The position numbers and the translations under genes are program-made. DNA of 64,000 bases, taken from assembly GCA_965204115.1 (NCBI GenBank), contig OZ241963.1:377548-441547 (forward strand). The letters are read 5' to 3'. The stretch is from Minisyncoccota bacterium (GTDB lineage: Bacteria; Patescibacteriota; Minisyncoccia; Phycocordibacterales; JABAAK01). Of the stretch, positions 1 through 64,000 are shown one piece after another (position 1 is the stretch's first letter; every line of letters starts with the position of its first letter). Below the pieces are notes generated by a model. The model was not told where the DNA came from. It did no database searches and saw only the letters and a program-made list of their open reading frames with translations.

Positions 1-2180
1 CTGACGGCCTGTTTCACATTTTTACTGATGATACTTCTCGTTCGATCGCTCCTCGGATCCCATTTTGCAATGTCGGAGCCTCCTTTTTCAAAGGCGAACG
101 CGAATGCCATAAATGCCTCCTCCATGATGTTTGCCCACAGTATCTGTATCGGGTGTATCGGCAGTGCTGCGCTTGCCAGTAAGCCGCCTGCCACCAGGAT
201 TGCTTCGCTGAGTGAGGTTGATAACAGGTAGATCAGGATTTTTTTCAGATTTCTTATAATTTTCTTCCCTTCAAGTATGGAGGCGGTGATGGTGGAGAAT
301 GAGTTTTTGAGCAGAATGAGGTCTGATGCCTCTTTTGCCACATCGGTTCCGGACGCTACGGCGATACCGATGGATGCTCGGTGCAGTGACGGCGCGTCGT
401 TGACCCCATCACCCGTCATGGCAACCACCTCTTTTTTATCCAGCAGCACGCGCAACAGGCGTGATTTTTGATTTGGCTCCATGCGCGCGAATACCCGCAC
501 CGTCTGTGCTTTTGTGAACAGGTCTTCATCTGTCATGCCTTCTATATCTTTTCCGGTCAGTGTTTCTTTTGAGTCACCTCCTTTGATGATGCCGGCTTTC
601 TCCGCTATGTGCAGCGCGGTGTGTTGATTGTCGCCGGTTACCATGGTGAGTGTCACATGGGAGTCGCGCATTTGCTGTATTGCATCCGGTACATCGGAGC
701 GGACGGTGTCCTCTAACGATAGGAGTGCCAGGAATACGATGCTTTGCTCTTCCTGCTCCATCGCTTTCTTTCGCTGCTCTGCTGTGTCCTTGATGCTTTC
801 TATATCAACATTCACCTCGGTGGAGCCGATGGCGATGACCCGCCGCCCCTTTCCTGCTTCTTCGGCGAGCATGGTGTGCAGTTTTTCTTTATCCGCGTTA
901 GTTAATGCTGTTACCCTCCCTTGCTTATACACCCGCTCTGATTGCTCCAGCACCACCTCCGGCGCGCCGACGGTATAGTAGCGCTGCTCTCCGCTTTGCT
1001 CCTTTGTGACCGCGGAGGAGCATTTTTTTACGGCGTTGAACGGGATGTAGACGACCCGCTTGTCCCGGCTCGGCACTTCTGTACACACTTCCTCACATGC
1101 CCGCACGAGTGATTGCTCAATGGCTGTCCCGCTGAAGACGGTTTCGTCCGGATCTGCGTCGTCGTCGATCTCGCGGTTGAGCCGTTTGCCGTCTGTCGCT
1201 AAGTATGCGTTGTGTACAATTCCCCGTCCGAATGGTGAGATTGTTTCATCTGAGACCTTTTCCCGCTGGTCAGCGTAGAGTATTTCAGTTAACACCATAT
1301 TGCCGTTAGTGAGGGTGCCGGTTTTATCCATCAGTATCCACGAGGTGCCGCCGAGTGTTTCAGCAGCGAGCATATTTCGTATGAGTCCGTTGTTTTTGAG
1401 TACTGACTGCATGCCCAGAACTAATACCACCGTAATCGCTGCCGGCAAGCCGGAAGGAATACCGGCGATCGCCACGGCGATGGCGGTGATCATCACCTCA
1501 GTAACCGGTATGCCCTGCAGTATCCCTATCCCGATGATCAGTGCTACTGCCAAGAATACCAACCCCATAATCCATCGCGCCAATTTTTTAATCTGCTGCT
1601 GCAGCGGCGTCTCCGCCTCTTCTTCGTACAGTTCTTTTGCGATACCGCCGACTGCGGTGCGCTCGCCGGTATTTACCACAACCCCGCTGCCGGTTCCGGT
1701 GATCACGGTCGTCCCCTTCCATGCCATGTTCACCTGCTCTGCAAGCATTTTTTTGTTGGCGAGTGTTACGACCTCTTTGTTCACCGGTGCCCACTCTCCG
1801 GTTAATATTGCCTCGTTGACTTGCAGATTGTTTTCGCGCAGGATTCGCACATCAGCGGGAATCTTTGACCCCGCCTTAAAAAAGATGATGTCCCCCGGCA
1901 CTAAATTGTTTACCGTAATTTCTATCTGCTTTCCGTCGCGCAGTACCAACGCATATTGCCGATCTATGTGGCGCAGCAAATCAAACGCCCGCGACACCTT
2001 GCCCTCCTGTAGCAGGGCAATTGTCATATTGATCACCAGCACTGCCAGAATGATGTGTGCATCCACCGTATAGCTAATGCTGTAGAGAACGATGCTTGAT
2101 AGCAGGAGGATGAGTACGATCGGGTTTTTAATCTGCGCTATAATTCGTCGCAACCATACGAAACGCTTTTTGCGCTGCAT
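1..2180 (-). CDS. P2-type cation-transporting P-type ATPase (SERCA/PMCA-like), 3' end beyond window
   Basis: Minus-strand translation from ATG (rc of 2178-2180) gives MQRKKRF... with DKTGTLT phosphorylation motif (rc of ~1310-1340), IPSGLPA TM4 motif (P2-type, not the CPC motif of copper P1B pumps), and GDGVNDAPSL hinge; reading frame runs off position 1 with no stop. Confidence 0.85.
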   Translation of the reverse strand, partial: MQRKKRFVWLRRIIAQIKNPIVLILLLSSIVLYSISYTVDAHIILAVLVINMTIALLQEGKVSRAFDLLRHIDRQYALVLRDGKQIEITVNNLVPGDIIFFKAGSKIPADVRILRENNLQVNEAILTGEWAPVNKEVVTLANKKMLAEQVNMAWKGTTVITGTGSGVVVNTGERTAVGGIAKELYEEEAETPLQQQIKKLARWIMGLVFLAVALIIGIGILQGIPVTEVMITAIAVAIAGIPSGLPAAITVVLVLGMQSVLKNNGLIRNMLAAETLGGTSWILMDKTGTLTNGNMVLTEILYADQREKVSDETISPFGRGIVHNAYLATDGKRLNREIDDDADPDETVFSGTAIEQSLVRACEEVCTEVPSRDKRVVYIPFNAVKKCSSAVTKEQSGEQRYYTVGAPEVVLEQSERVYKQGRVTALTNADKEKLHTMLAEEAGKGRRVIAIGSTEVNVDIESIKDTAEQRKKAMEQEEQSIVFLALLSLEDTVRSDVPDAIQQMRDSHVTLTMVTGDNQHTALHIAEKAGIIKGGDSKETLTGKDIEGMTDEDLFTKAQTVRVFARMEPNQKSRLLRVLLDKKEVVAMTGDGVNDAPSLHRASIGIAVASGTDVAKEASDLILLKNSFSTITASILEGKKIIRNLKKILIYLLSTSLSEAILVAGGLLASAALPIHPIQILWANIMEEAFMAFAFAFEKGGSDIAKWDPRSDRTRSIISKNVKQAV

Positions 2181-2427
2181 GGTGTTTTCGCCATATTTTC
2201 CCAGCCGTGTGTCCGCCTCGCGTTGAGTCAGACCTTTCAAAGAAGTCCGCAACACTCCCAACACTTCACTCTCTGAGTGTTCTGAGAAATGTCCGGCCTG
2301 TGAAGAGATATCTTTACCTGTACGCAATACTGGTTCCACTTTTAGTAGTATACAATATGCACTGCTTGATGAAATGCACTGCCTGCCGACACGGTATACT
2401 ATGGGTATGCCAATGACATGGTGTCCT

Positions 2428-2517
2428 GGAGAGGTGGCTGAGTGGTCGAAGGCGCTCCCCTGCTAAGGGAGTAAGGGATTAAAACTCCCTTCGAGGGTTC
2501 GAATCCCTCCCTCTCCG
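2428..2517 (+). tRNA. tRNA-Ser (anticodon GCT), long variable arm
   Basis: Manual cloverleaf: acceptor GGAGAGG/CCTCTCC, anticodon stem CTCCC/GGGAG with loop CTGCTAA, long variable arm, T-arm GAGGGTTCGAATCCCTC. Confidence 0.8.
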
Positions 2518-2523
2518 CAACGA

Positions 2524-2541
2524 GAAAATACTTGTATTTTC
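2524..2541 (+). terminator. Short hairpin GAAAATAC-TT-GTATTTTC immediately after tRNA-Ser
   Basis: Perfect 8-bp inverted repeat with 2-nt loop seen directly in sequence; a near-identical hairpin recurs at 9464-9477. Confidence 0.4.
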
Positions 2542-2545
2542 TTGT

Positions 2546-2640
2546 GGAGAGGGAGCAGTGCAATTGAATTTGCCCTGCGAGTATTCTTAGCGAACGAAGT
2601 GATCTTAGAAACTTGACGCCGAATCCCTCCCTCTCCGCAG
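2546..2640 (+). repeat. Degenerate tRNA-Ser-like element: starts GGAGAGGG and ends with an exact copy of the tRNA-Ser(GCT) 3' end (GAATCCCTCCCTCTCCGCA); inverted-repeat partner at 9484-9560
   Basis: 5' end mimics acceptor 5' strand, last 20 nt identical to tRNA 3' end, but no T-stem 5' strand (GACGCC replaces GAGGGTTC), so not a functional tRNA. 2584-2640 is ~93% identical to rc of 9484-9540. Confidence 0.7.
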
Positions 2641-2678
2641 TTAAAAGATGTTTGTGTGTCTGAAAGGGTGGTTTTTGA

Positions 2679-3167
2679 TCACAGAATCAGCAATATCGCT
2701 GCTGCTGCCATACCAAAATTTTCTGTTACTGAAATAGATGTCAGCGGGACTTTCAGAACAGTGCCGAGGCAGGCGCATTGAATATCTGACTGTTTTCTCA
2801 TAGCGAGTATTACACCGGTGCCGCTGAAAATCATCAGTGCCGCCTCTGTCCACAGTAGCCAATCAGGGTGAAATCCCGCGAGCATGACGAGACCGAACGC
2901 AATCTCAAGAAACGGATACACATATCCGTAATCCCGCCAACGCATTGCCAATATATCGTATGTCGCGTACCCTTCAACGAACCCTTTCAAGTTAATAAGT
3001 TTGAAGCCGCCGAACACAAGAAAGAATCCCACCATAGCATGTAGTAGAAATGTGTCTATGCTGCCATCACTGGTTATACCCGCGGATACCCCAATGAGGG
3101 TGAGTGTAACAATGAGCGGTAGGTAGCTTCTTCCTGTGTGCTGTTGTGTGTGTTCTTTGTGCTTCAT
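2679..3167 (-). CDS. MauE/DoxX-family integral membrane protein
   Basis: 162-aa ORF with about four hydrophobic helices, resembling methylamine-utilisation MauE/DoxX thiol-oxidoreductase-associated membrane proteins; sits directly upstream of the multicopper oxidase on the same strand. Confidence 0.5.
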   Translation of the reverse strand: MKHKEHTQQHTGRSYLPLIVTLTLIGVSAGITSDGSIDTFLLHAMVGFFLVFGGFKLINLKGFVEGYATYDILAMRWRDYGYVYPFLEIAFGLVMLAGFHPDWLLWTEAALMIFSGTGVILAMRKQSDIQCACLGTVLKVPLTSISVTENFGMAAAAILLIL

Positions 3168-3171
3168 AAAA

Positions 3172-4599
3172 TTATTGAACGATGACAGAGGTCATCATAC
3201 CGGCATCGGCATGTTCTGTGATGTGGCAGTGGTTCATCCAGATTCCCCGGTCAAGCGGTATCAGGCCGATGTCTACCGTTTCTTTTGAGCTGACAAGGAC
3301 AGTGTCTCTAAAATACTGCTCGCTGACCGGCTGCCCGTTGCGGGAAATAACCTTGAAAAACTGTCCGTGCAGGTGCATTGGGTGTAAACGAAATGATTTA
3401 TTTGTGAAACGAATTTTATTAAACTCTGCGTGTTTTAGTATCACCGGATCATGTTCCGAAAATACTTTGTCATTCATAGTCCACTCAATATCCCCTGAGG
3501 CGGAGGTTCGCGCGTCAAGGATGTACTCTTCGTCAATAGGCGCTTCTGTAGCATCTGACCAGTCCGGCACCTGCGGGTTTGTAGGGTGTGAAAATGTCGG
3601 TGTTTCCACTGCCTCCCCTTCAGCAGTAATAGTTCCGAGTGTGTTTGTGTACGATGTGAAGAAATCACGCACGACAAACGACTTTCCGTTCGCATCGTTC
3701 GGAATGGTGATATCAACATCTATTCTATTACCCGGGGCGAGTGCAAATCCGTCCGCGTTGAAGATCTCCTTGACATACATGCCATCAACGGCGATGACAT
3801 TCGCCTGCAAACTGCTGAAGTGCGGCTTATATACCCGACCGTTTGAGGCATTGATGAGGCGGAGACGAATTCTCTCCCCGGGTCTGACTGACAGAACCTC
3901 TTCTGTTGACCCATTGACCGTGATGACATTCCCCCACCTGCCGTCGTGTGCAAGGTCGTGTCGTGTGACAAAGTGTGGGCTAATCTGATAGCTTTCCTCA
4001 AGCAGCCAGTCGTCAATAACCCACACAATGTCCTGCGAATACTGTTCAACATATTCATCTTCCACAACAACAGTTCCGTACAACCCCCGCTCCATTTGCT
4101 CACTGGTGTTTTTGTGCGGATGAAACCAAAATGTTCCTGCGTCTTTCGGGGTGAATATATACACGAATGAATTACCCGGCTGTACTGCTTCCTGTGTGAC
4201 ATCCGGCACGCCGTCCATTTCGTTCGGCACACGAATGCCGTGAAAGTGTATGGTGCTCTCCTGCGGCAGATTATTCACGAAAGTAAGGCGTAATGTGTCC
4301 CCTTTTTGTATCCGTATTTCCGGCCCCGGAACCGTGCCGTTGTAACTCCACACTGCCGTTGTATGTCCTTCAAAAATCTCTACTGCACTCTCTTCGGCAA
4401 TTACTGTCACCTCCACGATGGTGCCGCCCTGCTCCGCTGTTTCAGTGTATGCCCCTGCAAATTCCTCGGCAAAAGATGTCTTCAGTGAGATGCTGCTTGT
4501 GATGTCAATGCTTCCTGATAGCAGGCATGCAAGGAAAATGAGGGCTGCAACGCACACCACACCAACTGTTGTTTTGTTTTTGGATAGCGCACGGTTCAT
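3172..4599 (-). CDS. Multicopper oxidase (CueO/laccase-like), secreted
   Basis: 475 aa with N-terminal signal/TM region and the four copper-ligand motifs HFHGIRVP, WFHPHKN, HPMHLHG and HCHITEHADAGMM. Confidence 0.85.
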   Translation of the reverse strand: MNRALSKNKTTVGVVCVAALIFLACLLSGSIDITSSISLKTSFAEEFAGAYTETAEQGGTIVEVTVIAEESAVEIFEGHTTAVWSYNGTVPGPEIRIQKGDTLRLTFVNNLPQESTIHFHGIRVPNEMDGVPDVTQEAVQPGNSFVYIFTPKDAGTFWFHPHKNTSEQMERGLYGTVVVEDEYVEQYSQDIVWVIDDWLLEESYQISPHFVTRHDLAHDGRWGNVITVNGSTEEVLSVRPGERIRLRLINASNGRVYKPHFSSLQANVIAVDGMYVKEIFNADGFALAPGNRIDVDITIPNDANGKSFVVRDFFTSYTNTLGTITAEGEAVETPTFSHPTNPQVPDWSDATEAPIDEEYILDARTSASGDIEWTMNDKVFSEHDPVILKHAEFNKIRFTNKSFRLHPMHLHGQFFKVISRNGQPVSEQYFRDTVLVSSKETVDIGLIPLDRGIWMNHCHITEHADAGMMTSVIVQ

Positions 4600-4684
4600 T
4601 GTATTATTAGTATATATGGTAACAGAATGCGGGGTTCTCTTGCGGCACCTTATGTAATAGCGGAGTAGACGCTGCTGGGCATAT

Positions 4685-4705
4685 CCCCCCTCCTCCTCTC
4701 CGCAA
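4685..4705 (+). repeat. Third copy of the tRNA-Ser 3'-end core (CCTCTCCGCAA) in the oxidase/spondin divergent intergenic region
   Basis: 11-12 nt identical to the last nucleotides of tRNA-Ser(GCT), preceded by a C/T-rich tract; chance expectation for a specific 11-mer in this window is ~0.03. Confidence 0.35.
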
Positions 4706-4759
4706 TTTTACACAGTCACAAATAAAAACAACACTGCGTGGCGTATAGTAAGTGTAAAT

Positions 4760-5488
4760 ATGGGCGTAGGGAAAAAACATGTACTCATCATAGTGATAGT
4801 CGGGGCTATCATTGTGTCTATTGTCATGTCGTCAAACTCGTCGGTAACAGAAAACCCGGTGCCGCAAGAAGATGCAGTTATAGATATCACACCGGAAAAT
4901 GAAACAGTGCCGATTGCGACAGAGCAAAATGAAAGGGTGTATACCGTTCGCATGCGCTCATCATGGAGTAAAGATTCGCATCCGAATTTTCATCCCGACG
5001 GATCGCACCTGTCTCCCATGATTGCATGGTCACACACATTTGAAGATACACTATTCAAATCAGGAGCTGTTGCCAGTGAAGGGATGGAGATAATGGCGGA
5101 AACCGGAGCGCCGACAGTAATCACAGAAGAAATAAAGGCACTGATTGCGAAAGGAAGTATTCTTGACTATGGTGTCGGATCGGTGTTTTTCACACCCGGA
5201 GAAGAAGAAGTGCAGGTGAGGGTTTCACCAAGCACACCGTATATAACGGTGGTAAGTATGATTGCACCAAGCCCCGACTGGTTTGTTTCCGCGCGTAATG
5301 TAAAACTCTATGACCAAGGGAAGTGGGTGGAACAAACGAGCATCCCGGCGCCGCTCTACGATGCAGGAACGGACGACGGAGAGGAGTTTACCTCGGCAGA
5401 CAAAGATACACAGCCGAAACAGCCGATTGGGAGATTTGCAGGAGCGCCTTCTGCCTCCATCGTCATTTTTGAATTTATAAGTAATTAA
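4760..5488 (+). CDS. Secreted Spondin_N-domain protein
   Basis: Signal/TM N-terminus, then motifs typical of bacterial spondin-N homologs (SSWSKDSHPNFHPDGSH, MIAPSPDWFVSARN, DAGTDDGEEF). Confidence 0.6.
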   Translation: MGVGKKHVLIIVIVGAIIVSIVMSSNSSVTENPVPQEDAVIDITPENETVPIATEQNERVYTVRMRSSWSKDSHPNFHPDGSHLSPMIAWSHTFEDTLFKSGAVASEGMEIMAETGAPTVITEEIKALIAKGSILDYGVGSVFFTPGEEEVQVRVSPSTPYITVVSMIAPSPDWFVSARNVKLYDQGKWVEQTSIPAPLYDAGTDDGEEFTSADKDTQPKQPIGRFAGAPSASIVIFEFISN

Positions 5489-5499
5489 CTTTCTTCTTT

Positions 5500-5973
5500 A
5501 TGAAAAAAACTGTGGCCATTGTTATTTTAGGAATCATCATCGTTGCGGGCATCGGCTATGCGGCGAGTGTTGGTTCACCTGAAAATGATACAGCGCTTGA
5601 AATATACCCTGACGATGTGACCACCGCCCCGACTGCAGATACCTCACCAAACTCAACAGGCGGCGAATATGTGAACTACAGTGACTCTCTTGTGCAGCAG
5701 ATGCTTGCTGACGGGAAGCGGGTTGTTTTATTCTTCCATGCGGCGTGGTGTCCGACCTGTAATTTGGCAGACAGAAGAATACAAGAAGCGGCACACCAGA
5801 TACCATCTGATGTTGCCATCTTTAGGGTTGATTACGATCGCGAAAAAGCGTTAGTGGATGCGTATGGTGTTTTGTATCAACACACATTCGTGCAGCTTAC
5901 CGAAGGTGGGTCTCTGGTAACCAAGTTCCAAGGCAGCAGCACACTGCCGGCAATACTTGCCAATATACAATAG
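5500..5973 (+). CDS. Membrane-anchored thioredoxin-like protein (TlpA/ResA-like), WCPTC active site
   Basis: 157 aa, N-terminal TM helix, FFHAAWCPTC thioredoxin motif. Confidence 0.8.
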   Translation: MKKTVAIVILGIIIVAGIGYAASVGSPENDTALEIYPDDVTTAPTADTSPNSTGGEYVNYSDSLVQQMLADGKRVVLFFHAAWCPTCNLADRRIQEAAHQIPSDVAIFRVDYDREKALVDAYGVLYQHTFVQLTEGGSLVTKFQGSSTLPAILANIQ

Positions 5974-5978
5974 GAATT

Positions 5979-6725
5979 ATGTTTGGCCTTCTTTTCATTT
6001 CTTTTATTGCAGGCATCTTAACAGTATTTGTTCCCTGTATTTTCCCGCTTATCCCTGTTGTTATTGGTGGCTCTGTTTCCGGTACCGAGCGGAATTCATA
6101 TACTATTATCGGCTCGTTGGTTGTTGCCATTGTCCTTTTTACGGTTGTTATCAAAACTTCTTCCGATGCGCTTGGCGTGCCGACTGAATTTTGGACCTAT
6201 GTTTCCGGTGTGCTGGTTGCCCTGGTCGGGCTTACTTTTGTATTCCCCTCTATGTGGTCTAAGGTTCCCTTAGTGTCTCGGCTTTACAAAAACAGTAACT
6301 CTCTTCTTTCCCGAGGACACCGAAAGTCCGGTACCGTCGGTGATATCATCATCGGCTCTGCGCTGGCACCCGTATTCACCTCCTGCAGCCCCACATACCT
6401 CCTCATACTTGCTGTTATCTTACCGAACAGCTTACTACAGGGAGGTGCTTATTTGCTCGCTTACGCGCTTGGTGTCGGCACCATCCTCTTATTTATATCA
6501 CTCATCGGACAAAGTATTATTCAAAAATTCGGCTGGCTGTCAGACGGTAATAACACATTCAGAAAAATCATCGGCGTCATCATCCTTATCGTCGGCATTA
6601 TGCTCGTTACCGGATATGACAAGGTTTTTGCGGCCTGGATTTTAGACATCGGTTTCATAGACTTCATCGGTGCTGAAGAAACCCTCTTAGAATCTGTAAT
6701 GGACAAACAGGTTACTTCGCAATAG
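5979..6725 (+). CDS. ccdA: CcdA/DsbD-family thiol-disulfide transporter
   Basis: 248 aa polytopic membrane protein with the two conserved Cys-containing segments VFVPCIFPLIPV and FTSCSPTYLL. Confidence 0.8.
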   Translation: MFGLLFISFIAGILTVFVPCIFPLIPVVIGGSVSGTERNSYTIIGSLVVAIVLFTVVIKTSSDALGVPTEFWTYVSGVLVALVGLTFVFPSMWSKVPLVSRLYKNSNSLLSRGHRKSGTVGDIIIGSALAPVFTSCSPTYLLILAVILPNSLLQGGAYLLAYALGVGTILLFISLIGQSIIQKFGWLSDGNNTFRKIIGVIILIVGIMLVTGYDKVFAAWILDIGFIDFIGAEETLLESVMDKQVTSQ

Positions 6726-6736
6726 TGGTGAGAATA

Positions 6737-8185
6737 CTACATCAAAAGAAAGTACTCAAGCGGTATTTTAATAGTGTTATTTTCGGAATCCAGTGATACC
6801 GTGGAGGTGTTATCTACAACAACACTGAACGCTGGATTTGCCCGTTTTGCCGTTTGCTTTACCTGTCTCAAATTTTTACCGCCGGCACTAACCTCAATAA
6901 CGATATTCTTCCCTCCAAAATTAACTACGAAATCAGCACCACCCTCCTTGGCGTCGTAAGTCAGGGTGACATCTGGGGTTTCAGGAGACACATTTACACG
7001 GTGTAGCGTAAGTCCAACTATATCTTCTAACAATTTTCCGTACATTACTTCGGGAGATAGAGTGCTCCCTCCTTTTTTAAAAATTGCCGAGCGAAATACC
7101 GGAGCGATAAACAGAAACTTTGACCTTTGTCGCACTTGGGCGTTGTGTGATGCTGTGTACGCCGGAATGTGCTGTAACATTCCTGCACCCACAAAAGCGT
7201 CAAATAAATTTTTCGTTGTGTGTCGACTGAGATTCAGTGCGTTCTTCCCGAGTGACTCATAACTAATCTGATCTGCAGATGCGAGTAAATATAGTACCGT
7301 TGGTGCTTTCTTAATGGTGCCTATCTTAAAGTTGGATGTTTGTGTTATATCTTCCCCAATGATGCGGTCAAGTATCCTGTTGCAGGAGTTAAACGCTTCT
7401 TCAGGTTGTTTTAGAAGCATGGATGGCAGTGAGCCCATTTTTATATATTTTTTTACTTCGCTTGGGTCAATGGAAGCGTAGTATTTTTTTATTTCACTTT
7501 CCAGAGAAGTGATTTTGTGATACACCTCATCTGCATCCACACTTTCAAAAAATGCTGTGCGTATTTGTTTTTGTATGCCTGCATGCAGTGGCTTTTTGTT
7601 CTTTAGTGTCATATACTCAGTGAAACTGAGTGGCAACATTTTTACAGACTCTTCCCTGCGCACTATATCGTTGTTCTCACTTAAATGCAGCGCGGAGGAT
7701 CCGGTTACATATATAAAAACTTTTCGCTTGGCACGATCATACACATCCTTGAGTGTGATGCCCCATTTTTTGTCATACTGTGCTTCGTCTATGAAGAGAA
7801 TCAATGGTTTTTCACGATTTTCAAAAGCACTGCCGGATATCTCCTCGTACACACGCAGCACATCGAACAGAGACACATTAAATAGCTCCGTGATTCTGTC
7901 CACTGATAAAAACAAAGTGTCGACCTCTTTGCGTGTCATTTCAGAAAGAATCTGCATAAGCATGGTTGTTTTTCCGACACCGCGCAATCCGGTTACGATG
8001 CACCAAGAGTATGTCATATTACCGCCTAAAAAATCGTCTGCGTACGCTTTTACCTGGGTGAAAATGTCTCGCTTTGGGTATTGATTGCCGGAAGGGTCCG
8101 TTGTGTACTGCTCCGCTACAGCACTTGTGTTTGCCATCTGTTCCCGCAAAAAAACCTCTATTTTTTCCCTTGTTTCTATATTCAT
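6737..8185 (-). CDS. AAA+ ATPase (AAA_14/DUF4143 family)
   Basis: Walker A GLRGVGKTT, Walker B ILFIDEAQY. The ORF track starts at 8260, but those first 25 codons are encoded by the palindromic repeat cluster; likely true start is MNIETREK at 8185. Confidence 0.75.
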   Translation of the reverse strand: MNIETREKIEVFLREQMANTSAVAEQYTTDPSGNQYPKRDIFTQVKAYADDFLGGNMTYSWCIVTGLRGVGKTTMLMQILSEMTRKEVDTLFLSVDRITELFNVSLFDVLRVYEEISGSAFENREKPLILFIDEAQYDKKWGITLKDVYDRAKRKVFIYVTGSSALHLSENNDIVRREESVKMLPLSFTEYMTLKNKKPLHAGIQKQIRTAFFESVDADEVYHKITSLESEIKKYYASIDPSEVKKYIKMGSLPSMLLKQPEEAFNSCNRILDRIIGEDITQTSNFKIGTIKKAPTVLYLLASADQISYESLGKNALNLSRHTTKNLFDAFVGAGMLQHIPAYTASHNAQVRQRSKFLFIAPVFRSAIFKKGGSTLSPEVMYGKLLEDIVGLTLHRVNVSPETPDVTLTYDAKEGGADFVVNFGGKNIVIEVSAGGKNLRQVKQTAKRANPAFSVVVDNTSTVSLDSENNTIKIPLEYFLLM

Positions 8186-8345
8186 ACTTCTATTGAAATA
8201 TACAAGGAACAGGTATTCCTTGTATAGTGTAGTATACAAGGAATTAGTATTTCTTGTCAAGTGTAGTATACAAGGAATGAAATTTGGAAAAATATGCTTT
8301 TAAATAAGGGTATTTTTGTGAATTCCTTGTATAGTGGTTTTATAA
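8186..8345. repeat. Cluster of 5-6 copies of 11-mer TATACAAGGAA in both orientations (e.g. TTCCTTGTATAGTGTAGTATACAAGGAA)
   Basis: Seen at ~8209, 8225, 8242, 8275, 8321, 8341; lies between the bcp stop and the ATPase start, so likely operator or decayed miniature repeat. Confidence 0.6.
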
Positions 8346-8801
8346 GGAACCTATGAGGGCAAGTACTTGCTGTGCATGCCCTTGCGCTTTGACCGTTTTC
8401 CAATGCTTGAGGATGGTGCCGCTTTCATCTACCAATACCGTACTGCGGACGATGCCCATTGATTTTTTGCCGAAATTGTTCTTTTCCCGCCATGCGCCGT
8501 ACGCCTCAATCATTTCGCCATTTTCATCACTGAGCAAGTCAATACCAAACCCATGCTTATCACAAAACTTCTTGTGTGAGGTGACAGAATCTTTCGAAAT
8601 ACCGAATACAACGGTGTTTTGTTTTTCAAATTCCTTACGCAACGCCGAAAACTCCAATCCCTCAGTTGTACACCCCGGCGTGTCGTCTTTCGGATAGAAG
8701 TACAGTACTACCCGCTTCCCTGCCAGATCAGCAAGTGAAACCATCTCACCGTCCTGGTTTTCCAACGAAAATGCCGGCGCCTTTTGCCCTTCCATACTCA
8801 T
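8340..8801 (-). CDS. bcp: Peroxiredoxin Bcp (thiol peroxidase)
   Basis: Core aligns to Bcp (FSLENQDGEMVSL..VVLYFYPKDDTPGCTTE). The ORF track extends to 8942, but that 47-aa extension (twice TRNATSVS) is encoded by REP-like palindromes; start placed at MSMEGQ. Confidence 0.8.
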   Translation of the reverse strand: MSMEGQKAPAFSLENQDGEMVSLADLAGKRVVLYFYPKDDTPGCTTEGLEFSALRKEFEKQNTVVFGISKDSVTSHKKFCDKHGFGIDLLSDENGEMIEAYGAWREKNNFGKKSMGIVRSTVLVDESGTILKHWKTVKAQGHAQQVLALIGSL

Positions 8802-8822
8802 TACTGACAGTGTAGCACAGGA

Positions 8823-8853
8823 GCAACGCGACACGGATGTCGCGTTGCGAGTA
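8823..8853. repeat. REP-like 31-bp palindromic element GCAACGCGACACGGATGTCGCGTTGCGAGTA (copy A)
   Basis: Stem CAACGCGACA / TGTCGCGTTG with 4-nt loop. Partial second copy at 8884-8907, exact reverse-complement copy at 12673-12703. Confidence 0.75.
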
Positions 8854-8883
8854 AGATGCGGCTGCCAAGTCGCACAATAAAAT

Positions 8884-8907
8884 GACACGGATGTCGCGTT
8901 GCGAGTA
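8884..8907. repeat. REP-like palindromic element, partial copy B
   Basis: GACACGGATGTCGCGTTGCGAGTA, identical to the 3' 24 nt of copy A. Confidence 0.65.
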
Positions 8908-8983
8908 GGCGCAAATTGAATTTTGCGCCGCGAGGCAGGCATATTTCCCGTGGCGACCTCTCTCTTGTGTTACAATCCTAATA

Positions 8984-9055
8984 CTCCTCGTAGTTCAACG
9001 GATAGAACGCGGGCTTGCGGAGCCCGTAATGCAGGTTCGATTCCTGCCGAGGAGG
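8984..9055 (+). tRNA. tRNA-Arg (anticodon GCG by manual fold)
   Basis: Acceptor CTCCTCG/CGAGGAG, D-arm GTTC-AACGGATA-GAAC, anticodon stem CGGGC/GCCCG with loop TTGCGGA, T-arm GCAGG-TTCGATT-CCTGC. Confidence 0.6.
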
Positions 9056-9074
9056 CTTGGGAGTAATACAGTGT

Positions 9075-9455
9075 ATGTTTAAATACTATATAACAGGTAT
9101 AAAAAAATCCATGGATTTTGACGGGAGGGCGAGAAGGAGAGAGTTTTGGGTTTTTGCGCTTATGCACGCAGTTATCTCTTCTGCAATATTAGTCGCATTC
9201 ATATCTATCGTTCCTACGATCCCGTACGGGGGTACAGAGTTGATAGTATTAACATGGTACTTTCTTACAGCCATTCCATTGTTGGCAGCTGTGTGCCGGA
9301 GATTGCACGATACAGGGAAAAGTGGATGGTGGATTTTTATACAGTTTGTTCCGCTTGTCGGACCTATTTGGCATCTCATAAATTTGTTATCAGATAGTGA
9401 GCCAGGAGGCAATCAGTATGGTCCGAATCCGAAACAGCGATCTGTGTCGACATAG
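9075..9455 (+). CDS. DUF805 (YhaH/YhaI-like) inner-membrane protein
   Basis: DFDGRARRREFW, RRLHDTGKSGWW and C-terminal GGNQYGPNP match the DUF805 family pattern; start moved to MFKYY to clear the tRNA. Confidence 0.75.
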   Translation: MFKYYITGIKKSMDFDGRARRREFWVFALMHAVISSAILVAFISIVPTIPYGGTELIVLTWYFLTAIPLLAAVCRRLHDTGKSGWWIFIQFVPLVGPIWHLINLLSDSEPGGNQYGPNPKQRSVST

Positions 9456-9460
9456 AAAAT

Positions 9461-9560
9461 AACAAATACAAGTATTTTCTACTTGCGGAGGGGGAGGGAT
9501 TCGGCGTCGAGTTTCTAAGCTCACTTCGTTCGCTAAGAACTCCCTGCCCGGGCTCGGCGA
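9461..9560 (-). repeat. Inverted-repeat partner of 2524-2640: hairpin AAATAC-AA-GTATTT plus copy of the tRNA-Ser(CGA) 3' end (GAATCCCTCCCCCTCCGCA) plus shared arm
   Basis: rc of 9484-9540 aligns to 2584-2640 (TTCTTAGCGAACGAAGTGA-CTTAGAAACT-GACGCCGAATCCCTCC-CTCCGCA). The copy carries the CGA-isoacceptor-specific CCCCC variant. Confidence 0.7.
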
Positions 9561-9684
9561 CAATTTTATTCCGCTTCGCTCCATAAAATCGTAGACCGCC
9601 TGCGCCTTTCGAATCCTCCGCAACGCGAAATACTATTCGCGCTGCTCCCCTCCTCGTAATAAAAATGTAAACATTTTTTAACTG

Positions 9685-9775
9685 CGGAGGGGGAGGGATT
9701 CGAACCCTCGATACGAGTGTATACTCGTATACCGGTTTTCGAAACCGGCGCTTTCAACCACTCAGCCACCCCTCC
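9685..9775 (-). tRNA. tRNA-Ser (anticodon CGA)
   Basis: rc gives GGAGGGGTGGCTGAGTGGTTGAAAGCG..; anticodon stem CCGGT/ACCGG with loop TTCGAAA, long variable arm, T-arm GAGGGTTCGAATCCCTC. Confidence 0.75.
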
Positions 9776-9803
9776 AGTGTGTATGGTGTATATGATACCG
9801 TAT

Positions 9804-10883
9804 TTAGTCGTTGGCACCCTCTTCCGCCTCTCCTGCGGCGATTTTTTCCAGCGACTGCACCACTGCCTCATTGGTGAGGAGTGAGGTGATGTAGGTGTGG
9901 ATCTGGTCGTCGGTCATATCAGTTTGCTTTTTCTTGAAGCGTTCCACCTCTCTTTCTACTTCATCTATGCCGGCGCGGATATTCTCCTGTGTGCTGATGG
10001 TGTTCATAATGAGCTGTATTTTTGCCCGTTTTCGCGCGTCTTCCCGCAACTGTTCCCACAGCTTCCCTTCTGACATTTTTTGTGCTTTGAGGTAATCCTC
10101 TATAGTGGTGTTGAAATGCTCTGCCTGTGCCTTCATCTCCTCGTATGCTCGCTTACTCTCCTCTTCAATCATTATTTCCGGCAGGGTAATGGTGGTTTGC
10201 TCTGCGATGGTGTCCAGTAGTTTTTGGCGGAATAGTGCACGCGCCTGCAATGCTTTTTCCTGTGTTATAGATTCCTGTATTCCTTTTTTGAAACTTTCTA
10301 CATCTTTGTGCTGTTGTGATACTTCCTGCACATATTCGTCAGTGAGCTCCGGCAAATCACTATCATCTTTCGGAATATCTTTTTCCGGATGCGCTTTTTT
10401 GTATAACCCCCTTCGCACATCCAAGAGTACTTGCTGCATTTCCTCATCGGTCGCCTCTTTTGGCTCTTCCGGCTTTTCCATCTTTTGCAAGAGTGGCTTG
10501 TAGTCCGGCAGTGTTACTTTCGGCATCATGTAAAACTCAATTTGAAACGACACATCATGCTTGTCAGCGATATTGGTTATCTGCATCTGCGGCTGCCCCA
10601 GTGGCACCACACCCTCCCCCGCCACGATGTCGGCAAAATGTTTTGTTATCACTTCCTGTGCGCTTTGTCGCCAAATCTCTAACGGGCCGATTTCTCGCTC
10701 CACGACCTCCGGCGGCGCGTTCCCCTCTCTGAATCCGTCTATTTTTTTCTCTGCCCCGATTCTCTGCAGCACCTCATCACGCACCGCCGCTATCATGTCT
10801 TTCGGCACCACGCCGTCAATCTTGGCGTGTGCTTTTTCATCGTCCTTGTGTATTTGTATTGAAAATTGTTCTTGTGTAGTCAT
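9804..10883 (-). CDS. tig: Trigger factor (N-terminal ribosome-binding and C-terminal chaperone domains; no PPIase domain)
   Basis: KIDGFREGNAPPEVVE matches the TF signature GFRxGxxP; the C-terminal region LPELTDEYVQE.. resembles the TF C-domain. At 359 aa it is too short to hold an FKBP domain. Confidence 0.65.
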   Translation of the reverse strand: MTTQEQFSIQIHKDDEKAHAKIDGVVPKDMIAAVRDEVLQRIGAEKKIDGFREGNAPPEVVEREIGPLEIWRQSAQEVITKHFADIVAGEGVVPLGQPQMQITNIADKHDVSFQIEFYMMPKVTLPDYKPLLQKMEKPEEPKEATDEEMQQVLLDVRRGLYKKAHPEKDIPKDDSDLPELTDEYVQEVSQQHKDVESFKKGIQESITQEKALQARALFRQKLLDTIAEQTTITLPEIMIEEESKRAYEEMKAQAEHFNTTIEDYLKAQKMSEGKLWEQLREDARKRAKIQLIMNTISTQENIRAGIDEVEREVERFKKKQTDMTDDQIHTYITSLLTNEAVVQSLEKIAAGEAEEGAND

Positions 10884-10890
10884 GGTAGTA

Positions 10891-11253
10891 TTATTCTTTT
10901 TCTTCCCCTTCTTCCTCTGTCAAATCTGTTAAAATTTCTGTTTCGAGCTCTTTTAATTTCTCCTGATTTTTTTCTCCGGATTGCAGAAGGGTATTTATTA
11001 TTCGCACCGCCTCAGCATCGGTTAGGTTTTCGTAGAGTATGGTGCCTTGCGGGGTGGCGTTGCTGTCCGGCAGACCCTCTACGACAATGTTTTTTTGTGA
11101 TTGCTCTTCCTGCACTTCTCTTTTATCATTGAGAATCTTTTTGATCGCGTTATATGCCATACCGATAACAATGAGCACTATCAGTATCATTGCGAAAATC
11201 GCACCATAGGTTGAACTGTATTTTTGGCTATCTTCCATACTTGCACGATACAC
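10891..11253 (-). CDS. Hypothetical membrane-anchored protein
   Basis: ORF with a single N-terminal TM helix and acidic C-terminus; no recognised domain. Confidence 0.4.
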   Translation of the reverse strand: MYRASMEDSQKYSSTYGAIFAMILIVLIVIGMAYNAIKKILNDKREVQEEQSQKNIVVEGLPDSNATPQGTILYENLTDAEAVRIINTLLQSGEKNQEKLKELETEILTDLTEEEGEEKE

Positions 11254-11290
11254 TGCTCTTTTGGTTTACGCAACCGCGTCCCACCCCGCG

Positions 11291-11941
11291 TTACCGATCA
11301 CCCTTTGTTACCGAATTTATCTTGACAAAGAGCAGTGCGATTTCTCTTCGTAGGGCGTATGATTGCTCCTGTATCTCATTCAAGTTGCTAATAATGCTTT
11401 TTTGGTTCAGATGGTGCAGGAGCCATTCGGTAAATGAGGTGTAAAGGCCGTACTTTTGCACTATCGCATAGCTCAACGGTGCATCACTTTCTATGTAGGG
11501 GAAAACAGCCACCTTCAGCCGCTCCGCCTCAAAGGCATGCTGATCTATTTCCTCCTGATAGCCGTTTTTCAGCTTTGTGGGAAAGTTTTCGATGAGCGTA
11601 TATAGTATCTTCGTTAGTTCGTTGTTTTCTTTTATCCCCTGTGCAATACGCGCCCGGTATTCATCAACATCCCGTGCATAGTCGTGCGCCCCCTCCGGCA
11701 CCCGCTTTTTCACCTTCCCGAAGAGTGATGAGATGAGTACGCTGTATTCTTTGTCGGCAATGGAGATAATCAGCTGATCATTGGTGACACTTGTTTCTGC
11801 GGCAACATGCCAGAGCGGAAATGATGCCGTTGCCACGAGCAGCAGTAGCGTCACCACCAAAACTAACGCATCAGATATAATCCCGCTCTTTTTTATTCCG
11901 ACCTCTTCACTGGTGATGTTTTTGTTTGGGATGAAATACAT
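11291..11941 (-). CDS. Hypothetical membrane-anchored protein
   Basis: 216-aa ORF with one TM helix; no recognised domain. Confidence 0.45.
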   Translation of the reverse strand: MYFIPNKNITSEEVGIKKSGIISDALVLVVTLLLLVATASFPLWHVAAETSVTNDQLIISIADKEYSVLISSLFGKVKKRVPEGAHDYARDVDEYRARIAQGIKENNELTKILYTLIENFPTKLKNGYQEEIDQHAFEAERLKVAVFPYIESDAPLSYAIVQKYGLYTSFTEWLLHHLNQKSIISNLNEIQEQSYALRREIALLFVKINSVTKGDR

Positions 11942-11950
11942 ATGATGGGG

Positions 11951-12481
11951 TTATTTACTGAATTTCTCTTTATACAATTTGCGCGACCGTTCAAATGCTT
12001 CTTTTGCTTCCGCCGCTGTGCCGACACCCTGTATATCTATCACCTTGTTCTGAATCTTTTTGTAGGTTTCAAAAAAGTGCTGTATCTCCTTTACCGTGTG
12101 CTTGTTCACATCACCGATATCTTTCACCTCGTCAAAGCGCGGATCATCCGCCGGCACACTGAGAATCTTATCATCGCTCTCACCGTCATCTATCATTTTG
12201 AAAACGCCGACCGGCCGCACCGGAACAAGAATACCGGGATACAGCGGGTAGGTAGTGATGACAGCGATATCCAGCGCATCGTCATCGTCCCACAAAGTTT
12301 GCGGGACAAATCCGTAGTCGACCGGATAGTCCTGAGCGGTATGCATCGCGCGATCAAGCGCAATGATGCCCGTCTCTTTGTCTATCTCATATTTGTTTTT
12401 TGATCCGCGAGGTATCTCTATGATGGCATGCATCACATCAGCATTACCCGGGTCAATGTCGTGTAACAAATTCATACACAC
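11951..12481 (-). CDS. ppa: Inorganic pyrophosphatase
   Basis: Aligns along its length to E. coli PPase (IIEIPRGSKNKYEIDKETG, DALDIAV, RPVGVFKMIDDGESDDKI, HFFETYK). Confidence 0.9.
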   Translation of the reverse strand: MCMNLLHDIDPGNADVMHAIIEIPRGSKNKYEIDKETGIIALDRAMHTAQDYPVDYGFVPQTLWDDDDALDIAVITTYPLYPGILVPVRPVGVFKMIDDGESDDKILSVPADDPRFDEVKDIGDVNKHTVKEIQHFFETYKKIQNKVIDIQGVGTAAEAKEAFERSRKLYKEKFSK

Positions 12482-12531
12482 TATTTGTTTACCTTTCTAT
12501 TGTACCCTAAAAAAATGATTGTGCAAGTACA

Positions 12532-13854
12532 CTATTCCCCAATCTCTTCAGTGTTTTTTTCGGCCTCATCTTTGACATCTTCTGCTTCTGTGGTTTTGCT
12601 TTCTGGTGCTGCTTCTTCTGTTTCAGTTGGTTTGTCTTCTTCTGTTGTTTTTTCGTCTTCGCTGCTTTCTTCTACTCGCAACGCGACATCCGTGTCGCGT
12701 TGCTCCTCCCTTTTAAATATTGTTATGTCCCCTTCTACGGTTGATTGTGCTACTTCTGTGCCGCCCGGGTCGGTGATGACAACTTCCCAGTCGGTCAGCT
12801 TTGCCGCGAGTTTGAGGTTCTGCCCGCCGCGGCCGATGGCAACCGGTATCTGATCATCGCTTGTTTTTACCAGTGCTCGCTTGCTCTCCTCGTTGATTTC
12901 CACTCCCATCACTTCTGCCGGCAACAATGCTTCGCCGATAAACTCTGAGATATCGCTCGGCCAGTTGATGATGTCAATCTGCTCGCCGTTCAGTTCACTC
13001 TTCACGGTCATCACCCGCACCCCCCGCTGCCCGACAAATGCTCCCACCGGATCCACCGACGGACTTTTGCTCTCAACCGCGATTTTGGTGCGGACACCCG
13101 GATCGCGTGCGATTGCTTTTATCTCAAGCGTTCCTTCGGTCAGTTCCGGCACTTCCGTTTCAAATAGCCGCACGACAAATTTTTCATCGGCTCGGGATAG
13201 TCGCACAAAGCCGCCGCTTCGCCGCTCGGTGTTTATTGACTGCACAAAGGCGCGGATGGTATCCCCTTGATTAAATCGTTCACCGCGTATCTGCTCTGAG
13301 AAAGGTAGTATTGCTACTGTTCTCCCGAGATCAACAAATACATTTCCCCGCTCCACGCGCTGCACCTGTCCGTGTACCAGTTTTCCTTCTTTTCCTTGAA
13401 ACTCTTCCACTGCCGCGTCTCGCTCCGCCTCGTGTATCTTTTGGGTTATCGCCTGTCGTGCTGATTGCGCTGCAATTCTGCCGAAATCGGTTTTCGACTC
13501 CAGCGGGAAGAGAATTTCTTCTCCCTGCTTCACCCCCTGCCGCACTAGCTGCGCATCGTCCACCATCATGTGTCGCTCAGGATTGAATCGCACCCGCTCT
13601 TCATCCTCTTCTTTTGGTGCCTCGTCTTCCGGGAGGATGTGTGCCTCATCTAATACCTGCTTCACCTGAAAAAAAGTTGACTCCCCCGTGCTTTGATTGA
13701 TTCTGCAGCGGACAATCTGATCACTCTTGCCATATTCCCGCTTATACGCCGTCGCAAACGCCGTTTCTAGCGCCTCCCATAGTGCATCCTCCGGCAAGTG
13801 CCGATCCTCTGCTATTTGTTGTACTACCGCTTTTATTTCTTTAATATCAAACAT
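12532..13854 (-). CDS. nusA: Transcription termination/antitermination factor NusA, with acidic C-terminal tail containing an in-frame REP-like element
   Basis: N-terminal domain, S1 and KH-like regions are recognisable. The C-terminal ~80 aa are E/D/K/T-rich, and codons for EEQRDTDVALRVEE are the 31-bp palindrome at 12673-12703. Confidence 0.85.
   Translation of the reverse strand: MFDIKEIKAVVQQIAEDRHLPEDALWEALETAFATAYKREYGKSDQIVRCRINQSTGESTFFQVKQVLDEAHILPEDEAPKEEDEERVRFNPERHMMVDDAQLVRQGVKQGEEILFPLESKTDFGRIAAQSARQAITQKIHEAERDAAVEEFQGKEGKLVHGQVQRVERGNVFVDLGRTVAILPFSEQIRGERFNQGDTIRAFVQSINTERRSGGFVRLSRADEKFVVRLFETEVPELTEGTLEIKAIARDPGVRTKIAVESKSPSVDPVGAFVGQRGVRVMTVKSELNGEQIDIINWPSDISEFIGEALLPAEVMGVEINEESKRALVKTSDDQIPVAIGRGGQNLKLAAKLTDWEVVITDPGGTEVAQSTVEGDITIFKREEQRDTDVALRVEESSEDEKTTEEDKPTETEEAAPESKTTEAEDVKDEAEKNTEEIGE
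12673..12703. repeat. REP-like 31-bp palindromic element, copy C (exact reverse complement of 8823-8853)
   Basis: TACTCGCAACGCGACATCCGTGTCGCGTTGC; 31/31 identity to rc of copy A. Confidence 0.8.
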
Positions 13855-14130
13855 AGTTTTTCGCTTATATCTGCCGATTTTTAATAAAAAATCCCGCCCA
13901 AGGCGGAATACTTACATCAGATACTTAAAGTATATCCCTTTTTATCCCTTGTGTCAACCAATCTTTCCACCGTTTACACCCCTCTACTCCCGACACTCCC
14001 TTCCCCGCAATGTTATACTGCGAACAGAGCATTTGTTTGCTCACTATGCGAGATATATGGGTAAACCATATACCCGCTCATTCGGAGCATAAGAAAATAA
14101 ACTTTGTTTCTTTTCTTGTTTCCTCATTAT

Positions 14131-14201
14131 GCGAGTATAGTTTAGTGGTAGAACGCGGCCTTGCCATGGCTGAGACGGGAGTTCGATTCTCCCTACTCGC
14201 A
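14131..14201 (+). tRNA. tRNA-Gly (anticodon GCC)
   Basis: Acceptor GCGAGTA/TACTCGC, anticodon loop TTGCCAT, T-arm GGGAGTTCGATTCTCCC. Confidence 0.8.
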
Positions 14202-14246
14202 CTGACATCATACAGATGTGACGCTTTTCTTTTTTCGCAGTGAGTT

Positions 14247-14972
14247 CTAACGGTGCTTTTTCAGGTGCGTCGTAAAAAATGCAAGTGCATCTTCCAGTAT
14301 CTCTCTTTTCATAGGTTTAAAAAACTCTTTTTTGTGAATTGGCTGATTTACTTTTCTATCCCCTTCTAAAAGGGTGATGATATGCAGTGTGTAATCGAAG
14401 TAAGACATGAGAGTGTGGGTGCTGGCACTGCCGAATTTTTTCTCTTTGAAAATATCGGAGTAATCTCCTCCGAGCTGGCTTTCAAATTGAAACAATACAA
14501 CTTCTGCGTCAGGAGACATTTCTTTAATAAAGGATCCGTCAATTAGCACTCGTTTTATCATCGCATTTTCTGCGTATGATTTACATTCAATGGCCATAAC
14601 GAGATTCTCTCTGATGTATACTGGCACATCTATCTTAAACTTGTAGGAATAATCTTTTATATTTTTCTTTATGTAACCAGCTACCTCTTTATCCTGCACT
14701 CTTTTCAGGTAGTCCTTTTTCAGCGGAACAGTCACAGCGCCCTTGTTAGTTCTTAAATCAGAAATGTCACCAGTTAGGTTAAACCACGCTCTTTTGACAA
14801 GTCCGCGTGCAAACGCTTCAACAAAAGAACCTTTGATGGACCGCTCTATCCCGCCGGATGCCCGCTGCCTGTCCTGCACTTTAAAATCTACATCCTCAAC
14901 TAATGAATTATATGCCTCCAGCAACTCATCAATTGTTGGGATGTCGGGAATATTTGGAGCATCTTGTGACAT
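14247..14972 (-). CDS. Putative Type II restriction endonuclease (PD-(D/E)xK-like)
   Basis: 241 aa, AT-rich, immediately downstream of and co-oriented with a DNA methyltransferase. Candidate catalytic motif IDVPVY..ENLVMAIECKSY (D..E-x-K). Confidence 0.5.
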   Translation of the reverse strand: MSQDAPNIPDIPTIDELLEAYNSLVEDVDFKVQDRQRASGGIERSIKGSFVEAFARGLVKRAWFNLTGDISDLRTNKGAVTVPLKKDYLKRVQDKEVAGYIKKNIKDYSYKFKIDVPVYIRENLVMAIECKSYAENAMIKRVLIDGSFIKEMSPDAEVVLFQFESQLGGDYSDIFKEKKFGSASTHTLMSYFDYTLHIITLLEGDRKVNQPIHKKEFFKPMKREILEDALAFFTTHLKKHR

Positions 14973-14983
14973 ATACTTCTGTA

Positions 14984-16225
14984 TTAGAGCAGTCTACCAC
15001 TTAATCGTCTTTTTGCAACATCACAATATTCTTTTGATATATCAATTCCCAAATATCTTCTGTCAAGTGTGTGGGCAACACTAGTGGTCGTCCCAACGCC
15101 ATTAAAAACATCTAATATTACATCGTTTTTAAAACTAAACAACTTTAGACATCGTATCACAAGGTTTTCAGGAAACATTGCAGGATGGCCGTATTCTTTC
15201 ATTTTTCTTTCTGGTGCGATAGACCACTTAGCGACAACCCATTTTTTAAACTCCTCTGCTGATATATCAATGTTTTCTGCATCTCCTGCATGCTTTAAGT
15301 CACCCTTGCAAAAAACCTCAATGAATTCCCATGTGTACTTGAGGTATGGGCTGCTCGGACTCTTCCAACTACCCCACGCTGTATACTTGCAATTATAGTT
15401 GTTTTTTTCCCACAATATCTCCCCTTTCCAAAGCATGCCGATATCCAACAGGTACTTGGAAATAAGATGATGTGTCGGGATGTAATCTGAAAACAATGGT
15501 TGCACATTCACAATCATTCGCCCTCCGTGTTTTAACACTCGCCTTGTTTCATTTAGTATAGCGAAAAGTTGCGTAAAGTACTCATCCCATCTTTTATCAT
15601 CTTCACCACTTTCATATTCAAGACCAAAGTTGTATGGTGGCGATGTTACCATCACATCAATGCAATTGTCAGGTAATTTTTTGAGCACCTCCAAACTGTC
15701 ACCGCATACTATCGCGTTTTCATATTCAGATGGCAAGATGTTTGTTTGTGTGTCGTTTTTATTATTTTTTTTCTTTACGCTGGCAGTTCTCTTCTCAGAT
15801 TTTTCTTTTCTGTTCTTTACCTTTCGCTCCTTATTAAAATTAATATATACTCTTTTCCCGCTTCGCAATCCATATGAACCAATGCTGTCGACCGCCTCAA
15901 CGAAATCGTCAATTAAATCTACCATTACCAGATCTTCACCTTCACTTGCTTTTATCTCTAATGCTCGTATTTTGAACTTTTCAAAGTTAAGATTATTAAC
16001 AAAAAGCTTTACTTCCCTTGCTCCCTTTGGCTCAAAGTAGATATGGTTATCAAATTCGTTGAAAAACGAGCGCATGACATCTTGGCTTTTCTTGTCAAAT
16101 TGATGCCTGGTTCTCAATGCAACCTCTTTATATTCCATATGTTTAGTATATCTCACAAAATTTATTGTCAATAATGATATCCCGAATTGATGAATGATTG
16201 CAAAATGCGCAGTAAATCTTATCAA
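14984..16225 (-). CDS. Beta-class DNA methyltransferase (SPPY motif, probably N4-cytosine or N6-adenine) with N-terminal extra domain
   Basis: Motif IV TSPPY precedes the C-terminal AdoMet motif I VILDVFNGVGTT (beta-class order). The N-terminal ~160 aa is unassigned; an internal start at MEYKEV (~16138) is possible. Confidence 0.8.
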   Translation of the reverse strand: MIRFTAHFAIIHQFGISLLTINFVRYTKHMEYKEVALRTRHQFDKKSQDVMRSFFNEFDNHIYFEPKGAREVKLFVNNLNFEKFKIRALEIKASEGEDLVMVDLIDDFVEAVDSIGSYGLRSGKRVYINFNKERKVKNRKEKSEKRTASVKKKNNKNDTQTNILPSEYENAIVCGDSLEVLKKLPDNCIDVMVTSPPYNFGLEYESGEDDKRWDEYFTQLFAILNETRRVLKHGGRMIVNVQPLFSDYIPTHHLISKYLLDIGMLWKGEILWEKNNYNCKYTAWGSWKSPSSPYLKYTWEFIEVFCKGDLKHAGDAENIDISAEEFKKWVVAKWSIAPERKMKEYGHPAMFPENLVIRCLKLFSFKNDVILDVFNGVGTTTSVAHTLDRRYLGIDISKEYCDVAKRRLSGRLL

Positions 16226-16283
16226 GCAGCATAGACAGCAAATTGATTATATTCCGATTCTTTGTTACAGTTACATTCTCACA

Positions 16284-18281
16284 TTAATCTAAACCGAGGC
16301 GGTGAAAAAAAATATTATTCCTTTCCTCAGCGTCAGTTAATAATTGATCCCAAGTGACATATTCTATGTGTAGATTATAGGCACTATGCCACTTTACCCA
16401 TCTATGCCCATTTGGCAATTGCTTAAACTCTCTTCTTTCCAGCCAGATTTTTACCTTTTCCGAATAATCAGCAATAATATATCCATAAAATGGCGTATTG
16501 TCTGAAATCTGTATCGGCCTGTTTTGCGGACTTTTTATTTCTCCGCTTTTAATTTTCTCAACATAACGAATGATTTGATCATGGGAATCCTCTTTCGAAG
16601 AGGGGTTGGCAAAACTATCCTCGCCAGGTCTTTTAAATTCGAATATGGATACAGGATTACTCGGAACATCTGACCCCCTGAATGTTACTTTTTTATTAAA
16701 CACAATTAAATCAGCTCTGTCCTTGCATTTTTCAACAAAATCTTGATCTGACCTTAAATACTCAACAAAATTTAACCTTTCATCTAGTATCCAGAGATTG
16801 TGGTCACGGAAATGAACTTGTTCAGAGTCTTTCTTTGCGGGAAAAATTATATTGTGTAATGTATTTTCTTTTTCATGTTTTTTGTCTTCACCTATACCCA
16901 AGGCTCTGGTAAAAACATCTAAGTAAATTTTTCTCAATGTAACATAGTGCGCCAATTCACTCTGTTTTGCAGTGTCAATTTTTTCAAATGCCTCTTCTAT
17001 TTTCTTTTCTACATCCCCGTCAAAATTTTTCAAGACATCATTTATTTTCTCTCTACCGTCTTTTTCTTCTAGATATCTTGCGTTGTGAAAAACATCCTCC
17101 ATATCGTCATCTGATGGATTCATTGGTAATTTATCTAGGCCAATTTTTTCCTCGTAATGTTTATACCAAGGGTGCTTGTCTAGATATTCAGACACTTTCT
17201 GCTTCTTTTTTTCTCGCCTACTTTTCAAATCATCAGAATAAGTATTTTTCACAATTTCAGCGACTTTTTCTTCTATTTCCTTTTGAGAAAACGGATGCAG
17301 CATATCTTTTTCTTTATTAAACTTGAAACCTGATCTCTCCATGTTGACATTATCATTTAAGTATTTTCCTAAAACATAAGCCTTTATTATGTAATTCTTT
17401 TTGACCAACTTATTTCCCTTGGCAGACTCAGATTCTTCATAAAAATCATCATCGAACTCTGTAACATAATCAGAAAAATTCGCTGTGTCAACTTCTCTAT
17501 TGTGTGCAGTAAAGACCATCCTGCTTTTCTGTGAATTTGTAAAAAATACTTTAAACATTTTTACCTGGAAAGACTCTTTTCTGTTTTCATTTTTTAATAA
17601 AAATTTCTCTTCCTCATCCAAGAATATTTCATCACTATTATTAAACAAATCATTTAGAACTATCTCTTCGCACCCCTCTTCCTTTAAGACTATTTTTGGC
17701 ATTTTATCAGAAGAAACGAAGTACACAAGCATCCTTTCTAATATATTTCGTGCAACTGTTTTCAATTCTTTATCAAACCTCTTGTCTCCTAAAAGCCTGT
17801 TTAATAGAATAGTTGTTCCTGTTTCTTGAGCAATGTCTTTATCATATTTTGGGTTTTCTACTATGTCTCGCTTCTTGCCAAAATTAAATTCAATTGATTT
17901 TTGCTCATTTTTATCTTCATAGGTTGATTTAACTATAACTTTATCAAAATATTCTATATATGAAAATCTACCAAATCCTTTGCCACCTTTTGCGACTTTA
18001 TCATCTGTGTAAAGGGTATCAAAGGCATCTAGGTTATTTTTGTTTAAACCAATCCCGTTATCAAAGATTTCAACATTCAAAAAATGATTTTTTCCTGCGC
18101 TCTCCATCAATTTTTGCTGGTTTTCATCTCGTTTGAAAGTGACGGATATCAAACCGTCATCGTGATTTCCTTTCTCCTCAATTGCCTCAATACTGTTCAT
18201 TATTGCCTCAATAATAGGATGATAGACGGTACTTTTTCCACTCATATGTCTAACCACTCCCTCAATGTTTATCTTTGACAT
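16284..18281 (-). CDS. GHKL (Bergerat-fold) ATPase fused to a C-terminal restriction-endonuclease-like domain; paraMORC-like defence candidate
   Basis: N-box HPIIEAIMNSIEA, G1 box DNGIGL, G2 box GGKGFGRFS; long K/E-rich helical middle; C-terminal ADLIVFNKK..VSIFEFKRP is D..E-x-K-like. First gene of an apparent GHKL-M-R operon. Confidence 0.6.
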   Translation of the reverse strand: MSKINIEGVVRHMSGKSTVYHPIIEAIMNSIEAIEEKGNHDDGLISVTFKRDENQQKLMESAGKNHFLNVEIFDNGIGLNKNNLDAFDTLYTDDKVAKGGKGFGRFSYIEYFDKVIVKSTYEDKNEQKSIEFNFGKKRDIVENPKYDKDIAQETGTTILLNRLLGDKRFDKELKTVARNILERMLVYFVSSDKMPKIVLKEEGCEEIVLNDLFNNSDEIFLDEEEKFLLKNENRKESFQVKMFKVFFTNSQKSRMVFTAHNREVDTANFSDYVTEFDDDFYEESESAKGNKLVKKNYIIKAYVLGKYLNDNVNMERSGFKFNKEKDMLHPFSQKEIEEKVAEIVKNTYSDDLKSRREKKKQKVSEYLDKHPWYKHYEEKIGLDKLPMNPSDDDMEDVFHNARYLEEKDGREKINDVLKNFDGDVEKKIEEAFEKIDTAKQSELAHYVTLRKIYLDVFTRALGIGEDKKHEKENTLHNIIFPAKKDSEQVHFRDHNLWILDERLNFVEYLRSDQDFVEKCKDRADLIVFNKKVTFRGSDVPSNPVSIFEFKRPGEDSFANPSSKEDSHDQIIRYVEKIKSGEIKSPQNRPIQISDNTPFYGYIIADYSEKVKIWLERREFKQLPNGHRWVKWHSAYNLHIEYVTWDQLLTDAEERNNIFFHRLGLD

Positions 18282-18401
18282 ACTGTTTATTTTAACATTA
18301 AATATCCTAATTTTTAATTATCTTAGATGTATTTTGGGCGCCCGCTTGATTCGGATATGTCGTATGTCGTAAAAGAGTAATCTGCGAGTGAGTGATGTTG
18401 G

Positions 18402-19415
18402 TTATTCAACCGTGAGGACGATGCCGTCTTTTTGGTGGTGGGTTGCCCAGGAGAACCAGAGCTCGAAGTAGCCGGGTAGTTGTTTGTTGTTTGTGTGGGC
18501 TGTTATTTCGCCGCCGTTGCGGGTGATGGTGAGTGTTTTTCCTTGAATGATGAATGTTTGTGTGCCGTCTGTGAATTGTCGGTATGGGAGGGCGATTGAC
18601 TTTTCGCCGAGGGGGATGACATACATCAGCTCTTTCGCATGAAACCGTTTGTCTGAAACTGATACCGGAAATATGGTGTTTTCTGTTTCGGTGTAGCCGG
18701 CGTATGGGTTGGCTGTGTAGTTTCGCGAAAACCCGGTGTCGGTGCTCAGCACTTCTGTGTTTGGATATTTTTCCCGTACTTCACTCAGGGTTATAACCTG
18801 TAGCGGCAATATGGAGAGTTTTTCTCCGGTGTATGCGCCGACAACTGCATCAGTTCGCGCTTGTGACCACAGCGACTCAGTGGCGGTGTCGTACATAAGC
18901 AGATTGGATTCAAATAATAGTCCGCTCACACCGAAGCTGAGTGTTGTGCCTCCGACACGGCGGTCAAATACGATACCTGAGTCACAGAGCGGGCAGAAGG
19001 TGACGGCAATCGGTGTTTCACCTATCGTGTCGTTCACGATCTCATGCCAGACAAGAATGCTGTACGGATAAAAACGGCGTACTCCGTGCAGTGCGGCAAG
19101 AATGCCTCGTGCATCGTCCGCGACCTCTGTTTCGGAGAGTGGTACAAATGTCGGGTTGTTGATAGCAGGAATCCCGTCTTTCCCTGGCCCGCCGGACAAG
19201 ATGTCCTGGAGGTCAATGGTTTTCTTTGTGGTGTCAGTTTTGAGGCCGAAGGTAGGTAAGAATGACCGCTCTGCCGGCTCTGACGGTGCTGTTTTGTGCT
19301 GCCTGTTATAGAGCCCGGTAAGCAAGAGGAGTATAAAAAGGGTTATGGCGATTCCGGTGATGGATTTCCTGCTGAGTTCCTGTTGTGTCTTGCTTTTTGT
19401 GTTACATGTAGTCAT
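18402..19415 (-). CDS. DUF3179-family secreted protein
   Basis: N-terminal TM/signal region; GGPGKDGIPAINNPTF and a CPLCDSG motif typical of DUF3179. Confidence 0.6.
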   Translation of the reverse strand: MTTCNTKSKTQQELSRKSITGIAITLFILLLLTGLYNRQHKTAPSEPAERSFLPTFGLKTDTTKKTIDLQDILSGGPGKDGIPAINNPTFVPLSETEVADDARGILAALHGVRRFYPYSILVWHEIVNDTIGETPIAVTFCPLCDSGIVFDRRVGGTTLSFGVSGLLFESNLLMYDTATESLWSQARTDAVVGAYTGEKLSILPLQVITLSEVREKYPNTEVLSTDTGFSRNYTANPYAGYTETENTIFPVSVSDKRFHAKELMYVIPLGEKSIALPYRQFTDGTQTFIIQGKTLTITRNGGEITAHTNNKQLPGYFELWFSWATHHQKDGIVLTVE

Positions 19416-19454
19416 ATTGAGATACCTTGTGTGGATTCAGCGAGGGTTCCGATG

Positions 19455-22400
19455 CTACTCCGCATCGTTGGAGTGGGTGGCGCCAATATTGCCCGCTCTG
19501 TCACGCACGATGAAACAGACGCCGTTTAGAGCGGTGGTGGGCAACTCGTAGAAGGTGAACGGTGTGTATTCGTCGCCATCGGTCGGGAAGACGGTGAGCG
19601 CGTCACATTCGGTTTTGGTCATCGCCTTTACCGCGACGGTGTCAACAGAGTCAACGGCCGCGGGCGGATCGCTGGGCGCGCCGAAGATGACTATGTCTTC
19701 GCTGCCAGTGATATTCCGGTCTTCTATACGAGAGAGCTGCATGCGCGGACTATTGACATCAATGGCAACGGTAAATTGTTCGGATTCCTGAGAGGTGTTC
19801 CCTGCGATGTCGGTCGCGGTCGCGGTGAGGGCGATAAGTCGTGATTCCTCAGGTAGGGTTCGGGTGATGGTGGCGGGAGTCCCGTCACTTCCAATGACTC
19901 CACTCGCGCCTCCTGAATCGGACAAAACAGCAACGGTATTCGGTTCAGCGCTTATCAAGAAGGTCAGATCGGTGAAGCGGTTGGTAATCCCATCCGAATT
20001 GCTCAAGCCGCTATCGTATTCGGTGGCGAGCGTGATGGCGGATGGCGGCGCGGGCGCGGTGGTGTCAATAATAATATCAAGCTGCTGTGTTGAAGTGGTC
20101 ACATTGCCCGGTATGTCCGAGACCGTTATACTCACCTGCTGCGGCTTGTTCTCGTCGTCGGGTTGCACGATGTAGGAGGCGTTGTAGCTGCCGGGGACAC
20201 CGGTTACCGACAGCGCGGTGCCGATCGCATCTGTGCCGGTGAATATACGCACGGTCGGTAGGGCGTTGTTGAAATTCAAATCTGACTCGGAAAATACTAT
20301 GTTGATGGTGTCACCCGCTTTCGCGTACTTACCGGTGTTGTTGACGGTGCCGGATGTGTTCGTGATGATCTCACCGACGAAAGGCGGTGTGGTGTCTATG
20401 TCAATGATACGCGCCGAGCGGGCGAACGAGACATTGCCGACTGCGTCGCGGGCGCGGAAACAGACATACTGCCCGTTGTACGCTTCGTCGTCCAGCACGA
20501 TACTTCCTCCGGAGGTGTAGAGATCGCCGTCTGTGTCGCTGTCAATCAGGGTTTCGTCACAGACATCACTTGTGATGACATATCGGTCGCCGGCATCCAC
20601 GGCAAGACCGGTCACGCTCGCGCTGACGACTTTTAGCCGGGCAGGGTCGGATGTCGGTCCGAATGGTGTTATGACCGGACCGGTTCGGTCTATGCCGGTA
20701 ATCTGCGCCGAGCGGGCGAACGAGACATTGCCGATTTCGTCGCGGGCGCGGTAACAGATGTAGCGTCCGTTGTATGCCTCGTTGTCCAGCACGATATTCC
20801 TGCCTGAAACATACAGATCACCATCGGCATCACTCGCGATTACGGTTTCATCACAGGCCCCGTCCGTGATGACATATCGGTCGCCGGCATCCACGGCAAG
20901 ACCGGTCACGCTCGCGCTGACGACTTTTAGCCGTGCTGTGCCGGGTTCCGGTCCGAATGGTGTTATGACCGGACCGCTCTGGTCTATGCCGATAATCTGA
21001 TCAGATCGCGTGAATGAGATATTGCCGACTGTATCAGCGGCGCGGAAACAGACATGCTGCCCGTTGTATGCTTCGTCGTCCAGCACGATACTCTCTCCGG
21101 AGGTGTAGAGCTCGCCGTCTGTGTCGGTTCTGATCAGGTCGGAATCACACGCATCGCCGGAGATGATGTAGCGGCTCTTTGCTACATCGGCATCGCCGGT
21201 GATACTGGCACTGACACTCTTGACGAGCGCCGGCTCGGTCGTTAGATCAGCAACCGCAATGGTCGGTGCTGTGGTGTCTATCCCGTCTATCTGTAGTGAG
21301 CGCACAAACGAGACATTGCCGGCTTCATCGCGGGCGCGGTAACAGATGTAGCGTCCGTTGTATGCCTCGTTGTCCAGCACGATATTCCTGCCTGAAACAT
21401 ACAGATCACCATCGGCATCACTCGCGATTACGGTTTCATCACAGGCCCCGTCCGTGATGACATATCGGTCGCCGGCATCCACGGCAAGACCGGTCACGCT
21501 CGCGCTGACGACTTTTAGCCGTGCTGTGCCGGGTTCCGGTCCGAATGGTGTTATGACCGGCGGTGTTCGGTCTATGCCGGTGATCTGTGCGGAACGGGCG
21601 AATACGATATTACCGATAGCGTCTCGTGTACGGAAACAGACATGCTGCCCGTTGTACGACTCACTGTTTAGCGCGACATTTGTGCCGGGAATATAGAGTT
21701 CGCCGTCGATATCGCTTGCAATCAGCGCTTCATCACAGGGCTCGCCTGAAATGATGTACCGCGTACCCGTGGCAACCAGTGAGAGATCCGTGATTTCTGC
21801 GCTGATGTTTTTTATTCGTGCCGTACCCCCGGAAAGCGCGGCGACATTGATAGACGGACCGGAGGTGTCTATCCCGTTTATTTGCTGCGAGCGGGCGAAC
21901 GAAACATTGCCGATCGCATCGCGGGCGCGGTAGCAGATGTAGCGTCCGTTCTGCTCCCGATCATCCAGTATGATACTGCCGCCGGAGGTATACGCCTCGC
22001 CGTCGGCATCACTCGCGATCACGGTTTCATCACAGACCTCGTCCGTGATGACATATCGGTTACCGACCGCCTCAGCGAAGCCGGTTACCCGTGCGTTGGC
22101 GACTTTCAGCCGCGCCGCGCCGGATTCCGGTCCGAACGGTGTGATGACCGGACCGCTGCGGTCTATGCCGGTGATCTGCGCGGAACGGGCGAACGAGACA
22201 TTGCCGATCGCGTCGCGCGCGCGGAAACAGACATATTGCCTGTTGTACGCTTCATCATCCAGCACGATACCGCCGCTCGGGGTATATGCTTCGCCGTCGG
22301 TATCACTTGCGATCACGGTTTCATCACAGACCCCGCCCGTGATGACATATCGGTTGCCGGCGTCTGCGGCAAGGCCGGTAATACTCACTGCGGCGACTTT

Positions 22401-25400
22401 TACCTGCAAGGTACCGGGTTCCGGACCGACCGGTGTGATGACCGGTGGTGTCCTATCTATGTCGGTTATTTGCTCAGATCGGGCGAACGAGACATTGCCG
22501 ACCGTGTCAGCGGCGCGGAAACAGATATATTGCCCATTGTACGATTCATCGTCAAGCGCGATATCCGTGCCGGAGGTATACGGCTGTCCGTCTGCGCTAC
22601 TGCCGATGAGAGAGGCATCGCAGGCACCAGTTGAAATAGCATACTGACTACCGACGGTTGCTGATCTGTCGGTTATCACTGCGCTGACGGTCTTCTCTTG
22701 TGAGGTTCCCGATGCCGGATTGTTCAGGGTGATAGTCGGACCGACACGGTCAATGCCGGTGATCTGCTCAGATCGGGCGAACGAAACATTGCCGACCGTG
22801 TCTGCTGAGCGGAAGCAGACATACTGCCCGTTGTATGTCTCGTTGTCCAGCGTAATGTCCGCGCCGGGGACATAGGGTTCGCCATCTGAGTCGCTGCCGA
22901 TGAGGTCTGTGTCGCAGGCGCCGTTTGCAATACGGTACCGACTACCCGCTGCTGCAACATTGCCAGTAATGGTGGCACTGACGGTTTTTGTCTGTGCTTC
23001 ACCGGTGATTGGTTCAGTAATAGTGATCACCGGAGCAGTTCGGTCTATCCCGCTGATCTGTTCGGAACGGGCGAATGCGATGTTACCCACTTCATCGCGA
23101 GCGCGGAAACAGACATAGTGTCCGTTGTGTGCCTCTTCATCCAGCACGATGTTCTCGCCGGCGGTGTAATTCACGCCATCTGAGTCGCTACTGATGAGTC
23201 TGCTGTCACAGTTTCCGTCTGAGAGTATATATTGCGTACCGGTGTCAACAGGCAGTCCGGTCGCGCTCGCGCTCGCGACTTTCAGCCGCGCAAGACCGGC
23301 TGACGGACCGAGTGTCGTGATAACCGGTGGTGTCCTATCTATGCCGGTGATCTGCTCAGATCGGGCGAACGAAACATTGCCGACCAAATCTGAAGCGCGG
23401 AAACAGGCGTACTGCCCGTTGTATGTCTCATCGTTGAGCGCGATGGTCGCGCCGGAGGTGTACGGTCTGCCGGTCGCGCTGTTACCGATGAGCGATTCAT
23501 CACAGGAGGCATCTGAAATGATATAGCGTGTGTCCGTCGTGATTGCACCGTCGGTAACAATCGCGCTGACAAACTTCTCCTGCGCGGCACCTGTTGACGG
23601 GTCGTTCAGGGTGATGGTCGGACCGGTGCGATCTATGTCAGTGATACGCGCCGAACGGACGAACGAGACATTGCCTGCCGCGTCTCGAGCGCGGAAACAG
23701 ACATGTTGCCCGTTGTATGACTCGTCGTCAAGCGTGATATCCGTGTCGGAGGCATAGAGTTCGCCATCCGCGTCGCTACTGATGAGGGTCGCATCACAGG
23801 CGGATGATGTAATAAGGTATCGCGTGCTCTCAGCGACCGCATCACCGGTGATGACGGCACTCACCAGTTTTTCCCGCGCGTCGCCGAATGCCGGATCAAC
23901 CACCCGCACTGTCGGTGCAGTGCGGTCTATGCCGGTGATCTGCGCGGAACGCGTGAACGAGACATTACCGACCGCGTCGCGAGCGCGGAAGCAGACATAC
24001 TGTCCGTTGTATGCCTCGTCATCAAGTGTGATACTCTTGCCGGAGGTGTATGCTTCGCCGGCAATGTCGCCGCTGATAAGGGTTGCATTGCAGACACTGC
24101 CGGCAATAGTGTACCTGCTGCCGGTAATAGCGGCATCCTCGGCAATCGCAGCGCTGACGGTCTTTTCCCGCGCCGCTCCCACTACCGGATCGGTTACTGT
24201 TACTGTCGGACCGGTACGATCTATGCCGGTGATCTGCTCAGATCGGGCGAACGAGACATTACCGACCGCGTCGCGTGCGCGGAAGCAGACATATTGCCTG
24301 TTGTACGCCTCGTCGTTGAGTATGATGGTCGCGCCGGAGATATACGGTCTGCCGGTCGCGCTGTTACCGATGAGCGATTCATCACAGGAGGCATCTGAAA
24401 TGATATAGCGTGTGTCCGTCGTGATTGCACCGTCGGTAACAATCGCGCTGACAAACTTCTCCTGCGCGGCACCTGTTGACGGGTCGTTCAGGGTGATGGT
24501 CGGGCCGGTGCGATCTATGTCGGCTATCTGCGCGGAGCGGGCGAATGAGACATTGCCTGCCGCATCCGAGACGCGGAAGCAGACATACTGTCCGTTGTAT
24601 GCTTCATCGTTGAGCGCGATATTTGTGCCGGAGGCATAGAGTTCACCATCTGTATTACTGCTGATGAGTGCTGCGTCACAGGCGGATGATGTAATAAGGT
24701 ATCGCGTGCTCTCAGCGACCGCATCACCGGTGATGACGGCACTCACCAGTTTTTCCCGCGCGTCGCCGAATGCCGGATCAACCACCCGCACTGTCGGTGC
24801 AGTGCGGTCTATGCCGGTGATCTGCGCGGAACGCGTGAACGAGACATTACCGACCGCGTCGCGCGCCCGGAAGCAGACATACTGCCCGTTTTGCAGCTCA
24901 TTGTTCAGTGTAACCTCCTCTCCGGAGGTGTATGCTGCCCCTTCGGTATCGCTGCCGATGAGATCAGCATCACAATCTTCAGAAGAGATGGCGTACCTGC
25001 TGCCGGCAGTAGCGGCATCTTCGGCAATCGCAGCGCTGACGGACTTCTCTCGCGCTGTTTCTCCTGCCGGATTGGTCACTGATACTGTCGGACCGGTACG
25101 ATCTATGCCGGTTATCCGCGCGGATCGGGCGAAGACGATGTTATTCACTGTGTCACGCGCCCGGAAGCAGACATACTGTCCGTTGTATGCCTCGTCATCA
25201 AGTGTGATACTCTCGCCGGAGGTGTATGCCGTTCCCTCAGTATCGCTTCCGATGATGTCCGCATCGCAGTCCTCGGTTGTGATGTCATATCGGCTTGCCG
25301 CGGCAATCAGGTGGGTGTCCTCAATCTCCGCGCTGATACTCTTCAGCTGTGCCGCTCCTGATGTCGGCTCGGTGATACTGATTGACGGCTTAATCCGGTC

Positions 25401-28400
25401 AATACCGTCAATCTGCGCCGACCGAGTGAACGAGACATTGCCGACTGCGTCGCGTGCCCTGAAGCAGACATGTTGCCCGTTGTACTCTTCCTTATCCAGG
25501 TTGATGGTATTACCGGCGGTGTAGGAGGTGCCGTCTGTGTCGCTGCCGATGAGATCACTGTCGCAGTCTTCGGTTGTAATGGCATATCGGCTACCGATGG
25601 CGATCGCGATGCCGGTAATACTCGCGCTGACCACTTTCAGCGGCGAGACCCCCGCTGTCAAGCCGAGTGTCGTAATAGTCGGACCGGTGCGGTCTATGCC
25701 GGTTGTCTGCGCGGAACGGGCGAATGAAATATTGCCGGCACTGTCGGATGCCCGGAAGCAGATATGCTGCCCGTTGTATACCTCATCATTAAGGGTTATG
25801 CTCTCTCCGGATTGGTATGTCTGCGCATTGAAACCGATAAATAGTTCAGTATCACAATCTTCGTCTGCAATGCGGTACTTTGTTTCCGTCGCTGATGAGT
25901 CCGTGATCTTGGCACTCACGGTTTTTGTCCGCGCCGCGCCGGTTGCCGCCTCGGTGATGGTGATGTTCGGACCGCCGGTGTCAATGGTTACAGTGATGTC
26001 AGATGTCCATGCGTCCGTATTGCCGGCATCGTCCAGCGCCTGTAAGTATATCCGTTGTGGACTGCGGTTCTCGTCACCGACAGCGATGGTATAGGTGCCA
26101 GTATAGGTGCCGTCGGCACCCTTATTCACCGTTACACTTTCACCGCTTGTCTTCCCGCTGCTGAAAATTCGCATAACCGGATCGGTTCCCAAATGCTCGT
26201 CAACGATCACAGCGTTCACGGTGATGGTATCCCCCGTGCCGGCATAGGTAGTGCCGTCAGCGTCGGAACCTGAGCTCGTTATGGTTACTCCCCCGAAGGT
26301 CGGTTCCGTTCGGTCAATGTTGTCAATCACCGAAGAGCGCGCGAAACGCACATTACCCGCTTCGTCGCGTGCCCGGAAACAGACATACTGCCCGTTTTGC
26401 AGCTCATTGTTCAGTGTAACCTCCTCTCCGGAGGTGTACGCTGTCCCTTCGGTATCGCTGCCGATGAGATCAGCATCACAATCTTCAGAAGAGATGGCGT
26501 ACCTGTTCCCCACACTGACCGGGTTCGCGTCCGTGATGGTCGCGGCAACGGTTTTCTCCCGCGCTGCGCCTTCCGCCGGTTCTGTGACGCTGATTGTCGG
26601 TGCGCTTCGGTCTATTCCGGTGATCACCGATGAGCGCGCGAATGAGATATTGCCGATAATATCCCGGGCGCGGAAACAGACATACTTACCGTTATGCTGC
26701 TCACTGTTCAGATCAATGTCCGTGCCGGAGATGTATGCATTGCCGCTACTGTTGTCGCTGATAAGGTTTTCATCGCATGCGCTCTCTGAAATGACATACC
26801 GTGCACCGGCGATAACGATGTTTTTGTCCGTGATGCCCGCTTTGAGCGTCTTTTCCTGTGCCGCGCCGGTGGCGAGTGATCCGACACTGATAACCGGATC
26901 AACTGTGTCAATGATGACTCCGATATCGACTCCGCGTCCGCTGAGGTTTCCGGCTGCGTCACGCGCCTCCATGTGCAGGAGTTGCGTTGAACGATCTTCA
27001 TCGTCGGCACGCACGGTGTAGGTCGCGGTGTAGGTGCCGTCGTTGTTGTCGGTCACTTGCATTGCTTCGCCGAGTGTGCTGTTCTCGCTGAAAATCTTGA
27101 CTGTGGGCAGTCCGCTGAAGTTCGTGTCCGATACAGAGAGTGTGGCGGTGATGGTGTCTCCCGCTCCGGCATAGTAGGTGCTTTCGTAGGCACTGTCTGT
27201 GGTGACCGAAACGGTGCTAATAACCGGATTCGTTCGGTCAATGCCGGTGATCACTTTTGAGCGGGCGAACGAAATATTGCCCACCGCATCGCGCGTCCTA
27301 ACACAGAGGTACTTGCCGTTGTAGGTTTCACTGTTGAATGCGATGCCGCTGCCGGAAACATACCGATCGCCTTCAGTGTCCGAACCGATGACCTCCTCGT
27401 CACAGGAGCCGTTCGCAATGATCGCGCGGCGAGTGCCGGCGGCAATTGCATCCGCACTGATGGTCACACTAATTGTCTTTGTGTTCGTTACACCGTCCGG
27501 ATGAATAATACTGATTGTCGGCCCGGTGCGGTCAATACCGCTTATTTTCGCCGATCTCGCGAAGACGACATTCCCCGCCTTGTCCCGCGCGCGGAAGCAG
27601 ACATACTGCTCGTTATACGCTTCGTCGTTCAGCGTGATCTCCGCGCCGGAGGTGTAACTGTTGCCGCTCGTGTCGCTTGCGATGAGGTCTTTATCGCATG
27701 TTTTGTCTGAGATACTGTAGCGAGTGCCGCTCGTGAGTATGCCGCTGCCGACATCACTGAGTGTCGCGCTGACTGTTTTCTCCCGTGATCCGCCTGCTGG
27801 TATAGCGGTAACACTGACAGTCGGCGCCGCGGTATCAATGACCACCCCGAGTGTGCCGGTGCCGGTGCTGACATTGTCGGCGTCATCCTGCGCCCGCACA
27901 AATATCTTTTGCACAGCACTGTCTTCGTCATCAGGGCGTACTGTGTGGGTTAGCGTATAGTTTCCATTATCAATTCTGTTCACCGTCATAGCGGTGCCGC
28001 CCGTCGTTGTCTCGCTGAATATCCGCGCTTCCGGAAGTGCGATGAGATTTGAATCGGCAATGAGTACGGTTCCGGTGATAATATCCCCCGCTTTCGCATA
28101 CTTCACACCGTTGGCAGTGATGCCGGTGGTGGTGATATGTATATTACCGATCGCCGGACTGATTCGGTCTATTCCGGTGATCATCGACGAGCGGGCGAAC
28201 ACGATATTGCCGGCACTGTCACGCGCGCGGAAGCAAACATACTTCTCGTTGTAATGTTCACTGTCCAGCGCGACATTATTACCGGAAGTATATGCCTTGC
28301 CATCATCGTCATTGCCAATGAGGTCTGCATCACAATCGTCTGCTGAAATAGTGTAGCGGGTGCCGCTGGTGTCCGCGTCCGCGCTGACAATCGCGCTGAT

Positions 28401-31400
28401 GCCTTTCTCCCGCTGCACGCCGCTCCTCGCCTCGGTAATACTGATGGTCGGTGCCGTGGTGTCTATGCCCGTCACTTGTGTCGAACGCGCGAATGAGACA
28501 TTGCCCGCGACATCAATTGTCCGAAAGCAGACATAACTGCCATTTTGCGCTTCGTCGTCCAACACAATCGCGCGACCGGAGGTGTAGGGTTCGCTGTTCG
28601 CACTGGCTGCCAGGGTACTCTCGTTGCAGATTGAGCTTTTTGAAATGAGGTATCGCGCACTTTTGGGGTTCGCGTCTATTATTTTCGCACTAACGGTTTT
28701 TTCCTGTGCCGTGCCGCTTGATGCTTCGGTAACGGTAATCGTCGGTACGGTGGTGTCAACAATTATTGTTTTTCCGTATCCGTCGGTACCGCCGGCGTAG
28801 GTGGTGTCGGGAATGGTGTTACCCACTGCATCGGCAATTGCCTTGATGGTGAAGCTTAGATCACCGTTCTCCCCCGCGACAACAGTGTGTACCCATTGAA
28901 AAATTTTCGCATTATTCGCGCCGTCTTGCGACAAAATGATCGGTGTGCCGGTGACGGTCTCTCCGTCCAGATGTATCGCTATGCGACTAACCGCGTTATC
29001 CGAGAAACTGAGCTGGTCAGCGACGGTTGCCTGGATGGTTATCTGATCTCCCGCCTGTGCGGCAGTTGTAATCTCGTTGTTCGTGGTCGCGTGTACGCTT
29101 GAGAGTGTCGGCGGGGTGGTTTCCGCTTCAATAATCTTAATTTCCTGACTTTCGTCGGGTGCTGCGTTTCCCGCATTGTCCTTTAAATCGGTAACAGACC
29201 ATCTCAACACGCCGTTGTCTCCGGGCTGGATCGTGTACGGGTACCGTACATGACCGGCGGCGGCACCCTCAACAGTACCCGCTTCCGCATCTCGGTACGC
29301 TTCGTCGCCGAACTTTACTTTCCAGAGCCCCGCGCTGTGCGAAGAAAAGCCGCTGGCGCTCACTTCGTTGTTGTATCTCCGTTCAATGATGATCGTACTG
29401 CCTGCCGGAAGGTACTTAACGACGCCGTCAAATCTTTTTTTGGCGGCATCGCTGGTGCCGTTGATGTAATAATCGGTTGCACTTGCAACCGGTCTCGTGG
29501 TGTCTATGACCACCCCGATGTCAACGCGATGACCTCCGGCATTACCGGCATCATCACGCGCCTCCAGGTGAATCTTTTTCGGGGTTTTACTCTCATCGCC
29601 CGACTGGACGGTATAGGTGGCGATGTACCCCTGCTCGCCGGTTTTCCTCACGGTCATGCCGGTGCCGCCGGCAGCGCTCTCGCTGAATACTCGCATCACC
29701 GGAAGCGTGGTCAGGTGCTCGTCAGAAACGGTTGTAGTCGCGACGATGTCATCCCCCGCTTTTGCGTATTTATTGGTGCCGTAGACATTGCCCGAAGTGG
29801 TTACGGCGATATTCCCTATTACCGGATTTGTGCGGTCTATGTCGGCGATTTGCGCCGAACGCGCGAATGAGACATTGCCGAGTGTGTCACGCGCGCGGAA
29901 ACAGATGTAGGAACCGTTCTCATCTTCCCTGTTCAGCGTGATAACACTGCCGGAGGTGTAGTTCACACCGGCGGTGTCACTCCCGATAACACTTTCGTCG
30001 CAGTCCTCAGATGAAACTGTGAAACGGATACTGCCGGTGACGGCAGTTGCGTCAATTGTCGCGTGCATGGTTTTCTGTCGAGCAGCACCTCCTCCGGGTC
30101 CGACAGTGGTGATAGATGGTCCCGTCCGGTCTATGCCGTTTATCCGCGCAGATCGCGCGAACGAAATATTACCCGCTTTATCGCGTGCCCGAAAACAGAG
30201 ATATGTGCCGTTGTACCCTTCATTTTTCAGGACGACAGCTTCGCCTGAAGTCCATGCGCTCCCCACCCCATCACTACCGATGAGTGCTTCGTCACAAGTC
30301 GCGCTTGAGATAACATAACGGTTGCCGGTTGCGTCCGTGTTGGTGTCTGTTACGGTCGGGGTTATGCTCTTGCTCTGCGCTGCGCCTGACGCAGGGTCGG
30401 AGATGCTGAGTGCCGGGCTTGTGGTATCGATTTTCATCGCGTTCGTTGACACCTGCACGGTTGTGCTTTTGCCGTCGCTTGCCGCGAAACAGGCATATTT
30501 GCCGGAATGATTTTCTGTGTTGAAAGTTGCCGTGTACTCCTCGCCACGCTCCGGTGACGGAACGACCACAAAGGATGTTGGCGGTGTGGTGCCGTTATAT
30601 GTGGAATTATCGAGGCATTCTGCACTGGTTTCGACTTGCTGATAGCTCAAGTACAGCGTGTCATTTGGGTTAACATCACTAAGGCGCACGGTAAAGCCGT
30701 GCGATCTTGCCCAAGTGTTCGGGATATCATTAATTATTGTCAGTATCGGTGGGGTATTTTGTGGTGCGATAGCCGGAGAGACAGCACTGCGTATGTTTCC
30801 TGAGTAATCTTCCGCATAGACGCATATCTTGTCGGACAGGGCATTCGGCACGGTATACGAGTAGGACACCTCCTTTGGTAATCCCCCCGGTTCCACGACT
30901 TTCCCGCTGCTGACCTCGTTGTAGGTATCGCAGGCAGTTGAGTCCTCAGACCCGCTGATTTTTAGTGCGCCGTAGCGGTATATACCTGACTGGCTGTCTG
31001 TAATATTGATCGTATAGTTTTTTTCCACTTCTGGTGTGCCTGGAAAGGTTATAATAGGGGTGGTGTTATCCGGCTCATCTGCTTCAATGCTGTTGAGTGT
31101 CCAGGTTTCGTTATTCGCAGTGTTGCCCGCATTGTCGCTCGGTCCGGTGAGGGAAAATTTGAGTACGCCGTCGTCGCCAGGAGCGATGGTGTATGAGTAC
31201 CTCACCCTGCTGTTGCTGTCAAACACGGTGCCGTTGCTCATATTCCTCCACCGTCCGTTGCCGAATCTGATCCGCGCTACGCCGGCGTTCCCCGGAGACA
31301 GACCGCTCTCTCTTCCTTCGTTGGCGTACAACAGCATAATGGCAATCCGGGTGCCGGCGTTCACTTTACTGTGAACATTGAGATTTTTCTTCACCTCGTT

Positions 31401-31907
31401 AATGAAATAGTCAGTTGTGGTGCGTACCGGAGGTCTGGAATCTATTCGCAGTGTTCCGTGGAGCGGTATGTTCACGATGCCCCATGTGTCAAAAAACGAC
31501 ACGCATGCCTTGTTTGTTACTGTAAATAAACCGTGCTTAATGGGAAACTGTATGTTCCTTGTCTGTTCTCGATTACCCGGCACACTCAGCTGTACGCTAT
31601 TTGAAATTTCAGTCGCGTGGCCGTTGCAATTTGGATGTGAAAAATTGAGAAGACGCATCTCGGGGCGCACGGTCGCGGAGCTGAATGTCCGGTAGGTGAA
31701 GGTTACCCATGCGGCGATAGTATCGTTGTTACCCAGCCACCTGTTAATATTTGAAGTGTACGAAGCCCTGTTCGCCGCAAAAACATTCGGCATAAACACC
31801 GTTAAACCGATGAACGGCACAAAACATATGAGTAAAATATAAAGGGCTACTCGATACCTGCGAACGAAAAAAGACCTGTCCATAGGTGATGGGACTAAAA
31901 TTGACAA
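19455..31907 (-). CDS. Giant (4150 aa) membrane-anchored surface protein with ~35-40 tandem ~95-aa Ig-like repeats
   Basis: Single 12.45-kb ORF with N-terminal TM helix. Repeat unit ..GIDRTGPTI(T/S)..G.A.EKTVSA.I.D....RY.IS...CD..LIGSD..G..YTSG..I.LDDEAYNGQYVCFRARDAVGNVSFARSAQIT. Many repeats are near-identical at the DNA level. Confidence 0.85.
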   Translation of the reverse strand: MSILVPSPMDRSFFVRRYRVALYILLICFVPFIGLTVFMPNVFAANRASYTSNINRWLGNNDTIAAWVTFTYRTFSSATVRPEMRLLNFSHPNCNGHATEISNSVQLSVPGNREQTRNIQFPIKHGLFTVTNKACVSFFDTWGIVNIPLHGTLRIDSRPPVRTTTDYFINEVKKNLNVHSKVNAGTRIAIMLLYANEGRESGLSPGNAGVARIRFGNGRWRNMSNGTVFDSNSRVRYSYTIAPGDDGVLKFSLTGPSDNAGNTANNETWTLNSIEADEPDNTTPIITFPGTPEVEKNYTINITDSQSGIYRYGALKISGSEDSTACDTYNEVSSGKVVEPGGLPKEVSYSYTVPNALSDKICVYAEDYSGNIRSAVSPAIAPQNTPPILTIINDIPNTWARSHGFTVRLSDVNPNDTLYLSYQQVETSAECLDNSTYNGTTPPTSFVVVPSPERGEEYTATFNTENHSGKYACFAASDGKSTTVQVSTNAMKIDTTSPALSISDPASGAAQSKSITPTVTDTNTDATGNRYVISSATCDEALIGSDGVGSAWTSGEAVVLKNEGYNGTYLCFRARDKAGNISFARSARINGIDRTGPSITTVGPGGGAARQKTMHATIDATAVTGSIRFTVSSEDCDESVIGSDTAGVNYTSGSVITLNREDENGSYICFRARDTLGNVSFARSAQIADIDRTNPVIGNIAVTTSGNVYGTNKYAKAGDDIVATTTVSDEHLTTLPVMRVFSESAAGGTGMTVRKTGEQGYIATYTVQSGDESKTPKKIHLEARDDAGNAGGHRVDIGVVIDTTRPVASATDYYINGTSDAAKKRFDGVVKYLPAGSTIIIERRYNNEVSASGFSSHSAGLWKVKFGDEAYRDAEAGTVEGAAAGHVRYPYTIQPGDNGVLRWSVTDLKDNAGNAAPDESQEIKIIEAETTPPTLSSVHATTNNEITTAAQAGDQITIQATVADQLSFSDNAVSRIAIHLDGETVTGTPIILSQDGANNAKIFQWVHTVVAGENGDLSFTIKAIADAVGNTIPDTTYAGGTDGYGKTIIVDTTVPTITVTEASSGTAQEKTVSAKIIDANPKSARYLISKSSICNESTLAASANSEPYTSGRAIVLDDEAQNGSYVCFRTIDVAGNVSFARSTQVTGIDTTAPTISITEARSGVQREKGISAIVSADADTSGTRYTISADDCDADLIGNDDDGKAYTSGNNVALDSEHYNEKYVCFRARDSAGNIVFARSSMITGIDRISPAIGNIHITTTGITANGVKYAKAGDIITGTVLIADSNLIALPEARIFSETTTGGTAMTVNRIDNGNYTLTHTVRPDDEDSAVQKIFVRAQDDADNVSTGTGTLGVVIDTAAPTVSVTAIPAGGSREKTVSATLSDVGSGILTSGTRYSISDKTCDKDLIASDTSGNSYTSGAEITLNDEAYNEQYVCFRARDKAGNVVFARSAKISGIDRTGPTISIIHPDGVTNTKTISVTISADAIAAGTRRAIIANGSCDEEVIGSDTEGDRYVSGSGIAFNSETYNGKYLCVRTRDAVGNISFARSKVITGIDRTNPVISTVSVTTDSAYESTYYAGAGDTITATLSVSDTNFSGLPTVKIFSENSTLGEAMQVTDNNDGTYTATYTVRADDEDRSTQLLHMEARDAAGNLSGRGVDIGVIIDTVDPVISVGSLATGAAQEKTLKAGITDKNIVIAGARYVISESACDENLISDNSSGNAYISGTDIDLNSEQHNGKYVCFRARDIIGNISFARSSVITGIDRSAPTISVTEPAEGAAREKTVAATITDANPVSVGNRYAISSEDCDADLIGSDTEGTAYTSGEEVTLNNELQNGQYVCFRARDEAGNVRFARSSVIDNIDRTEPTFGGVTITSSGSDADGTTYAGTGDTITVNAVIVDEHLGTDPVMRIFSSGKTSGESVTVNKGADGTYTGTYTIAVGDENRSPQRIYLQALDDAGNTDAWTSDITVTIDTGGPNITITEAATGAARTKTVSAKITDSSATETKYRIADEDCDTELFIGFNAQTYQSGESITLNDEVYNGQHICFRASDSAGNISFARSAQTTGIDRTGPTITTLGLTAGVSPLKVVSASITGIAIAIGSRYAITTEDCDSDLIGSDTDGTSYTAGNTINLDKEEYNGQHVCFRARDAVGNVSFTRSAQIDGIDRIKPSISITEPTSGAAQLKSISAEIEDTHLIAAASRYDITTEDCDADIIGSDTEGTAYTSGESITLDDEAYNGQYVCFRARDTVNNIVFARSARITGIDRTGPTVSVTNPAGETAREKSVSAAIAEDAATAGSRYAISSEDCDADLIGSDTEGAAYTSGEEVTLNNELQNGQYVCFRARDAVGNVSFTRSAQITGIDRTAPTVRVVDPAFGDAREKLVSAVITGDAVAESTRYLITSSACDAALISSNTDGELYASGTNIALNDEAYNGQYVCFRVSDAAGNVSFARSAQIADIDRTGPTITLNDPSTGAAQEKFVSAIVTDGAITTDTRYIISDASCDESLIGNSATGRPYISGATIILNDEAYNRQYVCFRARDAVGNVSFARSEQITGIDRTGPTVTVTDPVVGAAREKTVSAAIAEDAAITGSRYTIAGSVCNATLISGDIAGEAYTSGKSITLDDEAYNGQYVCFRARDAVGNVSFTRSAQITGIDRTAPTVRVVDPAFGDAREKLVSAVITGDAVAESTRYLITSSACDATLISSDADGELYASDTDITLDDESYNGQHVCFRARDAAGNVSFVRSARITDIDRTGPTITLNDPSTGAAQEKFVSAIVTDGAITTDTRYIISDASCDESLIGNSATGRPYTSGATIALNDETYNGQYACFRASDLVGNVSFARSEQITGIDRTPPVITTLGPSAGLARLKVASASATGLPVDTGTQYILSDGNCDSRLISSDSDGVNYTAGENIVLDEEAHNGHYVCFRARDEVGNIAFARSEQISGIDRTAPVITITEPITGEAQTKTVSATITGNVAAAGSRYRIANGACDTDLIGSDSDGEPYVPGADITLDNETYNGQYVCFRSADTVGNVSFARSEQITGIDRVGPTITLNNPASGTSQEKTVSAVITDRSATVGSQYAISTGACDASLIGSSADGQPYTSGTDIALDDESYNGQYICFRAADTVGNVSFARSEQITDIDRTPPVITPVGPEPGTLQVKVAAVSITGLAADAGNRYVITGGVCDETVIASDTDGEAYTPSGGIVLDDEAYNRQYVCFRARDAIGNVSFARSAQITGIDRSGPVITPFGPESGAARLKVANARVTGFAEAVGNRYVITDEVCDETVIASDADGEAYTSGGSIILDDREQNGRYICYRARDAIGNVSFARSQQINGIDTSGPSINVAALSGGTARIKNISAEITDLSLVATGTRYIISGEPCDEALIASDIDGELYIPGTNVALNSESYNGQHVCFRTRDAIGNIVFARSAQITGIDRTPPVITPFGPEPGTARLKVVSASVTGLAVDAGDRYVITDGACDETVIASDADGDLYVSGRNIVLDNEAYNGRYICYRARDEAGNVSFVRSLQIDGIDTTAPTIAVADLTTEPALVKSVSASITGDADVAKSRYIISGDACDSDLIRTDTDGELYTSGESIVLDDEAYNGQHVCFRAADTVGNISFTRSDQIIGIDQSGPVITPFGPEPGTARLKVVSASVTGLAVDAGDRYVITDGACDETVIASDADGDLYVSGRNIVLDNEAYNGRYICYRARDEIGNVSFARSAQITGIDRTGPVITPFGPTSDPARLKVVSASVTGLAVDAGDRYVITSDVCDETLIDSDTDGDLYTSGGSIVLDDEAYNGQYVCFRARDAVGNVSFARSARIIDIDTTPPFVGEIITNTSGTVNNTGKYAKAGDTINIVFSESDLNFNNALPTVRIFTGTDAIGTALSVTGVPGSYNASYIVQPDDENKPQQVSITVSDIPGNVTTSTQQLDIIIDTTAPAPPSAITLATEYDSGLSNSDGITNRFTDLTFLISAEPNTVAVLSDSGGASGVIGSDGTPATITRTLPEESRLIALTATATDIAGNTSQESEQFTVAIDVNSPRMQLSRIEDRNITGSEDIVIFGAPSDPPAAVDSVDTVAVKAMTKTECDALTVFPTDGDEYTPFTFYELPTTALNGVCFIVRDRAGNIGATHSNDAE

Positions 31908-32018
31908 TGACTATACTAAACTCTCTTCACGATACTTTCAGTATACCCCGCCTTTAAGCCAACATACCCCGTGCATAGCACGGGGTGTGTTTATCAGGAT
32001 AGGTGATTCAACAGGTGA

Positions 32019-33179
32019 TTAGTCACGGATGGTGACTACTTGCCCGTTTTCAATTCGCTTTTTGACATGGGAGACGCCGGTTATGTCGCCGTTTTCGTCA
32101 AATTCGTGTTTTCCGGTGACACCGTCATATCCTTCCAGGTCGTCCAAGTACTTTCTGATCGCGTCGGTGTCTTCCGAGCCGACTGCCGCAACAGCTTCGG
32201 CAAGGATGTAGACATTGTCATATGCGGCACCGGTGTAGTACTCAATGCTCAGGTGACCGTATCGTCTTTCGTATTCCTCCAGGAATTCCACCGCTTTCGG
32301 GTCACTGTGATCCAGCTCAGGGTTGTCAAAGAAAGTGAGTCCCTCTATCGCATCACCGGCGGTTTGGATCACTTCCGCGCTTGAGAGCACATTGGTCCCG
32401 TACAGCGGAACAGTGATGCCTGCTTCTTTGATCTGCTTGATGATCGTGGCACCGGCGTCTCCTTGTGGGTTGATAAAGATCGCTTCGGGATTCGTCGACT
32501 TTATTCTCGCGATAATGTCACTGAAGTCAGTCGTGCCGGGAGCGAATCGCTCACTGTCAAGGATGGTTCCGCCGGCCTTCACGAAGTGTCCCTCAAGCAC
32601 CCGCTCCAAGGCGAGCGCATATTCGGTCTCTTCGGCAATCGTCGCGATCTTCTTATACCTTTTCAGAATTACATCAGCCAGAAAGAACCCGCCGGCCGCG
32701 TCAGACGGACTACTACGGAAGAAGTATCTCCCTGCACCGGTCAGGTTTGGGCTGGATGCTGAAGGTGAGAAGACAATTACTTTCTCTCCCTCGGTAACCG
32801 CGAGCATCGCCTGCGTTTCACTGCTGCAAACGCCGCCGATGATCATTTTCACTTTGTCAACATTCACCAGCTTGTATGCTACCTCCACGGCATCTTTAGC
32901 GGTACATTTACCGTCTTCATAGACCACCCGTAGCTCCCGACCGTTTATTCCGCCGGCGGCATTAATGTTATCTACTGCCATCTCGACACCATTGCGAATC
33001 GGGTTTCCGTATGATGCCGCACTTCCGGTCAATGCGCCGATGAACCCGATGGTAACCGGACTCGTGTCCTGAGGAGCGCGCGACCCCGAAGTTAATTCTG
33101 ATTGTGATATATATTGATACCCGAACCATAGTGCTATAACTGCAGCGATACCAATTACCACTTTTGTTGTTGTATTCAT
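32019..33179 (-). CDS. LivK-like (Peripla_BP_6) solute-binding protein, N-terminal TM anchor
   Basis: 386 aa; matches branched-chain amino acid SBP-family motifs; paralog of 33311..34507 and 61611..62743. Confidence 0.8.
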   Translation of the reverse strand: MNTTTKVVIGIAAVIALWFGYQYISQSELTSGSRAPQDTSPVTIGFIGALTGSAASYGNPIRNGVEMAVDNINAAGGINGRELRVVYEDGKCTAKDAVEVAYKLVNVDKVKMIIGGVCSSETQAMLAVTEGEKVIVFSPSASSPNLTGAGRYFFRSSPSDAAGGFFLADVILKRYKKIATIAEETEYALALERVLEGHFVKAGGTILDSERFAPGTTDFSDIIARIKSTNPEAIFINPQGDAGATIIKQIKEAGITVPLYGTNVLSSAEVIQTAGDAIEGLTFFDNPELDHSDPKAVEFLEEYERRYGHLSIEYYTGAAYDNVYILAEAVAAVGSEDTDAIRKYLDDLEGYDGVTGKHEFDENGDITGVSHVKKRIENGQVVTIRD

Positions 33180-33310
33180 GTTTTTTCTGTTTTTTGATAA
33201 TTATATATACGAACATTTTCGGCGTATACATCTTTATGATAGCACTCAAGTATACCTTAAAACAGCATTTTCAACATAGCCATGCGGATGGGTAAAACGC
33301 TCCTTAGTGC

Positions 33311-34507
33311 TTACCGAATAGTTAGCACCTCGCCGCCTTCAATCTTTTTCTCCACATGCACAATGCCGGTTATGTCGCCATTTTCATCAAATGCATGCCT
33401 ACCGATTACCCCGTCAAAGTCCTTCATAGTGCGCAGGTAGTTTCTGATTGCATCGGTATTCTCTGAGCCGACCCGCTTAATGGCTTCAGTGAGGATGTGT
33501 ACAGCGTCATAGGCGGCACCAGTGTAAAATTCTACACCCGGATCGTCGTAGGTATCTTTGTACCGCTCCAAAAACGATACCGCCTTCGGGCTGTTTAGGG
33601 TTATGTCAGGGTTGTCAAAGAAGGTGAGTCCTTCTATTGCCTCACCGGCGGCTTGGATCACTTCCGCGCTTGAGAGCACATTCGTCCCGTACAGCGGAGC
33701 GGTGACGCCCGCTTCCCTGATCTGCCGTACAATAATTCCGCCGGCATCTCCCTGCGGATTAACAACAACCGCTTCGGGCGAGAGTGCTTGCATTTTCGCG
33801 ATTTTATCCGTGAAATCTTTTGTGCCGGGAGCGAATCGCTTGCTTATAAGGATTGTGCCGCCATTCTTGGCGAAAGTGTCCTCAAACACCTGTTCCAGTG
33901 CGAGCGTGTATTCGGTCTCCTCAGCAATTGTCGCTATCGTTGTGTATTTTTCCAGAATCAAATCTGCCAGAAACGAACCGCCTTTGGCATCAGACGGACT
34001 GCTGCGGAAGAAGTAGTCCCCCGCGCCGGTCAGGTTGGGGCTTGATGCCGACGGTGATAGGACAATCACCTTTTTTTCCTCAGTAACCGCGAGCATCGCC
34101 TGCGTTTCACTGCTGCAAACGCCGCCGATGATGATACGTACCCCGGCTGCATTCACCAGATTATCCGCCGCATGTACGCCGCCGTTGGCAGTACACTTAC
34201 TGTTTTCATAGAGTACCTTCAAAGACCTGCCGTTCACGCCGCCGGCAGCGTTAATATCATTGACCGCCATCTCAACAGCATTGCGAATCGGCACTCCCCA
34301 GATTGCCGCGTCTCCGGTCAGCGCGCCGGCAAATCCGATGGTGATTGGCAGAGCAGTGTCTGTGGCACCGGCAGGGTCAGCAGCATTTTTCGAATGCACG
34401 CGTTCGTTTGTGTCTCTGGTATTGTTTTGTGGTAGGTATTGGTAACCAGACCATAGTAACGCTGCAATTGCAGCAATACCAATTATCACCTTTACTACTG
34501 TGTTCAT
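33311..34507 (-). CDS. LivK-like (Peripla_BP_6) solute-binding protein, N-terminal TM anchor (tandem paralog)
   Basis: 398 aa, high similarity to the neighbouring SBP over its whole length. Confidence 0.8.
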   Translation of the reverse strand: MNTVVKVIIGIAAIAALLWSGYQYLPQNNTRDTNERVHSKNAADPAGATDTALPITIGFAGALTGDAAIWGVPIRNAVEMAVNDINAAGGVNGRSLKVLYENSKCTANGGVHAADNLVNAAGVRIIIGGVCSSETQAMLAVTEEKKVIVLSPSASSPNLTGAGDYFFRSSPSDAKGGSFLADLILEKYTTIATIAEETEYTLALEQVFEDTFAKNGGTILISKRFAPGTKDFTDKIAKMQALSPEAVVVNPQGDAGGIIVRQIREAGVTAPLYGTNVLSSAEVIQAAGEAIEGLTFFDNPDITLNSPKAVSFLERYKDTYDDPGVEFYTGAAYDAVHILTEAIKRVGSENTDAIRNYLRTMKDFDGVIGRHAFDENGDITGIVHVEKKIEGGEVLTIR

Positions 34508-34679
34508 AGGTCTTGTGGTATATGTGAGCGATTTTTAATACTCTATATATTGAGTATAGTAGCATGTGTCTTTCTGCGTACGGTAAGCAAATGGTGGGCT
34601 GTGGTGGATAATTCGTTGTCGGAGTACCCTATGTCTGACGCTCCGCTCTTAATTTTCCTCATTCCTCTTATGGGTCAGG

Positions 34680-36248
34680 ATGTTGAGTGGCGCCTATATA
34701 GAACAGATGGTACACTTACCATATATTTGTATGGTTACTTTTATCAATGGTGTGCAGCGGTGGCTGGATGGGATTGCGATGTATCGGGTGGTTACGCTCG
34801 GGCTTTGCTTTTTGGTTGGGGTGAGCTTGGCGCTGGGTGGTGCGGGGCTGCTGCCGTACAGTTTTTTGGAGCAAGGGGTTTCACTGGTGGTTGTGGTTAG
34901 TGTCGCAGTTGCCGGAAATGTGGTGTTCGCGCGTTTGTTTCGGATGTCTGCTAATCACGAGTCAGCGGTTATTACTGCGTTGATTATTTTCTTTCTCGTC
35001 ATTCCTGCCACCTCATTTTCCGGACAGTGGGTTGTTGCCGTCATCGCCCTTCTTGCGGTCGCTTCAAAATTTCTTCTCGCGGTGAGGCGGCAGCACATTG
35101 TTAACCCTGCCGCGTTTGGCGTGCTTGCACTGAGTGCGCCGAACATTGTTGAGGCGGCGTGGTGGGTCGGAAGTTCGTGGTTGTTTGTGCCGCTTGTTGT
35201 CGTAGGGTGTCTTGTGGTTATGAAGATACGGCGGTGGCCGCTTGTGGTGTGGTGTGTGGGTACCGCGTTTGTTGTGTATGTATTTGAGGCGTGGCGGCTC
35301 GGCACTGATGTTTTTGCCTCTGTGCCGGTCTTTTTTCTGTCGTGGCCGATACTGTTCCTTGCGTTTTTTATGCTTACTGAGCCATTCACCATGCCGCCGA
35401 CAAAAAAACTGCAGGCATATTACGGCGCGCTGGTCGGCGGGCTTTCCAGTGCCGCTTTTTTCGCGCCGTATGTCGCGATGTCCCCGGAGCTCGCACTGAT
35501 TATCGGCAATCTTGCTTTTTATTATTTCTCTTTGCGCAGGAAGTTACACCTGACGCTCACTGAAACAAAAGAGGTCGCGAAAAATACCCGGGAATTTGTT
35601 TTCACCAAGCCGGAAGGGGTGCAGTTTCACGCCGGGCAATATCTTGAGTGGATGCTGCCGCACAACAAGCCGGACAATCGCGGGACACGGCGGTATTTTA
35701 CCATCGCCTCCGCGCCGCATGAGGGAGTGCTGCGTATTGTGGTGCGGTTTTCTGAGGGCGGGAGTACATACAAGCAGGCGTTGCAAAAACTGCAGCCCGG
35801 TGATCGTATTGTTGCCAGTCAGCGGGCAGGAGATTTCTTGCTGCCGGATGATCTTGCGACAAAGCTTGCCTTTATTGCCGGCGGGATTGGTGTTACCCCG
35901 TTTTTGAGCCACCTTGGATATATTACTCAGCAGGGTATCCCGCGGGACATTGTTTTGTTCTACTGCAACAACACGAGTGCAGAAGTTGCCTATCGGGAAA
36001 CATTTGACGCGCTTGCCGCTTCCGGACAGTGCAGAGTGGTGCACTCGTTGGAGCGAGAGAAAAAGGCGGGCTGCGAACATGGACGCCTTACTGAGAATGT
36101 TATCAAAAAACATACTCCTGATTATCGAGAGCGGGTTTGGTATCTTTCCGGTCCGCCCGGCATGGTGTATGCCTATACCGCACTCCTGAGTGGCGCAGGT
36201 GTGCCGAAGCGGAATATTATTCGTGACTTCTTTCCCGGATTGGCGTAG
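34680..36248 (+). CDS. Membrane-embedded oxidoreductase: N-terminal polytopic domain fused to ferredoxin-NADP-reductase-like FAD/NAD(P)-binding domain
   Basis: ~300 aa with 8-10 TM helices, then RRYFTIAS (RxY[ST] FAD motif) and GGIGVTP (NAD(P) motif). Start uncertain (possibly MYRVV at ~34779). Confidence 0.7.
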   Translation: MLSGAYIEQMVHLPYICMVTFINGVQRWLDGIAMYRVVTLGLCFLVGVSLALGGAGLLPYSFLEQGVSLVVVVSVAVAGNVVFARLFRMSANHESAVITALIIFFLVIPATSFSGQWVVAVIALLAVASKFLLAVRRQHIVNPAAFGVLALSAPNIVEAAWWVGSSWLFVPLVVVGCLVVMKIRRWPLVVWCVGTAFVVYVFEAWRLGTDVFASVPVFFLSWPILFLAFFMLTEPFTMPPTKKLQAYYGALVGGLSSAAFFAPYVAMSPELALIIGNLAFYYFSLRRKLHLTLTETKEVAKNTREFVFTKPEGVQFHAGQYLEWMLPHNKPDNRGTRRYFTIASAPHEGVLRIVVRFSEGGSTYKQALQKLQPGDRIVASQRAGDFLLPDDLATKLAFIAGGIGVTPFLSHLGYITQQGIPRDIVLFYCNNTSAEVAYRETFDALAASGQCRVVHSLEREKKAGCEHGRLTENVIKKHTPDYRERVWYLSGPPGMVYAYTALLSGAGVPKRNIIRDFFPGLA

Positions 36249-36282
36249 GTTTTGCTGCTCTCTTGTGCTATAGTAACGGTAT

Positions 36283-36783
36283 ATGCTTCTCGTTTTCGTT
36301 ATTATTATCGGTGTAGTTGTGATTGCAGGTTTAGCATTTTTCCTTTTGCCGAACAGACAGCCACCGGAACCGCCTGCAACATCCGCAACAGCGACCGTTA
36401 CCGAAACTGACTTCCCTGCCGTTCCGCCGGCGGAGCGCCGTGAGAATGTAGTGCCGCTTGAACCTGCTGTGCCGACGCAAACGAATGTTTATCGTGATGG
36501 CACCTACACCGCCAACGCGGAATACTACACGCCAAAGCGGCGAAAGCATGTCATCTCTGTTACGCTTTCATTGCAGGATGATGTGATTGCCGGTGCTGAT
36601 GTGCAGTATGACGGCGCAGAAGCGAAGACGCCGAGTCACATACGGTTTGACGGCGCTTATGAGACGCTTGTCCTCGGTGTGGAAATGGATGATCTTGACC
36701 TATCACGAGTCGGCGGCGCTTCCCTTACCACTACCGCTTTTAATGAGGCATTGGGAGACATTACTTCAGATGCGTCTCTATGA
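36283..36783 (+). CDS. FMN_bind-domain protein (NqrC/RnfG-like), membrane-anchored, candidate flavinylation substrate
   Basis: N-terminal TM helix, YRDGTYTA start of the FMN_bind domain, C-terminal DLSRVGGASLTTTA resembling the D..[ST]GA[ST] flavinylation motif; overlaps apbE by 4 bp (ATGA). Confidence 0.55.
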   Translation: MLLVFVIIIGVVVIAGLAFFLLPNRQPPEPPATSATATVTETDFPAVPPAERRENVVPLEPAVPTQTNVYRDGTYTANAEYYTPKRRKHVISVTLSLQDDVIAGADVQYDGAEAKTPSHIRFDGAYETLVLGVEMDDLDLSRVGGASLTTTAFNEALGDITSDASL

Positions 36784-37664
36784 CGATACAGCTTAAAGAG
36801 ATTCCCGCACTCGGCACCCATTGGTGGTTTGACTTGTTTGGCGTGCCGCTGTCACGAGAAAAAGAAATTGCTGACCGGCTTATCAGCCGCCTGAATACTT
36901 TTGAGCAACAGTACTCCCGTTTTTTACATACTTCTTATATTGGTGTCCTGAATAAAACAGGTACGCTTAACAACCCGTCTGCTGAGCTTGTCTCTCTGCT
37001 GCAGTTCGGGCAAAAACTGTACCGAGACACCGGCGGGATGTTTAATTTTCTTTCCGCTCACACACAGGTCTCCCGTGGCTATGGTTCTCTGGACAGCGTG
37101 CGTGCAGGTGAAAGTGCGGCGATTGCTGACCCTACGGTCGACCTCGTTGTTGACCGGCAGTACATCACGCTGCATCGCGGCGCTGTTGATCTCGGCGGTT
37201 TCGGGAAGGGGTGGCTCATTGATGACTTGGCTGCTCTGCTGCGGACATCTCTCGGTGTGCGGCACTTTCTTATAAACGGTGGGGGTGATATATACGCGAG
37301 TACGCTCCCTGATGATTCACCGGTTCCTATTTTTGTTGAGCATCCGACCGAGCAAAAACAAATTATTGCGAAAGTGCCGCTTACTAACCAAGGGTTTGCC
37401 GGCTCCGGCACGTACAAGCGCCGCTGGCAGCGCGCCGGTACACCGCAGCACCATATCATAGCCGAACACACCGCTGACATAACAGCTCACACTGTTGCTG
37501 ATACTGCACTTACCGCTGATGTCTTCGCCACGCTCGCCTGCGCAGTTGCGCCTTCAGATGCCCCTCATTTGCTGCGTGATAATAACCTTGACTACCTCCT
37601 CATACAGCGCAATGCGGTTTCCTGTTCGGAATATTTCAAACAGTGCCTGCTCTCCCCCGCATAA
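36780..37664 (+). CDS. apbE: FAD:protein FMN transferase ApbE
   Basis: 294-aa ORF matching the ApbE family; translationally coupled to the FMN_bind gene upstream. Confidence 0.7.
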   Translation: MTIQLKEIPALGTHWWFDLFGVPLSREKEIADRLISRLNTFEQQYSRFLHTSYIGVLNKTGTLNNPSAELVSLLQFGQKLYRDTGGMFNFLSAHTQVSRGYGSLDSVRAGESAAIADPTVDLVVDRQYITLHRGAVDLGGFGKGWLIDDLAALLRTSLGVRHFLINGGGDIYASTLPDDSPVPIFVEHPTEQKQIIAKVPLTNQGFAGSGTYKRRWQRAGTPQHHIIAEHTADITAHTVADTALTADVFATLACAVAPSDAPHLLRDNNLDYLLIQRNAVSCSEYFKQCLLSPA

Positions 37665-37693
37665 CGCCGCACGCTTCACTATGTGGTCGCCCG

Positions 37694-39610
37694 CTACCAC
37701 ACAAACGCATCGTTGAGATAGCGCAGCAGGTCTTGTGTGTCGGTGAAGGCGTTTTCTGAGTTGAGTATGACTGTTATAACATGCCCCTTTTGCTTTGGTG
37801 CTTTGGAAATTATTGCGAGATTGCTTTTTGCTCTCGGTGTTGTGCCGGTTTTACCGCCCAGTATCTGTAGTGGGAGGTCTTGGCTGCTGAGCAGTTCGTT
37901 GGTTGTTGTTATCGGTACGGTTCGATTGTCATTTACGGTGGTGATGATGTGTTCATCTTTTTGCAGGATTGCAAAGATGTCTTTCTTGTTCTTGAATAGA
38001 TGCTGCAGGAGTGCCACGACGTCTGATACGGTTGCGTGGTTCAGGTCGCTGCTTCCCTGTTCCGGGTCAAGTCCGGTTGTGTTGAAGAAGTGTGTGTTGA
38101 GCATTTTTAGCTGGCGAGCTCTGTTGTTCATTTTTTGTATAAATTTTTCCCTGCCGATTGTTTCTGCGATTGCGATTGCGACTTCGTTATTTGATTCTAT
38201 CAAAATCGCATGCAGCGCGTCGTTGAGTGTTAGTGTTTCTCCTGCGGTAAATTTTCCTGACACACCTTTTCCGCTCAACGCGCTCCGGTTGATGGTGATG
38301 TGGCTGTTTCGCTGCAGGGTCTCCGTCGCGACTAGTGCGGTCATTAGTTTGGTGATACTCGCGATTGGTACTTCCCTTTCTTTATTTTTTTGTAGGAGTG
38401 CTTGGTTTGTACGGTTTGCGTTTATTGCTATTGCCACAGCGCTGTCCGCGGACAGTGTGGGCTCTTCACTGTTGCTGCGCTTTAGGATTGGGGACGGTGT
38501 TGTTCGTCGCGCTGCCGGCAGCACGAGTTCGGCATGCCACACATCGTTTTGCCAGCGCCAGTCAGCATCCATGCCGCCGAAGATCCACATCTTATCTTTA
38601 AATATAATTGAGGAGAAATCTTCCCGCCCCTTCCATTGCGGATCAGTCACGGTCTTGCTCCAGATGATTCCGTCTTCGGTATACCACACATTGTTCGGTC
38701 CGCCGTTTCTTGCATCGTTAAATCTCCCGATGAGCCACAGTTTTCCTTTGTATGCTTCCATCGCGTGACCCTGCCGGCTTTCCCATGGCGGGTTGTCGGT
38801 GAGCAGCCGCCAGTCCATACCGTTTTCGGTTACCCAGACATCACTAAAGATTGCGTTGTTCAAATCCATACCGCCGGTTAGGAATAGTTTTCCGTTGAAC
38901 GCCGCGGTTGCGTGATCCCACCGCGACTCCCACGGCGCTTCCTTCGCCTCTGTCCAGGTGACTCCGTCTTCGGAGTACCACACATCGTTTTTCGTTTCTC
39001 GGTCGTCATAGTTCACGCCGCCGATGAGCCAAATCTTATCCTGAAAAATTTCCACCAACTGCCCTTCCCGTGCCGGCCACGCTGCCTCCTTGACCACCTG
39101 TGTCCAGTGCACTCCGTCAACTGATGACCAGATATCGTTTGTGTATCCGGTTACCGGACTCCACCCGCCGAACATCCACAAGGTGTCTTTAAAGAGCACT
39201 ACTGACATTGATCGCCTCGGTGGCCATGCAGCTTCTGCTGTCGCCTGTTGCCACACCACACCGTCTTCGGAGTGCCATACATCGTTGAAGTGTGGTGCCT
39301 TCCAGTAGTCGATGGTTTTGTCTCCCCTGACTGTTTGGTTGCCGTTGATCCCCCCCATCATCCAGATTTTATTTTGGAATATAAATGCCTCGGCAGAATC
39401 TCGTGCCTCCCATGGTGCCGCTGCTGTTACCTTTGTCCAACGCATATCCTGCCGTCGTGGTGTTGCTGGCTTTTGGTCGGTGCCGTTTTGTGCGATCTTT
39501 TTTTCGTCATCTGTAGCGTCCGGTTCGGTGGATGGACCGACCATGTGGTACATACCGAAAACGAAGAGGGCGAAGACAGCCGCAAAGATGACGAATTCAA
39601 ACCATTTCAT
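37694..39610 (-). CDS. Fusion protein: N-terminal Asp-box (BNR-like) beta-propeller + C-terminal D-Ala-D-Ala carboxypeptidase (S11, DacA-like)
   Basis: Five S-x-D-G-x-x-W boxes (HSEDGVVW, SSVDGVHW, YSEDGVTW, VTENGMDW, YTEDGIIW). C-terminal SITK (SxxK), SNN (SxN) and KTG motifs of PBP5-type peptidases; N-terminal TM anchor. Confidence 0.75.
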   Translation of the reverse strand: MKWFEFVIFAAVFALFVFGMYHMVGPSTEPDATDDEKKIAQNGTDQKPATPRRQDMRWTKVTAAAPWEARDSAEAFIFQNKIWMMGGINGNQTVRGDKTIDYWKAPHFNDVWHSEDGVVWQQATAEAAWPPRRSMSVVLFKDTLWMFGGWSPVTGYTNDIWSSVDGVHWTQVVKEAAWPAREGQLVEIFQDKIWLIGGVNYDDRETKNDVWYSEDGVTWTEAKEAPWESRWDHATAAFNGKLFLTGGMDLNNAIFSDVWVTENGMDWRLLTDNPPWESRQGHAMEAYKGKLWLIGRFNDARNGGPNNVWYTEDGIIWSKTVTDPQWKGREDFSSIIFKDKMWIFGGMDADWRWQNDVWHAELVLPAARRTTPSPILKRSNSEEPTLSADSAVAIAINANRTNQALLQKNKEREVPIASITKLMTALVATETLQRNSHITINRSALSGKGVSGKFTAGETLTLNDALHAILIESNNEVAIAIAETIGREKFIQKMNNRARQLKMLNTHFFNTTGLDPEQGSSDLNHATVSDVVALLQHLFKNKKDIFAILQKDEHIITTVNDNRTVPITTTNELLSSQDLPLQILGGKTGTTPRAKSNLAIISKAPKQKGHVITVILNSENAFTDTQDLLRYLNDAFVW

Positions 39611-39635
39611 TTTTGTAGTGTAGCATTATATATCA

Positions 39636-39920
39636 ATGACCCCGTTTAAGAAAAGAGTGTTTGCCATTGTTTCCCGCATCCCGAAAGGGTCGGTGATGAC
39701 CTATGGAGAGGTCGCGGCGCGAGCAGGATCACCCGGCGCGGCGCGAGCGGTTGGGAGCAGCATGGCACAAAATGTTGACCCCGCAGTTCCCTGCCACAGA
39801 GTTGTGCGATCTGACGGCAAAATCGGAAAATATAACCGAGGAGGGGTTTCCCGGAAAAAACAGCTTTTGCAAGATGAAGGTGTGGTGGTTATCGGTGATC
39901 GAGTAAAGTGTTTCACATAG
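39636..39920 (+). CDS. MGMT-family DNA-binding domain protein (O6-alkylguanine-DNA alkyltransferase C-domain only), PCHRVV active site
   Basis: 94 aa; the YGEVAARAG..RAVG...NP..VPCHRVV pattern is the MGMT C-terminal domain with catalytic Cys retained. Confidence 0.7.
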   Translation: MTPFKKRVFAIVSRIPKGSVMTYGEVAARAGSPGAARAVGSSMAQNVDPAVPCHRVVRSDGKIGKYNRGGVSRKKQLLQDEGVVVIGDRVKCFT

Positions 39921-40390
39921 CGACATGTTTCACGTGAAACACTCCATTTGAGAAAAACCTTGATTTTTCGTTGGGGTGTTTCACATAGCCACATGTTTCA
40001 CGTGAAACACTTTTGACGCTTTCCTATGTGAAACATGTTTCACGTGAAACACTCCATTTGAGAAAAAACCTTGATTTTTCGTTGGGGTGTTTCACATAGC
40101 CACATGTTTCACGTGAAACACTTTTTTAAAAAACCTTGATTTTGTGTAGAGTGTTTCACATAGCGACATGTTTCACGTGAAACACTTTTGCTGCTTTCCC
40201 TTGTGAAACATGTTTCACGTGAAACACTCCATTTGAGAAAAAACCTTGATTTTTCGTTGAGGTGTTTCACATAGCCACATGTTTCACGTGAAACACTTTT
40301 TTAAAAAACCTTGATTTTGTGTAGAGTGTTTCACATAGCGACATGTTTCATGTGAAACACTTTTCTCTGTGAAACATGTGAAACACTTTT
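39917..40390. promoter_or_regulatory. Tandem array of 8 parS centromere sites (7 perfect TGTTTCACGTGAAACA, 1 with a central C-to-T change), plus half-sites, in ~240-bp higher-order repeats
   Basis: Perfect 16-mers at 39926-39941, 39994-40009, 40036-40051, 40105-40120, 40169-40184, 40211-40226, 40280-40295; variant TGTTTCATGTGAAACA at 40344-40359. Matches the Bacillus/general ParB-Spo0J parS consensus TGTTNCACGTGAAACA. Confidence 0.75.
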
Positions 40391-40497
40391 TTGTAAAAAA
40401 TCATAATTTGTATTATTGTCAAAGTTATGGTTTAATATTTTTTTAAGTTGCTTGATTCTGTGTTCCGTCTTCCGGTGCTTATATACTGTGTATAACT

Positions 40498-40863
40498 ATG
40501 TTCATATTGTGTAAATTTTTTGGAAATATTGGGGAGAAGTATGCTGAAAAGTATTTGAAAAGTTGTGGATATAAAATTATAGCTCGACAGCACAATGCAA
40601 AATTTGTGGAAATTGATATCCTGGCTCAGCGAGAGGGAACACTCTATCTCTTTGAGGTTAAAACTTCTTCGCGAAGCATCTCCGATCACTCACCATTCCA
40701 CCCCGCTTATCGCGTCAACCAACGCAAGATCAAAAAGATGAGTCAGTTCGCTGACGCCTATTTGAATAACCATCAGGAATATGTCGGAGCTGCTATTGGA
40801 GTCATCGTTGTTTCTCTCGCTGAGGAATTGTCACACCCGGAGATTGAGATCATTTGGACTTGA
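40498..40863 (+). CDS. yraN: YraN/UPF0102-family predicted endonuclease
   Basis: GEKYAEKYLKSCGYKIIARQHNAKFVEIDILAQREGTLYLFEVKTS matches the UPF0102 pattern (GE.A..YL...G..I..RN.R...GEIDII....TLVFVEVK). The first half of the gene is unusually AT-rich. Confidence 0.6.
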   Translation: MFILCKFFGNIGEKYAEKYLKSCGYKIIARQHNAKFVEIDILAQREGTLYLFEVKTSSRSISDHSPFHPAYRVNQRKIKKMSQFADAYLNNHQEYVGAAIGVIVVSLAEELSHPEIEIIWT

Positions 40864-40926
40864 TCTTCGTAGAGCAGGGAAGTGTCTCGCTCCCATGTTA
40901 CAATTCTTATGTGATGGTGCCGCTTA

Positions 40927-40999
40927 CGGGGAATGGTGTAACGGCTAACATGCCCGCTTTGGGAGCGGGTGATTCCGGGTTCGAATCCCGGTTCCCCGA
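40927..40999 (+). tRNA. tRNA-Pro (anticodon TGG)
   Basis: Acceptor CGGGGAA/TTCCCCG, anticodon loop TTTGGGA, T-arm CCGGGTTCGAATCCCGG. Confidence 0.8.
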
Positions 41000-41077
41000 C
41001 TGACTATCTGATGATCCTGCTATCTGTTTTTTGTGATTGGTGATCTGGCATATTTGGTTGTATAGTGTTGGTGTGGG

Positions 41078-41149
41078 CGGAGAGTGGTGTAACGGTAACA
41101 TACACGATTCGGGTTCGTGTGACTCCGGGTTCGATTCCCGGCTCTCCGA
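41078..41149 (+). tRNA. tRNA-Pro (anticodon CGG)
   Basis: Acceptor CGGAGAG/CTCTCCG, anticodon stem CACGA/TCGTG with loop TTCGGGT, T-arm CCGGGTTCGATTCCCGG. Confidence 0.75.
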
Positions 41150-41503
41150 CATCTCTATTAGGCACCTGCTTGCCGGACGGCTATCTTGACTTTTACTGGT
41201 AGAGTAGTTATATAATAAATCTATGGCTTTGGCAAGCGTTTTCCACCCCTTGCGCTTCTGGAGAAAATTGGTGTATTATATAGGTGTCGCCTGTAGGCGA
41301 CCGATTATCAACTAAACGAAACATTTTATGTTTACTATCATGAATTCTGATGACCCAACTGAGAAGAACCCGAGCGATCAGCCAATGGATGGGTAATGAC
41401 TAATGCAATTCGACCTACAGAAATAGTTTAATCACAAAAGCGGAGCACCATGCTCCGCTTTTGTGTTTGAGGTGCTTCTTTTGCGGTATACTGCTGGTGT
41501 TCA

Positions 41504-41574
41504 GCGGGCGTAGTTTAGTGGTAGAACATCCGCCTTCCAAGCGGAAAATGAGAGTTCGATTCTCTCCGTCCGCA
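41504..41574 (+). tRNA. tRNA-Gly (anticodon TCC)
   Basis: Acceptor GCGGGCG/CGTCCGC, anticodon loop CTTCCAA, T-arm GAGAGTTCGATTCTCTC; the D-arm is identical to that of tRNA-Gly(GCC) at 14131. Confidence 0.8.
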
Positions 41575-41591
41575 CTTTAGCCGAGAATCTA

Positions 41592-43040
41592 ATGAAAATT
41601 ATTGACTTGTATATGCCCGGCGAGTATACTGTCGTATATATGCGTGTTGTCACCAAGCAATCACAGGCAGAGCAGCCGGAGGTCATTGTGTATTCTTTTA
41701 ACCCCGATGATTTTATGAGTGGGTTGCAGATGCTCAGCGCGTCTCTTGCAGCGATTGCGGAGCGGAAAGGGTTGAAAGGGGAAGTCGGTGATGTTGTTGT
41801 TGGGATGAATACTGACGGCATTCAGATGTACTGTGTTGTTACTGATCGTTCTGATGGGGTGAGAACACGGGATGCCGGGGGTGCCTGTGCTGCGTGGGCG
41901 ATAGGGGAGCGTCTAAATATAGTAGAGATGGCGGAAGGAGTGCCGGAGGACTTTGTGGAAGGGTTTTTGCTGCGTAACTATGTGTTTTCTGAGTATAAGA
42001 CGGTTGAGGATAAAAAGATGGCGACTGTTGCGTCCGTGCTGACAGCAAGCCCTTTTCCCGAGGGGCGCCTGCACAGTGTACGGGCGAACCATGCTGCGCG
42101 TGATTTTATGAATGAGCCGCCTAATGCCCTCCATCCTGCCCGATACGCTGAAAAAATACAAACACTCTTTGCTGATACGGCAGTTTCTGTTGAGGTGCTG
42201 GGGGAGGAAACCCTGGAAAAGCTCGGTATGCGCGCGTTGCTCGCGGTTGGTCGGGGGTCGGCACATGAGAGCAAGGTTGTCGTTATGCGCTGGCAGGGCG
42301 GGCAGGATGCCGCTGTTGACCTTGCGCTCGTCGGGAAAGGGGTTACCTTTGATACCGGTGGTATATCCCTCAAGCCGGGTGGGCAGATGGATGCGATGCG
42401 GTGGGATATGGGCGGCTCAGCGGCAGTTGTGGGTGCTCTGTATGCGGCAGCGAAAAACAATGTGCAGTGCAGCATTGTCGGGGTGGTTGGTTTGGTGGAG
42501 AATATGCCGGACGGCAGTTCGTACAGACCCGGAGACATTGTTACCAGCATGTCCGGAAAGACGATTGAAATCATAAATACCGATGCTGAAGGTCGTATGG
42601 TACTCGCTGATGCGCTCTGGTATGTGCAGGAGCGGTTTTCTCCCTGTGAAATCATTGATTTTGCCACCCTCACTGGTGCGATTGTTGCTGCGCTTGGTGC
42701 TGAGTATGGTGGACTTTTCACTAATAATACCGCATTCGCGGAACGGCTTGTGTATGCCGGTGAGCGATCCGGTGAGCCCGTGTGGCATATGCCGATTCAC
42801 GATAACTACATCAAGCGCATGAAGTCACGGACCGCTGATTTGCGGAATATGAGCGTTTTGTGCGAGGACACAGGCGCAGGGACTGCTGCGGCGTTCCTTC
42901 GCGAATTCATCAAGAAAGATTCCGTGTGGGCACACATTGATATTGCCGGCTGCGCATTTCCATCTAAGCATAATAAGCTCGCAGGTGAAGATCCGAGCGG
43001 ATTCGGCGCCCGTTTCATACATTCCTATCTCACGGAGTAG
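41592..43040 (+). CDS. pepA: Leucyl aminopeptidase (M17 family)
   Basis: NTDAEGRMVLADAL M17 signature, two-domain length (482 aa). Confidence 0.85.
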   Translation: MKIIDLYMPGEYTVVYMRVVTKQSQAEQPEVIVYSFNPDDFMSGLQMLSASLAAIAERKGLKGEVGDVVVGMNTDGIQMYCVVTDRSDGVRTRDAGGACAAWAIGERLNIVEMAEGVPEDFVEGFLLRNYVFSEYKTVEDKKMATVASVLTASPFPEGRLHSVRANHAARDFMNEPPNALHPARYAEKIQTLFADTAVSVEVLGEETLEKLGMRALLAVGRGSAHESKVVVMRWQGGQDAAVDLALVGKGVTFDTGGISLKPGGQMDAMRWDMGGSAAVVGALYAAAKNNVQCSIVGVVGLVENMPDGSSYRPGDIVTSMSGKTIEIINTDAEGRMVLADALWYVQERFSPCEIIDFATLTGAIVAALGAEYGGLFTNNTAFAERLVYAGERSGEPVWHMPIHDNYIKRMKSRTADLRNMSVLCEDTGAGTAAAFLREFIKKDSVWAHIDIAGCAFPSKHNKLAGEDPSGFGARFIHSYLTE

Positions 43041-43054
43041 CGGCGTGGTTTTTG

Positions 43055-44728
43055 CTATTTCGGCTCGTCAAGGAGGTGCAATATTGTTTTCTTAGGAAGT
43101 GCCCAGAGGAAGGTGCCGAGGCGCGGGCCGCTGTTTTTGGTGACGAGGAGTTGGTAGAGGTGTTTGAATAGGTTGCGCTGTGCCTTTTTGAGTTCTTTTT
43201 CATCAGTATAATCTTTTTTGGGTAGGGAATAGATCTGCTCCTCTAAGTTTTGTACCGATGGTTTTTCACTCTTTTTCAGGTAGTCGCACATATTTTTGAT
43301 ATATTGCCTGTTTTTTTCATCTATTGTTTCCCAGTGTGCAGCATTCTTGTCTTCACGCACGGCAATTACTGCTTCTTTGTTATACTTAGTCAGCCATGCT
43401 TTTGCTTTCGGGAGGCGGGATCGTATTGATTTTGTGTCAAAAGAGAGGTTTGATGCGGTGAGTATCATCTGCATCTTACTCATATCCCACTGCGCAATTT
43501 GGGCAAAGCCGGTGAGGTTGCGAAAGGAGATGGGGTTTTTGTAGACATTGTGCGGATATACACTTTTGACCGCTTCGGTGATTCTTTTCTCTGTATTATC
43601 TTCCGCCGTTTGTTTTTTGAACCATTTGGCAAAAAAGTTTGCGCGCTTTTTGGTGAATGCTCGGTCTAATTCGTCGTATTGACGGTACACCTCTGTATCA
43701 AGGGCGAGGGAAAAGGTCTGGTTGGGGAGTCGGCGGAGGTACATCCAGAGGAGGAGTGCCGGCTCATAGATGGAGAGCAGTGTGCCGGGAGTGATTGTCG
43801 CGCCTTTTGATCCGGACATTTTGGTTGATCCGCCATGTATGCCGACAAAGCCGTATTCGGTGAATATCGGCGGTTCGGCGTTGAATATCTCTTTTGCAAT
43901 AGCAGCAGAGGCATCGTAGCTGCCGCCCGGTGCCGCATGATCGCTGCCGCCCGGCTCAAAGCAGACCTCTTCATACCCCCAGCGCATTGCCCAGTCCACT
44001 TTCCAGCTCAGTTTTGCGATGCGTGTTTCTGTGAGGTCTACCGTCTCTTCTTTTTTGGTTATTTTGCAGCGGTAGCGGACTGTTTTCTCACCATCGTAGT
44101 CAAGTATTTCCGTCGCATCTTTGCCGGTGAAGCGGGAGTAGAGTGAGATAGGGAAGTAGGTTTCGCGGTACTCGCTGTCTACTATATTTTTATTCTTTTT
44201 TCCTTTTTCTGTCATAAAAGAGAGCAGGATGTCGGCTATCTCTTTTCTCTTGCGCAGCGCTGTGATTATATGCTCGTCGTAGGTGCCTGATTGGTATAAT
44301 TTTGTCTGGTATTTATAGGTCGGTGTGATGTTGAACGCCTCTAACGCTTTTTCAAACTCCTGTTGGTAGTATGCGGCGTACGATACGCTTTGGTTGTGCG
44401 GTGATGGTATGTCTGACAGTGCTTTGCCAATGTGTTCCTCGTATGCTTGATCAATGTTCGCCGGCACTTTTCTGAAACGATCAAAGTCGTCCCATGAGTA
44501 GATAAACTCTGCCTGCTTGCCTTTTTCCTGCAGTGCCTTGACTACTGCAAAGGTGGTGATGACCTCGCGCAGATTGCCGAAATGGATCGGTCCCGATGGG
44601 CTGATGCCCGATGCGCAGACAAATTTTTGCTTGTTTGGATACCGCTGTATGAGGTAATCGGCGATGCCGTCTGCCCAATATGCCGCTTTTCCGTATTCTT
44701 CTCCTCCTATTCTGGTGCCGTGTTTCAT
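43055..44728 (-). CDS. Lysine--tRNA ligase, class I (archaeal-type LysRS)
   Basis: SGISPSGPIHFGN (HIGH-type motif of class I LysRS) and KMSGSKG (KMSKS); 557 aa. Confidence 0.8.
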   Translation of the reverse strand: MKHGTRIGGEEYGKAAYWADGIADYLIQRYPNKQKFVCASGISPSGPIHFGNLREVITTFAVVKALQEKGKQAEFIYSWDDFDRFRKVPANIDQAYEEHIGKALSDIPSPHNQSVSYAAYYQQEFEKALEAFNITPTYKYQTKLYQSGTYDEHIITALRKRKEIADILLSFMTEKGKKNKNIVDSEYRETYFPISLYSRFTGKDATEILDYDGEKTVRYRCKITKKEETVDLTETRIAKLSWKVDWAMRWGYEEVCFEPGGSDHAAPGGSYDASAAIAKEIFNAEPPIFTEYGFVGIHGGSTKMSGSKGATITPGTLLSIYEPALLLWMYLRRLPNQTFSLALDTEVYRQYDELDRAFTKKRANFFAKWFKKQTAEDNTEKRITEAVKSVYPHNVYKNPISFRNLTGFAQIAQWDMSKMQMILTASNLSFDTKSIRSRLPKAKAWLTKYNKEAVIAVREDKNAAHWETIDEKNRQYIKNMCDYLKKSEKPSVQNLEEQIYSLPKKDYTDEKELKKAQRNLFKHLYQLLVTKNSGPRLGTFLWALPKKTILHLLDEPK

Positions 44729-44813
44729 ATAGGTAGTGTATCATAGCGGGTTTGTTTGTGTATATAAAGAAGTTGCCCCGAGCGGATGCTCGGGGCTGAT
44801 GGGAAGAATTGAT

Positions 44814-45278
44814 CTAGCGGCGACTTTTCACTCGCTTGCTTGTTCGCCGCCTCTCGTCGGCGCGCTCTGGCGCCTGATGCGTTGCCCGACTCCGACTCGC
44901 TTGTCGGCGGGACGACTGATAGGTCGTCTTGCTCCGGCTCACCTGCTGGCGAGTGCGGGACGACTGGTAGGTCGTCTTGCTCCGACTGGTGGAGTGGGGG
45001 TATGACCTCCGCACTTGCCGTGGGGCAGCAGGGGCGGATGGGACATATCGGGTGTGGCGTCGGGGAGGGGCGTACCTGTGTGACGAAGGGGTGTGGTACG
45101 TCTTCTCCACCACCACCGTCCTGTAGTAGGAGCGGTGGTGCCGGTGGGTACACCCGTACCCACTACATATCGTGCAGTACGCACGGGTGGTGCGGTGCGG
45201 TGCGGTGTCGTGGACTACTACGGTGCACCCACCGAGCGATACCATCAATAGTGTCGCTATCAGGAAAAGATTTCTCAT
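44814..45278 (-). CDS. Low-complexity basic lipoprotein-like ORF (Arg/Ser/Tyr-rich, tandem SRSKTTYQSSR repeats) in a GC-rich patch
   Basis: MRNLFLIATLLMVSLGGC lipobox-like N-terminus. ~45-bp tandem DNA repeats; three mutually overlapping ORFs occupy this GC-rich segment, so the coding assignment is uncertain. Confidence 0.35.
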   Translation of the reverse strand: MRNLFLIATLLMVSLGGCTVVVHDTAPHRTTRAYCTICSGYGCTHRHHRSYYRTVVVEKTYHTPSSHRYAPPRRHTRYVPSAPAAPRQVRRSYPHSTSRSKTTYQSSRTRQQVSRSKTTYQSSRRQASRSRATHQAPERADERRRTSKRVKSRR

Positions 45279-45359
45279 TTCTTTTCCCTCCTTTTTTTTA
45301 AAGATTGTGGTGCAAAGGCACCGCTTTAATTATACCACAATATAGTTATTTTGTCAATG

Positions 45360-45437
<78 letters not shown>

Positions 45438-45506
45438 CTTAGATTGTACACCATTGTTCATCTATCTGTCTGAAACTTGTATTTTTGCGTTTTAGGCGCA
45501 ATGTTG

Positions 45507-45590
45507 TGCCCAGGAAAGGACTTGAACCTTCACGAGATTGCTCCCATACGCTCCTGAAGCGTACGCGTCTACCAATTCCGCCACCTGGGC
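45507..45590 (-). tRNA. tRNA-Leu (anticodon CAG), long variable arm
   Basis: rc gives GCCCAGGTGGCGGAATTGGTAGACGC..; anticodon stem TACGC/GCGTA with loop TTCAGGA; T-arm AAGGTTCAAGTCCTT. Confidence 0.8.
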
Positions 45591-45664
45591 TCTACAAGGA
45601 GTATACCGCATGTGCGCTCTTTTTTTACCCCTTGTCGGCTGCTGGGTATATACTGTTGGTAAGT

Positions 45665-47155
45665 ATGACTGGAAAAAATACGCTCTCTTTGTCGGTGCCC
45701 GACTTTGTCGTGGGGGTCGCGCAGACACTCCATACCGCCGGATTTGAGGTGTACCTTGTCGGCGGGTGTGTGCGAGGACTGATTATGGGGCGGGAGATTG
45801 CTGACTGGGATTTCACGACGAATGCCACGCCGGAGCAGATACAGGGACTGTTTGAGCATACGGTATGTGAGAATGACTTCGGCACGGTTGGGGTGGTGCT
45901 GGATGGGATCCCTGACGGCGAACAGGATCATACCGTTGTTGAGGTGACTCCGTATCGCAAGGAGAAAGGATACAGTGATAACCGCCGTCCGGATGAAGTG
46001 GTTTTTTGTGATTCTCTTGACGAAGATTTGTCGCGGCGGGACTTTACCATTAACGCGCTGGCGTATAATCCGGTGACGAAAGATTTGGTGGATCAGTATG
46101 GCGGCATTGCTGACCTCCACCAGGGGCTTATCCGCTCGGTCGGCGATCCCGCGGAGCGATTTGAGGAGGACGCGCTGCGCCTTATGCGCGCAGTGCGCAT
46201 TGCCACACAGCTCAACGGCACGATTGAAGCGGGAACCCTTCGGGTAATACAGGAGAAGTCCGATACACTCGTGTCTATTGCCGCGGAGCGTGTGCGGGAT
46301 GAGTTTGTGAAACTTGTCATGGCTGAAACACCGGATGTCGGCCTTCGACTTTTATTGCAGACCGGCCTGCTGGCGCACATCATTCCTGAGTTGCTGGAGG
46401 GAGACGGCGTTGAGCAGAGTCAGGCACACCGGTACGATGTGCTGGAGCACAGCATCCGGACACTCGCGCATAGCGGCGTGAAGCAGTTTCGTCTTGAGGT
46501 GCGGCTTGCGGCACTGCTGCACGATATCGCCAAACCGAAGACCCGGGAGTGGCATGAGGGTCGGGGGGATTGGTCGTTTCACGCGCACGAGGTGGTTGGC
46601 GCGCGGATGGTGAGAAAGATTTTGCGGCGGCTAAGGTTTTCAAAAGAGGTTGCTGATACTGTCACGCTGTTTGTCCGATGGCATATGTTTTTCTCCGATC
46701 CTGATAAGGTTTCTCTCTCCGGGGTGCGGCGGATGGTCGCGCGGGTGGGCGAGCAGCATATCTGGGATTTAATTGACTTGCGAGTGTGCGATCGTATCGG
46801 CACCGGCAGGCCGAAAGAGCAACCCTACCGATTGCGCAAGTATATTTCCCTCATTGAAGAGGTGCTGCGGGAACCGGTTACCCCCGGCACACTTGTTATA
46901 GACGGGACGGCGTTGATGCAGGAGCTTGATCTTAAACCCGGACCGATGGTCGGACACATCCTCCACATTCTGCTTGCGGAAGTGCTGGATGATCCTGAGA
47001 AAAATACCGCGGATGCGCTGCTTGCCCGCGCGAAAGAGTTGTCAGTACTGCCTGAGAAAGAGCTCGCCATACTCGGCAAGCAGGGAAGGGTGCGGCGGTT
47101 TGAGGAGGAGGAGGGGCAGGTTGCAGAGATTCGGAAAAAGTACAAAGTTGATTGA
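45665..47155 (+). CDS. cca: CCA-adding enzyme / class II tRNA nucleotidyltransferase with HD domain
   Basis: YLVGGCVRGLIMGREIADWDFTT (GGxVRD..DxD head-domain motif) and HDIAKP HD motif. The ORF track start at 45485 would overlap tRNA-Leu; start placed at MTGKN (ATG 45665). Confidence 0.8.
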   Translation: MTGKNTLSLSVPDFVVGVAQTLHTAGFEVYLVGGCVRGLIMGREIADWDFTTNATPEQIQGLFEHTVCENDFGTVGVVLDGIPDGEQDHTVVEVTPYRKEKGYSDNRRPDEVVFCDSLDEDLSRRDFTINALAYNPVTKDLVDQYGGIADLHQGLIRSVGDPAERFEEDALRLMRAVRIATQLNGTIEAGTLRVIQEKSDTLVSIAAERVRDEFVKLVMAETPDVGLRLLLQTGLLAHIIPELLEGDGVEQSQAHRYDVLEHSIRTLAHSGVKQFRLEVRLAALLHDIAKPKTREWHEGRGDWSFHAHEVVGARMVRKILRRLRFSKEVADTVTLFVRWHMFFSDPDKVSLSGVRRMVARVGEQHIWDLIDLRVCDRIGTGRPKEQPYRLRKYISLIEEVLREPVTPGTLVIDGTALMQELDLKPGPMVGHILHILLAEVLDDPEKNTADALLARAKELSVLPEKELAILGKQGRVRRFEEEEGQVAEIRKKYKVD

Positions 47156-47238
47156 TACCTGTTTTTTGGTACAATGTGGTACAGAATTGATTTTGAAACA
47201 CACAGCAGTATATTTTTAGTTATAAGGAGAAAATACTA

Positions 47239-47634
47239 ATGGCTGAACAAGAATTGATGGCAGAGTCACCTTTGTATCTCTTGCTGCTCCCGCAGATTGA
47301 GCGGGAAACGATTACCGTGCGTCCGACACACCGGAAGGAAACAACGCTTGAGGTGCCGCTCTTGTCTCAGAATAATGAAGTACCCCTCACCACCGGCAAC
47401 AAACAAACGATCAACGCCATGCGAGATATTGCGCTGGAAAAGAATGAGGTGGTGTGTATTACTATTGAGCCCCACGAGAGTTTGCAGTTCTTTCTGGAAT
47501 TCTTCTTTTATATGAACGATGTAAAGGTTGCCTTTTTTGATGCGGACAGCCAAAAGTACACAGTACTTAACGGCGCGCCTCGGAAAATAAGAAACCGAGA
47601 GCGGGGGATCTTGCAGGAATTTTTTCCGGCGTAG
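47239..47634 (+). CDS. Hypothetical protein
   Basis: AGGAG RBS 8 nt upstream, followed by a rho-independent terminator on the same strand. The overlapping minus-strand ORF 47266..47643 is rejected. Confidence 0.5.
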   Translation: MAEQELMAESPLYLLLLPQIERETITVRPTHRKETTLEVPLLSQNNEVPLTTGNKQTINAMRDIALEKNEVVCITIEPHESLQFFLEFFFYMNDVKVAFFDADSQKYTVLNGAPRKIRNRERGILQEFFPA

Positions 47635-47650
47635 TAACACCATTAAAACA

Positions 47651-47676
47651 AAGGGCTGTTTTCAGCCCTTTTTTCT
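47651..47676 (+). terminator. Rho-independent terminator (AGGGCTG-TTTT-CAGCCCT + T6)
   Basis: 7-bp GC-rich stem followed by TTTTTT, seen directly in sequence. Confidence 0.7.
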
Positions 47677-47720
47677 GTACCGGATATGCCTGACACGGTG
47701 CGTGTTGTATACTGCAAGCA

Positions 47721-48131
47721 ATGGCAGAAACTATTTTTCAAAAAATCATTGATGGGGGAGTGCCGGCAGACAAAGTGTATGAGACGGATCAGGTGTTGGC
47801 GTTTTTAGACATCAAGCCGGTGCACAAAGGACACACACTGGTGATACCGAAAACAGCAGTTCGGGATATTTTTTCACTTAGTGATGAAGATGCGGCACAT
47901 GTAATGCAGGCGATTGTGGTGGTGGCAAACGCGGTGAAGCAGGTGACTGATGCGCCCGGGGTGAACATTATCTCAAACAATGGCTCTGCGGCTGGGCAGG
48001 AAGTGTTTCACTTACATTTTCATATCATTCCACGGTTTGAGAAAGGTGAGTTCCATCCGTTTCCACACACATCGTATGAAAGTGATGATGAGCGAGCGGC
48101 ATATGCGAGGAGAATTATGGGTGCGGTATAG
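47721..48131 (+). CDS. HIT-family (histidine triad) nucleotide hydrolase
   Basis: VFHLHFHIIPR histidine-triad motif; 136 aa. Confidence 0.85.
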   Translation: MAETIFQKIIDGGVPADKVYETDQVLAFLDIKPVHKGHTLVIPKTAVRDIFSLSDEDAAHVMQAIVVVANAVKQVTDAPGVNIISNNGSAAGQEVFHLHFHIIPRFEKGEFHPFPHTSYESDDERAAYARRIMGAV

Positions 48132-48141
48132 GGTGTGGTTT

Positions 48142-48708
48142 TTATAGTTTCACTGCACCTTGACGCAATATTTTTATAGCACTGCCGCGCGCATCCACGA
48201 CCGTGCTTGCCGGTCCGCGTAGTTCTCCTGCGTCAATTGCCACGGTGATGCCGCTCGGTATCTGCTGCAGGATTTCGCTGACGGTGTGCGGATCTTCTTC
48301 GCCGCTGATATTCGCACTCGTTGCGGTGATTGGTCCGTATGCGGTAGCGAGGGTGCGGCACAGCTCGTTGTCCGGTATGCGGACACCGATTGTCTCTTCA
48401 GGGTTTTTCTTACTCTTGAGGATGATGGTCAGTTTGCCCGGGAGATGTTTGGACAGTGCTGCAGCGGTGTCGGTGAGATGTGCGTATTGCCGCACCTGCT
48501 CAAGGTCTGAGAAAATGTATGACACCTTTCTCTCCTGCGGGCGCTGTTTGAGTGCGAACAGTTTTTTCATAGCATCCGGCTGTTGCGGATCCGCTCCGAG
48601 CGCGTAGAGCGTGTCGGTCGGGTATACGATTATGCTGCCCGCTGCAAGTGTTTCGCACATCTTCTTAATAGGGGTTTCTTTTTCAGTGTAGATAATCGTT
48701 TCACTCAT
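48142..48708 (-). CDS. tsaC: L-threonylcarbamoyladenylate synthase TsaC/YrdC
   Basis: IIVYPTDTLYALGADP .. KLFALKQRP .. TSANISGE pattern of the YrdC/Sua5 family; 188 aa. Confidence 0.8.
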   Translation of the reverse strand: MSETIIYTEKETPIKKMCETLAAGSIIVYPTDTLYALGADPQQPDAMKKLFALKQRPQERKVSYIFSDLEQVRQYAHLTDTAAALSKHLPGKLTIILKSKKNPEETIGVRIPDNELCRTLATAYGPITATSANISGEEDPHTVSEILQQIPSGITVAIDAGELRGPASTVVDARGSAIKILRQGAVKL

Positions 48709-48716
48709 AGGTAATA

Positions 48717-49262
48717 CTATGCGCTGTTGTCGGCAATGTCTGTGACTGGTTTTCTCGGAGTTCGTTCTTCCGTTTCATTTGCCTTCTGTGTTGGTTTGCC
48801 GACCGCTATAGCGGCAAAGATTTCGTACTCCTTTTTATCCACACCTAATTCACTGTACGCGCGCACTTCATCAAAACCGCCCATCGCATGCGCGCTCAGT
48901 CCAATGAGGTGCGCCTGCAGCGCCAATGCCATCCATGCGGCGCCGGTGTCAAAGGCGTAGTGTCTGTTTTGCTCTCCGGTCTCGCTGAGTATTCGTTTCG
49001 CCGCGAGGAAAAAAATGATTCCTGCGTTTTTTGCCCACTCCTGATTCCCGTCAAAAAGTAGATTGAGGAATTTCTTCTGCTGATTGTCGGTTTTGGGGTA
49101 GAAAAATTTCCACGGTTGCTCGTTATAGCTGGACGGCGTCCAGCGCGCTGCTTCAAGCAGTGTGTCTATCTGCTCCTGCGTGAGCGCCGTGCCGTCATAA
49201 TCACGACTGCTCCATCGGTTGATGAATTGCGGTGCGACTCCTTCTGCGTCGGTCTTTTTCAT
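48717..49262 (-). CDS. Nitroreductase-family oxidoreductase
   Basis: RWSSRDY .. LLEAARWTPSSYNEQPW typical of the nitroreductase fold; 181 aa. Confidence 0.75.
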   Translation of the reverse strand: MKKTDAEGVAPQFINRWSSRDYDGTALTQEQIDTLLEAARWTPSSYNEQPWKFFYPKTDNQQKKFLNLLFDGNQEWAKNAGIIFFLAAKRILSETGEQNRHYAFDTGAAWMALALQAHLIGLSAHAMGGFDEVRAYSELGVDKKEYEIFAAIAVGKPTQKANETEERTPRKPVTDIADNSA

Positions 49263-49290
49263 TGTCTGTAGTATAGCAACGGTATTTGTT

Positions 49291-49385
49291 TCTGTGAAAC
49301 GAGTGTATCAAAAAGCTTGAAAAATAAAGGCGGGTTGTCCTGTGAAACGCGTGAAACACCGTTTCACGCGTTTCACAGGTCATCC
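49291..49385. promoter_or_regulatory. Nested near-perfect 39-bp palindrome CTGTGAAACGCGTGAAACACCGTTTCACGCGTTTCACAG plus an extra CTGTGAAACG copy; candidate operator in a divergent intergenic region
   Basis: Arms are exact reverse complements. Half-sites are related to, but arranged differently from, the parS half-site GTGAAACA. Confidence 0.5.
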
Positions 49386-49484
49386 ACAGAACACCCATAA
49401 CGGATTCACAAATTATATTTGTATCTGCTATAGTATGAACAGGGTTTGTGTACATTCTATTTCTATCTTGTAGGAGGTTTTAAA

Positions 49485-49841
49485 ATGTATGTACTCATTA
49501 GGGTAAAGGAGGCAGGTTTAGAGAAAAAGTTTGGATTTCTGTCAACTCCCAAGCCGGATGGTTTGTTTCGACGAATGGTGTATGAGATAAAATTTCTTAT
49601 TTCATACTTTAAGTTTAGATTTCATTGTACGAATGTAGAAGTCCGAAAAGGTGAGCGACCTCCGAGATTTCCGGTTTTAGTGCTTGAAAGGCCTATTTCA
49701 AAAGATTCCGGAGGGTTGCTCAAAAAATTCCACCACGGGTGTGAGGCCGTGGTTGAAAAACATAGAGGGAACTATTATGTTGTATGCTCTGACAACTCGT
49801 TATGGTATCCTGGTGACACAGTTTCTGTTGAAAGCGTGTGA
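49485..49841 (+). CDS. Hypothetical protein
   Basis: AGGAGG RBS 8 nt upstream of ATG 49485; followed by the hairpin at 49851-49870; no recognised domain. Confidence 0.45.
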   Translation: MYVLIRVKEAGLEKKFGFLSTPKPDGLFRRMVYEIKFLISYFKFRFHCTNVEVRKGERPPRFPVLVLERPISKDSGGLLKKFHHGCEAVVEKHRGNYYVVCSDNSLWYPGDTVSVESV

Positions 49842-49850
49842 TCCCTGAGT

Positions 49851-49880
49851 CGCAGATTGGTAGATCTGCGGCTCTTTTCT
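49851..49880. terminator. Bidirectional terminator hairpin between convergent genes (CGCAGAT-N6-ATCTGCG + T-run)
   Basis: 7-bp stem followed by CTCTTTTCTTT on the + strand, located between the stop of the + gene and the pgk stop. Confidence 0.5.
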
Positions 49881-51041
49881 TTATGCGGCAGGAACCGCTT
49901 CCGTTTGCTTGATTTTCTTCTTGAATGCCTCAAGGACCGGCAAGGTTCCTTTCGCGAGGTAGGTGAGAAGCGACCCGCCGCCGGTTGAGATAAATTTCCA
50001 GTCGTCCATTAGGTCGTGCTGCTCCAGCAGCGCGGTTGTTTCGCCACCGCCGGCGAATGAATATGTTTGTGTTTTTGCGACGAGTGCGGAGAGTGCGGCG
50101 GTCTGAGCGTAGAACCCTTTTTCATACCAGCCGAGAGGTCCGCTCAGGAGTACTGTCTTCGCGCCTTCGAGGTGGTGCTGTATCGCCTTGAGCGTTTTAT
50201 CACCGATGTCAACAATTATTTCATCGGGTTCAATTTCTTGTAATGGTATCATTCTCGTTTCGGTGAAATCTTCTTTTGCGACGATGACATCATGCGGCAA
50301 GATAATATTTCTATTGTTTATTGTGCTCTCTGCGATAGGAGTGTCGGTCACCTTTGATGCGCCGATTTGTAAGCCTCGCTGTTTGAGCATGGTGTTCGCG
50401 ATGACGCCGCTGACAAAAACGGTTTGGTATGAATCCAGTAGCCGTTCAATGAGTGGTATTTTTGTTTCGCACTTCGCACCGCTGACGATCGCGATTGCCG
50501 GTCTTTCCAGTCGTTCTGTAAGGCGGAGTGTCGCGGTTACTTCTTCATAGAAAAGCACGCCCGCGTATGATGGAAGTTCATTGATGAGTCCTGTCGTTGA
50601 TGCGTGCTCCCGGTGCGCTGCGGAGAAGTCATCAAAGACAAACAAGTCGGTTTGCGCCACGATCTCTTCAACCAGTAGATTGTCATTCTCCACCTCTCTC
50701 GGATCTGTTCTGGTGTTTTCAAGGAGCACTGCTTCACCGGGTTGCAAGTTCTTCCGCGCGGCATAGGGCACTTCGCCTGTTAGGTGCGGGACGAAGGAGA
50801 GTGGTGTTATCTTGTTCAGCGCCTGATGCACCGGCGCGAGCGTTTCGCCCTCTCTGCCAAGATGCCCGATCACAGTAATGCACGCGCCTTTTTGTTTGAG
50901 CAGATCAATTGTTCGCGCGGTTTTTTGCAGGCGGAACAGTCCGGCGACTTCGCCGTCTTGAATCGGCGCATTGAGTGATGCGCGCAGCAGCACGCGCGCG
51001 CCGTGTGGAAGGTGTGTTTGCTGTATTGACGGGAATAACAT
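49881..51041 (-). CDS. pgk: Phosphoglycerate kinase
   Basis: RASLNAP, GHLGRE, DDFSAAHREHAS, GGGET and STGGGS motifs align with the Pgk family; 386 aa. Confidence 0.9.
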   Translation of the reverse strand: MLFPSIQQTHLPHGARVLLRASLNAPIQDGEVAGLFRLQKTARTIDLLKQKGACITVIGHLGREGETLAPVHQALNKITPLSFVPHLTGEVPYAARKNLQPGEAVLLENTRTDPREVENDNLLVEEIVAQTDLFVFDDFSAAHREHASTTGLINELPSYAGVLFYEEVTATLRLTERLERPAIAIVSGAKCETKIPLIERLLDSYQTVFVSGVIANTMLKQRGLQIGASKVTDTPIAESTINNRNIILPHDVIVAKEDFTETRMIPLQEIEPDEIIVDIGDKTLKAIQHHLEGAKTVLLSGPLGWYEKGFYAQTAALSALVAKTQTYSFAGGGETTALLEQHDLMDDWKFISTGGGSLLTYLAKGTLPVLEAFKKKIKQTEAVPAA

Positions 51042-51042
51042 A

Positions 51043-51780
51043 CTACAAGGTGTGAAGAATGGTGTTCGCGGTTTCTGCGTTGGTGCTTGCGCGGCCGAGG
51101 AGGAAGCCGTTTGCTCCCGCTGTTTCTGTGATCCCTTCCGCGTTTTCCACGCTGACTGATCCGCCGTACAGGATTGGGGCGTCCTGTATGCTGTTTTTAC
51201 TGAGAACAGCTCGGAGCAGGTCGGTGGTGTGTTTTATTTTTTCGGGTGCGAGCGCGTCCTGCGCGCCGATGTACGCTGTTGGTTCGTATGCCACGATGAT
51301 GCGCGGTGCGTTGCCGGATTTTTTTTGCAGTTCCTCTTTGTTCAGTCGCAGCACCTCTTCTAACTGCTGCGCTACCTCTTCGCCGTTGCCGTCTTCATTT
51401 TCCTCCTGCTCACTCAGGCAGAGTATCGGTGTCAGTCCGGACAGCAGTGCATGTTGTGTTTTGTCGGCGACCATGGGGTTGGTGACTCCCGCTGCGCGGG
51501 TTTCTGCGTGTCCGACGATGGTGTGGGACATGCCCGCAGCGGCTGCCTGCGCGCCGGATATATTTCCGGTTCTCGGGTTGTCGGGGGAGATGGAGATGTC
51601 CTGCGCTCCGAGTGCGATATTTTTGCCGTGTATCGTTTTTGCAACATCCTGAATATGGAGTGCTGATGGGCATACCACAACCTCCACCCTGTCGGAATCT
51701 TCCAGCGCGCCCGCAAGAGTGACCGCGTCATTCGCGGTGGTGATGTAGGTTTTCCAATTGTAGACCAGGAAAGGTTTCAT
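51043..51780 (-). CDS. tpiA: Triosephosphate isomerase
   Basis: YNWKTY, GHAETR, AYEPTAYIG and YGGSV motifs; start placed at MKPFLVYNWK (an internal Met of the listed ORF). Confidence 0.85.
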   Translation of the reverse strand: MKPFLVYNWKTYITTANDAVTLAGALEDSDRVEVVVCPSALHIQDVAKTIHGKNIALGAQDISISPDNPRTGNISGAQAAAAGMSHTIVGHAETRAAGVTNPMVADKTQHALLSGLTPILCLSEQEENEDGNGEEVAQQLEEVLRLNKEELQKKSGNAPRIIVAYEPTAYIGAQDALAPEKIKHTTDLLRAVLSKNSIQDAPILYGGSVSVENAEGITETAGANGFLLGRASTNAETANTILHTL

Positions 51781-51848
51781 ATCTATAATTGTACACCGCA
51801 TACTTCGGCTGTTGCGTATATGGGAATTGTAGGGTACAGTATAGGTAT

Positions 51849-52094
51849 ATGGCTAAACAATGTCCAATCTCACAAAAGACCGGCGCTGTTGGAGGCGGGT
51901 ATAGTAATCGTACCCGTGCGACGAAGTATAACCCGACCGGCAAAGTGCGTAAGCAGACAAACACCCACAAGAAGAAGATATTTGTTCCGTCACTCGGTAA
52001 GACGGTGAAGGTTGCTATGACCACAAAAGGACTTCGCACCCTGAAAAAGAACGGTGCTGAAAAAGTGCTGCGGAAGGCGAAGGTGGTTTCGTAG
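51849..52094 (+). CDS. rpmB: 50S ribosomal protein L28
   Basis: MAKQCPISQKTGAVGGGYSNRTRATK.. matches the bL28 family; the ORF-track N-terminal extension is rejected and the start placed at MAKQC. Confidence 0.8.
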   Translation: MAKQCPISQKTGAVGGGYSNRTRATKYNPTGKVRKQTNTHKKKIFVPSLGKTVKVAMTTKGLRTLKKNGAEKVLRKAKVVS

Positions 52095-52103
52095 TTGTGG
52101 CTG

Positions 52104-52784
52104 CTACCACTCAATTGGTTGTTTGTTGTGCTGTTTGAGGTAGTCGTTTGCTTGACTGAAGTGTTTGCAGCCGAAGAAGCCGCTCGCGGCGGAGTAGGGA
52201 GAAGGATGCGGGGCAGTGAGGATGCAGTGGTTGCTTTCATCTATAAGGTGCTGTTTTTGTTTTGCGAAATTGCCCCAGAGCAAAAAGACGAGGTTGTCCC
52301 GCTTGTCTGACAAGAGGCGGATGACATCGTCGGTGAATTGTTCCCAGCCGATGTCGCGGTGCGAGGTGGGCTTGCGGGCTTCCACCGTGAGGATGGCGTT
52401 GAGCAGGAAGACTCCCTGCGCTGCCCAGCGGGTGAGGTCGCCGTTGGGAGGCGGGGTAGTGCCGAGATCGCTTTGTATCTCTTTAAAAATGTTTTGCAGG
52501 GAGGGCGGAGAGTTGGTGCCTTCCGGAACTGAGAAGCAGAGGCCGTGTGCCTGCCCGATGCCGTGGTATGGATCCTGCCCGAGTATGACAACCGCCACCT
52601 TGTCAAACGGACAGGAATCAAAGGCGTTGAAAAGATTTTTCGGGTCAGGGTAGATGGCTTTTGTCGGGTCTTGATATCGCTGCCGCACGGTGTCCCGCAG
52701 GTCGCGCATATATGGCTCGGCGAGTATTGGTGCCAGGTTTTCTTTCCATGATGGCTCAATTTTGATGTCTGATTTCTCGGTCAT
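52104..52784 (-). CDS. ung: Uracil-DNA glycosylase (family 1)
   Basis: VVILGQDPYHGIGQAHGLCFSV and the NAFDSCPFD region align with E. coli Ung. Confidence 0.9.
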   Translation of the reverse strand: MTEKSDIKIEPSWKENLAPILAEPYMRDLRDTVRQRYQDPTKAIYPDPKNLFNAFDSCPFDKVAVVILGQDPYHGIGQAHGLCFSVPEGTNSPPSLQNIFKEIQSDLGTTPPPNGDLTRWAAQGVFLLNAILTVEARKPTSHRDIGWEQFTDDVIRLLSDKRDNLVFLLWGNFAKQKQHLIDESNHCILTAPHPSPYSAASGFFGCKHFSQANDYLKQHNKQPIEW

Positions 52785-53430
52785 TGTACATTTTTGGTAA
52801 CATTGATTTTGGATCCCACTGCCGCATCATTTCGTCAAGGTTTTCGGTTGTTTGGTATTTACTGCCTTGCTGTATGTAGTTATCCAGCTTTATCTCTCCT
52901 GTGTCAAAAAATATAATTTGTGCGATGCGTCTCCCCACGATGAGGGGGATGCGGTGATGCCTTGAGTTGTTTGTTATCTCCATTGTCCACCGATTGGTGT
53001 AGCCGACATCACCCCAGCCGGCGCATTTACATACTTCAATAAAGTTTCTCCCCCATGATGAACGGGCTTTCATCATCGTGGTGATGTGAATTCGCCCACC
53101 GATAAATTCTTCAGTGTGTGCCAGCACGGTCTCCCCCGGAGAGAGGACGATCACCCGGTCATCTTCAGCGATGCCCGTGAACTCAAACGGTTCATTTTTA
53201 AACACTTCTTTTGCCGGCTTTGCCTGCTGTGGTTCGGTGCCCCATACCTGCTCCACATCCTGCTGATTGCATGGATTGTATACATCATGCGTGTTATTTT
53301 TTTCTGAAAAATAATACTCGCCAAGTGCTACATCATAACTTGCGGTTGAGAGGTTTTCCTCCTTGAACGGGGTGATAACGATGTGCCCCTTTTCCATCTC
53401 ATCAAGGATTCTCTTGTCTGATAACGCCAT
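52756..53430 (-). CDS. dcd: dCTP deaminase-like (dUTPase-superfamily) protein
   Basis: N-terminus MALSDKRILDEMEKGHIVITPF..SYDVALG parallels Dcd; the 3' end overlaps the ung start by 29 nt. Confidence 0.6.
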   Translation of the reverse strand: MALSDKRILDEMEKGHIVITPFKEENLSTASYDVALGEYYFSEKNNTHDVYNPCNQQDVEQVWGTEPQQAKPAKEVFKNEPFEFTGIAEDDRVIVLSPGETVLAHTEEFIGGRIHITTMMKARSSWGRNFIEVCKCAGWGDVGYTNRWTMEITNNSRHHRIPLIVGRRIAQIIFFDTGEIKLDNYIQQGSKYQTTENLDEMMRQWDPKSMLPKMYNDREIRHQN

Positions 53431-53515
53431 ACCGTAGTATACAATATGTTCAGTGCCGGCGAAAAGAGGCGTAACTGCCCATATTGCCAGAATAATCTGC
53501 CGGCACTCCCTATTT

Positions 53516-53588
53516 CCACCTGTAGCTCAATTGGTAGAGCGCGTGTCTTATACACACGTGGTTCCTGGTTCGAGTCCAGGCGGGTGGA
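53516..53588 (+). tRNA. tRNA-Ile (anticodon TAT)
   Basis: Acceptor CCACCTG/CGGGTGG (one G-T pair), anticodon stem CGTGT/ACACG with loop CTTATAC, T-arm CCTGGTTCGAGTCCAGG. Confidence 0.65.
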
Positions 53589-53696
53589 CTGTTTTAGGTA
53601 ACTAAAGAAATCTATTTATGTATTCCCTGTACTCATATGTTTGTGCGCCTTAGTGCATGGAGCGATCTGGTGGAATGTGCCTCGTACGCTTCGTAG

Positions 53697-54233
53697 TCAC
53701 TTTTTCATCTTCATATGCTCAAGTGCGAGTTTGCGCATGGAGATGGCGTTTTTTTCTGTGGCGGTCATTTCGGCAAAGGTCTCTTCATAACCATCAGGGA
53801 TGAATATCGGATCCCAACCGAAGCCACCGGTGCCACGAACGGTCTTTGATATCGTGCCGGAGATTTCTCCGACGAATATATGAGGTTGTGTGCCGTCAAA
53901 GAACCCTACTGCTGTTTTTGCCACCGCTTTACGATTTGTCTCGTCAGCGAGCATCTTGAGGATGCCCTCATTGCCGACCGTGTCAAGGAACCACTTGACA
54001 AGTGCTCCGGGGAGTCCCTTCCATGCGACATATTCCAGACCAGTGTCTTCAACCAATACAATCTTGTCGGTTTTATGAAAGGCGTCCTCGGCTTTTTCAC
54101 GCACGATATTCTCTACATCTACATCTTGCGGCTCGAAAAGATCAACTGAAATTTGCTTGAGATCCCGACCGAGGATTTCATTCACCTCGCGCCACTTATC
54201 TTCATTTGTGGTAGCAAAAAATTCCGGATACAT
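53697..54233 (-). CDS. Non-canonical purine NTP pyrophosphatase (Ham1/RdgB/ITPase family)
   Basis: FGWDPIF and upstream motifs of the Ham1 family; 178 aa. Confidence 0.8.
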   Translation of the reverse strand: MYPEFFATTNEDKWREVNEILGRDLKQISVDLFEPQDVDVENIVREKAEDAFHKTDKIVLVEDTGLEYVAWKGLPGALVKWFLDTVGNEGILKMLADETNRKAVAKTAVGFFDGTQPHIFVGEISGTISKTVRGTGGFGWDPIFIPDGYEETFAEMTATEKNAISMRKLALEHMKMKK

Positions 54234-54249
54234 ATGAATTATTTTACTA

Positions 54250-54290
54250 TATACACGCAGGCTCTTGGTTCAAGTCCAGACGCATGGCTG
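54250..54290 (+). pseudogene. tRNA-Ile 3'-half remnant (T-arm + acceptor 3' strand)
   Basis: TATACACGCAGGCTCTTGGTTCAAGTCCAGACGCATGG aligns to the 3' half of tRNA-Ile(TAT) at 53546-53588, with the T-arm 15/17 identical. Confidence 0.6.
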
Positions 54291-54316
54291 TATAATAGAT
54301 ATATCTTAAAAGACCT

Positions 54317-55453
54317 ATGAAAAATAATGTGCTCATACTTCTTATATCCTTTTTGCTCCTGCTGGTACTTGGCGGCTTGGTGGTGCCGAACTATCTCAAT
54401 AACACACCGCCGTCAGATACTGCAGGCATAGATGGTGATCTTAAGAAGAAGGTCGGGCAAATTTTTATTATTGGTCTTCCGGGTGTGACCTCTGTGGATG
54501 ATGGGGTGCGGAGTGTACTTGAGGATATTAATCCGAGTGGCATTGCAATCTTTAGGAGTAATATTGAGTCGCCGGAACAACTTAAAGGACTCATTGCTGA
54601 TTTACAAAAAATACCGGAAACTCCTTACTTCATTGCCATTGATGCGGAAGGTGGTGTCATTAATCGCCTGGTCACCGAAAAAGGATTTGCCATTGTCACA
54701 CCATCGGCGCAGACGCTCGGCAAAAGATCTGTAGAAAAAACAGGGGTAGCGATTCGAACGCTCTCATCTCAATTACAATCACTCGGTATTAACTGGAACT
54801 TTGCGCCGGTTGTTGCTGTTAACATTAACCCGGAGGGCGAAGCAATCGGTGCTCTTGAGCGATCGTTCAGTGCTGATCCGGAAATCGTTATCTCGCATGC
54901 GAAAGCATTTATACAAGCATCTGAATCCTTTAATGTTATACCGACGATCAAGCATTTTCCCGGTCTCGGCAGTGCGGCAAACAACACTGATTTTGCGACA
55001 GCTGACACTACAGACACCTTCCGATCGGATGAGGAGCTTCTGCCATACAGACACCTTATCGGAACCTTTGACTATAACAGTCCCGTTATGGTGACGCATG
55101 TTATAAACAGGGATCTTGATCCGAGCGGTCTCCCCGCATCACTGTCAAAAAGAATTACGACTGACCTTTTGCGGGATCAGATGGGCTTTGAAGGAGTTAT
55201 CGTGGTTGATGACATGCAGGCGGCGGCCATTGTTCAAAATTTTGATATTTCAGATGCGACCATTAAGGCAATACTAGCCGGTGTTGATATCATAATGTTT
55301 GATAATACACGCACCACATTTCCTCTGCAAGCGACTACTGCCGCGCGGGATGCCGTACTTCAGGCGGTGAAAGATGGTACGATCACCGAAGAGCAATTCA
55401 ACACCTCCCTGCAACGCATCAAAAAACTAAGGGAAAAGTTTGGTGTTGAGTAA
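54317..55453 (+). CDS. Glycoside hydrolase family 3 N-terminal-domain protein (NagZ-like beta-N-acetylhexosaminidase), membrane-anchored
   Basis: IDAEGGVINRL and KHFPGLGS GH3 motifs; N-terminal TM helix; 378 aa. Confidence 0.75.
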   Translation: MKNNVLILLISFLLLLVLGGLVVPNYLNNTPPSDTAGIDGDLKKKVGQIFIIGLPGVTSVDDGVRSVLEDINPSGIAIFRSNIESPEQLKGLIADLQKIPETPYFIAIDAEGGVINRLVTEKGFAIVTPSAQTLGKRSVEKTGVAIRTLSSQLQSLGINWNFAPVVAVNINPEGEAIGALERSFSADPEIVISHAKAFIQASESFNVIPTIKHFPGLGSAANNTDFATADTTDTFRSDEELLPYRHLIGTFDYNSPVMVTHVINRDLDPSGLPASLSKRITTDLLRDQMGFEGVIVVDDMQAAAIVQNFDISDATIKAILAGVDIIMFDNTRTTFPLQATTAARDAVLQAVKDGTITEEQFNTSLQRIKKLREKFGVE

Positions 55454-55563
55454 CCAAACGACCCTGGTGGTGAATCACACAATGGTGGATTATTCTGCTA
55501 TATATGGCGTACCATACTATACTAGGTGAACTTTAAAAAACAACACAGAAAGGAAGGATAGAT

Positions 55564-56511
55564 ATGAAACTTCAAGGCATTGACTTTGGGAATGTTCTCG
55601 GAGCATCAGGGGTGCAGGGGTTTTTCGGCGAGGGATACTGGTTCCACAAGGTATACAAGGTGATCGGCATGGATCTTTCAGCGATGACTTTTGTCTCCAA
55701 GACCGCAACAGCACGCCCGGAAGAGGGGAATATGCCCCTGACTAAGCGCTACACACCCAGGCAACTTCTTCCGGATTGCATCCGTGTGCGGATGGGTGAG
55801 GGGGCGGTGCTCAACGCCGTCGGGCTGAGTAACCCCGGGCTCTGCACACTTCTTGGGGTGGGGGAGTGGCAGCGGCGCATCAAGCCGTTCTTCATCTCAC
55901 TCACTTCGCTGGCAAACACTCGGGAAGGGCGTCGTCGTGAATTCCAACTTATGGTGGAACAATTGCATGCTGTTAAACACTTTTCAGCTCCATTCGGCGT
56001 GCAGCTCAACTTCTCCTGCCCCACAGAGCGTGTTAAGTCGTGGGAGATGATGCAGGAATCAGAAGAGATTCTCACTATAATGGGACAGCTCGGCGTGCCG
56101 GTAATGGCGAAATACAGTATCGCTTCGGCCTCGATAGACGCAGTTGTGGCCTTGGAAGATCACCCTGCCTGTGATGCGATTTGCGTGTCAAACACGATTC
56201 CATTCGGCTGGTGGCGGATTGATTGGAAAAGGGTGTGGGGAAGTGAGACCTCGCCGCTTGAACAGTATGGCGGCGGCGGGCTCTCCGGTGCTCCACTCGC
56301 CCGCATCGTGCCCAGATGGATCGACCGCCTTCGCGAAGCGGGCTTCACCAAGCCGATCAACGGTGGCGGTGGCATACTCCATCCGAGCGATGTGGACCGG
56401 TATCACCGATACGGTGCGTCCTCGATCTTTCTCGGCTCAGTTGTAATGCTGCGCCCATGGCAGATTCAAAAGATTATTGATCGTGCAAACACACTTTCCT
56501 GGGACAGATGA
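55564..56511 (+). CDS. Dihydroorotate dehydrogenase-family TIM-barrel flavoprotein (PyrD-like)
   Basis: NAVGLSNPG substrate/FMN motif and C-terminal GGGGILHPSD..GASSIFLGS pattern typical of the DHOD/DHPD-like family. Confidence 0.55.
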   Translation: MKLQGIDFGNVLGASGVQGFFGEGYWFHKVYKVIGMDLSAMTFVSKTATARPEEGNMPLTKRYTPRQLLPDCIRVRMGEGAVLNAVGLSNPGLCTLLGVGEWQRRIKPFFISLTSLANTREGRRREFQLMVEQLHAVKHFSAPFGVQLNFSCPTERVKSWEMMQESEEILTIMGQLGVPVMAKYSIASASIDAVVALEDHPACDAICVSNTIPFGWWRIDWKRVWGSETSPLEQYGGGGLSGAPLARIVPRWIDRLREAGFTKPINGGGGILHPSDVDRYHRYGASSIFLGSVVMLRPWQIQKIIDRANTLSWDR

Positions 56512-56537
56512 CGGAGGAGGTAGCATTGATCACAAGA

Positions 56538-56578
56538 GGTGCAGAAGCAAAAAGCTTCTGCACCCTTTTTCCTTTTTC
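56538..56578 (+). terminator. Rho-independent terminator (GGTGCAGAAGC-AAAAA-GCTTCTGCACC + T-run)
   Basis: 11-bp perfect stem followed by CTTTTTCCTTTTTC. Confidence 0.75.
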
Positions 56579-56705
56579 TCATCTTTTAATTGCCAAGCCC
56601 GAAAGTTGTTGGTGCCGTCTGAACGACAGTGGGGTATTTTATTGAGTAGAGTGGTTTTGTTGATACGCAGTATGTTGTGTTGAGGTGGTGTTATAGTATG
56701 GTTGT

Positions 56706-57083
56706 ATGTTCGTGAGGAAAAATATTGGGGAGATAGTGAGGGTGAGTACGGTTCCGGCGCTTATTGCGTCGTTGTGTTGTTTTTCTCCGGTATTGCTCGT
56801 GTCATTTGGGGTTATTTCGGTCAGTGTTGCCGGTGATCTTGCTCACACGCTCTATGGGGAATATAAGTGGCTGTTTCGCGCCGCAGGGTTTGTTGCGCTC
56901 ATTGTTTTTCTTGTTGCGTATCTCAAGAGGAAGAAAAATATCTGCACCCTGAATGATGTGAAGAGGCGGAGAAACGAGATTATTAATACCATCGCCCTGG
57001 CACTCATTGCCGGTTCTGTACTCTATATCATTTTTCTGTACGGCGTTGTTGAGTTGATTGGCATGGCGTTGGGTATTTGGTAG
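56706..57083 (+). CDS. Hypothetical small membrane protein (3-4 TM helices)
   Basis: 125-aa ORF, hydrophobic throughout. Confidence 0.4.
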   Translation: MFVRKNIGEIVRVSTVPALIASLCCFSPVLLVSFGVISVSVAGDLAHTLYGEYKWLFRAAGFVALIVFLVAYLKRKKNICTLNDVKRRRNEIINTIALALIAGSVLYIIFLYGVVELIGMALGIW

Positions 57084-57135
57084 AGTTTCACACCACTCTT
57101 GCTGCGGGGTGGGTTATTTTGATTTTTGTGCTTTC

Positions 57136-57408
57136 CTATTGCGTCAGTTGAATGAGTATTGCTTCTTTGTCCTCTACTGTTTTGAGGCAGAAACGATTTA
57201 CATCGTTCAGCAGCTGTTCGTTTTGAGATAATTCCTCTATGTCAAGTTTTGGCTTGCCTGTTATCTCTTCAACACACTTTTTTACTGCTTCTATGTCGGT
57301 TACCGGATCGTAGGTGTGCTTGATTTTCTTCGGCTGCGTGAGCATGATTCCGACGAGGATGGTAACGCCCACCACCACTGCTATACCTATTGCTTTATTT
57401 TTATTCAT
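57136..57408 (-). CDS. Hypothetical small membrane-anchored protein
   Basis: The ORF track extends to 57552, which would overlap tRNA-His on the other strand; shortened to internal start MNKNKAIGIAVVVG. Confidence 0.35.
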   Translation of the reverse strand: MNKNKAIGIAVVVGVTILVGIMLTQPKKIKHTYDPVTDIEAVKKCVEEITGKPKLDIEELSQNEQLLNDVNRFCLKTVEDKEAILIQLTQ

Positions 57409-57480
57409 TAGTATAAGTATACAACACTGTTTTTGTGGGATGTGTTGTTTTGCACTCTTGCGGTGTATAATTGAGATTGT

Positions 57481-57553
57481 GGTGCCTATGGTGTAATGGT
57501 TAGCACTTGGGCTTGTGGAGCCCACGGAGAGGGTTCGAATCCCTCTAGGCACC
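57481..57553 (+). tRNA. tRNA-His (anticodon GTG) with encoded G-1
   Basis: G-1 pairs with discriminator C73; acceptor GTGCCTA/TAGGCAC, anticodon loop TTGTGGA, T-arm GAGGGTTCGAATCCCTC. Confidence 0.8.
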
Positions 57554-57877
57554 CCTTAGAAATTACTATTTTCAGGTTAATTCGTGGGGTCCTTATTTTT
57601 TACGGTATTTCCTCCGGTATTTCCTCATTTGTTTGACAAGATCAGGGTTCTATCTTTTGGTTTTTGTCAAGGTTGTTGATATTGTGGAAGTGGGTATAAT
57701 GATTGGGATGGTGTGTGGCTTTGATACCTGCCTACGGCAACCCAAACAGTGGTCGGAGCTGGAAGATCTCACATCTTTAATGGTCACCCGACTTACAACA
57801 AAAACACTCGCGCATACCTGCGCGAGTGTTTTTGTTTGGGCGGTATGGTGTATTTTCGTGATATACTTTTTGCAGGT

Positions 57878-59416
57878 ATGCGCTTCATTTCTCGCAAGAA
57901 TGTCGGTGTTGTGTTAGCAGTCATTATGCTGGCTGTGGGTGCATACTTTATTATGATACAACCTATGTCAGAACAAAAAAACCGTACACAGGTTACGCTT
58001 GCCAAACATCAGGATTTTGTAATTGCGACAGGACGCGTTGAAGCGCGGGATGATGTTACGCTCTCATTTGAGGGCGGCGGCTCTGTTTCTCATGTTGCCC
58101 GTCAGGCGGGGGACACTGTTTCCGCGGGAGGCACCATCGCTTCGCTGGACGCAGGAACTTTGCGGGCAGATGTTGAGGCGCAGCGGCTGCGCGTTGAGCA
58201 GGCATCCATTCGGCTGAACAGCTTTGTTGACGGCCCTGAGGACGCTGAGCGGATGCGGGTTGAGGCAGATGTCACTGTCGCCGATAAGACGATGGATAAG
58301 GAGGTGCACCTTGCCCTTGTGTCGGCACAGAAGATTGCCAACAACGTTGAGAATATGGTACGCACGGAGTTTGACACTCTGTTTGATCGATCCGGTGATG
58401 ATTTTCGCTTTAAGATGAATATTTCCTCCACCGACAGGCAGCGAGTTAGTGAGATTCGTGAAGGTTTTGAGAAGGTGCTTGATCGCTGGCGTATTTGGCT
58501 CAACAACAGTGAGTTTACCTACCATCAATCCATTATTATTTCAAAACAACTTGAGCGTGATCTGCGCTTGCTTCTTGAGGGGGTCGTTGAAATCTATGAT
58601 TTTGTGCTACCGTTCCGGGACTCTCAGGTGGAAGGGGAGAATGTGTTCCTGCTTTCTTCAAGGCTGCGTGGAGTGCTTGTCACGGCGATTGCGGATGTGG
58701 TGCGCGCTCTTAACGCTGTTGAGGTGGCGCGGGCAAAATATCAGCTTTCTGTCGCCCGATCAAAAGAGATTCTTGCCGGCAGCACCAAATCAGACCAAAA
58801 AACACAGGAAGCACAGATTGATATTGAGCGAAAAAAGCTGCAGCGACTTGAGTTGCAGCTGGCGAAGACGGAGATCAAGGCGCCGTTTGATGGTGTGGTC
58901 GGTGAGATCTTCGTGACTGAGGGTGAGGTCGTCACCGCAGGTGCTGATGCTGTTCGCTTCATTTCTCAGGAAGGGTTCACTTTGTCGGTTGATGTGACCG
59001 AGGTTGAGATACAGGATGTTGTGCCGAAACAGGAGATGCAGGCGTATGTGGAGGCGACCGGTACGGAGATATCTGTTCGGGTGCGTACCATTGATGCAAC
59101 GGAGAACCGCGTGAATGATGTGCCGGTGTATACCGTTGTCCTTGATGTTGGTGAGGAGCACACCTCGCTTCGCCCGGGTATGACGGTGGATGTGTATATC
59201 CCTTCCGGTGATGCGACCGATGTGTTTTCTGTGCCGCGGGCTGCTATCGTGGCGAAGGACGGAAAAGATTTTGTGGTGATCGAACGAGGAGGCGATACTA
59301 TGCAGGTTCCGGTTGTTGTTGGTGCTTCACTTGATAACGGTTTTGTTGCGGTAACCGGTGACTTACTCAAAGACGATGTGGTCGTGTTCACAAAGAACTC
59401 ACCTGATCGGCGGTAA
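57878..59416 (+). CDS. HlyD/MacA-family periplasmic adaptor (membrane fusion protein)
   Basis: N-terminal TM helix, long coiled-coil region and C-terminal beta-barrel-type segment. The ORF-track start at 57749 is rejected in favour of ATG 57878 just before the TM helix. Confidence 0.7.
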   Translation: MRFISRKNVGVVLAVIMLAVGAYFIMIQPMSEQKNRTQVTLAKHQDFVIATGRVEARDDVTLSFEGGGSVSHVARQAGDTVSAGGTIASLDAGTLRADVEAQRLRVEQASIRLNSFVDGPEDAERMRVEADVTVADKTMDKEVHLALVSAQKIANNVENMVRTEFDTLFDRSGDDFRFKMNISSTDRQRVSEIREGFEKVLDRWRIWLNNSEFTYHQSIIISKQLERDLRLLLEGVVEIYDFVLPFRDSQVEGENVFLLSSRLRGVLVTAIADVVRALNAVEVARAKYQLSVARSKEILAGSTKSDQKTQEAQIDIERKKLQRLELQLAKTEIKAPFDGVVGEIFVTEGEVVTAGADAVRFISQEGFTLSVDVTEVEIQDVVPKQEMQAYVEATGTEISVRVRTIDATENRVNDVPVYTVVLDVGEEHTSLRPGMTVDVYIPSGDATDVFSVPRAAIVAKDGKDFVVIERGGDTMQVPVVVGASLDNGFVAVTGDLLKDDVVVFTKNSPDRR

Positions 59417-59459
59417 GGTTCGGATAATTTGTGGGTGTTATTTTATATAAGTAGGTATT

Positions 59460-60794
59460 ATGAAAAAGAATGATCTTTCTGTCGGCTCTTTTCTGACACT
59501 GCGGTACATTCGCGGCGCGAATCGCTGGACAACCGCGCTTATTATATTCGTGATGGTGCTGACTTTTTTAAACTTAACCGTTATCGGCGGTTTGCTGGAG
59601 GGTATTGTGGTCGGATCGTTTGTCGGGCTGCGTGATCGCGCGATTGGGGATGTGTTTATCTCTGCGAAGGAGGGTGAGTCCGCTGTCGGGAGGACGCAAT
59701 ACATCCTGCGTGATCTGCGCGGTGATGCCCGGGTTATGTCGTTCTCGCCGCGGTATAGTACGCGCGTTGAAGCGATTACTGAGGACGATGTGTATATGGT
59801 GACCAACGCTCGTGAGATGCGAAAGTCTGTGACCGCAACTGCACTCGGTGTTGATCCGGACGCAGAGCGGCGCACCACTAACCTGCAGAATAGTTTGCTT
59901 GAAGGCAGCTATTTCAGTCCGTCCGGTTCGCGGCGTGAGATTCTTATCGGCAGTGCGTTGCTGGAGCGATACTCACCGTTCGGCGCTGAGGTGCTCTCTG
60001 ATGTATACCCCGGGGACTTTATCTTTTTGCGCATGGGAGGCAGTGGGGGAAGCGGTTTTGGGTACGATACCGACGATGACCGGCTGAGCCAGAATGCGCT
60101 CTCCGGAAAACGCGATGCTGTTTCCGGTACGATACTGCAAAAATATCAGGTTCGCGGCGTATATCGCACTAAAGCAGGTGAGCTTGACTTGGCGATTATT
60201 ATGCATGATGACGAGGTTCGCGCACATAACCCTATTCCCGGTAATAACGCAAACAGTATCGCCATTCGCCTCGCTGATCCTAATAGCGCTGTTTCCGTGC
60301 GGGATGATTTGCTCGGTTCATTCGGACGGTACGCAAAGGTTGAGACGGTTGAAGATGCTATCGGGCCATTTCTCGGTGATATCCGAACGGTATTCAAGAT
60401 GCTCGGTTCTGTGGTCGGTGCTATCGGGCTGGCGGTTGCGTCGGTGACTATTTTTATCATTATTTTTGTTACCGCTGTTTCACGCAGTCGGTTTATTGGC
60501 ATCCTGAAAGCGATCGGTATCACGCCGAATGCCATACGGATATCGTATGTTTTGTACGCCCTGTCATTTGCAGTGGTTGGCTCGCTTGTCGGCCTGTCAA
60601 TACTGTACTTTGTGTTGGTGCCGTTCTTTGCGGCAAATCCGATACCGTTTCCTTTTAGTGACGGTATTTTATACATCACGCCGAGCGGGGTTGGCATACA
60701 AGTCGCCCTCCTGTTTGTCGCCACCCTTATTGCCGGACTCATTCCGGCACATCGCGTGGTGAGGCGCCCGGCGATACAGGCGATACGAGGATGA
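59460..60794 (+). CDS. FtsX-like ABC transporter permease (MacB/LolE-type)
   Basis: N-terminal TM helix, large extracytoplasmic domain, and C-terminal three-helix FtsX bundle; 444 aa. Confidence 0.75.
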   Translation: MKKNDLSVGSFLTLRYIRGANRWTTALIIFVMVLTFLNLTVIGGLLEGIVVGSFVGLRDRAIGDVFISAKEGESAVGRTQYILRDLRGDARVMSFSPRYSTRVEAITEDDVYMVTNAREMRKSVTATALGVDPDAERRTTNLQNSLLEGSYFSPSGSRREILIGSALLERYSPFGAEVLSDVYPGDFIFLRMGGSGGSGFGYDTDDDRLSQNALSGKRDAVSGTILQKYQVRGVYRTKAGELDLAIIMHDDEVRAHNPIPGNNANSIAIRLADPNSAVSVRDDLLGSFGRYAKVETVEDAIGPFLGDIRTVFKMLGSVVGAIGLAVASVTIFIIIFVTAVSRSRFIGILKAIGITPNAIRISYVLYALSFAVVGSLVGLSILYFVLVPFFAANPIPFPFSDGILYITPSGVGIQVALLFVATLIAGLIPAHRVVRRPAIQAIRG

Positions 60795-60834
60795 GTTATA
60801 GGCGGTGTATTCAGGCAGTGTATTATAGAGGTGT

Positions 60835-61554
60835 ATGAGCAAGAAAAAGAAGGGGCGCGCGAAGACGGCTGCGGTGCGGGCTGAGGACCTGGTGAAGTCT
60901 TTCATTGACGGAGATCAGGAGATACAGGTCTTGCGGGAAGTTGATTTTTCTGTTGCGCAGGGTGAATTTGTTGCTATCACCGGTGCGTCCGGTACCGGCA
61001 AGAGTACTTTGGTGTATCAGATGGGACTGCTGGATGAGCCGACGAGTGGTTCAGTGTATGTGGGGAGCCGGCTTGCCGGGAATATGTCGGTTTCTGAGCG
61101 GACAGCGTATCGGCTGCAACATTTCGGGTTTGTGTTTCAGGATTACGCGCTTATCCCTGAGCTGCGGGCGTGGGAGAATGTCGCACTGCCGGTGTTGATG
61201 CGTGGTGTCAGCATGCGAAAGGCGCGGAAGGCGGCATCCGCGATGCTGGATCAATTCGGTATGGGGGATCGGGTTAACCATTTTCCGAATCAGCTGTCCG
61301 GCGGGGAAGGGCAGCGGGTTTCTATTGCGCGGGCGATTGTACACCGTCCGAAAGTGTTGTTTGCCGATGAGCCGACTGCTAATCTTGATTCTGACCGGTC
61401 ACGACAGATTATTGATATTTTTCATGAGCTGCACCGCGGCGGGCAGACTATTGTGATGGTCACCCATGAGATGGAGTACGCGAGAGAGGCGGGGCGGTTG
61501 GTTGTTATGCATGCTGGTAAAGTGGAGTGTATGTCCACTAGGCGCAAGCGGTAG
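60835..61554 (+). CDS. ABC transporter ATP-binding protein (MacB/LolD-type)
   Basis: Walker A GASGTGKST, signature LSGGEGQRVSIAR, Walker B VLFADEPT, H-loop VTHE. Confidence 0.9.
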   Translation: MSKKKKGRAKTAAVRAEDLVKSFIDGDQEIQVLREVDFSVAQGEFVAITGASGTGKSTLVYQMGLLDEPTSGSVYVGSRLAGNMSVSERTAYRLQHFGFVFQDYALIPELRAWENVALPVLMRGVSMRKARKAASAMLDQFGMGDRVNHFPNQLSGGEGQRVSIARAIVHRPKVLFADEPTANLDSDRSRQIIDIFHELHRGGQTIVMVTHEMEYAREAGRLVVMHAGKVECMSTRRKR

Positions 61555-61657
61555 TTTGTGTCGTTGCAAAACATGCTATACTTTTTGTAATTAACACTTA
61601 AATTTTTTATATGAAAAATATTGTCAAATTAGTAGGGGGGGGGTAATTTTTGTTTTA

Positions 61658-62743
61658 TTGGTTATTGTGATTTTTTCTGCACAATCCGGTGAACAAGATG
61701 CTTTGCTGGTATCCGGCGACACTGTTACCATTGGTTGGATTGGTCCTCTTACCGGAGATGCTGCTGCGGTCGGTACCGACAGCGCCAAGATGGCACAGCT
61801 GTCTGTTGACGCTGTTAATGCACAGGGTGGTATTGATGGGAAGATGCTTCATTTGATTGTTGAGGACGATAAATACTCCACCGAGAAATCAATTGGTGCG
61901 TATGAAAAGTTGGTCAGAGTTGATGGCGTGAAGATTATTTTGATGCAGACCTACGGGTCATTGTTCGCTTTATCTGACAGGGCGGAGAGGGATGGTGTGG
62001 TGTTGGTTGGTGTTTTGGATAGCAATGACAATTTGGCTAACTTGGGGAAGCATGTTTTTTCGCTTGGTGTTGAATCAGAAAGTATTTCGAAGATGTTATC
62101 TGGCTATGCTAATACACAAGGATTTAAGAAGGCGGGAATATTGTATTTTGAGAGTGATACCTTTTTCCCTTATATAAAAGACCTTTTCGTGTCACTCTTT
62201 GACGGTGCGTCAGTGGCTGAGGGATATGTTGCCGGATTGCACGATTTTCGAACACCGCTCTTAAAGATGAAGGATGAGGGTGTAGATGTCTTTGTCTGCT
62301 TTGGGTATGACGAGTGTGGTAGTGCAATTTATCAGGCAAGGACACTTGGTATTGATACCCCCCTCCTTATGGCCGGAACTATTATGAGTCCTGCATTGCA
62401 TGAATTGGCGAGAGGGTACGCAGAGGGAGGCGTCTTTACTTTTTGGATAGCGTCTAAAGACAAGGAACCGGCGAGATCTGTTTTGGAGCGGTTCAAGGCG
62501 AAAGAGGGGAGGATGCCTTTTGTTGATGTGTTCTCACTACCTGCTTACGATGCGGTTCAGGCGACATCTTCTGCACTCTCCTCCTCTGGGGATTACAGTG
62601 TGAATTCTTTTTCTCGGTCGCTCAGAAATGTTCGTGGACTGCGAGGGGTGACCGGTGCGGTTAATTTTTCTGATGACGGAACTGCAAGGATACCATTCTC
62701 ATTATTCAGGTTAGAGCAAGGAGCTCCGGTGCCAATTAGGTAG
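61658..62743 (+). CDS. LivK-like (Peripla_BP_6) solute-binding protein; annotated from a TTG start, but the probable true ATG (61611) and signal peptide are out of frame because of a G9 homopolymer
   Basis: Body is a paralog of the SBPs at 32019 and 33311. Upstream ATG 61611 plus the G tract 61635-61643 would encode MKNIVKLVGGGVIFVLLVIVIFSAQS if the tract were G10. Confidence 0.7.
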   Translation: MVIVIFSAQSGEQDALLVSGDTVTIGWIGPLTGDAAAVGTDSAKMAQLSVDAVNAQGGIDGKMLHLIVEDDKYSTEKSIGAYEKLVRVDGVKIILMQTYGSLFALSDRAERDGVVLVGVLDSNDNLANLGKHVFSLGVESESISKMLSGYANTQGFKKAGILYFESDTFFPYIKDLFVSLFDGASVAEGYVAGLHDFRTPLLKMKDEGVDVFVCFGYDECGSAIYQARTLGIDTPLLMAGTIMSPALHELARGYAEGGVFTFWIASKDKEPARSVLERFKAKEGRMPFVDVFSLPAYDAVQATSSALSSSGDYSVNSFSRSLRNVRGLRGVTGAVNFSDDGTARIPFSLFRLEQGAPVPIR

Positions 62744-62821
62744 ATGTCTGTTGGGTTATTCTTTTCGCAGGCGGCAATGCGCGCTCCGCAGGGTGATTAT
62801 ATTGCTATACTATAGGCGTCT

Positions 62822-63052
62822 ATGGCGTATGGTGTCCTTATACTTCTTTTTGTGATCGTGGTGATGGTTATTTTTTTCATCGTTGTGAGCGGTGGGATTT
62901 CTGATATGTGGGACACCGCGAAGGATGTTTTTCAATACAAGGCGACGAGTGCGATGCTGGGGGCGGGGATTTTACTGATACTTCTTATCATTGTCGGCGG
63001 AGGTGTCGCCCGGGAGGGGTTGACAATTATGGATATTCTGTTGTGGCAGTAG
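62822..63052 (+). CDS. Hypothetical small membrane protein (2 TM helices)
   Basis: 76-aa hydrophobic ORF. Confidence 0.35.
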   Translation: MAYGVLILLFVIVVMVIFFIVVSGGISDMWDTAKDVFQYKATSAMLGAGILLILLIIVGGGVAREGLTIMDILLWQ

Positions 63053-63167
63053 CGGCTTTGCTTTTTTGCTGTTTTATGGTATTGTATAGGCGGGACTGGT
63101 TGGGGTTACCCTGACCTTGTACTCACAATTTTACTATAAGATTTTGCTGTAAGGAGGCAAAAAACAA

Positions 63168-64000
63168 TGAGGTATTTGATTGCAGTAGTTCTCTGGTTAT
63201 TAGTGTTTTTGATTGCAGTCCTTTATGCTTCCTATTCTGTGGAAGCATCGGGTATGGAAACTTCGGACGCAGAGACATTGAGCCAGACGGGTGTGGAGCA
63301 GGAAGTGGTGGAAGAGGGGATTCAGGAAGATTCTCAGGATGTGGATTCCTTGAACGATATGAGGGATACTGAGGAGATTCAAGAAGATTCTCAAAGTACG
63401 GATATCATCCCGATTGATGCAGAGGAGATCCGGGAAGACTCTCAAGATACGGATTCTTTGAGTGATGTGGAGGATACTGAGGAACTTTCAGCTGACCCTC
63501 TTCCTGAGTTCTCATTGTCATCAGAGGCGGAGAAGCGGCTTTCCGAAAGGATCAGAGAGATATCGGAGGAGGCGCAGAGACGGGAGCGGTCCAGTTATGC
63601 CCTATCTTACCTTGCTGGCTACACCGATCAAGGTGTTGATGAGGTCCTCCCGGAACATTTTTTCCAAGGACATATTGTTTCTCAGGGAATCGCATTCTCG
63701 CATCGCGCCGGTTTTCGGCTTGCTATTGAGAACCTTACCAGCATTGCTGGCGGGGGATTTAGCGATATGGGAGACAGGACACTGCTGAGTGCCGAGGTTT
63801 GGAAAAAATCCGGTTTTCTGTATGGTTCCGTCCAGCATCGATGGGTGCATGCGAATTATAGGGTGAGCGAAGATTTTTTCTTTGGTGACAGGCACAGAAC
63901 GGCCGTGCGAGTCGGGCTGATGATCGGACCACTACAGCCGCATGCCTTCGTCGCATCTGATCTTCCGGCATATATGTCAGTCAATGAGATGGCTGTGTAC
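63168..64000 (+). CDS. Secreted protein with acidic IQEDSQD(V/T)DSL repeats, 3' end beyond window
   Basis: AGGAGG RBS at 63152-63157, signal/TM N-terminus MRYLIAVVLWLLVFLIAV, three acidic ~19-aa repeats, open frame to the window end. Confidence 0.55.

Follow-up and report, generated by a model that had tools for sequence, protein, structure and literature searches.

The window, by which we mean the whole 64,000-nucleotide stretch of DNA that was analysed, is bacterial and CPR-like, with bacterial NusA, trigger factor, D-Ala-D-Ala carboxypeptidase and class-I LysRS; it belongs to a contig of 661,662 bp and carries a gene for a solute-binding protein (SBP) of the LivJ/LivK type whose 5' end contains a run of nine G's (Table 1). 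The gene is preceded by an HlyD/FtsX/ABC (MacAB-like) set and followed by a gene for a 76-aa membrane protein. When the protein is read across the tract in a single frame, it matches the Pfam family PF13458 with E 1.6e-43 over residues 38–370 (150 bits against a cutoff of 31.7, with profile positions 1–340 of 343 covered), and the best hit in the PDB is to the branched-chain amino-acid SBP 4gnr (E 3e-28, with the alignment starting at residue 37). As in the LivJ/LivK proteins of the HAAT family, the whole mature domain is matched (4gnr, 1usg and 1z15; E 3e-28 to 1e-13), and because the mature chains align from residue ~37, residues 1–36 correspond to the expected export signal or anchor and linker. 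LivJ/LivK proteins, however, carry a cleaved periplasmic signal, whereas the window gene encodes an uncleaved-looking anchor and has no permease gene adjacent to it. Orthologs with 57–70% identity are located in LivHMGF-type operons (L087, L001); tblastn searches with the LivH/M proteins of L001 as queries revealed no LivH/M-like gene anywhere in the 64-kb window. The permease-less gene may be dispensable, which fits gene decay, or it may encode a surface receptor that works on its own, in keeping with a contingency gene. Two further Peripla_BP_6 genes are present in the window on the reverse strand, at 32019–33179 (-) and 33311–34507 (-), and their products begin with MNTTTKVVIGIAAVIALW and MNTVVKVIIGIAAIAALLW, respectively. 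The sequence-only reading held that fusion across the tract would give exactly the N-terminal anchor of these two paralogs; the paralogs exist and share the architecture, but they are only 27% identical to the protein of the poly-G gene and "exactly" was an overstatement.

The poly-G tract and its reading frames

From ATG 61611–61613 the window reads ATG AAA AAT ATT GTC AAA TTA GTA GGG GGG GGG TAA, so that translation yields MKNIVKLVGGG and stops directly behind the tract, as had been read before, and the nine G's form codons 9–11 of the ancestral ORF. The body of the gene is encoded in the +2 frame relative to this ATG, with TTG 61658 as its first start, GTG 61667 as the next, and its stop codon ending at 62743. 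The earlier statement that the assembled gene lacks its anchor agrees with the low hydropathy of both possible products, although TTG is not the sole start, and the public gene call (P0001, 358 aa) begins at GTG 61667. When the tract was rebuilt in silico, G10, and likewise G7 and G13, resulted in a single 377-aa ORF (beginning MKNIVKLVGGGVIFVLLVIVIFSAQSGEQ), whose product begins with MKNIVKLVGG(G)VIFVLLVIVIFSAQSGEQ, in line with the claim that one extra G fuses the ATG frame to the LivK-like SBP. G8, G9, G11 and G12 all led to a stop within 11–27 codons.

The tract is the longest homopolymer in the window. While runs of three, four and five G's occur 433, 89 and 22 times, there is one G6, no G7 or G8, and the one G9; the only other G/C run of at least seven is a single C7 (39350–39356). 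A8/T8 runs are present at 15765, 16305, 45292 and 51319. G/C runs are strongly avoided in the window, and GGG makes up only 19% of the glycine codons. The number of G/C runs of at least nine expected per window is 0.04 under an order-5 Markov model, which was trained on the window with the G9 included, and 0.26 under an order-1 model. Taken alone, the tract is moderately unlikely by chance, and what lifts it above a chance event is where it is placed and that it recurs in a second lineage. As no other candidate switch in the form of a G/C run of at least eight exists in the 64 kb, there is no evidence for a wider phase-variable gene set.

Upstream of the ATG, the block ACATGCTATACTTTTTGTAATTA, which contains the putative -10 region, is identical in the second lineage, which is 88% identical in DNA. 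A consensus promoter scan did not list this element because of its poor -35 region. TAyAnT boxes similar to it precede many genes of the window.

Table 1. Positions in the window of the sequence features at the 5' end and in the body of the solute-binding protein gene.
Feature	Position	Strand	Basis or remark
Putative extended -10 promoter element TGcTATACT	61574..61582	+	Inferred, read from sequence; 28 nt upstream of ATG
Ancestral (true) start and codons 1–8, MKNIVKLV	61611..61634	+	Positively charged n-region of signal anchor
G9 homopolymer, frameshifting, presumably hypermutable	61635..61643	+	ON at G7/G10/G13, OFF at G8/G9/G11/G12
Remaining hydrophobic membrane anchor and linker in the body frame, VIFVLLVIVIFSAQSGEQDALLVSGD	61643..61720	+	Hydropathy, comparison with L003
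TAA ending the ATG frame after MKNIVKLVGGG	61644..61646	+	As assembled
Internal TTG (61658) and GTG (61667)	61658..61669	+	Only canonical starts of the body ORF as assembled
Mature LivJ/LivK-type (HAAT family, Peripla_BP_6) solute-binding domain through stop codon	61721..62743	+	Pfam, PDB

The membrane anchor is restored by fusion across the tract

The fused N-terminus contains two lysines followed by a 15-residue hydrophobic segment, and its best 15-residue Kyte–Doolittle mean is 3.17, compared with 0.77 for the protein starting at TTG and 0.57 for the one starting at GTG; with such low values, the protein as assembled should not be exportable. An N-terminal export signal or anchor is therefore absent as assembled from either start and present only in the G10/G7 reading. 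The predicted anchor is of the uncleaved-looking N-terminal transmembrane type and has no lipobox Cys, and the product is predicted from its sequence to be surface-exposed by virtue of this transmembrane anchor and an extracytoplasmic binding domain.

The motif M-x-K-x-x-K-h-h-x-G, with a hydrophobic stretch behind it, opens all nine orthologs compared (P0002–P0010, 35–70% identical). The fused reading can be aligned with them, and M1 and K6 of MKNIVKLV fall into nearly invariant columns. Since its N-terminus matches the anchor of all nine orthologs, we regard the fused reading as ancestral and, as judged by sequence comparison, the upstream ATG frame as the real N-terminus of the protein; lack of conservation of this frame, which had been named as an argument against the proposal, was not observed, as the frame is conserved in relatives. 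The nearest ortholog (70% identical; L001/L002) originates from a metagenome of the sponge Petrosia ficiformis and matches the fused window reading without gaps, with only G5 where the window has G9 or G10: its site reads GTG GGG GTT TTA ATT GTT TTT GTC TTG TTA GTT, and the homologous site of the window at G10 reads GTA GGG GGG GGG GTA ATT TTT GTT TTA TTG GTT. The same ortholog carries a different, in-frame C8 tract in this 5' region, which hints at a recurrence of G/C tracts in the 5' end of the gene within the clade.

A second lineage carries nine G's in a different wrong frame

The only other member of the 90% protein cluster of P0001 is P0052, whose gene is present both in the ENA scaffold L003 (sample SAMN17524322) and in the Logan contig L004 (SRR13587049). 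These are identical over 1,311 nt and are for this reason taken as the products of two assemblers on the same data. Compared with the window, L003 is 82–91%, about 88%, identical in DNA. Its homologous site reads ATG AAA AAT ACT ATC AAA TTA GT-GGGGGGGGG-CGATTATTGTC, with the first codons ATG AAA AAT ACT ATC AAA TTA GTG standing opposite MKNIVKLV of the window. L003 and L004 also have nine G's here and are also out of frame, however in a different wrong frame from the window. Because this region is shorter by 1 nt, the full-length protein would require G8 or G11 there, and a TAG directly upstream of the tract closes the body frame. The presence of G9 in both the Logan and the ENA assembly says only that G9 is the majority state in that sample. 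Given an in-frame ancestor, the tract must have undergone two or more indel events for the two lineages to have reached different frameshifted states, and between these homologous loci, which represent two lineages only, tract length relative to the reading frame differs while the gene body is conserved. Within the anchor, substitutions between the window and L003 are conservative hydrophobic or synonymous ones in the body frame.

Over the 1,077 nt of the gene body, the window and L003 differ by no indel and contain no stop, with a dN/dS of 0.09 (NG86) or 0.16 (YN00) at a dS of 0.36–0.50. The corresponding values are 0.05–0.07 for the adjacent ATPase gene and 0.04 for the 76-aa gene. By this measure the gene body is under purifying selection, like its neighbours, and has been kept functional, which makes the OFF states recent or transient. 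That both lineages have retained nine G's was also considered as a sign of selection and was discarded, as it is not significant (P ~0.26 at ~14% divergence per site). Two OFF consensus sequences have a prior of ~4/9 without selection, given three frames of which two are OFF.

Further alleles were sought in genome and metagenome collections. In none of those searched was an ON allele found; the two tract-bearing lineages are both OFF, and metagenome consensus sequences hide any ON subpopulation. An exact DNA scan of genome contigs with a flexible-length tract pattern and an exact scan of metagenome contigs with a conserved 23-mer gave no match, and neither did exact-protein look-ups of P0001 and of the neighbouring ATPase. 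Profile searches for the locus in genome and metagenome collections returned only orthologs with at most 50% identity and no new tract-bearing lineage, and none of these orthologs has an N-terminal G/C run of at least seven. The 76-aa downstream protein matched a 627-nt scaffold of a third lineage (L086), the upstream side of which consists of repeat DNA rather than the SBP gene and does not cover the tract site.

A contingency tract as the preferred explanation

The reading that we favour, and consider probable, is that the G9 run is a real slippage-prone contingency tract that is OFF in the consensus of both lineages. The earlier suggestion had been a phase-variation switch or a sequencing error; a genuine slippage-prone tract is favoured by the second lineage with its different wrong frame, and gene decay and recoding, which had not been considered, have to be weighed as well. 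The tract would be a simple-sequence repeat within the signal-anchor part of a gene for a membrane-anchored surface SBP of the LivJ/K type, to which slipped-strand mispairing during replication would add, or from which it would remove, single G's. At G7, G10 and G13, translation from ATG 61611 would yield the full anchored protein (ON), while at G8, G9, G11 and G12 it would end within some 11–27 codons, leaving at most a body that lacks the export anchor (OFF). The consensus as assembled would thus represent an OFF state that is one insertion short of ON. Switching would presumably be frequent and reversible within populations, and the cell might benefit from it, for instance through variation of a surface protein that phages or a host could target. 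With nine G's and its location at the 5' end within an ORF, the tract agrees in composition, in length (poly-G/C of ~7–8 or more) and in position with contingency tracts proven by experiment.

Quantitative data are available for Campylobacter jejuni, in which the modal length of poly-G/C tracts is nine and the switching rates of G8–G9 tracts lie between 1e-4 and 1e-3 per division, at ~1.0e-3 for G9-to-G10 and ~2.1e-4 for G9-to-G8 (PMC3401435). As insertions dominate at G8–G9 and deletions at G11, tracts converge on about nine in this species (PMC3401435), and convergence of this kind would account for the presence of nine G's in the two lineages irrespective of frame. Poly-G tracts of Neisseria likewise have a modal length of nine, and pilC has a genic G(9–20) tract (PMC5953494).

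If the tract is a contingency locus, the cell would stochastically display or hide a permease-orphan LivJ/K-like protein that could serve, for instance, as a phage receptor or as a host-contact molecule of an episymbiont. Whether this amounts to a true contingency locus of the CPR/Patescibacteria is in our view evenly balanced.

Alternative explanations

Among the alternatives, gene decay fares best, although we regard it as doubtful. According to this explanation, the tract is a mere mutational hot spot and each of the two lineages is losing the gene on its own, without any functional switching. Reduced genomes often lose genes, and decay would agree with the OFF state of both tract-bearing lineages in the absence of an ON allele from the collections searched, with the missing LivH/M partner of a gene whose orthologs reside in Liv operons, and with the two other LivJ/K-like SBP genes of the window, which could compensate for its loss. 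The conservation of the body speaks against it: with a dN/dS of 0.09–0.16 and neither indels nor stops over a dS of ~0.4–0.5, the intact and constrained body means that any inactivation must have been very recent in both lineages. Moreover, at the published rates the mechanism makes reversion of G9 roughly as probable as the forward change (PMC3401435), so that a stable pseudogene would be expected only once the tract has been interrupted or the body damaged.

An error of sequencing or assembly, with G10 and an intact gene in the true genome, is unlikely. Homopolymer length is a classic consensus error, the G9 is the longest homopolymer of the window, and a single added base gives a perfect family-typical protein. 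Against this stands the quality of the assembly, which has a coding density of 88%, an intact ORF of 4,150 aa and full-length domain matches for the genes checked in the window. Intact ORFs of the window contain about 28 A/T runs of 7–8 nt, and none of the other genes is frameshifted, so the assembly shows no tendency towards homopolymer errors. Furthermore, an independent metagenome lineage processed by two assembly pipelines has the same nine-G run, again out of frame, and since the window needs +1 and L003 -1 (or +2), two unrelated miscalls of opposite sign would have to be assumed. As the whole story an error is unlikely, and an error in one of the two lineages is possible.

Very unlikely in our judgement is recoding, in which the DNA would be fixed at G9 and the full-length protein would be made by RNA-polymerase slippage or ribosomal frameshifting. 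Positions 61637–61643 form, as a formal match only, an X XXY YYZ heptamer (G GGG GGG) directly followed by the stop codon, and a -1 shift on it with TAA in the A site would lead to exactly the G10 product in the window; both lineages, moreover, have nine G's despite their different frames. Frameshifted genes are known to be rescued by homopolymer slippage in reduced genomes. In the known cases (poly-A in Buchnera and Blochmannia, IS elements, and dnaX of Thermus) a conserved gene of a reduced genome is broken by a homopolymer of at least nine, as it is here; these runs, however, consist of A/T, while the present one consists of G and would require opposite shifts in two lineages, namely -1/+2 for the window but +1/-2 for L003. 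No significant RNA structure follows the tract (fold of 61644–61740, z = -1.47), and G-rich slippery sites are poor shifters. Programmed frameshifting was rejected because downstream structure is missing and the shifts in the two lineages are in opposite directions. In a transcriptome-wide study, 100% of the slippage insertions in homopolymers were found in A/T runs and G/C runs were described as "not prone to slippage" (PMC5574713), which argues against slippage by the polymerase on a G tract. Transcriptional slippage was consequently down-weighted, as the run is long enough (~9) but is made of G and not of A/T.

That the gene works as assembled from TTG 61658 or GTG 61667, with the upstream mini-ORF being irrelevant or a leader peptide, is hardly credible: although ORF callers use TTG and GTG and the database protein P0001 begins at the GTG, the products (MVIVIFSAQ.. 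and MIFSAQ..) lack a charged n-region and have too short a hydrophobic stretch for a solute-binding protein that must be exported and whose orthologs all have the full anchor, the stretch from the tract to the GTG still codes for hydrophobic residues in the body frame of either lineage, and the body frame of L003 is closed by the TAG just upstream of the tract. Initiation at ATT 61628 (MSRGGVIF...) was rejected on account of the same TAG in L003.

Comparison with known phase-variable genes and implications

Returning to the contingency tract, which remains the preferred reading, poly-G contingency loci are textbook knowledge in host-adapted pathogens such as Neisseria, Campylobacter, Helicobacter and Haemophilus, and the tract of pilC lies within the region encoding the signal peptide, as in the window gene. 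The pilC gene of Neisseria gonorrhoeae and N. meningitidis (Jonsson et al. 1991, cited in PMC5953494) resembles the present locus in having a G tract inside the reading frame for a surface protein, changes in the length of which switch the protein ON and OFF. It differs in belonging to a host-adapted proteobacterial pathogen and in encoding a pilus tip or assembly factor, whereas here an ABC-type solute-binding protein of a CPR-like bacterium is concerned, and switching was demonstrated experimentally for pilC while it is inferred for the window gene. The C. jejuni loci cj1139, cj0031 and capA likewise have coding tracts of G8–G11 in surface-related genes with a modal length of nine (PMC3401435). 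C. jejuni, however, has ~29 such loci per genome and a known lack of mismatch repair, in contrast to one tract of at least eight in the 64 kb analysed here.

The mechanism itself is textbook, and what is new is the lineage, which is CPR-like, and the target, which is an ABC-type binding protein. A full-text literature search of limited coverage found no report on repeat-mediated phase variation in CPR/Patescibacteria. If the proposed contingency tract is real, stochastic ON/OFF switching of surface proteins would extend to an ultra-small, uncultivated CPR-type bacterium, and the SBP would be marked as being under fluctuating selection exerted by phages, by a host or partner cell or by the nutrient regime. 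In either lineage the public gene call is a 358-aa protein beginning within the anchor, meaning that automated pipelines silently mis-annotate the gene.

G/C Runs in the SBP Gene and Its Orthologs

At the site where the SBP gene carries G9, its 70% identical ortholog from the Petrosia ficiformis sponge metagenome (contig L001) has just G5. This ortholog contains an in-frame C8 about 20 codons past the G5 site (L001 260–267, corresponding to 211–218 of the second sponge contig, L002), which encodes ..HRTPPS.. and lies within the linker following the anchor. Taking together the G9 of the window, the run of the sister lineage and the C8 of the sponge ortholog, the first approximately 110 nt of the SBP gene therefore contain a G/C run of at least 8 nt in all three lineages (3/3) with at least 70% identity. 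In the more distant orthologs, no G/C run of at least 8 nt is found in the first approximately 110 nt. The contig carrying a 57% identical ortholog, L087, has a G7 run encoding the conserved GG of the SBP, and at 5913–5920 a G8 run located 13 nt upstream of the start of a Fic-domain gene. The second-longest G/C run of the window is a C7 at 39350–39356 (G7 on the coding strand), where a further surface-protein gene may have a slippage site of lesser strength.

Binding-Protein and Putative Surface-Protein Genes

Three genes of the window encode LivJ/K-type binding proteins, including two tandem paralogs (see table). LivH/M permease genes are adjacent to none of the three, and none was detected in the 64 kb by tblastn. 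Two genes downstream of the SBP gene, an acidic repeat-containing protein is encoded that has no match in Pfam and is probably a surface protein. In a crude alignment it is approximately 57% identical to its counterpart on L003, the scaffold of the sister lineage, compared with 91–97% for the neighbors, and it looks to be fast-evolving. The product of the single intact ORF of 4,150 aa is presumably a giant surface protein.

Binding-protein and putative surface-protein genes, with positions in the window
Feature	Position	Strand	Remark
LivJ/K-type, tandem paralog 1	32019–33179	-	
LivJ/K-type, tandem paralog 2	33311–34507	-	
LivJ/K-type (SBP)	61611–62743	+	
D-Ala-D-Ala-carboxypeptidase-like exported protein	37694–39610	-	638 aa; C7 in frame, codon 84
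Acidic repeat-containing protein	63167–64000		counterpart L003 4550–5608
Single intact ORF	19455–31907	-	4,150 aa

The closest relatives of the SBP among species-representative genomes (genome_contigs; listed loci L005, L008, L010, and L018) are from MAGs labeled Nanoarchaeota or Woesearchaeota, with identities of up to 45%, and further relatives come from CPR, Bdellovibrionota and other groups. It seems that the family is common to ultra-small bacteria and DPANN archaea, or else that bins are mislabeled.

Surroundings in the Sister Lineage and Hairpin Repeats

In the sister lineage, the spacer separating the ATPase and SBP genes is enlarged to approximately 350 nt (L003 2655–3008) and contains hairpin repeats together with two additional partial copies of the ATPase gene 3′ end, 80 nt each and spaced by 171 nt. 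Moreover, an alanine racemase gene (L003 781–1917) lies between the FtsX and ATPase genes, where the window has none. Upstream of an AhpC/TSA gene, the window carries REP-like hairpin repeats that form a small family (8818–8931; e.g., GCAACGCGACACGGATGTCGCGTTGCGAGTA and GGCGCAAATTGAATTTTGCGCC). Two related lineages have similar copies in their intergenic DNA (L003 2677–2729; scaffold L086 127–231).

Gene Starts and -10-like Boxes

A Shine-Dalgarno-like motif precedes only 7 of the 42 gene starts in the window, while a -10-like box (TAyAnT, often TATACT) ends 3–12 nt before the start codon in 11/42 genes, with approximately one expected by chance. Both observations together suggest that leaderless or very short-leader mRNAs are widespread. 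The SBP gene differs from those genes, with 28 nt between the end of its -10-like box and the ATG.
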